DNA of 49,537 nucleotides, filler included, from Sphacelaria rigidula (GCA_964200075.2; 3 parts of 3 records of this genome joined end to end with filler, not necessarily neighbours in it), one strand, 5' to 3'; counted from the first letter of the whole stretch, positions 1 to 49,537 are shown. Numbers and translations are program-made. The notes: generated by a model from the sequence alone, not told the origin.

Positions 1-512
1 TGGACACAATCCCGGGGAGCGGTGGATTCTCATTTCAAAATACCCTCTCATTTTTCTGGCAACCCTGTTAACAGCTGATTACATACACACATGGACACAC
101 AAACTTAGCATCGGGGCTGTCTTCAGCGTGAACCTATTTCATCGTACCGAAACTTTTACGCAAGATATTTCACTCCCTCCATTTGCAGTACTACGATACT
201 AGAGCTTAAATTTTTCATTCCCCCGAAACTTGAAAAGTTTTCGACTCACCAACTTGCGATCAAATATGTGGTGGAAAAAAATCTCAGAACACGGGACAAA
301 AAAAAGACTACACTTCATCCTCAAGGATTTTCTTGTTTCTGTGTTGAAAATCCTCGTGCCGGGGAATATATACGATACCATTTTGACCCCGCCCTCCTTA
401 CCTCCCTGCGGACCCCACCCGCTTCCCTGCTTCCCCCTCGCCACATGTCGTGCATCGCTCGAACCAACTCAATAAAAATAAAACCAATCGACGACAAACA
501 AATGAAACGCAG

Positions 513-3500
513 GTGAATCCCGTAACCACGGGAGCACAGAACGGGGACGGGACGCGCCGCGGTAGCATCAGCAGGTCCGGGTCGGGCTGCGACGGGTACG
601 GTAGTGCCTTAGACGACCGCGCGTCGGATTTCGAGGACGAACCGGTGCCGTACTGCGAGAGCCACCTGGAAGAGCTGCAAGATGCGCCAACGCCGGTCGG
701 TCACCTTGTCGATCGCGTTCAGGTACTATGACTGCTACTATGACTGCTACTATGACTGCTACTATGACTGCTACTATTACTTCTTCTTTTTCTTCCGTGT
801 GTTCATGTTTGTTTTCAAGGCACACTTTCAACTCCTCCCCTTCCTCGGGATGAATCCGTGCTCCAAAGGGAGCCAACTGTTGTATGCCTCCCCGGTACAC
901 GCCTTGCATTTTGGTACCGCAGATCGGATCATGACTATCAGTGCTGCCGCACAGCGCTGACTCCCGTTGAACAAAAATTCAGTCGCGCAATATTTTGTTT
1001 GGCTACTCGCGCCCTCGCGCTTTCAACGACAGAAATCGGATACTTGAAGGGGAAAAAAAGAAACGCAACTAGCAAGGTTCGAACCCGTGTTCTTCGCACC
1101 CTAATGGTGTCATTTGCAGCATTGGACCGCTGGGGTTCGGTGGCTCCTACTACTGCTGCTGTAGAATGCTGGGTCTGTGTTGACGAACAGAAGTAGACAT
1201 ATTGTGGTAGTAGTTTATCTGTGTGTATCTGGTTTTGTCTGGTCTTGGTTATGTGTGAGGGGTACTTACGTCACTGCAGTATGGGGTGTTGTACTTCATA
1301 TTGTTTTAGATAACAGGAGAGTCGCATCGTATGCTCCTGTTGTAATGCTTCTCTGTGAAAAGGTGGGTCCTCGGTGGACACTTGCGGTAAAAGTTTCCCC
1401 TTTTTGTGTGGCGGTCCCCACATCACCCCTCCCCGTTTGTAAGCCTCTTCGAACGTTTGTTCTAACAGGAAGAGGCTTGTAGAAGTAACCTTTTTCACCG
1501 TCTAGCAGTGAGAATGTACACCGTTTTTCACTGTTTCTCTTTATGTTTATTGGGTCTACAATCCAACAGTTCCCGCAGGAAATGTTTCCTTGCGTCTGTC
1601 AGCGCTGCTTCGAAGTGTTGTGTTTTCTCCCACCATTTTTACGACTTTTTGTCCTCGCTTAAATATTCCGTTGCTTCTTGGTGGGAGCCGGGATTCGAAC
1701 CCCTATGATGTCGCCAATGTGAAAAGGTGGTTCCTCGACGGACACTTGTGGGAATTCTCCCCTTTTATGTGGTGGTTCCCACATCTCGTTTTTGTTGTTA
1801 TCGCTGTTGTTGTTTATTGCCGGTCTTTCTTGGTTTTTGTAAAATCCCTCGTTTCTCTCTCGATGCGTTCTTTTAGTTTTCAGAACCACATCGAGAAACA
1901 TCACGGCTTGGCGCAGCAACTACCTGAAAACGACTTTCAACTCGGTAAAGGTATACAGTAGAGGACTACTGTCGCCGCATCGCTCTCCTCGTCAAATGCA
2001 GCCAGGGTTACGTAGCCGCAGCCCAGCGCACCCTCCTACTCAATCGACACGGCACATAATTTACATACGTATACGACGCTAGTGAAAAAACACAATATCA
2101 CGGCATGAGCTAGCCCGACAAGTCAAGAACAGACTGGTAAATTCAACTTTGGTCGTTAAGATAATCATATTCACCAGTAACTCCATGTAGGCCATGATGC
2201 GGACGTTTGTGTTCTCCACTACTTCATTCCTTCCACCGTTCATTCGCGAATGACCGCTCTTTGAACAAGCAGTGTCTTCCGCCTATTTGCCGACTTGACT
2301 GGGTACACACGTCTATCTTGAGACCACGGCTCAAGTTTCAGCAGATCAGGTCTTGTAGTACGCGACCAACAATCAGCACAGTATATGGATCAATATTTCA
2401 ATCAATACACCAATCTCGCAGCAAACTATCCCGAAAATAGCTCCACAGTCGAAGGCTCAAGAAACAGGCTCAAGTTTGAACATTATTGTATCCTCTTACC
2501 ACGGAAGACTGGCTACCAGGAGGGCGGTGCTCGTGCTCCATGATTGTTGTAGAGTCTGGATTCGGGGATGCTGTGTGGAGCCAACACAGATCAATAGTTC
2601 TCGGGAGAGTGAGTCCCTCATAGGGACCAGACATCTAGAAAGCTGGTGGTCGTGGAAAATTATTCTCGTGGATACTGTCTAGGATACCGGAATACGGAAA
2701 CCTAGAGACACCAGGGACGTTCTCTCCATATAAGCTATTACCTATTGTTAGGTTCGTCGCCAGATAAACTCGATGCTTGTAAAATATCGCAACTGACTCC
2801 CTCCCCCCCCCGCCTACTACCGATACCGCTACCGCCGTCACCGTTGCGAACACACTTGCCCGTGCTTACTTTCCATCGCTTCGCCGCTGCAGTTCCTTCG
2901 CAACAAATGCCGCCAGGGACTCGGCGAAGAGAAGTTCGAGCGTGCTTTGGACCTCCTGAAGCGCATGTCTGAGGGCGACGGCAAGGTTTCCGTGGAAGGG
3001 GTAGAGTACGACGGCAACGACGACGAAGAAGTGAGCCTTGTGTGCCGGTTGTATATCCGTTTTTGTGACTCTCCTCAGCCCGCGATGATGGAAAATAACA
3101 ACATGCACATGCAGCAACGACGGTAGTAGTGCATATCAAATTTATATGAAATCCACGGTACTTGAAAATTCCTCACCGCAGGTCGCCGGCAGGAAAGACT
3201 ACATAGGCGATGAAAAAACTCAATATGTGGATCACCGACCTATGGTGTAAAATTATGGTACTCAACATTTTGATTGCAATATCGCCGCGCCCCGGTGGTC
3301 CGATGGTCCAACGGCCACCATTAAGGCGGGGGGCACGCGGCGGGTTCAATCCCCGCCAGATTCGTTTGGCAGTTTCGTTTGAAGCATCTGACTTCTACCC
3401 TTGAAAGCGTGAGGACATGGGTAGGCGAAAAAAAGAGTGTGACTGAGTTTGTTTGACGAGAGGTGACGCGAAGCGCTGATCCAATCCGCGATATCAAAAT

Positions 3501-6500
3501 GCAAGGCATGTACTGTACCGGGGAGAAATTGGTTGATCCCTTGAGACCACGGACGCGTTGCGGAGAAGGGGAGGGGTTCGAAGCGTGACGAAAGACACAC
3601 AAAACTGCACGAACCGAGCAACATCTTCTTGCGGTACCTTCTTGCATGGGGAATAAACACAATAGGGTATACCCTGTGTTTTTGGGGCTCAAAACTAGGA
3701 AAGCGCGCTCTCCGGTTCGGGGCGCAGCGCTCAACACCGACTTGGCAGCTCTAAAGCACGTTCCAGCGCCTCAACCCCACGCTCAATGTGCTTGAGCAGC
3801 ATCCCCAATCCTCTTTGTTTCACCCATGTGGAACAGTGTTAACCAGGACGCGGAAAATGTGAGTTCGATACAGCACTCTATTTGTATCCACAAACCCGGG
3901 GGGTACATCCCATTGTCAGCTAAAACATTTTATGGTGCCCTATTTTGTTCACGTTCATACCGATCTTTGATGAATGGTAACCCTCTTGCGGGCTTCCTAG
4001 AGGACACCATAGCCAGTCCCAAGTACAACCCCGTTTTGTCAATCTACATCTTGCCGAAAAGGCCGAAAACCTCAACGAGCAAGAAATTGTGGTGTGTTGC
4101 TGGTTGCTGCGCAGACCCAAAAGATCCGACAATGTGTACCCGAGTGACTGGTTGTTCTCCGGGAAGAATCACAGAGGTCTCAAGATGTGTGAAAAAATCG
4201 CCGCCATACGCCTACACAACGGCATCATGATGTGCCACACGTCACCGCGCAGTGGAATGAATCATGTCGGTGCCCCTTCCAAACGATGTTTGGCAGCAGC
4301 GCGGCGCCTTCGCTTGCCTTCCGTCAACGACGAATGTTTCACCCCAGTTGATCTCCCGCAAAAAAAAAAGACGTGTACGGCTGGCCGCTGGTGAATGTTT
4401 CCGCATTTTAGAGGGTCTGCAAGATATGGTTCGTTACGGATGAGTCCAAAGACGTGCGTCCGGCATGAATTGGGTCTTGATCGTACGCGTTGTCGCGTCG
4501 TGGAACCATTGTGAACCCGCCTACATCCTGGGGCATATGTTTTGCTTCACGGTTCACGCTGTGCGCATGCTGCTAAACTTGCGGACAATGGGGGGACGCT
4601 CGAAAATGCGGATGACGTGTGATGTATTAGCGGACACCCGTGTGGGTTCGTCCTAGTTCTGATCTTTTGGATCTGCGGAGCAACCAGCAGTAGACCGGAA
4701 TTTCTTGCTCATTGGCTTTTCGGCCAATTCGGCAAGGTGTAGATTGACAAAATGGTGGTATGTTTGGGGCTATTCAGGGTGTCCTGTGGGAGGTCCGCAG
4801 GAGGGTCAAAATGAACAAAAACGGTTATATACGTGAGGATAAAGGGGGTATACCCACGAACAAAATAGGGTACCATGTGAATTTCAGCTGAGAGTATGAG
4901 ACAACGCGCGGATTTGTTGACAAAATGGTGGTGCTCAAACAAGCTCACCTTTTCCGCGCCCTAGTTTACCCTGTTCTCATGTGTATAAACGAACAAGGCT
5001 GGGCATGCTGTCCAAGCACGTTGGGCGTGGGGCTAAGGCGGTGGAACGTGCTTTTGGATGTATCCAACCGGCGTGCAGCGCTGCGCCCCGAACCGGAAAG
5101 TGCTCTACCCTATTTTTCCCCTAGAATCGTATGGTATACCCCATTCTGCATATTCCTGTTCATTCAATTGTTCACGGCCTACGAATTGAAATAGTAAAAT
5201 GCATGTTTTCGGCATCTCGACCAAACTATAAACGTGGAGTTTACATGTTGTTTTCTGTTTTTTAAATTAAATCGATTGCAAGGGGTGTCAAGGAAAAATA
5301 TAGGTATCGTAATGGAAACCTGAACATTTTCCCTCCGAAGGCGATTCTCCCATGTAGCTTTAAATCGTGACACTTTCTACGATAGTCCCCGCCGAAAAAA
5401 AGTGGCTGACTTGGGGAGGCAACATCTACACGTAAATCGAAATGAAAAGAACCGAGCAGAACGAGCAGCTGGGAATTTCCACGCCTAATACAGCCTCAAA
5501 CCACAAATCAGGCGCTGTATGTCCATTTTCTTTTGGACAATTTTGGGCTGGTGTTGGGGGGGAGCTGTCGTGGAAAAGTGTTTCGTACGGTACGGCTCAC
5601 GAATATACTGTTTGGGTTGCTGTGATCATTTGGATCACATTTTTCACGCCCAAGCCGCATGGTTGCCATGGCAAAAAATGACACGCATGTGTTGACTGAG
5701 GCAATTTTAGGTGGTCTTTTATCATGTAAGAAACCAAAGGAGCATCAGTCTGTCTTGAACCGGCTCAAGCCACATTAACAGAATCAGCAGGCTTTTAATC
5801 ACCTGCGAATACAGCCGACATGTATCCGCTTTGACTGATCATCTGGCTCATGTGGTGGGTAGCAATGGAGGTTTACCTCTGTCCAACTCTAGACATCCGT
5901 GACCTGTGCAGATGTTGCATAAAATTTAGGTTACATCTTCCATACAATACATGGGTGCGTACACAGTAAAGGCAGTATCTAGTATAAACTCGACACACAG
6001 TATGCAAGGCATTCGATCGATCTTCACATTATTACTATAAATGTTGAATGTGCCGCTGGCACCGCACGCACGCTTGAAAAGGGATCAAAGCTACAGGCAC
6101 ATCGTTCGCGTTTCTTCGCCTCAGCGCATCCGCGCATCATACCCCCCCCCATCGTCCGGTGTTGCTTGAAGAGCCCAGCCAACACCCTGCTGGAAACATG
6201 GTATGGCAAGTAAAACACGGGAAGAGGACGAGTGGAACAGGCCAACGATACAGCGTTTCTGACGAAAGGAAACGACGTTGTTTTTGTCCCCAGAAGGCTC
6301 TTCCTCGCCATTATTGTTGTTGAGAATGTGCCACCGACACACCGTGTGTGTGCTCTGGCTACTCTTCGAACAGTCACCCCTGCTGCTCTACCCGTCGTCT
6401 CGTCCGTCTCCGTTGTTGTGTTGTCGTGTGCGTCGCTTGTCGGTGTGTGCGTTTGTCAGGTGGAAAGGATGCTAGTGACAGTGATTGGCAAGCACAAGCT

Positions 6501-6543
6501 CCATTACTGGAACCTTTTGGACCAACTGCTCCTCATGTCTTGA
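513..6543 (+). CDS. 3' exons of a protein with a NIMA-related kinase (NEK1/4/11-like) C-terminal helical motif; 5' part, including any kinase domain, is outside the contig
   Basis: Three phase-0 exons with AG/GT borders: 513-722, 2893-3030, 6460-6543 (stop). Spliced peptide ...GHLVDRVQ|FLRNKCRQGLGEEKFERALDLLKRMSEG...DGNDDEE|VERMLVTVIGKHKLHYWNLLDQLLLMS* resembles the NEK C-terminal pattern LRxxxxxxLGxExFxxxYxxLK...DQLL. Kinase domain not seen. Confidence 0.7.
724..780. repeat. 12-bp tandem repeat (TACTATGACTGC) x about 4.5
   Basis: Directly visible just after the exon donor at 723; lies at the 3' tail of the minus-strand SINE copy. Confidence 0.9.
781..1136 (-). mobile_element. tRNA-derived SINE copy
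   Basis: Reverse complement begins CCCCAGCGGTCCAATG...GGGTTCGAACC (A-box and B-box like) and shares the core CCCTCCCCTTCCTCGGGA..TCCGTG..GCCTTGCATTTTG.TA.CGC.GAT.GGATC with copies near 3289, 20649, 21705, 28321 and 44071. Confidence 0.7.
1350..1790. repeat. Direct repeat pair (~1353-1425 and ~1718-1786) with a tRNA 3'-end-like segment at 1679-1703
   Basis: TGTGAAAAGGTGG.TCCTCG..GGACACTTG...CCCACATC occurs twice; 1679-1703 reverse complements to GGGGTTCGAATCCCGGCTCCCACCA. Confidence 0.6.
3289..3604 (+). mobile_element. tRNA-derived SINE copy
   Basis: Head GCCCCGGTGGTCCGATGGT...GGGTTCAATCCCCG, shared core GTTGATCCCTTGAGACCACGGAC...GAAGGGGAGGGGTT, A-rich end. Confidence 0.7.
3650..5156. mobile_element. 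Non-autonomous foldback DNA element with ~480-bp diverged terminal inverted repeats (possibly Mutator-like)
   Basis: ~3650-4130 is the reverse complement of ~4655-5156, e.g. TCCGGTTCGGGGCGCAGCGC vs GCGCTGCGCCCCGAACCGGA and TTTTGTCAATCTACA vs TGTAGATTGACAAAA. No clear TSD. Confidence 0.75.
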
Positions 6544-6697
6544 TCAAGAAGGAGAGGACAACGACCAAACTAAACACAAGCTTCACTATTCCTGGAAACG
6601 TTCGGGAACAAATACCGCTGCATATAGTCGTACCTTGATTGGAAACGAAAAATCACAAAAACAAGAACGAAAAACGTGCGTTTTTGTTTTTGCAGAA

Positions 6698-6855
6698 GAT
6701 TGGATTAGATCGAGTTAAATTGGATTTGATTTGATTCTGATTGTTCGCGTTCTCCCTGCCTTCATTAAGCTAATGCGAATCGCGAAGATTACATTGGATT
6801 GGATTAGTTAGATTGAATTGGGTTGGATTAGATTGGATTTGATCTGATTTGATGG
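6698..6855. repeat. Degenerate (GATTG/GATTT)n microsatellite
   Basis: Two visible runs of GATTN pentamers. Confidence 0.75.
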
Positions 6856-9800
6856 GTCGTTCTTCTTGTACGGTTCGTGTATTTTTTGTTTTCCTCTTTT
6901 TCTTTTGCCGTCGTCGTCGTGGTCGTCGTCGTCATTTTTGCTCCAAATAGTCACATTTCCTTTCTTTCCTGCTCGTCTGTGGCACCTTGATCAGCAGAAC
7001 GAAATAACCTGCTCCTATACTATTTTTCTTACTGAAAGTGACAGGCGTTTGCGTGCACGGGGGCAAGGCATGAAGACTGCCACACTGTTACCAAAATACA
7101 CACACGAATATCACATTAGCCATGGACGAGCGTGATCCTACAGGAGAAGGGGGGCTGTCGGATGACACAAACAAGCGGGGATGGCGGGCGTGTTACACAA
7201 CCCTACACACTCGTCATGGGTTTGCATGTATATGTGGGTGACAACATTAGACGGCGTGAATTACGGCGTGAATAATGTGCGCAATGTTGGTACGAGTAAC
7301 AGTTTTGACTACACCGAAGCTTCAAACTAGCTTCCTCGCGCAGGACGTGGCTCGAAGCCCCCCCCCCGCTTGTTATCTTAGGTTCACTCACAAACAGAAA
7401 ACCTGCCGCCACCACCACAAGCACCACCATCACTAGCGATACTGCTTCGACGACCTCCACTGCTACGACTAGTAGTAAAAACTACTGCTGCGGCTCCTGC
7501 TGTGCTGTAGTGTAATCCAGCAAAAGCTACTACTGTGTCTACTGTGGTGTGGGTACAGTCTCGTAGTCGTTTCGTGCTCGTCTGAGGTGGACCACAGTAG
7601 TAGTAGTCGTAGTGGTAGTAGTAGTAGACACCGGTAAAGTTCGAGAGAGCTGTTTCCTCATCATTCCCCCACTGCGGTGACCAGCATTCTTTTGTTTTTT
7701 TTGTATCAATTTCTCTCGGTCCATGTGGTCGTGGGAGACGTATGTGTGAGCGTGTATAGTGCGTTTTCATCTTCACATGCTTTTGGATGAAGATCACAGC
7801 AGTAACGGTACAAGAAATAAGAAATGTACCTTACGCGCGCGTAAAAGTAGTGGTGGGTTTGCACAGCTATAGGATGGACTACATCTATCTGTGACATGTT
7901 ACTAGCTAGCAGCAAATACGTTTTGTTTTCATCTTCATCAGTTGACAACGTTCACTGAAGGATGTTTTCTTCTACATAGGTATATGGATATTGATTATTT
8001 TCCATTGAGAATTATATTCGTGTACTCCTGGCTATCTTCCTTCAAAATATTTCATGTGTGTCTGTGTCGAAAATATCTGATAATGTCGGTGTCCGCCAGG
8101 TTTACGTGTGCTGTTGTGTTGTAGAGCCCACGAACCCGGACTGGGTTTACCGTGACGTCAACTCTATGGTAGGCATGCGCTGTCAACATAGGGAAGACAA
8201 CGAGTGGTCACTGTTCACAGAGAGAGGTGTCGACATGCACGGGTGGCGAATTGAGTACAGTATTTCCAGCCCATAGATACGTGTATTTGCCTTGGGTGCG
8301 TCTGTATCCGCACAACGATACAGTGGTGTATAGCAGTCCGTCGATTACCTCGTCAGAAAAGAGGCTTTCGTACCTTACCGTGAGCGCTTGTATCCGTACC
8401 GACAAGCAGCTCACACCATGCACGTTGAACATATCTGTGGATTTATTCCGGCGGGTTCACTGCAGTGCAGCCCACACCACTCCTGGGTCGTGATGGTATC
8501 GTTTCGCGCCAGCGAGACACAGCACTCCATTTTCAATGAGAAACCGAATTGCGGCATTTTGTATTGGTGGGTCTTCCACTCTTTGATGTGTGTAGAGAAA
8601 GCGAAAGACGGCGAAATAAATAAATAAATGTCGGTATCATTTCCTCTCTTTTTCCTCGATACCATTGTCGCAGTAGTGGTTTTTTTAATGTCATTAATTG
8701 AGTGTCATGAGGCTCAGAAGAAGCGTGGGATACCTGCATGCGGGCTGATGGATTCATGGGGTTTTCATAGGTCCATCTCAGGCCCGCGGTGCAAAACTCC
8801 GAGGAAGTAACGCGTCACAGTTTTTCGTCATGACGTGGTCTCTTTCAGACTACCATCCTATCCCTTCACCTTGGTCATTCCCGACCTTCCTCCCTTTCAT
8901 TGGACCGATATCTGTTCGATGTTACGCGATTAAAAGCATCGAACGAGAGAACATGAAAAGCTATCGAGAATGTGATGTGCTCATTCTTCTCGTGAGACCG
9001 AAGTGGTATGTGCGAGGAAAATCGAATGCAAGAGTGCCAGTTGCAAAAGGTGGCGGGAGGCGTCCGAGGTCTGCAACAAACAACATGGCATACATACAGT
9101 ATGCTATCAAGATGATGACCTTGTTGGAGAGACGGCAGAGTGAGGGGAGGCGAAGGGGGGAGTTCTTCGGATTTCCTTTGCCCTTGAAACAATGTGTCGG
9201 GAATACCTCTTTGCAGTAACATATCAGAGACTGAGGTCACACGTGTATAAAGAGCCAGAGCAAGCAGGTACAAGTGGGAACGGTCCGAATGGACCGGATT
9301 CCCGAGGGCCTGTAATGCCAACGAAACTAGACAACTCGGGGTGATGCCAGGAAAAGCCTAATGTTCAGGACGGTCCAAGATCCCCCGAGGAACTGGTCGC
9401 CTCCAGCGACCACTCTGTGTCTCACCCAACTTCTTGCCTATATCTCACAAGAGGAAATCATCGTCAGCTTCGGAGTTCCTTCGGCATCAGGGCGACATCT
9501 CTTGGGACAGCCTCTTCCTTTGTCCGTCCCACCTTGGATACGTCCTCCTTACAAATGCACAGTGAAGCAACCGTCGAGCAATGATCAGTGGTAAAGACAG
9601 TCACCAACCAACCACGGCGGCAATGAGAATTTGATATCATTCGCTGACCGAAATAAGAATGAATCCATTTTGTTCAACACCAACGCCGCGATCAACCACT
9701 TTGGTCGCACACACATGCAGTATATACAGTACTTCACATGTAGTAACAATCGCATCCGATCAAGCAGGCTTCGGGCAGTCACGTAACGATGCCGAGGAAG

Positions 9801-10427
9801 TGTGTCGGTAAATAAACGACCAGTTATGATACCGCGGCATGTAACAGCTGAGTGAAGGCTGCCCTTTCGTTGACGTGTGCTGAAGAATGTAGCCCAGCAC
9901 CTGTGAATTAATGTTTACAGGAAATGTACTGACTACAAAAAGTCAACGCCTGGCTTGTGTAGTACTCAACTCCCAAGCACCGTCCTAACGGCCGTGTGTT
10001 CACGTCTTACTGGAAGCTATAGTGGTGTTTAAGATTCTAGAGTCAAAAACATCATTGAGATCCTTCAAGTCGAATATTGCACAGTTCATCGCACTCGTCA
10101 TCACAAGCAGTACGAGAACGGGTGGCAGCTGGCAGACGTTATCCACATTTTAGAGCATTCATGGTACGTTACAGTTGAGGTCAACGACGCGCGTGCAGAA
10201 TATGAATCGGTTTGTGATCGCACGCGATGTTGCGACGTGTAACCATTGTAAACCCGCCTATGTCCTGGGGTGTGTGTTTTGCAACCCGGTTCACGCTACG
10301 CGAATGCTGTCTTTCCCAATAACCTGGGGACTTTAGCCTCTGCCAGGCGATCTGGACAAGAGGACTTCCAGCGAGGGACTACTCCAGTATCACTGGCCTC
10401 GTGCTCGACAAGTCCTTTCTTCTAACT

Positions 10428-10584
10428 TGTTACTATCACAGAGTAATCCTCAACAGATCACGAGCCAGACAGCAAGAGGCCACACAGCTAGGGCCATCAA
10501 TCTACGATCCCCTGTCTCCTGCCACTGCTCCAATCATGCATGCGATTCTGCTGAAATCTTACGGCTTGGTATCATTTGGTTACG
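10428..10584 (-). repeat. 3' LTR
   Basis: Ungapped match to 15680-15836, about 18 mismatches in 157 bp by manual count. Confidence 0.9.
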
Positions 10585-10749
10585 GCAACCTCAAAGCAAG
10601 TTCAAGACAAAACGAACGAGCTTGACAACCAACAAAAACCAAGGCGAAACCGCATGCGCCAGATCACAGAAAAATACCATACTCGGACGCTAATTTTCTT
10701 GTCAGCACCCCAGTCAACCGCATTTTGCGCAGTCCCTTCAAAACAAAAG

Positions 10750-12050
10750 TCAGCCGCAGAAGAATGAATGTTCCGAAGAGACTCCCACGTACGTTCCTCA
10801 GCACCGAACCCAACCCAATCGACCAAAACAATGGCCTCATCATTGTCATCCTCAGCGACGTGCACCAAAGTATTTATCCGACATTCACCTGGAGCGTACG
10901 AACGCTGAAATACATATTTTAGTTCCGCACTAATGTGCAACTGCGAGTCAGCATAGAAACGCAAACGAGCGACATGGGCCGGGTGTACGGCGCCAGAAAC
11001 AATGTTCTGCACCAAATACACGTGAGCGTGATCGACTCCGATCACTCGCCACGGACCTATCCATGTAGACATCAACTTGGGCGTCACACCTTGCCTACGA
11101 ACACGGGCATACAAGACGAAATCTCCAACGGCAAACTTGGGTAACACAGCCTGGCCCTGAGCAATCTTAAGTTTGGTTTCGCGAGACACCGCTACAGCAG
11201 CTTGGACTTCGTTAAAAAATCACACTTGCTCGTCAACCACGCCTCGAACCTTGTCACGCAACGTATCAGCATCCATGACGTCGACGTTCCCACTCGCCGT
11301 TAGTGACAGACGCCAGAGCGGAAAACGCGGTACGCGGCGCACGCCCAAACATCACACAATACGGAATGTTATAGTAACGTTCACGAAAAGAAGTATTCAA
11401 CGCCCACTGAGCGATTGGTGAAGTATCAATCCATTCAGACACCGGCCGTCTTTCTTCTGACAAAATGGATCGCAACGCACGAATAACCATGCCCGTCACA
11501 AGCACCATTCGACCAAGGGGTATACGCAACAGCAAATTGGTGTCGCACCTTGAGCGTGTCGCTCAGCTGCGCGATCATTTGATTCTTGAAGTGCGTGGCG
11601 GTATCACTAACCCAAACACGCGGCACCCCCAAAGTCTTGCACCAGTGCAGCAAGTGCTTAGCGGTAACCTCGGCGGTGCAAGCCTCGGTCGGCTCCAACT
11701 AAACGAATTGGACAAATCATCCATGACAACCAAAACGTACCGAAAACCATCCTTATCAGGCAAACGATTAGCACCTTCAGATCCGCTGTACAAAAATTCA
11801 AGGTAAACAACTTGATCTGGCGCTGTACCATGCACAGTATCGCCATACGGGCGAAGTACAATCTCACCAGCACGAGTGTCTACACGATGCAAGCACTGGA
11901 GAACGAACTCGCGAACGTGGGAATCCATGCGAGGCCACAAACAGTCTTCTTCTAAACGAAACAGAATCGGCGCCACACCACGGTGACCAGCCGACCGCAT
12001 GTGAGCGCGCACCATCAAGCGAGTTTGTCGAGCCTTATTATCCGACGGAC
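10750..12050 (-). pseudogene. Gypsy integrase plus chromodomain (disrupted)
   Basis: ORF fragments 11575-12183, 11435-11698, 11266-11535 and 10602-11189 carry the HHCC zinc finger, the core (WVSDTATHFKN, PWSNG), GPW and chromodomain motifs. Confidence 0.88.
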
Positions 12051-12249
12051 TCCACAAAACACCCCTTACTGCCAACACGCACGCGAAACAAGTCATCGTC
12101 AGCCAAGGCAGCTTGACCGAAAGTCGTAGGAAAAGAATGAACACCGTCGCCGACTGTTTTGCGCTGCGCGGTACGAATGACATCTACCGAGGGCAGCGAA
12201 TCTTCGGCATCACACGGGCTGTACACGGCAACAGAACGAAGAGGCACGG

Positions 12250-13800
12250 TAGAACCATTCATCCAGCGAGACAACAAATCTCCCGAACAATTGCGATCTC
12301 CAGGAATGTGTTCAGTGGCATGCTGATATTGGACGAGCACTCCTTTCCAATTTTTAAGCCGTTGCGCTATGGCCTTCGTCACCTATGGGACACACTCTTC
12401 GGGGTTAAAAAATGATTTCAGATTGCAGTGATCGGTGAAAATGTGAACACCATCGCAAAGCAAGTACTCTAGCCTTCGGAAGTATTAACTATCACGAAAC
12501 CTTCTTTGTCCACTGTCGCCCACTGCAACTGTGAACCCTTGAAGCTACCACTCGGAAAAGCCAGCGGTTCGTGTGACATGCTTCCGAGCGCAATGCCACA
12601 ACTAAAGTCGGCGACAGGCACCTACGTGAAAAAACTACCCCAGTGGAAATCAGAAGCATCCGGAGACAGCAGAACAACGCACCCTGGACGAGGATGATAA
12701 AGCGGCACCACTTGCGCGACCGAATAGTGCACAGCACGCCATGCCCGCACACGATCCTCCGTCCAAGCGTCCTCCGGAATGATACGATAACGCGCCACCC
12801 ACTTGGTCCGACGCGAAGCCCTTACCATAAGTTGCTCCAAAACACACACAAAGCGGCGCCACTACTTCCGCCATGCGCGGGAGCGAAGTTTGCAATCAAT
12901 TCACCGCCTGCAGAAACTGCATCAGCTCACTATCGGTTTGAGGACATCGCATATTGCTCAAACCTTGGGTGCGGACGGGATCATGCGAAACAGTATACCC
13001 TTGGGGTGAACCTTACCGCACCAAACCACTTTGCGGGCAAAACAAGTGCACAAGTGCGCGGCGACGAAGACCCAACACTCTCCAGGTGCCAAGAATTTAG
13101 TCAAGCAAAGCTAGCGATGCTTCTTCAGTTTCAGCAGAAAAACAAATATCATCCACCCACACTTTACAGTTTAGACCTCGCAAAAATGGCAGTCAGCACA
13201 CCTCGGAATCACGCCGTGGCGTTCAACACGCCGCGGGGACGAGTAGGCGTAAACAAACCGCCAGGTATGACGATCGTGAAGATCTCCTGAGCCTCCGGCG
13301 CCTGAGACATCTACCAATACCACTGGAGCAGGACCAATTAGCCGAAGCATTGGGCTCTCAGCAACTCCCCCGTTTCTTCTTGGTTTGGCATCACCCCCGG
13401 AGACTGTTTCATCTGCGCGTTTGCCGCCTGGTAGTCGCTGACCAACGAAATTTGTCCCGCTTCGGCACCGCCATCGGCGGACTCGCCCACAATGCCTGAA
13501 TGTTCCTAAACAACAAATCAAACGCCACTAAAGCTGCAATGCATGAAGCAAGCAACCCGGTCTTCACCGGATCGTAACGGCGGTGCTTGGACTTCACAGC
13601 CTTCGCCTGTGACTTGAGCTGCACCCTCATTGGCTTCACGCGCGCCGGCGAATCACGACGCAGCGCACGACGAAAGGTATCCACGCGACGAGCCAAAATA
13701 TCACGCAGACAATGTGCGCCATCGGCGCTCAGGCCCTTCTGCTCGGTCTGTTGCACGCTATCCTCTAACGCACGTTCTCTGGCACCTCTCTCCTTCACAA
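12250..13800 (-). pseudogene. Gypsy reverse transcriptase and RNase H (disrupted)
   Basis: WASPPMAVPK, WVDDI near 13150, DASDFHWGSF, FTDHCNL near 12430, EHIPGDRN...DLLSRW. Confidence 0.85.
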
Positions 13801-13965
13801 GGTTCATGAACATTTCGCGTCCCCCGATCGACCAAGCGCTCCACCGCTACGTCCGCAGAAGCCTCCTCCTCATTGGCACTCTAGAACCGTGGCACGCCTC
13901 GCAGCAAGATAGCTGGGATTTTCCACGCCGTTTTGCACCGGCACAGCACGCGGGCGTAACTTATC

Positions 13966-15640
13966 CTACGCCAGCGAATACAAATCGATCTCAAGCTCCT
14001 TCATCGTCGCCATCCCAAACAGAACCACGTTATCCTTGCCGGGCATGACAGCGAAAGTGATGGGCAGCAACTCCACAGCCCCCCACGGCGTACACACGCT
14101 CACAGCAATCGGCACCGTTTTATGAGGAACCGTCACGGGAGTACTTGTGGCGGTCTGCGCCGTTTGCGGTCCATTTTTGCACGGAAGCTGGAGCTGAGCG
14201 TCGCCAAACTGCAAAGACATTTGTTCCAGAAACCCCACACCGATCGACGTGAGCGCGGACCAAAAATCCAGAATAACGCGGACCATGAACGAGCCTACGG
14301 AACCAGGCAAGGAAAGGTCTGCGCGTAAACACTCTGCATGGCGATCGAAAGGCACCACACCTGCCGAAGCACCCCGGTCGGTACCAAGAGTCACCTGACG
14401 CCAGGGCTGCGCTGCAGCACTTGGCATCGAAAATTGAGAATCGGCGGTCCACCCAGACCACGTCGCCGAATATGCAGATGGCGCCCTCATGGCCGTCGCA
14501 GCGGTAGGAGATGCACCAGACACGGATCCTGCCTGGCCGGGGGGTTGCGAACTATCCGCCCCAGCATTCCCCACCGAAGTATTTGCACCTCCCACGTACA
14601 CTGTCCGTCCCGACACGGACGAACCAGAAGATCCAAAGTTACCACCGGATGACGAAGTCGAAGAAACAGCAGCGGAGGAACGACCATTCTCCGCCGATTG
14701 ATTGCTACCGCGGCCGCCGCGCCCGCGTCCATGGTTGGCACGGCCCCGTCCACCGTGGCGACCGCCGCGAGATCCTGATGAATCTCGCGCATTACCCTGA
14801 GCAGCGCCTTGAGCGCGAGGCTTGGGGCAGTCCTTCATAAGGTGTCTATTACCGCCGTAGTTGTAACACGCGCGAGTGGACGACGCTCGCAAAGACGGCT
14901 ACTGTTTCTGTTGCTGTTGTTGTTTGCGGCGCGCACCACCTGCACTTGCCGCAGAGTCGCGCCGGTCATGCGCCTCAATGAAATTTCAGTGGTCGGCGGC
15001 ATCAAATATCTTGTTGAACACCACTGTCGGATTCTTTTTCCAGACGTCTACATACGTGAGTACGCTTTCGACATACGCCTTAAATTCCAGAGGCGAAATC
15101 CCGTCCACTCGGCCCGGCCTGGCAACCAGCTCCTGCCCTCCGCACAGTACATGGCTTGCACCGTGAGATTCTCAGCGAAACTCTTTTCCATCGAAGAGTC
15201 TACCATCATCGCTCGATCCTTGACGGATGTGCCACCGCTTTGCTGCATTGTAAGCACTTTACGCAGGTCTGCTGCAGCCCGCGCAGTATCATGTTTGCCG
15301 CCGGTTGTAATGTACTCGGCATGCTGCTTCACAGCATCCAGCAATTCCTCGGGGTCATAGCACGACGGCCCTCGTACATGCCTTCAAAGCACCGATGAAT
15401 GTATGTAGGGACGAGTTGTTCAATGGTCACCCTGGCATGCCGCACCATCCCTTGTGCATTTGCAGGGTACAAACGCTCCTCATAGTCGAGATACGCGGCG
15501 TAGAAAACCCGTGATGCCTCCTCTGTCCACACCTCGCCGTACTTTGGCGGGTCTAGCGGCTCACCCAAACCAGCGGCGCTGCCGCCGCTCGAGCCATGTC
15601 CTCCAGGACTCAAGCACTTCACGGAGAGACTCTTGCCTGA
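13966..15640 (-). pseudogene. Gypsy gag and aspartic protease (disrupted)
   Basis: ORFs 15329-15793, 15048-15344 and 13966-14892 with a CCHC-like knuckle, RG-rich linker and protease motifs VILD..S and VLFGM. Confidence 0.8.
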
Positions 15641-15679
15641 CTTGTACACCCTCCAGCCCACGGAGCGTCCTCCACCGCT

Positions 15680-15836
15680 TATTATTATAACGGAGTGATC
15701 CTCAACAGACCACGAGCCAGACAGCAAGGGGCCACACAGTAAGGGCCATCGATCCAGGATCCCCTGCCCCCTGCCACTGCTCCAATCATGCATGCGATTA
15801 TGCTGAAACCTTACGGCTTGGTATCATTTGGCTACA
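15680..15836 (-). repeat. 5' LTR
   Basis: Direct repeat of 10428-10584. Confidence 0.9.
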
Positions 15837-16448
15837 TTACGCTCCAAAATATGCTGATAACGTCTACCAGCGGCCAGTCGTGTACTATCAACAACCGTAT
15901 TGTATCAAAAGGTTTATGTTACTGGTTCAGCGTGGTTATCGTCAGTGACTGCACGTACGCAGACTTGTTCAACGGTATAACCCCCCCACACCTCTAGACT
16001 CTTGGGTTGGCGTCGAGTGGCAACGGCGCTGTAAAACAAGCCACCAAAACCTAGACAAATGTACAAACTGTCATCAAACATATACCGGGCAACGCCATTG
16101 AAAAGGAAAACAGACCATTGGGTTGACCACCTTACATGCAAATCGAAAATACAAAAGAAATATCCAGTACAGATAGGGTAGGGTCATCACCCCCTCCATG
16201 TCGAATTCACATGGAGGTTGGGGTCTCGTGGTGAGATACCCGTAAAACCTTACCGGCTTTCAGTAGGCGATGGAATTTTGGTCAGCCATTTCCAGAATTT
16301 CCGACATTAGGTGCAAAAAGCCCCTAATGAAGGGAAGGGGTGGACAATGCATGGTATAAATACCGGGACCTACTGCATTCATGAAACAATCCCCTTACCG
16401 ATGACCGACCACATGACCTACGAGAAAGAGCACCAAGCGGTACGTAGA

Positions 16449-16548
16449 NNNNNNNNNNNNNNNNNNNNNNNNNNNNNNNNNNNNNNNNNNNNTTAATTAA
16501 TTAANNNNNNNNNNNNNNNNNNNNNNNNNNNNNNNNNNNNNNNNNNNN
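16449..16548. other. Artificial contig spacer N44-TTAATTAATTAA-N44
   Basis: Exactly 100 bp; the 12-mer gives stops in all six frames. Confidence 0.97.
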
Positions 16549-17479
16549 CTCTGGTGCGCCCACATATACCGAAAGGTGCAGACCGGCATCCAGAATAGAT
16601 GGGACGACAACACTGTGTGGAGTAGCAGTTGAGACGCAGTTGAGACGGAGGGCGCTTCTAAGGCGTGGACACAAATCGTTTGCGTTAGTGAAGCGTGAGC
16701 TAACAGTGCGCAGCTTCATGCTTTGTCTTCCATGTTTTGGTCGACTTGTACAGCACAGGTCTGGCGTTCTGTGGTGGTACCATAGCACACGAAGCACGGG
16801 TTTGCCCCTGGGCCGTTCACTAGTTGACTACTTTAGATGTTCTCTGCTTATTTTTATCCCGTCTGCTTCGTTCGTACCTCGTGTCACTACCGTTTCCCGT
16901 TTTTTTCGGCCGTAGCGTGTAGGTCGGCGGCTGGTCCGTCGAGTTGGGAAAATGAAGAAAGAAAATGGACTTGCGACTTATATTGCGACTTATATACGGT
17001 GGGACGCTTGATGCTGAACTGTCGAATGCCAAGACCCATTTGCCAGTTGCTAATTGGGTGATGATGTGCGTTTGAACATGATGCAGCACATGCTCACCAC
17101 ACATGGAGGTGATATAACGGATATATGCCAAGGTTTGTGGTTTCATTGCACGGCATCGGAAAACAAAAATAACAAACGGTAACCCGCGACCACAAAATAC
17201 AGGATACACCATGGTTTGATATTCAACCACATACGAGTTTGTCGGTCCAGACGTCAATTATTGCGCGCTCTCATCCCCACGTGCTGCCAGTCTTGGTTTC
17301 CTTCTTTCCACCCTCCGCTTCTCACGGAGAGTCTCTGCTGCTACACGCTTCAGATGAATGGTTTTCGAATCGCTCATCACTTTGGATGAGATTTTCATCA
17401 ATCTCAGCTTTGTAGCTCCTCAAAATGAGGAGTCACATTTTCAACAACTATCCACATTTTTGGAGAGAAAAAAAGCCAG

Positions 17480-20400
17480 ATACCGCAGTTTTCCTCGCCT
17501 CCAGTGGCGCTCCTGCAAGACCCCCTCACCAGCCCGGCGGGGCCCTTGGGGCTTGCGGCTACGCTGGTTAACACGCACCTGGCAGCACCACAAGTAAACA
17601 ACATGCGATCGCTGCCGAAGTGTGCGGTCGTTGTGCTCAGTCAGCGGCAAATCGGAGTGTTCCTTGTCGTGAGTTTACTCTGTCACCAACGGGACTCGCC
17701 GACGTTTGTAATCTAATGTGACGAAGAAAGTAATGTGGAGAAAAATGGTCCTTTCTGTGAGGACGGTGGCTTAAGTCGGACGCTCTGAAGTGGGGAAGAA
17801 TGTAGAGCGCGCTGTGCTTCCTTGCACCATTTTAAGCACCTTACAGTGAAACATGGCCGTTGCTCGTCTGCTCTGGGTGCATTTTATCGTGCTACAGGAT
17901 TTCAAGCGCATACTGGTCTACGGTCGAGGCGAACATGAGTACGTTGATGAAGATATGAAGAAATCCTGCGATGAGCTCAAGGTGATGAGATCCAATGAGG
18001 TCCGAGTGCATCCAGTGTGGCTCTCAGATTCCACAAGTAAAAAAGAATATGATACCCCGTAGGAATATTCCACTGTTTCGCTGTTCCAAGTTTTGACCAG
18101 GGCGTCTCTTATGCAGGTCGAAGATTGGCGTTTATGTTTGATTCCTCCACAGTGTCAAACAGTTACAAGAAGAGATATGTGAACTTTTCGTTGGCCGCTT
18201 CGCGCCCGAAATGCATGGAGCGCTTCCTCGTGCTCAACCATCGAGCAATCTCCTCGCGAGAAGACGGGGGCAAGGACGGACTCTTTTCATAACTTACATT
18301 CGCATTTTTTCAGGTGCAGCACATATCGTGGCTATCGTGCTGATTTGTTCCTTTGCTCGCAAATAGAACCAGCCCTCCGCGAATGGACACCCCGTTGTTC
18401 GATAAGCATCGGAAGTAGATATGCATTCTCTCTGTGGCAGGAGAGGGTCCAGATTTGCTGTACGACGTATTGCGATTGACTCTCCTCCCCTATCGTTGCT
18501 CACCCTCACTGTGCCTTACAGACGGCGCTGGAACTGCGCGAAAAGTGGATGTCGCTCGGGCCTTCGAGGCCATGCGAAGGGGCGAGTTGCATGCCTCCGC
18601 CGTCGCTGGTCCCGTCGCCATGTGAGCAGGCTCAACATCAATACGGGGCCCTGGGGTCCGTGTTTGCGAGTGTTGGGCGTTTGCAGCACGATCTCGTGAA
18701 ATTACCCGATTTGCAGGAGGTGTACATTTTTTTTTTCTGATTTCTGATATTTTGTCGTGTCACGTACACGAAAATGAACAATGATATTCTCAAAGGTGAT
18801 GGATATGGCAGAGCATTTTTACTCTCGTACCCTGCATTCCTGCATTCACTTAAAACGAAGCTTTATCCACCATTTCTGTGTTTTTTCTTTTATTATGTAC
18901 TCCAGGTCCTTCTCCTGGAAAGCCGGTGGAGTTTCGACGCAGGCCCGAACCAGTATATGACCCCTTTGCAGCTGATGACGTCGAGCGGACATCCCACCAT
19001 CTAGAAGTGGCCGAGGTTGGTATTGCGCATTCATTGGTACCTCTGCACCCGAGACTAACATCGACCGTGTTCGGCATGTTACTTCACCTTCGAAATGTGT
19101 CTGCCCTCTGGAAGACATGGCCTACTGCTGCATGTTCCAGCCAGCCGCGAGTCCTTGTCGTGCCTAGGTCGTTTGGGACCGTGCAATCACTACACATTAC
19201 TTGTTCATTGTTCCTCAGAGCACGTTTTTTTGTGTTGACTCGCCAGGGCATCTATTACGCGCTTGCTGACGGGGAGACGCTGGACACGCCTGGGGTGCGC
19301 CTCCCGCATGTGCAGGAGTTTTTCGCGGATCTTGTGCAGCTGAATAGCATCATCCACCATGGTGAATGGCCCATCAGCACTCGGGAGAATCCCAATAGAA
19401 ACGTTTGTGGCTCACGCTCATGCCGGGTGGTGCCGCCCTCCTCGCTCGTGTATCCATGATTTCGTGATGTTCTGTTGGTGTTGAAGCGGCCTGAATCCGG
19501 AAAGAGTTGACGAGTTGTAGGTTGTTAGTCAACATTTCGCCACTGAAGAGAGAGGAAGATACGGGTAAGGTACTCTGTGCTTTCCCGGGTTTGCGTCTCT
19601 CGAGGGTTTTCAATGTTTCATGACCCGCGTTTGAAATGCCTATCGCTTAATGAACGGTCTTGTCGACGGCAGGTCCAGTGAAGTCCCTGTGTTTCAAGCG
19701 CCTGCAGCTGTTGGAGGCACGATTTAATTTGCATGTGCTACTCAACCAAGACGCGGAATTGGCGGCGCAGAAGAGCGTGCCTCACCGGGACTTCTACAAC
19801 GTCAGGAAGGTGTGTGTATGTGCGTGTTCCCATGTCGCTGCATACCGGGTAGATTAGTCCCCTGCTAGGCAGATCTAGTTCAAGAAGCGCATCTGGAGTG
19901 CAGGACCGCGTTCATCTCCATTGTGCTCATCTGTGACCACTTTGTTGTCCGTTGTCGATGCTCGTGAAAGCACGTGAATGTACTCCCCTGACTAGCCCCA
20001 CCCTCGTTGTCTGTCTTCGTTCTTCCCGCCAACTTTCTCGACGTTGTGCTCAAGGTGGACACTCACGTACACCACTCTGCCTGCATGAATCAAAAACACC
20101 TTCTTCGATTCATCAAGCACAAGCTCAAGCGGAACCCCAACGAAGTCGTTAGCTTCAGGGATGGGCGGTTCATGACACTCAGCGAGGCAAGCAACCATCT
20201 TGCGTTGCGTTGTGTTGTGTTGTGTTGTGTTGTGTTGTGTTGTGTTGGAACAGTATCATTTGTCTCATTACTTTTAGTCACCGAGTGACTGGATCTATTA
20301 CCCCAATACGAGCTGGGCTGGCCAAGGCTCTGTGGCAACAGTCTACAGGCCGCGCGCGGCTCATTATTTCGAATTTCGGGGTGAAATTTTGACACCAGAG

Positions 20401-23400
20401 AAGCAACACTTGGGCCCACCGCGTCACTCTCTTGATTTATATTTTCTGGTTTTTACCCTACCTTGCAGCGATTAAATATTTTGGCTTATCTTTAAATCCC
20501 TCAAAGTAAGCGAGGAAGAAATACAAATATGAGCCAAAGGAGGAACAGAGTAGGCCTGAGCTTGGTTTTTCTGATTTCAAAATTTCACCCTAGAATTCGA
20601 CAAAATGAGCTATGCAACTTCGTTTTCGTGTTTTCGCACGAAGAAAATGCCCCGGTGGTCCCATGTTCAGACTGTCAGCGTCGGGATGAAGAAAACGTGG
20701 ATTCGATTCCCGTCAGACGCCTTTTTTGTTCCCTCGGAAATATTTGATTTCCATCGTCGAAAACGTGAAGACGTCAGGAGAGATGAGCTGGTTGATCCCT
20801 TGAGACCACAGACCTGTCCCGAGAAAGGGGAGGGGTTTAGAGTGTGACACGAAAAAAAAATCGTGTGCCGACGGAGTGTGACAAGAAAAAGTCGTGTGCC
20901 GATGATATACTGGATTAAGTATAGCACGTGCCGAAATATCGGGAGGGAAAAAGTGCCGGCGATCCTGCCACTTATAACAGCTATGATGGGACCATGAAAT
21001 ATCTTGGAGGTCTGCGCAGCGTGAGGTTACCCGCTGGGTCGGTGGCATCCACGTGCACGAGTCTCACACTCCCACCAGGTACGTTGTATTTTCTGCTCTA
21101 CACCACTCCCTTGGCTGCCACGCCATATTTCGGAACAATATCATTGCGGGACCTTTCTGGTGCCAAAACCGGCGCAAAATGATTACGTGAGTACAAACAA
21201 AAATGATACACTACAGAGGATAGGACGGGCGGTTTTTCCACGTACTACGACAGCTTTGATGTGATGATGAAGTTCCAACGATGATATTATTCCGAAATGA
21301 GTCGTGGCAGCCAAGGGAGTGGTGCAGAGCAGAAAGTACAACGTACCTGGTGGGAGTGTGAGACTCGTGCACGTGGATGCCACCGACCCAGCGGGTAATC
21401 TCATACTGCGCACCTCATGGGAGAGTATGAGTGGTGTAGTACAGAAAGTACAGCGCACCTCATGGGAGAGTGGGACTCGTGCATGTAGACACCGCTGACC
21501 CAGCGGATAATCTCACACTGCGCAGACGTCAAGATATTTCATCGTCCCATCGTACCCATCACACTCATAATATTGTATCCGTCACATTAGCTCGATCTCT
21601 CGAACCCGTCGTCACAGAATGCAAGGAGCATATCACCCATATCCATAATTCAAACAGCCCGCAGAGTAAGGCGAGAAACAAACATCTACACGAAGAAATA
21701 TCATACGTAGTGGAATCGCTGGCACATTTCTCACTGGCGAATATTTGGGCACGTGCGGTACTTAACCTAGTATATTACGGTACAAAACATTTTTTTTTCT
21801 TCACTCTGTCGGCACAAGATGTTTTTTCACACCCTAATCCCCCTCCCCTCCTCTGGACGAGTCCGTGGTCTCCAGGGATCAAGCCACCTCTCCTCACGTC
21901 CTCACGTTTTCGACGATGGAAATCAAATAATTTGTAAAAAACGCATCTGACGGGAATGGAACACATGTTCTCTGCACCCTGATGGTGACAGTCTGGCCAT
22001 TAGACCACAGTTTCACTCTGTACTTGACTCAGTATATTTTTGGCACACGACCTTTTCGTTTGTATGAAAACCGTCAAGTACATTAACAGCTGTTGGGGCA
22101 CACGCGTGACGATCCCCAAATCACAGGAATATGTTCATTTTGCGATGCTGTATGTCGCCGCGGTTCTTGAGATGTGTTCGGTGGAAGGGATTTCAGTTTT
22201 GAGGCCGGCCCAGCTCGTAGGCCTCATCTTTGAAGGCTGTTGTTTGGGTAGAGACTTGACTTGTCTCTTGTACGTACGTGTCCTCGGCGTGTGTGGCGCG
22301 TGTGACGTATATGGATAGCAGGTGTTCAAGTCCCTCCGCCTCACCGCCTATGACCTGAGCGTCGACACGCTGGATATGCACGCCAACAACACCTTCCACC
22401 GCTTCGACCGGTTCAATCTCAAGTACAATCCTGCGGGGCAGAGCCGCTTGAGGGAAATTTTCCTCAAAACCGACAATCTCATCGCGGGCCAGTATCTGGC
22501 GCAGGTACAACCACATCATGGATATGGTGTCTGCCTTGATGGTATGGGAACGCGCGACTGAACTAGCCCAGTTGCAAGGCCGTGTTTTTGCAACCAGAAA
22601 ACCCTTCGTTCGCAACTCTCAACATTGCTAATGCCATATGCGCAGAAATGTGGTGCATAAGTTTCACCACTGGTGAATCATGCTGCTAATGACCCTTGAC
22701 TTCAGGTGACGCACGAAGTGATAAGTGATCTCGAGGCGAGCAAGTACCAGATGGTTGAGTGGAGGTAAGCCGCAACCTCTACCGTGCTTCTACATAAGAT
22801 ATTGCGCCTAAGACGAGAGGCGTAATCGAACACCACGCACTCACTCATGCCTCGCTGTGGCGCTTGTTGGGACAGTGTGGCGCAATCACCACATCCGCCA
22901 CAGCGTAAACCTCGTGCGGTTCAAGTGTCGCGATGCCCAAGACTACGGTCGAACCTTGTTTCTGTACGCTTTCATGCAGGCTAAGCATCTACGGTCGGCG
23001 GCTGAGCGAATGGGACAAGCTCTCGAGATGGTTTTTCACGAATCGCTTGGCGCACCGAAACGTTCGATGGATGATACAAATCCCCAGGCTGTATCACATC
23101 TACAAGAAGATCGGCGAGGTGAAGTTACAGAATACCCACGTTTGCTGTGCCAGCACGGTTGCGAACAGACACTCACTCCGATGTGTTTCCGTTAATCCTT
23201 TGGGAACCCAGTGCTGATTTTTGTTGTTGTGAATCGGCACCATTTTCCCTCATTTCAAGTTGAAATGATGCCGATTCACGAAAAAAAAACAGCACTGGGT
23301 TCCCAAAGGTTAATCTCCGCGACAATGTCTTGACTGGATTAACAACCCTGAACAGACACCTATCGTCAGTAGGGTCCTCCAGGAAGCGGAGGTCTTTCCT

Positions 23401-26400
23401 CGATGACCTGCTTGCTTGCTTCCACGGTTTGGACGAATCAAATCGTGATTCAACACGTGTTCATCATTTGAACGAATAAATCATACGATTCGTACATCAT
23501 TCGCGATTTGTGTATGTTTTGAAGTGTACACATTCCGAGTTCGAGATTCGTGCGGTACACCGTGGAGGTACATGTTTCCTACCTTCCCTTCATTCGGGGT
23601 AAACTATGGGCACATAATTATCTCCTTTAGTTCATGTGGGACGAATCATGTGTACATGTCACCCTACGCTTAGTTCAATCGGCATGAATTTCATGTACAT
23701 CTGCCCACCCTTGAGTTCATGTGGGACGAATCATGTGTACATGCCGCCCATCGCTTAGTTAATTCGGCATGAATCGCATGTGCATCTGCCCGCCCTCGAG
23801 GTCATGGGGGACGAATCGTGTGTACATACCGCCCAACGCTCAGTTCATTCGGCATGAATCGCGTGTACATCTGCCCTGGGGTAACTCGGCGTGGATGACA
23901 CCCGGAAGTATTTTCGGGGAAAGGGGGTGGGGGATACGTAAACTAGTATCATACTTTAAGCTGTGTGGTTTGAGGTGTGTTTTGGGAACATCCATTATGT
24001 ATGCAATGACTTCTTGGTTCACACATGAAACAATTCGCACGGTCCCGCAGATGGCGACGGTTTGTTCCCGCTTTCCACCCGTGATTCATGAGTCATGAAT
24101 CGTGGGCACGTGATTTTCACCTTGCCTTCATACGACCTGCATCATGTGTACACGTTTCTCACCTTTCCGTCATCCGGCACGAATCAAGGGTACATATTCT
24201 CCCCTTTTCATCATGAATCCATGAGTCATGAATACATGTTTCCCAACTTGCCTTCATATGGCATAAATCATGGGTGCACATGTATCCCCTTTAGTCCATG
24301 CGGGATGAATCATGTGTACGTGTCACCCACCTTTGCGTTCATGTGGGATGAATCATTGATACACGTCTCCTACCTTCAATTCATACGGCATGAATTATTG
24401 ATACATGTCTCCTACCCTTCAGTTCACGCGGGATAGATTGTGAGTACATATTCCTCCCGTCAAGTTTATGCGGGATGAACCATGGGTACATGTGGCCCAC
24501 CCTGTGGCTCATGCGGGATGACTCATGGGTACATGTGGCCCACCCTGTGGCTCATGGGGGATGAATCATGAGTATGTGTCTTCCACCAATGATTCGTACA
24601 TGGACAATGATTCGTACGTGTTTTTCGATACTGATTCGTGTTACACAGCCTGAAGTGCACACATTTCAAGTCCATGATTCGTGCGGCATAACCTTGAATA
24701 TACAACTTCACCATTAGTGATTCGTACTGAATGACTCAAGGGTACATTATTCGCGCTCGATCATTCATTAGGAGTCAACCCGTAAGAACTCTGATTCGTC
24801 CGAACCGTGCTTCCTTCTACGCATCCGTGCGGCGCGTTTATGATTCGAACGAATATCTACACGTGACAGCCTTGCTGAGACGAGTCGCTGTAGAGATACG
24901 AGAATTAGACCGAAAGCTGATATACATGATGTGCAAACAAACGCGCGCATCTACTGGCAGGTTCGCGTCTTCTCTGACATGATCAACAACATCTTCGCGC
25001 CACTGTTTGAGGTGTCAGTGAATCCGGATGCCAATCTTGCGCTTCATTCGTTCCTCAAGACGGTGGTAGGATTCGACTCAGTTGATGACGAAAGCAAACG
25101 AGAGACCGTGCAGCTCCACCCAGACAGGTAGGTGCCTATCAGCAGGTCTCACCAAGAGTATTGAGAAAGTACTATATCGCCACAACTATTCTCCGTTTCG
25201 GTCATATTTTGTTTCATTTGGAGCAAGGATCCCTGTGTACAAAACGGAAGATAACCCCTTTATTTTTCACATGATATTCATATATATGTTGATCAATTTC
25301 GGAACACTTTACCTTTCTTGCATGTCATATATCTCGAGTTCGGAGTCAAAAATATCAAATGGTTCACGTCGCAATCTACGGGATGCCCTTGACCAGGACT
25401 CACAAGCGCTTTCACAGAGCGAGCGCCAGCATCGAGGCATGTACACGGGGGGAGGGCGTCCTCAATTTCCCGGCGGTTTCAGGAAATACCGACACGACCA
25501 AAGCAATCGACATTCCAATCGGCTCGCAAATATCGGACTCTATGCACACAAGGTGTAAATGAAAAGGTTCTTGTTCCGGTTGCCATCATGATGTGCTGTG
25601 TCACGTCATCATCCCAAATCAAGTGTTTTGTCGTGCGGGAAAGTTATATGCACATGTATCATTTCACAATTTTTCACCACTTTTGCCGAGTTTTCTTTGG
25701 CAGCAAGGCATCTTTTCCCGCGATTTCTTCTGCAGCGCACTGAGAAGGCTGAGCGGTACATGGCCGTTCAGGTTTGGGTGTCATCTGGTACCTGTGGCGC
25801 GTGTTCTGGCCACTGAAAGTCGCTCCAACTGGCCCTTTTTCGCGGGGTGTCGATTCCGAACCACAAAAGCCTCTTCAAGATCATGGAAAACTTGGAACAG
25901 GAACCCGAACCACAAAAAAATCCTGTGGAAGATCATGGGAATCTTCGAACACGATTACTGTTGGTGGGGTATTTTCCCCCCGTATTTCTCTCTGTCGCGC
26001 CCTCATTCATTTGGGAGCACGAACACACCGGTTATACGGCCAGTATCACGAGAACATGAGAACAAAGCAGTTGAAAACAAATGAACATTGCCTTGGCCTT
26101 AGTCAGCAGCAAACACAAGACCGTACAATGGGCCGTTGGCGAGTTGAACAAGGCACAGCAGCACGGCAGCACAGGAATATATTGCCGCAAAAACAGCAAC
26201 CCTGTTTAAACAACAGGCGCGGTGATGTGGAAGCCACAGTGATGTACAAAGAACGTGCCAAGAATGTTCCACGCATTCCAATTTTCGGGAGTGCCTCCCG
26301 CTGTCATATCTTTGTGGCACGAGATCTACTTCGCGCTCTGGCACCTCGGAAATACCACACATGTTCACCGCCGGTGGTTCCGCCGTCGGCCTCCGTCCGA

Positions 26401-29400
26401 ACTCCCATATTTGCGAACGACATCCGATTACACATGCGATGTTTTGTACAGCCACGATCACTAATGTACATTGAAATACAACAGCCTCTCTTGACCATAT
26501 ATTTTCGACTTGCGTTACCGCCGGGAGGCCCGTACCAACCTCCCGAAGGGGAAACTTGTATAATGTGTCGTCTTCACCGTAGTCAACAGCCTCAACGCAA
26601 CACCGTTGCCCATCAATCCTGTTGGCGCAAGCGCTCTGAGATGTGGCTGGCTGATTGACTCGCGGGTGCCCGGGACCAAGACCCTCCAGCGCTATCAGAG
26701 CGTGAGCGGTGACTTTTACAACAGAACGGCACATACCTGTACGACAAAAGTTCAGTCACAGAAAATGTCACCCCGAGCAAGCAGCTCCGACTTTCAAGTT
26801 TTCCCTCAGAGATGACACGCAAAGCACGTGTTGCTACTGCATGTGCATCTGGAGAGATGTCTATCCTCATTGTTTTCGGCACATATGCATATGTGGTGAG
26901 ATCAAAGTTTCGATGTTCCAGTAGGCAATACTTCTTGGCAAGCGGGAGTTTCTGAGACCGGCTGGTGCGCTGTCGCGGCCACAAGAGCATGTTGGGTTTG
27001 GTCTACCGAATCCGATGTCGGGAGACGTGACCATCAAGTCGCCCAGCTGCCAGATTGCCATGAAATTGTAGAGTGAAACACGTGGTTCGAAAGCGTTTCT
27101 AGATGAGCTCACAAGTCTAGTTTGGTGCACCACTGCATCCCACCATAGGAGACGGACTTGTATGAGCCCGGAGCCGAGAGTCGTCGTCTATGCAGAGTTC
27201 TTCCAACTGGATCCTACAAAGGTGTCCGCTGAGCGCCTGGATTGTCAGCTCTTTCCGAAGCATTTTCTCTTTTTTCCTACCGTGGATCATGTCAAAAGTA
27301 TCCAAACAATGGTTAACAACAGTCACGAGTATTGTCCTACTGCAGCGTTTCTTTCGCTGTTTCCCCCGAGAGCCTTGCTGCCCGTGGAGTTTTTTTATTC
27401 CAACAAACGTTATATCGCATTTTGTCTGTCGCAAACAGTGGAATTACTTATTATATTAATAATTGTACTGCCATGTATCACCTGTTTCACAGCAGTGTAC
27501 CCGATCATCATGTATGTCATACTCGACTTGAACATAAGCACGTACGAAGTATACTTCTGTGTATTGGCTGTTTTTCGGGCGGTACCGCCATACAACTAAT
27601 AAACAATGTTGCTCACTAGAAGGCGTTATTACCTTGAACTCGGCAAAATCCACGTCAGGTTCAAGGTGAGACCCGTGAACTCATCGGGAAAAATGGAGCG
27701 GTAATTAAGTAGTACTGTCTTCACGACTAACCTTGTCAAAACCAAATATTCGCTGCAAACCCCAAACGGGTTCGACTTGATAAGACCAGCGGAGCGTCAT
27801 ACCGCCCACGCCTTGTGTATTACATGCTGTGCGTCGCATGTACACTAGTGTTCTGAAATAATAAACTTTAGTTTCATCGTGCACCTTGGGTATTTCATGA
27901 TGGGTGACTAATTTATGAGGACAATATTTTGGATCAAGACGACAGCAATGACTTGCACATGTTCAAGGAGGGAGTCTATTTTGAGGGTTGAGGGCAAGAG
28001 ACCATGATACTTCAAATCACCATCTTTCCCTATATGCGCGAAACACTGCAACACGACAGTTTCAACGACAATGAAACACGCACACATCTCCACATCCCGA
28101 TGCCAACTCAAACTGTAAGGTCTTCGAGCGGTCACTGCTTTCCATCGCGCTCGCTCCCTAAGCGGTGATGTGTGTGTTCGTGTGTGTGTTCGTTTGTGTC
28201 GAGTTGTCGGTAGATTTTTTGTGCTGCGTTTATTGTCCATGGGGGCAAACGTTTTTGTTACCTGAACGTCACGGTAGGAACATACGTCCACTTCAGTGCC
28301 ACTACTACACTAGCAGTGCCGTGCAGTATACCGGGGGAGAGATGAGTTGATCCGTTGAGACCACGGAGTTGTCCCGAGGAAGGGAAGGAGTTGGAGGTGT
28401 GGCCAAAAGGAAAGTACGGTTCGCTGGAGAGTGTCACTTGGTGTCACTGTACAGGTGTAGGTGCAATAACCGCCAGCTCGGAAGTGCTACTGCCGTACTG
28501 CATGCATGGAGCAAAATTCCGTAATTTTCGCGTTCGCGTGTATCAAAGGTGCGCGGCAAAGAAGTAGAAGATATGGCTCTTTGCATCTGCAGACTTAGTT
28601 GTTATACTCGTAGGTGCAGAGCGAAAGTCTGATACTTGCCGCTCGCTACTTTTGGGGGATTTCCGAGGTTTAGTTACTGCGCATATAGTACAGCTAGGGA
28701 GAAAGGTAAGAGTTCTGGGTACACCTGCTGACTTTGAAATCGTGATCAAGTATCATACCGTACCAGCCAAGAATTAACAGGTGACCGTATTTGAAGGAGC
28801 TCATGTTGCTGCCGGATCTGCACCTCCAACTGTTCCAGAAAGTGCTCACGTACACCTCAACGTGACAAATAACCAACGAAGCATGTTCCGAAATCGCTAT
28901 ATTCCCGCATGTCTCGGGTCGAGGGTTGAAAACGAATACGAGTATCGGTCACGATCCTCACATGTGTGCGAAGTTTTATTCATATTTCATATCGCCCATG
29001 CAACACAATTTTCACGAAGATTCAACATCCACATAAGGAGTTTTTCCGAACCCATTGCCGAAATCGGTACTTGTTTTCACAAGACATGGAATACATCGTT
29101 GAAAAGTTGTGTTCAGGCGGATCAAACTATCGACTCAATTTTTTTTATTTTTGACGCGTGTACTGAGAAAATCGTGTTTCAGGTAAACATTGGTCAAGAT
29201 TTTGGAGCTCGAGAAAGGGATCTTGTTTTCTGTTTTACGTCAGATTTGAACATGTCTCGTAAAGAGGGAACTTCATATCAAACAAGTATAACCTTTTGGC
29301 CAAAATTGAGTAAGAAAAGCGAACTTAACCCCCTTCCCTCCACTCCAGCGTGGAAATTTATGCTCGATACTGAACCGATGAATGATCAATGTCGAGTAAC

Positions 29401-31939
29401 TCCACGGATTTGGACAAATTGGAACTGCACCCAGGACTTTTTTATGGTGAAAAACACTGCTGTTGGTCGAGCTAAACGCTTATATAAATCCGGACCCCCC
29501 ACCAGTTGTTTTTCCAACGAACATCTTGGATTCAATATACCCCAGCCGTTAGAGAATAGCTCATGCACGCAAGACCTGCTTCTCCGAAGAGCAGAATATA
29601 TTTACCCACGCGACAGCTCGTACGCGCCTTGCTTCGGTGTGATCATGAAAGTTTGTTTGGTGACAGGCTTCAATAAACTGGGTGTCGTTTCGGGTGAGTA
29701 TTGTTTCGAGTCGGATCAGTTTTCGGTCTTTCCGGGTGCTTTTGTGGTGATTTTTCAAAAAAGGACTTGGATTCGTCTCGGTTGTACGCGTCGTTCAAAC
29801 TTTTTTTCATGTGTCAACTCGCCCAATGACTGAGAAATAACGATGCCCCATCCAAGGACAATTGTGTTGCCTGGTTGCATGGAGCATATCACCCACGGAA
29901 AAAGAGCAGGAGCAGAAATGAATAATTTTTGGCACAAGACGGAATGGTGTACCTATCGACTTCGAACGAATGCATTTGCCCTCTGGGGGGCATTAGTTGT
30001 TCCAGCCGCATGTCTGTTTGGCAACACGTATTGGAATGGATAGCAACGCCGTTTGCTCCTGGGTGGAAGCCGATGGTATGGTGTGGTAATTAATCCTCGA
30101 TAAGCGGTTGCCGATAGCCGTTTTGACATGTGACAGTGTGTCCGTCCGCCGGTGAACTTGATCTGTTGGAAAATTGTTCAATTGTTCAACTACTGGTCAG
30201 GTATCTGCCAACGCCTCAAGCATGGGACCTCCAGGAAAACCCTCCTTACACATACTGGAGTTACTACATCTCGCAGAACATCACCAGCCTCAATCGCTTG
30301 CGGAAATCGAAGGTGAAAACATGCGGCGGAGTTACAAGTTATTGATCGCCAAGTCGAAGAATGCATTGCTTAGGAACTGCCGTTTCGCAGAGGATCCACG
30401 CTTGAAACATATCGCTCTTTCTATTGGATCGTGTTTGCCCGCTACCATCAATCGATCAGTACAACAGCAAGTGTATAAAACGTTACCGTAGACATACGTC
30501 TCACACCTCGCGTTTCGTGCTTGTGCTACACAAGGGGCTGAACACGTTCGAGTACCGACCTCACTGTGGAGAAGCAGGGGACGTGGAACACCTGGCGGCA
30601 TGTTTCCTTCTTGCCGACCAGATCAACCACGGTCTTCTCCTCAGGAAGGTCCCAGGTACCCACCCTTGTGTTGGTGATGGTGATGATTCGTGCCATGATA
30701 TGTACGATGTACGATGTACAGCCTACACTACTACAGGGTAGAATGCATCTTGTCGATTTGTTCGCAGTTCATGTTTAACGTCACACCGGCCTGCAGGGTC
30801 GTTGCATACTCGATACGGCGCCATAATTGCACTCACACAAGTGGATGTTTCTTCTCCCAACAGGACTGCAGTACCTGTACTACCTTAAGCAGATCGGCGT
30901 GGCTATGAGCCCACTATCGAACAACAAGCTTTTCCTCGACTATGCCAAGAATCCATTCCCGAAGTACTTTGCGCAAGGCCTCAACGTGTCTCTTTCGACG
31001 GACGACCCACTGATGCTCCACTACACCAAGGATCCCCTTCTAGAGGAGTACAGTGTGGCAGCCCAGGTAAAATCAGCGTTGGTGCATTTTTATTTCAAGG
31101 GTGTGGGTCGATCTCATTGGCCCCTCTCAATGTCGCATTGCTCTCGGTGTGTGGATTGCACTGAGAGGTGGCCCCGGGACATGGTCAAACCCCTGGTGGT
31201 ACGCACGTACTGTCCATATGCTGACAGTACGGAGGTATCGAAGATATTGATAAGAGTTCCTCGGTGAGGATGTTGCCATGATATAGCAATCGCCCTTGCT
31301 CGCGAACGGATCGTTTTTACTTCCTCTTTCTTCCTTTCGAGGTGTGGAAACTGTCGTCTGTGGATCACTGTGAGATTGCCCGAAATAGCGTCCTGCAAAG
31401 CGGGTACGAGCACCGCTTCAAGAAGCACTTCCTGGGAGACAATTATGACGAGGTACAGTAGGAGAGCAATCATGTATATTCGCTACGGTAGTACGTCCCG
31501 CAACCAGTCATCTCTGCTTGTAGTAACGCGTCGCATCCAACCCTGGAGGTTGCCTCAGCACGCTCGTTATTGAATGAGTTTGTCTACCCTGACGCGTTGT
31601 GCTAAGGTCGTATCGTTTCGGTGCTTGGGCTGTCTGAAGAGAAGCGGTCACGGTGACAGATGGCTGGCCTTGGACTTGGTCATTGTGAAGTTGGCATTAT
31701 TTTGTTGCTCTTCGGTTCCTTCAGTTCCCGCCGATCGCCTGGCATCCACCCATTCCCACTCCAGATCCAGACGCTTGCTGATGAAGGACAATAGGACTCG
31801 GTCGCTGATGGGTTCTCGTGGCCTGTCGAGGTATCTCAAACAATCTATTTATCTTGATTCGTTGATTGTGCAGGGCGCAGACGGCAACGACATTCGCATG
31901 ACCAACGTCCCGGATATTCGCCTGAGGTACAGGCATGAG
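17480..31939 (+). CDS. AMPD: AMP deaminase (multi-exon; start and final exon not resolved)
   Basis: Phase-consistent exons 17480-17593, 17898-17981, 18522-18621, 18906-19015, 19247-19361, 19673-19809, 20055-20186, 22322-22504, 22706-22764, 22980-23118, 24961-25127, 30201-30312, 30535-30655, 30864-31066, 31342-31452, 31874-31939. Hallmarks: [82 protein letters not shown]. Confidence 0.96.
20200..20247. repeat. (TTGTG)n microsatellite
   Basis: Directly visible. Confidence 0.9.
20359..20610. mobile_element. MITE-like element with ~70-bp inverted ends
   Basis: GCTCATTATTTCGAATTTCGGGGTGAAATTTTGA vs TCAAAATTTCACCCTAGAATTCGACAAAATGAGC. Confidence 0.65.
20649..20970 (+). mobile_element. tRNA-derived SINE copy (second subfamily)
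   Basis: Head GCCCCGGTGGTCCCATG...GGATTCGATTCCCG plus the shared core TTGATCCCTTGAGACCAC...GGGGAGGGGTT. Confidence 0.7.
20983..21552. mobile_element. Palindromic MITE-like element with an internal partial duplication
   Basis: ~21013-21146 is inverted at 21278-21414 with high identity; ~20983-21072 is inverted again at 21465-21552. Confidence 0.75.
21705..22012 (-). mobile_element. tRNA-derived SINE copy, inverted partner of 20649-20970
   Basis: Reverse complement TGTGGTCTAATGGCCAGACTGTCACC...TTCCCGTCAG...ATTTGATTTCCATCGTCGAAAACGTGA aligns along the whole 20649 copy. Confidence 0.7.
23196..23309. mobile_element. 114-bp hairpin MITE flanked by TTAA (piggyBac-like)
   Basis: TTAA at 23192-23195 and 23310-23313; perfect 20-bp inverted repeat CCTTTGGGAACCCAGTGCTG / CAGCACTGGGTTCCCAAAGG; pairing continues inward (GTGAATCGGCA / TGCCGATTCAC). 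Confidence 0.8.
23565..24580. repeat. Degenerate ~42-43-bp tandem repeat in two blocks, interrupted at ~23878-24080
   Basis: Unit about GTTCATGTGGGACGAATCATGTGTACATGTCACCCTACGCTTA; alternating 43/42-bp variants in the first block. Confidence 0.85.
26099..27300 (-). pseudogene. Probable decayed transposon-associated ORF (DUF6729-like), antisense within an AMPD intron
   Basis: Ordered fragments across frames: SPD...PTCSCG...PRSI..., [22 protein letters not shown]...SRKYM. Recognised from memory only, with several stops and frameshifts. Confidence 0.3.
28321..28410 (+). mobile_element. Truncated SINE core fragment
   Basis: GTTGATCCGTTGAGACCACGGAG..GTCCCGAGGAAGGGAAGGAGTT matches the family core. 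Confidence 0.6.
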
Positions 31940-32994
31940 GTGAGCTATCACTCATCGTAGGTGGAGTAGTTATCTATATTTATGCACAGCAAGTATAACC
32001 TAGTGATTCTTAGCATGTCAAACCTCTAACTGCATTTTACACTTACCATGGCTACGGTAGTGGTTCTAGAGCTGTAGCCGTGTTTTTTCTCGATCCTGAA
32101 GTTTTTTACATGTAACGATCCGGATTTTGCATTAACAGAGGTTTACGGGTTTCTCCGGCAGATGCCTCTGTGTGCAGCTTCAACAGCGCCTCTTATGCCA
32201 TCCGCTAGGAGTTGAGCAGTGCAGCACACTGAATGGTTGTTCCGCAATTGTCTACAAAAGGTATACCCTCTCGTTTTTCGCCCAAGAAAGGTACGAGAAC
32301 TGAACAGGAATGTGAAAACAGCAAAACACACAATCTAGACAGTTTTCCTTCCGAATTTTTCATGCACATACATCAATCGGGCGTCTAGTTGGCACCCGGG
32401 CTCCAAAAAAAAACAGAAGAAAAACATGTCGCTCGCGATACACGGCCATGCGCAGAAGGACGTCTCGCCTCGAGAAACCACTTCCCCTTTCTAGGCCAAT
32501 ACCCACCAGGTATACCAGACCCAGGAATTCTTCTGAAACCGTACGAGGGTCGGGCAAATAATGATTCGTCTGGAAATTACTTGGTTCTAGTATGATGATT
32601 CGACTCGTGACGAATCTGTCCCTAGACTTTTATTTCAGCGTTGCAACCCAGGTACACGCAACCCAGACACGTGGAATGGCGCAAAAGTTGCGTGGATACC
32701 TCTTGGACCAGTGATCAACTTTTTTCTATTTTTTGGGCAATCAGGCCGAAGAAATCGTGAAGATGATGATTTAGAGTCGTGATGATTTGTCCGAACCGTG
32801 AAACCGTACCTCATTCTTCTTATCCGTCCCTTGAACCAACCATCACTGTCATGGGTGCGCCTGACCCCCCAAACTGGGCAAAAAAAGTGTCACCGACCAA
32901 AATCACGAAAAGACACGAACATATCGACTTTTGGGGCTTATTCAGGCTCGTCGGGTAAAATATGCCCAACGTCATCGGAAGAGAACGACATGGA

Positions 32995-33094
32995 NNNNNN
33001 NNNNNNNNNNNNNNNNNNNNNNNNNNNNNNNNNNNNNNTTAATTAATTAANNNNNNNNNNNNNNNNNNNNNNNNNNNNNNNNNNNNNNNNNNNN
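32995..33094. other. Artificial contig spacer N44-TTAATTAATTAA-N44
   Basis: Same 100-bp structure as 16449-16548. Confidence 0.97.
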
Positions 33095-33786
33095 GGGGGG
33101 GGGTGTGAGGGGTCCGGCCTCCTGGCGCGTGGCGGCGGCGACATCGAGACGGTTGGGGGGGGGGGGGGGGGGGCGTGACTAGGGCGTGATGGGCGCCACA
33201 TTCTTCATGCTCTGGTAAATACGACAAGAACAAGAGGCTTCACAGTAAAAACACGTGACTCATCACGTACTTCGTTTCTTTCGGGGGCAAAGGAGCGATA
33301 GCACAATCAGATCTCCGAGGTACGTTGAACAGTAACGTCCCACCCACGATAATGATTAGCGTCCCATCGTCTCGAAACTTCTGTTTTCAAATTATTTGAA
33401 CTGGCGGACAGGCGTGACTAACACGTACGAAAGTGGACCAGCGTCCACCCTGATGGACTGCATACGACCGTCCCTTCTTTACCGCTTATGTCATGTTGAA
33501 ATGTTGCAAGATTCCAACAACAATCAATGTCATGTAGAACTGTTGTGTCAAGGTGAAAATAATCATCACATACCGTATCGCCCTCTCCGACGTTTTGGGC
33601 CATTTTCCCCTACGGCCATCTCCTGCCGACGCTAATCCCTCTTCGCGTTGCGCCTGTATGACCTTTCATTGGATGTTTACCTCGCGTTCTATACACACCC
33701 ATAGCTGGCGAATTTGAATTTCTTCGTTACAACCCGACATGCACTGCCGCAGTATGTTCGTGCTCTATTTTGCTCCCCGTTCGTGC

Positions 33787-33990
33787 TCATCGGTGAGATT
33801 CATTTTTTTTTACCCGACTTCCGTTGCCGCTATAAGTTAGTGATCATCGGCGAGTAAGTAATTTGTTTTTGCCAGACTTGCACCGCCACAATACGTTCAC
33901 GATCATCGGCGAAATTCCTAATTTTTCGTTCATGATTTTTGACTTGCACTCCCGCTATTCGTTAATTATCATCGGCGAATTTCCTATGTT
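33787..33990. repeat. Degenerate tandem repeat, 4 copies of a TCATCGGCGA anchor at 57-66-bp spacing
   Basis: Anchors at ~33787, 33844, 33903 and 33969; intervening sequences are related (GACTT.C...CCGC.A). Confidence 0.75.
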
Positions 33991-34096
33991 TTCATGCTGT
34001 TTTCCCCTTGTCTAAAACCCCCCAAAACAACAAAAAACGCATCCCATTCCATCCATTGAGACATTTGAGACGTTCTCGAATTTGGTCACATCAGCG

Positions 34097-34719
34097 TAGA
34101 TATCTCGCTCACCGTCTCTTTCACGTAAATCCGGCAATATCCCCGCCACCGTGTTCGACGATCCAGCCCGCTTCTTGGCGAAGAGGGCGGTGCGCAGTGT
34201 AGTCAGCTTGGAGCGGGGCGCGCAGAAGAGTAGCCTGCACATCCCGCGTATCCTCAATACCGGCATCGTCAAGTCCTACTCGGACTACTGGAGGCTAGCT
34301 CAATGCTGACGTCCGGAAAAGCATCAAGACATTTGAGGGATGGGGTTCGGATCTCCACCTCAACAATGACGTTACGCCACCGGGATCGAAGCAGTACTTC
34401 GAGGGCAAGTTACTTGCAGCAAGTAACTTGATGCTGCTAACGGCTTCACGTCTATGTTGAGGCGGAGATCCGGACCCCATCCCTTAAATGTCTTCATGTT
34501 TTTCCGGACGTTGACGTTGAGCTTCTTGTCGTCCGAGTAGGACTTGACAATGCCGAGATTGAGGACACCCCGTATATGCAGGTTACTCTTCTGCGCGCTC
34601 CGCTCCAAGCTGACTACACCGTGCACCGCCCTCTTCTCCAAGAAATGGGCTACATCGTCGAACACGGTGGCGGGGATGTTGCCGGATTCACGTGAAAGAG
34701 GCGGTGAGCGAAAAATCTA
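34097..34719. mobile_element. Inverted pair of decayed Replitron-like HUH endonuclease fragments forming a ~620-bp palindrome
   Basis: Minus arm: DFSLT..GNIPATVFDDVAHFLEKRAVHGVVSLERSAQKSNLHIRGVL...KTFKGWG..LNIDVKPL. Plus arm: DISLTV..SLERGAQKSSLHIP...GSKQYFEG. Perfect 25-bp hairpin at the centre (34406-34430). Confidence 0.65.
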
Positions 34720-36752
34720 TGGGGTTACCTGTCAACATATGCTACTCATCCTGCTGCTGGACCGCGATTTCAGCCTGGTTGTCGCTTGAAAAACACCACA
34801 GTACTAAGCGAAAAACGTGGCGCGGATGTTCAAAGTATCAAATCCACCTGTAATTCGAATACTTCCCGAGCTACCAGACCAACCGATATGGTCGTCTGTT
34901 AGTTGTCGGCCGGTGACGGAAGTGCTTGCCACGGTGTCAGTCATCATCTACGAAAAGCTCATAAACCGCTATATATCGATTGGTCTCCTAGCTCGGTGAA
35001 GTCACGTGAAAATACTAGCGCGCCGGGGACTCTCAGGGTCCCTCAGTTGTCATTGACCTCCATAAACACTCCACTTGAGTCGAGGAGAGCGCGCTTGCCC
35101 TGACAAACTTGCGGCAAGGCGCCTCTGGATCGGTAACCGATTACGTTACGCGATTTCATCTTCGCTTCTTGTGTTCTAGAAGTGACGTTAGATCCTGGGA
35201 CAGACGCGTAACAGACGTAACTTGGCCTTGCGGGCGCAAGCATGCTGATCTGGCTTAGTGACAGGTCTGTGCCAAAAACACTCGCGAAGGGGCTATTGTA
35301 GGCTCGTTGCCTCGCCCTACTATTCGCCCCTCGACTCGGTTATCCTTGGCCACAACCTCGACATCGAGTGAAACCTCAGGAACCTCGACACTTGTTCCTC
35401 ACGAGAGGAATCTCACCTCGTTTTCCGGTCAACGCGTATCAGTGAGGTGATGGAGTAGGTCCTTATATCGGGGACACCATCATTGATACCGTAAAAAAAT
35501 GTACCAAATTCTTGACGAACGAGACACATCGCAAACAACTGCTTGGTGGTCGGGGGTGGAGGTGGAATCAATAATCGCTTCAGAGACGGGCTCGCATATT
35601 TGCGGGGACAACGCAGTCCGGAGGAAGACGTACTCATGTGTCACGATCGAGAACGAGAGATGTGAGCCGGAATACACGCCGACTGCCCACACCAAGTGTG
35701 TTTTTGGCTCAGCGCACCATTATTAATCATGGGTTTGGGCATGGCACCAAATCGCGACGCTGCGTGTGCTGTGAGTTACGATCCGTCGACGGATAATGAG
35801 CAACCGCAGTCCATATCACAGCACCAGACGCTTGTCATCTCTTTTTGTACCGACAAGGCATCATCATTGCGGTACAAATCGCGTTTCGTACTATCAGAGG
35901 TTTTATATCCCTCGTACGTGCACCCCGAGTCGTCTGGCTTGTCCTGAGGCTCGGGCGCAGCGGGGGATTTGGCGAGAGGCGGAGCATTGCGGCGTACAAG
36001 AACCTGCTGCTGAGTCGGGATGTTGGCGCGTTCTAAGCAAAAAAAAAGAAAGCACGACACCGCTGAACCTACGTCTCACCGCCGCTCTCAATGGAAATCT
36101 GTTACACGACATCAACCGAAAACACGCCTCGGATACACCTGTCACTTAACGCTCGTCATTTTACCGTATTGACCGACCATCACGCTCTCAGACGCTGTGG
36201 TACTACAGATGTGGTACTCGAGGTAGCGAGCACATTCATCTCCCGTGAGGTGTCGCGTGTATAACCACCGAGATTTGGAGGTGCAATTGAGCGACTTGAA
36301 ACTCTTCCCCGTCTGGGTGTTTGGTCGCAGTTGTTACATGGTTCAGCAGATGTAGCAGTGGTGTACAGTTTGCACGTCGGTGGGACGGTACAGACAGGCA
36401 GTACACGTACAGGTACAGCATAGTAAGCAAATGCCTCAAGCTTGCCTCAAGTCACCCAGGGTACTGTCTGCACATGGGGCGTGTCACAAGGGTGGCATTA
36501 GGCGGTATTGTACTGACGGTACTGTTCTCGTGTCATCGTACTGCTTGCTGGTCGCTAATACTTTTCAGGCCCCAGTCGTAACGCCTAAAGTTTGCACAGA
36601 TGATTGCAGCCCCGCTATCAATTTATCGGGGTTTTGCGGACACCTTCTGCGCAAAGGAGCATACTTGGTGCCAACTGCACGGAATTATGGTAACAGTTCC
36701 TCGACAACGCAGGAACACTACTGCGTGCGGTCTACTGTACTGACGAGCTCAC

Positions 36753-37130
36753 CTCTGCGCACCGCTTGGTAACGATCACCTCATCCCCAAATAGAGGAGA
36801 CGGGCCACTACTTCCGGAAGCACCATGACTTGCCGCTGCCGCGGCAGAAAACTCACGATATCGCAAAGGCTTCCAATTCTCCCTCGACCCTCGAAGGTTT
36901 GCTACTCTCCCCACTGGTACGGTTCGTCGTCGCTGTGCTATTGATGCAACATCGTCACGTCGGCACATAGGCCGGCATTTGCTGCTGGTAGCAGTTGAGA
37001 TTCCTTCAGCTGATATGATGTCAAGCTTCGGTGTTCGAGAAGCTTGTCGGCCTAATGCGATTCCTAGGGCAGTCTTCGACGTCGAAGCACTGAACGCCAT
37101 TCTACGTAAGGAAATCAGTGGTGCTACCAT
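36753..37130 (-). CDS. First exon of a probable mitochondrion-targeted protein, possibly IscA/ISCA2-like Fe-S assembly protein
   Basis: ATG at 37130, 126 codons, R/S/A-rich N-terminus, ending DEVIVTKRCAE at a strong donor GAG|GTGAGC; this resembles the IscA start IxLTxxCxxR. Downstream exons (GGCSG, CGC) not found. Confidence 0.45.
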
Positions 37131-37705
37131 AGTGCTGAGCTAGCCAAAGCGCGATGGTGGCGCGCACGAACGTGCGGACTCTCTGCTGTTATGCGGCGAA
37201 GCTCCGAAGAGGCATATATGTGGGTGCGAACAAACTAAAACAAAAGCTAGAAAACACATTTCCCACACTAGGTTCCACTTCAAGTCAGTTCCCGTTGACC
37301 GCTGCGTGAGTAGTTACATAACAGGACGAGAGAAGACATTACCTTTAACTTGCATTGTGTACACCCCCTGACCATCAGTTGGGAAGATATGCAGTCGCCT
37401 TGCTGTGGTAAGCAATGGATCGGGAAAAAGTAAGCCATATTGATATAGCGCGATGTTGTGTATATTTGCTCTCCAAAATATATATTGTACTGTGCTCAAG
37501 AGTAGTACAAGTCCACGTTTCGTGACCTCATGAAAAAAATTGGTGGTCACTTAGTAGTTCGTGGAGATTGCATTCATACAGGCACCAAGAAAAGGACTGC
37601 CGTGAAATTGGGAGGCAGAATACACCGGGGTTAACGAAGGGTTCCAATGTTTGAATTTAGAGCTTTTCCGTGGGGGAGCACCAATATTTTCCGCTCGCGG
37701 AGGAT

Positions 37706-38948
37706 TGCTACGGTAGGGGTGCACCAATATTTTCTGAGGTAAGAATAATAATTGTTGTTGGGAGCCCTTTATCTCATGCAAAACGCGACCTATGAAAATA
37801 TGTAAAAGTACGCCAGGATTACTATTCCAATGTGCTAGGGATATCCCGAATGAATTTGCAAACGGATGCCCTGACCCCTATTCTCGTGAATCTAGAATCG
37901 TTAGGAGCCCCTGAGCCAGACAAGATTTTGGGCAAAAAGTGCGTCCCTAACCTAGCATTGCTCAGCGGGGGCGAGAACAGATCCGCCTCTCACGTCCGGA
38001 TTCCCCGCGAGTCGTTTATTTCCCGAAGTTCGCAGCGCTATATCCTCTACTAATAATACTACCCCTTTCCATGGAAACGCGAGGGTGGGATATGAAGGAC
38101 CACGGCCACAAGCAGCAGTAATTCTGGGTATATGCGATGGAACATGAGGGTGCTTGGTAGCAACAGACCAATGCTACGGTAGGGGTGCACTTTTTTCGCG
38201 AAATTTTGTCTGGTTCAGGGGCTCCTCACTCTTCTAGAAGACGCACAAGAATATGGGCCANNNNNNNNNNAGTCGTGTTTTGGATGAGATGAAGGGCTCC
38301 TAACAAACCTAACCTTAGAAATTATTTGTGTACCCCTACCGTAGCATCACTCAACAATCAGTTTAGTCAACATCATCATCAGGAAGTACCTAATGTTCAA
38401 GCATAATTTTTTATAACTTTCTGGGTGCGGTCAGAAGTTGAGATTTCCTTCGAGAGAGGATGGGGAGTCCAAACTTCCCATCTAAATGGACACTTTGAGT
38501 GGTGCTGCGGTATGGATGCACAACTTTTTTTTGAGGTTCGAATTGTTAGGAGATCTCCATCTTATCCCGAAAAACGACTCATGAGACATGCCAGGGCAGG
38601 TCGTGGAGAGTATACTCAATTGCGGGGTATTTTGAAAGACGTTCTTGGGGTACTCAAGTTGGGGTAGAGTGTTGGGAGTCGTACCCAAAATATAGCTGGG
38701 AAGCGATTCCTGAAATTCTACCCCCAATTTGTGTACTTTAAGTGCGAGTATACTCTACTCGACCTACCCTTGGAGATATGTATGGTACTGTGGAGCACGC
38801 CATGATTGGCGTTTCAATTGGGCTAGGGAGATCCCGAATGGAATTGAAAACGGGAACGTCCTGACCCATATTCATGTGAAACTCCTAACTTGAGGAACCC
38901 CCGAATGAGAAATATCTGGCCCCGAAATGTGCAACCCCTACCGTAGCA
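37706..38948. mobile_element. Cluster of three ~250-bp MITE copies with TIR TGCTACGGTAGGGG
   Basis: Copy 1 at 37706-37957, copy 2 inverted at 38172-38346 (10-N gap inside), copy 3 right half at ~38800-38948 ending CCCCTACCGTAGCA. Confidence 0.75.
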
Positions 38949-39537
38949 TCACTTGCAAAACAACACTAGTGCGAGCGACTAGTATGGACGTCACCCATAC
39001 ACCATGAAGTGCGGTATCAAGAGGCACCACACACGTGTAAGACTCTCACCGTCGGTCCCGAACGACAGTATAGAGGTGACCTCCAAGTTTGAAATGTTTT
39101 GAACGATGCGCATGTCTGCGCCAATGATGACACTTGGCAACAATAGTAGTAGTCGAAGAGTCATGCGTCAACGTATCGTGGTACGTCCTAGACACATGTT
39201 GCACTCAAATGAAGTGTTTTTGCGTGCGAACTTTGGAACAAATGCTGGGGTTGGCCGAGCAATATGGTTTCAGTTGCTGGGCATGAAAGATAGCAACGCA
39301 TACTGTTATACGCCGTCAAGATGTAGGGCGCGTAAGGGATGCATGCTACGTGCGCGCGTAGGCGATGTATATGCTGCATGCTTCAGATATAATGACTGAA
39401 TATTTCGCTATGTTGATGATGTTTGCGCACTTTCGAGTGCGCTCAGGTAGTGGGACGCCGTAAGTTCTCACGCGCAGAATGGGGAACCTCGCGATCAGCG
39501 CACTTCGTCTGTCAACTCTTGTCCCCACCCGCTAGTA

Positions 39538-39965
39538 ACACGGGATCTTACAAATTGGGGATGAGAGACCTGGAGAATGAAAATCTTCGTATCCACACAA
39601 AATCTTCGAAATATATATGGTTCCATTCCTTCGCCTGCTGATAGCTATTGACAACTACTACACGCCGTACAAATTTGGATCTCGATCACCGAAATGTTGG
39701 GATCCTAGGTGAAGAACCAATTTTGGGGAATTTTAAGTGTCCGAACGGACACCAAAATGGTTCCGAAATTGTTTTTTCGCCTGGGGCCGCAACGTTTCGG
39801 TGATCGAAATTCAAATTTCCATGGCGTGTAGCAGTTGTCAATAGCTGTTAGTAGGTGAAGAAATGGAACCATATTTCGAAGATTTGGTGTGGATACTAAG
39901 ATTTGAATTCTCCGGGTTTCTCATCCCTAATAAAAGATCCATCCCCAATTTGTAAGATCCCGTGT
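39538..39965. mobile_element. MITE with ~165-bp TIRs
   Basis: ACACGGGATCTTACAAATTGGGGATG at left, CATCCCCAATTTGTAAGATCCCGTGT at right; pairing continues to TCGATCACCGAAA / TTTCGGTGATCGA. Confidence 0.8.
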
Positions 39966-41036
39966 TTAGTGTCGACTGCGCAATTTTACTAAAAATACAC
40001 ATGTCGCGAGTTTTGATGCTCCTCTGCGACCTGCCGACGAACATCGATAAAATCATGAATAGCAGCCATGCAAAGTCCGATACAGGCTATGTTCACATCC
40101 TGAAGATACCACGAGTCCCCCCTGGAAATCTCACAGATTCCGTAAATCTCACAGCCACCAGCAACGATCCATGGGGCTGCAGTTATTAAAAGATGAGAAA
40201 CAGACCCAGCCCGCAACCGAGAAACATGGAGACGAGACAGTACCGCTTGACCGAAAAACTACTCAAGAAACGGAGCTCGAAGTCCATCACAAGATGAGAA
40301 ATAACCAAATAGGAAATGACCCAATCCTGGCGGCAAGCCGGTCACGTTGACAGTGAAAACCAAGCAAAGGTTCGTATACAAGGGCGATCGGCGATACTAT
40401 CACACCGCGGGTAATCATATTAGTTCAGACCCTGGCCCGCGGCACGGAATGGGCGGACCGTTCACGCAGCCAAATGCGTAGGTATTGGCAAATGGCTCAA
40501 GTCGCAACGGTGGCTTGTTCCTATCTTCTGGTCATGGAATGCGCGCCTGCGCTCCAGGATGCATCCTGCGTGAATCAAGGGGCCAATGGAGTACAAATGG
40601 ACGTGCAGGCAGTGCCGCTTTCAGTTTCGTTGGCGTTTCTCGGAGTTCAGGGAAGAAGCAATGGAAGGTTGAGCTTGGCACCCGAGACCGGTGGATCTTA
40701 CACAATGCAGCTAGTACCGTTGGGCATGACACTTCGCGACTAGGCAAACTCTTGGTTCTGCGGAATCATACGAACACAGGTCTCACTTGTCGCCAGGATA
40801 GCGCGACCATCAGGTTCCTGGATGTCTTGCTAGAATCGAGACGATGAATGCCGGAGCATTATATCAATGCCTGCAATATTCACCTGGTCTTGGGGACCAC
40901 TCCCGCCTTCCATCAGTCAGCTCAAGACCACCAGTGCTCGAATTTCTTTCAATTCGTACGAAAGGAATCGAGGACTCGTCAAGACTACACACCAGCTGTC
41001 TCGCGGGGTGAGGTCATGGCGCACTACTCTCCACCA

Positions 41037-42817
41037 TCAGACGGCCTCAATCCGACCTAGTATGAACTGTATAGCAGGCTTGACCGTCTGGCCGCAACTG
41101 CAAGCCGTGCCTTGTAGACTCCATGCCCCGAGCTTGCTGCCGCAACTCGATCCATTTCTGCCCAGACAGATGACCTTACCCGAGCACTCGCCTCGGGATA
41201 GACCTCCGTCGGCACCCGTCATTCCGATCCAAGGCAACCCCTCTGTAAACACCGACGTGCAAGTGCCACCGGTAGTCCCTGGCCTACCACGACCGTTGCG
41301 AGAGGACTGACCCTTAATTTTATGGTCTCTTGACTTCATAGGTGCATTGGTGGTGGATGCGGCGGACGCAGCATCTCTTGCCGCAAGCCAGGAGCTTCCA
41401 TCTCCATGCTTGGCAATGGCTTCGTATGTTGTCCCGCTGGCGGCAAGGACAACTGGATGCACGTGATCGATTACGTTACGGCAAGTGAATAGAGTCGCGC
41501 GGCACGCCTTGCATCGATAGCTCCTTATCTTCGCCCTCAATCCTGTCGCAGCAGTTGGACTTTCTTGCGCCGGGCCAGCATCATTCTCTCCTGACTTCAG
41601 CCAATCTGGAGCGGAGCCTGACGGGACATATCCACCGTATTTTCTCAAAGCATTAGCAAGAAGGAACCAGCGGTACGTGGCATCAGCCGTGAGCACTGTC
41701 GGTGGACCATCGCCTGCCGTTAATCTGCAGTTCATGTCCTGATATAGCGCAAGTTGCGCCTGAAACCCAGGATTGATGCTGACTGTTGGCTGGGCGGCAC
41801 GGGTCAACTCCATAGCCTCCACCAGGGAAAACCTCCTGTGCTTCATCAAATAGGCGACAACAACTGAGAAGTAACGGGCGTAGAGAGAAGCACGGGACGG
41901 AATAAATTACGGCGGTGAACGATCTCCGATGGTGCTAACGCGCTATTAGTAGGGCATCCAGCTTTAAGGCGTTGTGCTGTAAGATAGGGTGAACGACGAT
42001 TCCGGCTAATAGATTTTCGGGAGCCCAAACCGTATCACCCGAGGTTGGCACTTTGAGGGTGGTATACCACGTAATCCTGCATCGTGTAAGTGCCACCGTA
42101 GTGCGACTAACAGCCGAAAACTCATCACCCGAGGACGCTATTCAAGAAGGGGTCATTTTGTACGCGCATGTGTCGTAGGAAAAGCGTTGCACGATATTTC
42201 CATGAAGTTGTAGATACTGAAGATATCCTCGCGTGCGTGCCGAATCAACATCGAACCAGAATAGACAGGCCTGCTTTTCAAGTTACTGGAGTTCGATATA
42301 CAGCCAGTGCCTAAAGATGGGCCGTTTATTCCACCATTATACAACAGCATAGGGGCTACTCGTGCAGAAAACTGTGCGGGCACCTTTAACATCTCTCGCA
42401 GTCCCTCTTATCCTACTGACGTGTTGAACGTATGAGTACCCAGCAGTACATACCGGTGACGCTCCTGCTCTGCGCGAAAACGCAGTTGACCAGAACGTTT
42501 TGTCCCTTCCTTATCCCAGCCTCAATGAACGACATGCACTCATCGAGATGAGCCAGTAAATTCGCCGACGGCGTGTCCAGCACGGGGATCTCTAGGTAGG
42601 AAAATTCGCCAGGGTGGAACTGCGGCGTGCCAACGCACAAGACCCGTGATACTCGATTTCGCCGCAACAGTACCGCATCCTGAGCCGCCCGTTGTGTGCC
42701 GAGAAATAGTTGGCCTTCAAGACCTTGGTTCGTGTTTGCTTCTCCTGTCGAGATCAGATGGATTCCTTCATCACCGTTATCAAGTGGCACAGCCACCTGG
42801 GAAATTGCTGCTGACAT
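41037..42817 (-). CDS. DUSP12: Dual-specificity phosphatase YVH1/DUSP12 family with C-terminal zinc-binding domain, ~396 aa
   Basis: Exons 42817-42454 and 41863-41037 (phase-1 GT-AG intron, 1191 nt in total). LFLG, VLDTPSANLL, VLVNCVFAQSRS, VAYLM, INPGFQAQL, then YRCKACR...C...CGSKLGAWSLQGTACSCG. Confidence 0.9.
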
Positions 42818-43208
42818 TGAAAGTTCCGACCACGAGAGATCGTGTAGAAACTGAATACCTACAGCAGTTGTTTGAAATGATGGATTTCCGACAACTCGTT
42901 CTCGTTATCAGTATCGATGGTAGCACACAAGTAGCACAAGCACAACTCATCACCGGTGACTGCCGCTTGAGTAACAGGCACTGCAGCCACAGCAACACTG
43001 CGGGGTAATAAGTATGGAAGATGACCACAAATATCAAGTCATTGTCTGTATTTCATCCGCTCGGCTTTTTCCTTCGGTTGAAACTTTAATTTGAAAAACA
43101 GGCACCGACTTATGCCAACGAGGTGTTGGCTGCGGTCAGCGGTCGGGGGACGATCACAACGATTTTTTTACTCTACGCATATTCTTGTGTGGGGGAATAA
43201 TCACAACG

Positions 43209-43399
43209 ATGTCCCATAACGTACACTATGCCGGCAACGACCGTCATCACGCGGAGGTGGATGTGGAGATAGATCTTGGACCTGACCCGCATAGCAGCTC
43301 AGCTGTCCGTGGCCCCGATTCGAGTCATAGTAGTCAGCAAGACCGTGCTTTTCGGAGAGGGGAGCGTTGTGGGCATTGCTTTCGTCGTCGTTGGATCAG
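43209..43399 (+). CDS. Possible first exon of an unknown gene divergent from DUSP12
   Basis: ATG, 63 protein-like codons (MSHNVHYAGNDRHHAEVDVEIDLGPDP...RRRWI), then AG|GTGGG; no downstream exon could be linked. Confidence 0.25.
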
Positions 43400-44070
43400 G
43401 TGGGCATTATGTCGACATTCGAGCCTCCATGCTGTAGGTTTGCAGGTTCTGTACTTGTGGAAGTGTTCAACATTTTTTGGGCGAAACCGCCTTTCGGAAC
43501 AATATTACCGTCCGTAGTACCGGATCGAATTGCAGCTGAGGGGTAATGTATTGTAATGTGTGAGACATCCCGTGACTTCACATGAGACGGATATTCTTGG
43601 CGGGGTGATTCAACCCCAAAAGTAATCTGATGGACCAAATACTTGACTAGGATCACCTCTTGCAATCTTTCGGGAGGATGATCTGCCCAGATCGCTGGCA
43701 CTGAGATCGCCTATAATAGTTTTTGTTTCGAGCTGTCTCGCCGATTTGAATGTCAGAGTATTATTTCAGGTCCCCTCGACCCCTCCATCTCGTGAATGGT
43801 CGTTAGAGCGGCGTTTGGTGTCGTAGCGGTAAGATGCTTGAGTATGTCCGCCGAACATCCTGCTCCAGAATTCGTAGTCGTTTCGCCGCACAACTCATCA
43901 CAGAACGATACTGTAACGGGGCACAGCTCCACGAGCCAACGTATTGACATCATCGTGGCAGCAGTCGAGATACTGCATTTGGCCCCAACCTCTACAGTAT
44001 CTTCCTCTCGGGTAATGTTCTTTTATTTGTTTACAATTATTTATCTTTTTATATATTTACTAATTCATTT

Positions 44071-44215
44071 TACCTGGCACAATTTCAACCCCTCCCCTTC
44101 CTCGGGACGAGTCCGTGGTCTTGGGGGAATTGCTCATCTGTCACGGTCCACTCCTTATAACTTGGTATCGCGGATTGGATCATGACCATCAGCACTCCCG
44201 CACCGCGTCGACTTT
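44071..44215 (-). mobile_element. Partial SINE copy with an AT-rich tail
   Basis: TTCAACCCCTCCCCTTCCTCGGGACGAGTCCGTGGTC...GGTATCGCGGATTGGATCATGACCATCAGCAC matches 827-950. Confidence 0.7.
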
Positions 44216-44643
44216 TGTCAAATAGTTTATTTTTGCTGTTCACGTTCTCACGTTCTTAGACCAACTCTTATGGGAGTCGTTCAAAATTTTATTTTTCAAT
44301 AACTTCAAACGCGTTTTTTTTCCGCCACGATTCTGAACCGGGGTCAACATGGACACTACTATGGCCTAAAATTTGGAGTTGTACATGGATATTTAAGTTG
44401 GCGTGACCGAGGAGGTGTGCATCTCTACAACAGCATCCCAAGAAGATATATATCAGAAGGCGGCATTTTGACGAAACAAGGAAGGTGGTAATCATTTTGT
44501 GATACAGGTATATAGTGATGGTGACGTGACGGTTCACAAATTCATTTTCACTAGGAATCACACACCGTTCCAATGTAGGGGGGACGACGAGTGATATCAT
44601 GACGAAAACAGCACACGAATAGACCAGCGACCTCAGGCAGGGC

Positions 44644-45555
44644 GGCAATCACGCGCAAGGGTGTATAGGTATTGTCGCGGGTCGAAATGCGGATGGCCTC
44701 CCGCTCGAGAAGGAGAAAAAGCAATAGCAACAGCAGCAGCAGCAGCAGCGTTACTACCAGTGGATATATACGGCTGTGGGTGGGTTTGAATCAGCCGGTG
44801 CCGATACTGCTGCTGCTGCTGCTGCTGTTGCTGCTCTTCCTCGGGCGAGAAACGGTCCGCGTTTTGATAGTGCGACAACGCCCACGCACGTTGCCCGTGA
44901 TGGCCGCCGTGCTGGAAAGCGCTAGTGCGTACTACGCGCCGATGGGTCCATGCTTCCTCACTTGGCTCAGTTTTGGGATAAATAGCAGTGCGAATATCTC
45001 TGTGGTAGCTGTGCACGTCGAGTGTGTCTCACACGCGTTGTTATCGCTGGTGATGGGAATAAAGCCAGCGTCCACTACAGGAAAAACAAGTGATACGTAC
45101 TGCAAATGCAGTGGGGGTGACAACGACAATTGATTCGAAGCACTGTAGAGAGGCAATAACGCGCCGGGTGGTGGACATTGTCACGGGTCGAAACACTAAC
45201 CGCGTCTACCACACGAAAAGGAGAAAGAGCATTAACAGCAGCAGCTTTACTGCCAGTAGATGTGTACGGCTGGGGGTGGATCTCAATCAACCGGTGTCAA
45301 TACTGCTGTTGCTGCTACTGTCGCTGCTCTTCCTCGTGCGAGAGACTGTCCGCGTTTCGATCATGCGACAACGCCCACTCACCTTGCGCGTGATAGCCAC
45401 CGTGCTGGAAAGTGCTAGTCCGTACTACCCGCCGATGGGCCCATGCTTGCTCACTCGGCGAAGTGCTGGGAGATATAACTGTGAGCACCTCTCTGTGGGA
45501 GCTGTGCACGACGAGTGCGTCTCGCACGCGTGGCTACTGCTGGTGATGGAAACCA
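44644..45555. repeat. Two-copy tandem duplication, period ~508 bp, containing (CAG)n and (CTG)n tracts
   Basis: 44644-45060 aligns with 45152-45555, e.g. CCGTGCTGGAAAG.GCTAGT.CGTACTAC.CGCCGATGGG in both. Confidence 0.85.
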
Positions 45556-45829
45556 GCTGCGCGCCCATGAGTAGTCACGTGACTTTTATGCTTCGTGTCA
45601 GCAACATTGCATTTTCAACTTCGGCAAGACAGCACTGCTTGCCAACTGCAGTTGTTCGGAATGCAATAGTAGTACAGCAGCTCAGGTGATCCAGCAGAGA
45701 CGAGACAGGTTTGGCAAAGTTTAAATACACGATTGTGCAGTGACAGATGCAGCAGCACATGAGAGAGCCGTCTGCGTGTGCTGCTGTACAACAAAACATG
45801 ACATGTCCCATCTTACTTCTTGTGCCAAC

Positions 45830-45982
45830 TTTTGAACAGGTGCTCAAGCGTTCAGAATCGTCACCCGATTCTGAACGCTTGGCCAAAATTTTGCACTTTT
45901 TGGGGTCCGTTCAAAATTTTGGAGGTCAAAATCTTGACGAGTTTGTTCCATAATGGTCGGTTTCGTGACCACCTGTTCAAAA
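45830..45982. mobile_element. Small palindromic element with 13-bp TIRs and an internal perfect hairpin
   Basis: TTTTGAACAGGTG / CACCTGTTCAAAA; 16-bp stem CAAGCGTTCAGAATCG-TCACC-CGATTCTGAACGCTTG at 45845-45881. Confidence 0.6.
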
Positions 45983-47949
45983 TTCTCGAAAAAAAAATGT
46001 GAACGGCTCCCATAAGAGTCGATCTCAACCATGGAATTAGATACTTTTTCTAAGGTGTGGTAATTTCGAGCTGAACCAGAGGATTTTTGTGATTTTTTCG
46101 TTGTTGGCGATTTTCAATATTTTTTTCGCGTGCCACTGCTCATCCCAGTGAACGTTTGATCCCTAAGTTTAGGGATCGGGAGATACTACAGGCTGGTTCA
46201 CGCTCATCACCCCAAAAACACTCATTGGCAAAACCTCACGCCGTTTATGGCGTTAAAACCTGAAAATTTGCACAGATGTTCTACGGGGCATTACGAGTAT
46301 TATTCCTTTTTCGATAATTTGGGGGCTGTGTTTCTGAAGGTTAGACGCCAAGAAAATCCGCACCTCGCTGGTGATGACGCCGAAACGTGCAGGATGTGTT
46401 GACTTGTACTACAGCAAGGTGTCGGAGCCGCAGCCGTGGCTGCACAAAGCGCCGAGGGTCCGGTCTGCATTGAAACAGCGGATACCCTTCTCACTCGTTT
46501 ATAGTTGTATTTACCACCTCCTGTCTGATGACGGTTGTAGCAGGTACAAATTTGGTCAGGCTTGCAGACCGCAAGGGATCCTTCCGGCTTGATCGTCAAT
46601 CTTCGTCCAGTTGGGAGTGAACGCTCGCTGAAAACCATAAAGTAAGCAGCATCTAGGCCCCACCACATATGTGAGGGTCTAGGCTGAACGTTTGCCGATC
46701 CGAAAAACTCGACACGTCAGGGTTAAGCTTCTCTTACGCGACCGCTGTGTTCTGCCATGGACCCTTCCCCACATACCCGACAAGTGGGCAACATCCCCGT
46801 ACAGACAGTGGCAATGCTAGCGGATACAAGATCCTGACAGTCTAGCAGCAGGCAAGGTAGTTATGGTAGTGTCCTTCTAGCGATATCAACTTACAGTGCA
46901 CGTGCACTGGAGCAGAGTTTGCAGGTGAATATTTTAGTGATTGCCTCACCTGCACTTCGCCCAGATGTTGCGGATTTTTTCACTATCTCCCAGAGTAGCA
47001 TTATATGCGGAAATGTACGAGACCCTGGACAAATAATTCTACAGTCAGTACGCGCACAATGTTGAAAGTGTACTGCGCACAAAATAAAATATATCGCCGA
47101 CTGTAATTTGTGTAATACTAATACTCGTACGTGAAGTCGGTAACTGCAACGCTACACTTCGAGACAACTGCGTGAAAATCTCCACGGCGTGAAATGCTTC
47201 TGGCGTCTTTCGCGCCATAGCGGCTGTGTTACCATACAGCTTTGCCCAAGATATAGGCAGCCAGTACAGCAGCGGAGACGGCCTTTCACTCTTGCGTGCG
47301 CCCTCTGGGGCAATCGCACGCTGTAGCAACACGGAGAGCTTTCCAGAATATGTCCTAGCGATATAGCGTGGAGCGAGGGGTGATATCCCGCGTACACGTT
47401 GGCTGCAGATACAAGCGGTTGCGTTCATGATGTGGCGAACTGCATAGGACAGCGCGAAATCAATGCAGCACAGGGATAGGCTGAGGGTGTAACGTCCTGC
47501 TGTGTGCTTTGTCACCCTGCACCCTGCCGCTGTGCAGTGAGCAGGGAGTACCGCCCAAGGCGTCACGCTGCGGTTGGTACGCAGTGTCGAACACAGCAGC
47601 AAACAGGATGTTCATGGTACAAGGATGTGTGTTTCAATACCGATGCGTACAGAGTGGGGCCTGCATCTAGAGAACCCTGCACCAACTTCGGCCTGTTCTA
47701 GCGGATACAGACGTTTTTCAGCAAAAACCGCTTGCGACATGTGCTGTAACGGATCTCGTGCGTCATGCAGCTTTCTCCCGCGTGGAGCATCGCCCGTGAA
47801 GCGAGCTGTTGAAGCTGACAGTGCCTAACCCTCTTCCCACGATGACCTCCTGTCTGAGCTCGAGATAATTGAAACTGCGGAACAAAACTTCAGCTTATAG
47901 AATGTACACGTCACCGTGACAAAAGCTCCCATATTACCGAAAAGGTCGA

Positions 47950-48730
47950 CTTCCTTTATTCATGACTTTTTTCACCGTTTTTCGGGGGTCCCAGTTTTTG
48001 CGGGGAAACATCGATGCAATCGGACCCCCGTAGAACGGTATTGAAAAACTCAATCATCCAATGTTGCTCAATGATTCATAGCTTGGTTGTGCAAAAATTC
48101 AGGGTCTAACTCCTTCAAACGGCCTGAGGTTTTTCGCTCTTGTGCGATGAACTTTACTGTACCGCGGTGAAACCGCAAACTACTTGATTTTAGTACAAAA
48201 ACGGCGTTTTGGGGCCTTCTTTGACGTGAACATGAATTTCAAGCATCAGTTGTTCGATTTTTGCGACGAAATTTTGTAGGGTCCTTCCTTGGCTTATGCG
48301 GCGACAAATCGTCCACGAAAAAATGAATATATATATATATATATATGTATATATCTTAGTGCCGGTTTTCCGGGTTCCCAGAACGGAGACTACTTCGAAA
48401 AACGAGTTGGATCCCGTCGGATCCCCGAAAAACCGTGAAAAATCAAGAAGTAATAAATCCTCGCCCGGAAAAAGTTGCGTAATGACACATCGTATATTTG
48501 TGCAAAGTTTCAGGGTCTAACTCCTAATAACGGCGTTAAGTTTTGCGCGTTTGTGGAGGACGTGGGTTTGAAACGTTGAACTCCTAAGTACTTGGTTTTA
48601 GTATTAAAACGTCTTTTTGGGTGAGTTTTACGTCACGGCAAGAAAAATTGTATGAGGTTTTCGAGTTTTTCCACCAAACTTTGTACAAGGGTTCCTCGGA
48701 CTATCCTGGGACGCACCTTTTTACTATTTT
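47950..48730. repeat. Two tandem ~400-bp copies of a dispersed repeat separated by (TA)n at ~48327-48354; a third, inverted copy at ~46030-46320
   Basis: Shared TGTGCAAA..TTCAGGGTCTAACTCCT..AACGGC.T.AGGTTTT at ~48088 and ~48499, reverse-complemented at ~46228-46274. Confidence 0.7.
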
Positions 48731-49537
48731 TTTGGGGGGCATTCTGTACCGCCTTCCGGTGCGGGCCGAGCAAACTTGGCAGGGTGCAGATCACCCCTCA
48801 TGCGACTCGCCGAACATATCACGGCGTATGCGTTTGGCGATTGGGAACCTGCTCCGGCAAAAACCCCGCGTGCCTGTCCCGGCTCTATAGGGACGCAAGG
48901 TCAACGGTCTTTCGACTACGACGTGCATGCGTATACCTCCCTCCAGAAAACAGATGCACACCACACCTTTCCCAGAACAAAAGAACAAGAAGCAACATCA
49001 GGTTGCCAAAAGCTCATCGACGAAGACTGCACTACCTGAGCTTGTCTTAGTATTGTAATAGCCGGGGTCGTAGCACTCACCTCCCTCACACGACCGAGTC
49101 TTCTTGTTTTACACACCTCCCCCTCGTTGTTGATGATTGGCAACGGTTGGCAACGCTGTGAAATACGCCACTCACTGCGTAAGCTAGGCAACCAGGTTAT
49201 CATGTTGTTTTTCCTCTCGCGTTTTTTTTCAGTAACCATGATGGTCGTCGAGCTAACTCAAGTTGTGTGGGGTGGAGAACCTCAACTTCGCGCAAAGGAG
49301 ATGATCGTACAACGTAGTTTTTAAATGGTGAGATACCCATGAGGCAGTGTGTAACTCGCGGCTATTCCTGTATGTAGCGATACCAGGAAATGAAGCAACT
49401 CATTCGAGGCTGTCATGTGTATGCAAGGGTGAGTATGCTTCGGGTTGAACAATCTTCGTAGGATGCAGCTCACCCTTCATGCGACCCGCCGAACACATCA
49501 CGGCGCTTCGCGCTTGGTGGTTTGAGTGCAAGCCTGG

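Follow-up and report, generated by a model that had tools for sequence, protein, structure and literature searches.

The interval 34097-34719 of the window, by which we mean the whole 49,537-nucleotide stretch of DNA that was analysed, is an inverted repeat whose two arms lie tail to tail (34097-34418 and 34418-34719), and sequence comparison assigns both arms to the Rep (HUH) gene of a Replitron. The reading that we favor, with a probability of roughly 0.6, is that a Rep fragment of ~335 bp that was already dead was duplicated inversely onto itself, with the arms meeting 14 nt into an intron. The locus is a single decayed relic of a familiar kind, a transposon fragment duplicated in inverted orientation, and eukaryotic genomes commonly contain foldback duplications and inverted repeats that derive from transposons. 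The coordinates of the features discussed here are collected in Table 1.

Table 1. Positions of the palindrome, of its parts and of neighboring features, counted from the first nucleotide of the window.
Feature	Position	Strand	Evidence or remark
Retroelement integrase zinc-binding fragment	11578-12183		Pfam ORF scan
N44-TTAATTAATTAA-N44 linkers	16449-16548, 32995-33094		
AMP deaminase gene exons	22909-31957	+	Pfam ORF scan
Four tandem units of ~57-78 bp with a conserved ATCATCGGCGA core	33735-34005	+	~90 bp left of the palindrome
Left arm, Rep gene fragment	34097-34405	+	PF21859, 22.5 bits; tblastn with P0001, 58% and 56% in two frames
Left arm, motif I DISLT	34099-34113	+	followed by the shared +1 T and SRKSGNIP...SLERG...LHIPR
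Left arm, HUQ codons	34238-34246	+	CAC ATC CCG
Small hairpin TCGAAG-CAGTA-CTTCGA	34386-34402	+	6-bp stem, in the exon end of the left arm
Splice-donor-like hexamer GCAAGT	34405-34410	+	directly after the first base of the F-E-G Gly codon
Perfect 12-1-12 hairpin (hinge)	34406-34430	.	arms 34406-34417 and 34419-34430, centre 34418
Reverse complement ACTTGC	34412-34417	+	centre is U-T-U'-A-U-A-U'
Right arm, Rep fragment	34431-34732	-	PF21859, 28.1 bits; P0001, 66% identity over 88 aa
Right arm, HUQ codons	34578-34570	-	CAT ATA CGG; SRESGNIP...SLERS...LHIRG...DVKPL
N10 gap	38261-38270		
Dual-specificity phosphatase	41040-42904	-	Pfam ORF scan

The window consists of nuclear DNA from a eukaryote. 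Its palindrome sits in a contig that begins at 33095, about 1 kb from that start; the AMP deaminase gene is on the other side of the linker and need not be its neighbor in the genome, and Pfam ORF scans detected no genes in the contig that holds the palindrome. In the tandem units to its left, three of the ATCATCGGCGA cores are exact and one has two mismatches, the spacings are 57, 59 and 66, and the mean column identity of the alignment is 62%. These units have no counterpart on the right side of the palindrome. Searches against Rfam over the whole window returned no families, and Tandem Repeats Finder returned no rows over 30000-39000.

An inverted repeat in this interval had been described in the first-pass annotation, and both arms were recovered by a repeat search of the window and by a blastn self-comparison. 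The repeat search resolved an outer arm pair (34097-34296 with 34520-34719; 200 nt, 87% complementary) and an inner arm pair (34297-34378 with 34442-34523; 82 nt, 84% complementary), while blastn of 34097-34719 against the window gave a reverse self-match of 80.6% over 643 columns including gaps (E 3.9e-175). Local alignment pairs 34097-34378 with 34719-34442, the sole gap being the 4 nt at 34293-34296, and arithmetic from the local alignment score puts the arms at ~86% identity (about 240 of 278 aligned positions). With flanks of 300 nt included, the outer limits of the same alignment were 34097/34719 and its inner limits 34378/34442, indicating no outward extension of the palindrome. A GGTCAC/GGTAAC resemblance farther out is not significant.

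At the hinge we observed the perfect hairpin that had been noted from the sequence alone, with 12-nt arms and one base between them. Perfect stems of at least 12 nt with a loop of at most 6 nt arose in none of 60 first-order Markov simulations of the window, indicating that the central hairpin exceeds chance expectation. It had been suggested that so perfect a centre reflects a later event. Such an event is unnecessary, since 12 intact pairs at ~86% identity have a chance of ~0.16 by simple arithmetic. The hairpin is 16 nt out of register with the main arms, as the sums of paired positions are 68816 for the outer arms, 68820 for the inner arms and 68836 for the hairpin. Accordingly, the spacer from arm to hairpin measures 27 nt on the left (34379-34405) and 11 nt on the right (34431-34441), and these two stretches align poorly by both local and global methods, with no confident alignment between them. 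The left 27 nt are a genuine exon end. They hold the small hairpin listed in Table 1, which falls within the stretch that is missing from the right arm (net 16 nt shorter), and the DNA fold of 34379-34441 has an energy of -14.6 kcal/mol (z -4.2) and consists of two hairpins.

To assign the arms to a protein family, the profile search that had been proposed for them was run. Replitron_HUH (PF21859) was the sole meaningful Pfam match on both arms, which bears out the HUH identity suggested earlier. The right arm matched positions 9-87 of the 128-position profile (E 2.9e-6) at 0.4 bits short of the curated gathering cutoff of 28.5 bits, and the first ORF of the left arm matched positions 7-49 (E 1.5e-4). 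The only other match of the arms at E<=10 was a weak one to DUF3634, and no viral Rep families appeared among the Pfam matches at that threshold. According to the paper that describes Replitrons (PMC10288648), their Reps carry motif I (S-U-T-U), a conserved Glu, HUQ in place of HUH and a single catalytic Tyr in G-Y-x-x-K, and they lack a helicase. Motif I is present in both arms (DFSLTA in the right, DISLTV in the left), with its frame one base off the rest of the arm. The conserved Glu is present as well (SLERS in the right, SLERG in the left), and its E38 column is nearly invariant in an alignment of 29 rows. Motif II is damaged, reading H-I-R (CGG) in the right arm and H-I-P (CCG) in the left where relatives have Q (HUQ), such that the Gln codon is changed at its second position in both arms.

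The right-arm peptide reads DFSLT, SGNIP, SLERS, LHIRG, GWG and DVKPL, as the first-pass annotation had quoted for both arms. The left-arm peptide reads DISLT, SGNIP, SLERG, LHIPR, GWG, DVTPP and QYFEG, so that LHIPR and DVTPP stand there in place of the quoted LHIxG and VKPL. After its 4-nt insertion the left arm continues as LNADVRKSIKTFEGWG...PGSKQYFEG, which matches the exon end of the relatives, and the right arm is open for 103 codons past the shared +1 T. On the right, Rep similarity overruns the palindrome by 13 nt (TGNPI, 34732-34720) and ends at a stop codon; over TGNPIDFSLTAS (T-G-N-P-I-D-F-S-L-T-A-S), the right arm matches P0001 at 11 of 12 residues. The palindrome boundary at 34719 is therefore not an element terminus, and since the left arm lacks the outer 13 nt that are present on the right, the original unit must have been no shorter than about 335 bp. 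When modelled with AlphaFold2 (pLDDT 72.2), the right arm is predicted to form a helix at 16-29, strands at 30-39 and 46-54, and a helix at 63-75. Foldseek comparison of this model with the PDB gave no matches at E<=0.001, the best being the HPV-18 E1 DNA-binding domain (E 0.39), with the circovirus Rep domain 7kij_A at rank 9 (E 0.71). A profile search of PDB sequences with the arm returned nothing related, and the best scores in the ESM Atlas were 0.77-0.78, under the level counted as a lead.

The family assignment also follows from relatives that were found with the arms. A word-indexed search for longer proteins returned one relative, P0001 (252 aa, E 4.7e-31), which is the closest and which itself matches PF21859 above the cutoff with 44.6 bits; P0002 scores 43.0 bits on the same profile. 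Searched against 1.84 billion representatives, a profile derived from the arms plus P0001 recovered 26 proteins at E<=0.001, of which 14 reach E<=1e-10 and 2 reach E<=1e-30. Twenty of the 26 pass the PF21859 cutoff, three fall below it (P0009, P0018 and P0026) and three have no match (P0003, P0021 and P0022), while P0024 also bears Replitron_C (PF21860). The relatives show HUQ, GYCSKD and long disordered N-termini, and the family description of Craig 2023 fits them. The locus, together with P0001 and P0002, represents a diverged Replitron lineage.

Large parts of the gene are missing. Matches obtained by tblastn with all 26 relatives are confined to 34100-34732 of the window. Both arms end before motif III (G-Y-x-x-K, with the catalytic Tyr), and tblastn with the seven relatives that bear this motif finds none in the window. 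Neither G-Y-C-x-K nor the N-terminal pattern C-P-T-T-G-D(..D-D) occurs in the six frames of 33095-38260. Scans of 107 ORFs of at least 100 aa across the window and of 88 ORFs of 50-99 aa in 32000-40500 revealed no further PF21859 or PF21860, and tblastn with P0024 matched its Rep part only and not the C-terminal (oligomerisation) domain PF21860. Likewise, blastn and tblastn revealed no second copy of the palindrome or of the family within the 49.5-kb window. Since motif III and the C-terminal domain are absent and the HUQ Gln is lost in both arms, the locus encodes no working enzyme.

The lesions in the arms are of two ages. P0001 and P0002 read DFSLTVSSR[N/E]SGNIP in one frame, whereas both arms carry an extra T in one T run (34119-34121; the mirror A run is 34695-34697) that splits motif I from the rest. 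This extra T accounts for the one-base offset between SLT and GNIP that had been noticed in both arms. The 4-nt insertion at 34293-34296 is private to the left arm, where the resulting frameshift leads to a stop codon. The arms differ at 32 of 245 in-frame nucleotides, and these differences are distributed over the three codon positions as 10, 12 and 10, with pN 0.126, pS 0.150 and dN/dS 0.83; the arms have thus drifted neutrally since the duplication. With P0001 or P0002 as outgroup, private amino-acid changes number 12-13 in the left arm and 6 in the right, a difference that is not significant. A +1 T common to both arms, a second-position change in the HUQ Gln codon of each and then neutral drift indicate that one already dead template was copied in reverse, in keeping with the tail-to-tail foldback proposed at first.

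We then compared the hinge with the corresponding region of the relatives. In P0004 and P0005, family motif III directly follows Q-T-F-x-G and reads F-S-G-M-L-G-Y-C-S-K-D, and five others (P0014, P0019, P0020, P0024 and P0025) likewise continue into a similar motif III. GYCSK stands exactly after F.G-M-[LV] in P0004, P0005, P0014 and P0020. This means that GYCSK, which the first-pass annotation had offered as a family motif, is found in real relatives. Counting back from the end of the P0004 Pfam match, on the assumption of no gaps, places the Gly at about position 94 of the profile and the Tyr at about 98. The left-arm residues P-G-S-K-Q-Y-F-E-G correspond to L-G-A-K-Q-S-F-G-G of P0001, such that the palindrome would turn, in protein coordinates aligned in this way, about four residues before the catalytic Tyr. 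The description of the palindrome as hinged at the catalytic-tyrosine region is thus apt in protein terms, the turn falling just before motif III, but the DNA at that point is most likely intron.

That DNA is built from a donor-like word and its complement, the letters of the centre being GCAAGT-T-ACTTGC-A-GCAAGT-A-ACTTG. Similarity is lost right after the F.G Gly in 10 of the 26 relatives (P0001, P0002, P0003, P0008, P0010, P0011, P0012, P0013, P0017 and P0023), whose next residues are E, E, K, K, E, A, A, K, K and E. Two relatives end at F.G (P0006 and P0016) and seven stop or diverge before it (P0007, P0009, P0015, P0018, P0021, P0022 and P0026). Under the general eukaryotic donor consensus (G/GT[A/G]AG), read-through of G/GT-GAG or G/GT-AAG would produce exactly these residues. 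The window has G/GCAAGT (34404/34405-34410) at the same residue and in the same phase as the break in the relatives. From the predicted proteins of these relatives, the hinge most likely sits 14 nt into an intron that follows the motif II exon, and in an intact parent this intron would begin ...AAGTTACTT. The proposal that GTTACTTGCAGCAAG is close to codons for GYCSK does not hold up well, as it needs at least two indels and half of this 15-mer lies past the symmetry centre at 34418. Because GCAAGT and its complement alternate across the centre, the 15-mer is built of the donor-like word and that complement, and its GYCSK-like letters are probably a coincidence of the two, which accounts for them with no indel at all. 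Elsewhere in the window, the exon donors of the AMP deaminase gene look similar by eye.

How the palindrome arose can be outlined as follows. The starting fragment would have begun shortly before Rep motif I and ended with the motif II exon, and it would already have been killed by the one-base insertion. The turn-round may have occurred at a tiny native palindrome formed by the donor-like GCAAGT and ACTTGC, at which a single strand would have folded back and primed its own copy, or a replication fork would have switched template. Later decay would then have introduced the ~14% substitutions and the 4-nt insertion in the left arm, and in the simplest account the right arm would have lost a net 16 nt beside the hinge, where slippage could plausibly have removed a hairpin-forming stretch. 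The outermost 13 nt of the left arm would also have been lost or have diverged. The order of these later deletions is one that we infer. A junction symmetric to the base, a frameshift that predates the duplication and is shared, and a nearly identical outer limit together point to one dead template copied back. Against this account, a loop of one base is too small for a real fold-back primer, and the original centre may therefore have been altered. The 16-nt offset of the hinge with its poorly aligned inner 27 and 11 nt, the right-arm score just short of the Pfam cutoff and the lack of a significant PDB match for the right-arm model also weigh against it.

Several other readings compete with this one. 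It is unlikely, although we keep the reading, that the same fold-back of a dead template involved a source without an intron, placing the hinge inside decayed motif III (GYCSK) coding sequence. We keep it because BLASTP aligns FLRYC, which follows F.G in P0002, with MIGYC of P0019, which would make the stretch coding rather than intron, and because the resemblance of the 15-mer to GYCSK codons is unlikely by chance (~1e-3 by rough arithmetic), a figure that counts against the intron. In addition, the four relatives named above read exactly GYCSK after F.G-M-[LV], GTTAC-T-TGCAGCAAG equals GGT TAC TGC AGC AAG except for one inserted T, and the source was already a pseudogene, so more indels are plausible. 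However, this reading calls for three changes before the duplication (a 5-nt deletion, a substitution, a 1-nt insertion); the 15-mer ends in five bases from beyond the centre, which are a copy of the other arm and not native code; the closest relatives, P0001 and P0002, break after F.G with E, as GT GAG reads; and the presence of GCAAGT at the exact residue and phase of the break would be a coincidence. Rather doubtful, and less likely than one template copied back, is the joining of two separately inserted copies, in which break repair accompanying transposition would have fused two 3'-truncated dead or non-autonomous Replitrons tail to tail. Divergence like that between the arms could also exist between two members of a family, the right arm reaches 13 nt farther out than the left, and a study of Chlamydomonas reinhardtii (PMC9977147) describes whole Replitrons that behave in this way at translocation breakpoints. 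Those breakpoints coincide with the right ends of elements, whereas here the junction lies in the middle of the Rep gene. It is symmetric to the base over 12 pairs, which would require identical cut sites in both copies; the outer ends of the arms also nearly coincide, and the 49.5-kb window holds no other family copy. We give a low probability to the proposal that the palindrome stems from Replitron biology and not from generic break repair, in that a single-stranded transposition intermediate stopped prematurely at the GCAAGT/ACTTGC hairpin, primed itself by snap-back, was captured in the chromosome and has since been a source of anti-Replitron small RNA. If true, this would be the first sequence-level evidence of single-stranded self-priming intermediates in Replitrons.

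There is a slim chance that the locus belongs to a multicopy, non-autonomous foldback or MITE-like element made of Rep sequence, or that it is a hairpin-RNA gene maintained to silence Replitrons, both of which had been raised at the outset. As RNA, the 623 nt are predicted to form one long imperfect hairpin (-486 kcal/mol, z -47), and the birth of hairpin-RNA and miRNA genes from inverted duplicates of their targets has been described (PMC3237417). Nevertheless, the window holds no second copy, no target-site duplication or terminal direct repeat is visible by eye at 34097/34719, and the right boundary, which Rep similarity overruns by 13 nt, is no terminus. Neutral drift with indels erodes the stem. 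A similar-length protein search with the through-hinge ORF gave three candidates, none of them at E<=0.001 and so no ORF that shares the through-hinge sequence, which is weak evidence since the database apparently lacks this genome. The sole conceivable activity of the locus would be a long hairpin, if it is transcribed. A still smaller probability attaches to an origin of the arms from the Rep of an integrated CRESS-DNA virus, that is, an endogenous viral element and not a Replitron. PMC10288648 describes Replitron Reps as distantly related to CRESS-DNA Reps, and the circovirus domain is among the weak fold matches of the right-arm model. In contrast, no viral Rep family matches in Pfam even at E<=10, Pfam ORF scans show no helicase domain nearby, and the relatives have HUQ, GYCSKD and long disordered N-termini, with Replitron_C in P0024. 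An assembly or amplification chimera, that is, an artificial fold-back, has almost no chance of being correct. It could be suspected because pieces of the window are joined by N44-TTAATTAATTAA-N44 linkers and because the contig begins with poly-G. Artificial fold-backs have identical arms, whereas substitutions at ~14% of positions and two indels (4 and 16 nt) separate these arms, and the locus lies ~1 kb from the contig start. The substitutions and indels between the arms exclude a chimera, and the earlier remark that arm divergence makes one less likely was well founded.

The inverse duplication of a dead Rep fragment that we favor reveals no new mechanism, and what the locus shows is that fragments of a Replitron gene can persist as inverted duplications. 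As a practical matter, gene finders could miscall the 103-codon ORF, and the locus could yield hairpin transcripts. Replitrons are rarely annotated. The literature that we searched contains no description of such a foldback relic from a Replitron gene; Replitrons were first described in 2023, and in the main text of Craig 2023 (PMC10288648) neither "inverted" nor "foldback" occurs.

Compared with the Rep of Replitron-1 of C. reinhardtii (PF21859), as given in PMC10288648, the arms share motif I, the Glu (SLER), the motif II His and the overall sequence. They differ from a Replitron Rep in covering only ~79-90 of the 128 profile positions, in being frameshifted and in having the HUQ Gln replaced by R and P. 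Compared with a whole Replitron, the locus lacks motif III, the oligomerisation/C-terminal domain and recognisable termini, and it is an inverted duplication. The tail-to-tail Replitron pairs of C. reinhardtii mutation-accumulation lines, as presented in PMC9977147, likewise have their 3' ends facing. In those lines, whole Replitrons are joined at their right ends at translocation breakpoints as a by-product of simultaneous insertions, whereas here internal gene fragments are joined symmetrically within the gene, share a prior frameshift and, at ~14% divergence, are old. Foldback inversions that arise via single-stranded hairpins, as described in PMC7467729, have the same short self-complementary centre and arms that are identical at birth. 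They are chromosome-scale events in yeast and cancer, whereas the present locus is a 0.6-kb relic whose one-base spacer is below a feasible loop. Finally, hairpin-RNA and proto-miRNA loci (PMC3237417) are likewise inverted duplicates of gene fragments with a long predicted hairpin if transcribed, with the difference that the target here would be a transposon.

The window carries an AMP deaminase gene whose exons match pieces of the Pfam profile spanning profile positions 309-616 and are separated by long introns; this exon-split structure confirms the eukaryotic nuclear origin of the DNA. The two ORFs with a dual-specificity phosphatase catalytic domain, which score 43.1 bits and 28.6 bits (the latter under the cutoff), are probably two exons of a single gene. 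The integrase zinc-binding domain lies in a GC-rich stretch where the GC skew is strongly negative and numerous ORFs overlap; this stretch, at about 10-16 kb, is probably an LTR-retrotransposon remnant.

Features of the window outside the Replitron palindrome
Feature	Position	Strand	Detail
Integrase zinc-binding domain	11578-12183	-	PF17921, 34.6 bits
Linker, N44-TTAATTAATTAA-N44	16449-16548		contig join
AMP deaminase gene, several exons	22909-31957	+	Pfam PF19326 pieces
Linker, N44-TTAATTAATTAA-N44	32995-33094		contig join
Four tandem units, ~57-78 bp each	33735-34005		common pattern GACTTGCAC..GCCGC..ATA..CGTT..ATCATCGGCGA
N10 gap	38261-38270		
Two ORFs, dual-specificity phosphatase catalytic domain	41040-42904	-	PF00782
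Perfect hairpin	45845-45881		16-bp stem, 5-nt loop

Each linker is a six-frame stop spacer, and long G runs (33095-33173) open the contig that follows the second one. Gene adjacency across the two linkers and the N10 gap is not established.

The tandem units sit ~90 bp to the left of the palindrome formed by the two decayed Replitron Rep arms; they were not reported by Tandem Repeats Finder, and no counterpart of them is present to the right of the palindrome. No other perfect palindrome with a short loop in the window is as long as the hairpin with the 16-bp stem. For comparison, a perfect stem of at least 12 bp with a loop of at most 6 nt arose in none of 60 first-order Markov simulations of the window. 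An (AT)10 microsatellite occupies 48327-48346.

P0001 and P0002, the closest protein relatives of the arms, are not window sequences. After F-x-G, the residues just before motif III, they have E-(KP)-F-L-R-(C)-Y-C in common, with two in-frame indels, and S-G-Y-A-S occurs ~30 residues further on in the P0002 tail. BLASTP pairs the stretch after F-x-G with motif III of P0019, a relative that continues past F-x-G into that motif. The P0001/P0002 stretch may represent either an intron start that has been conserved or the catalytic-tyrosine motif (motif III) in diverged form.
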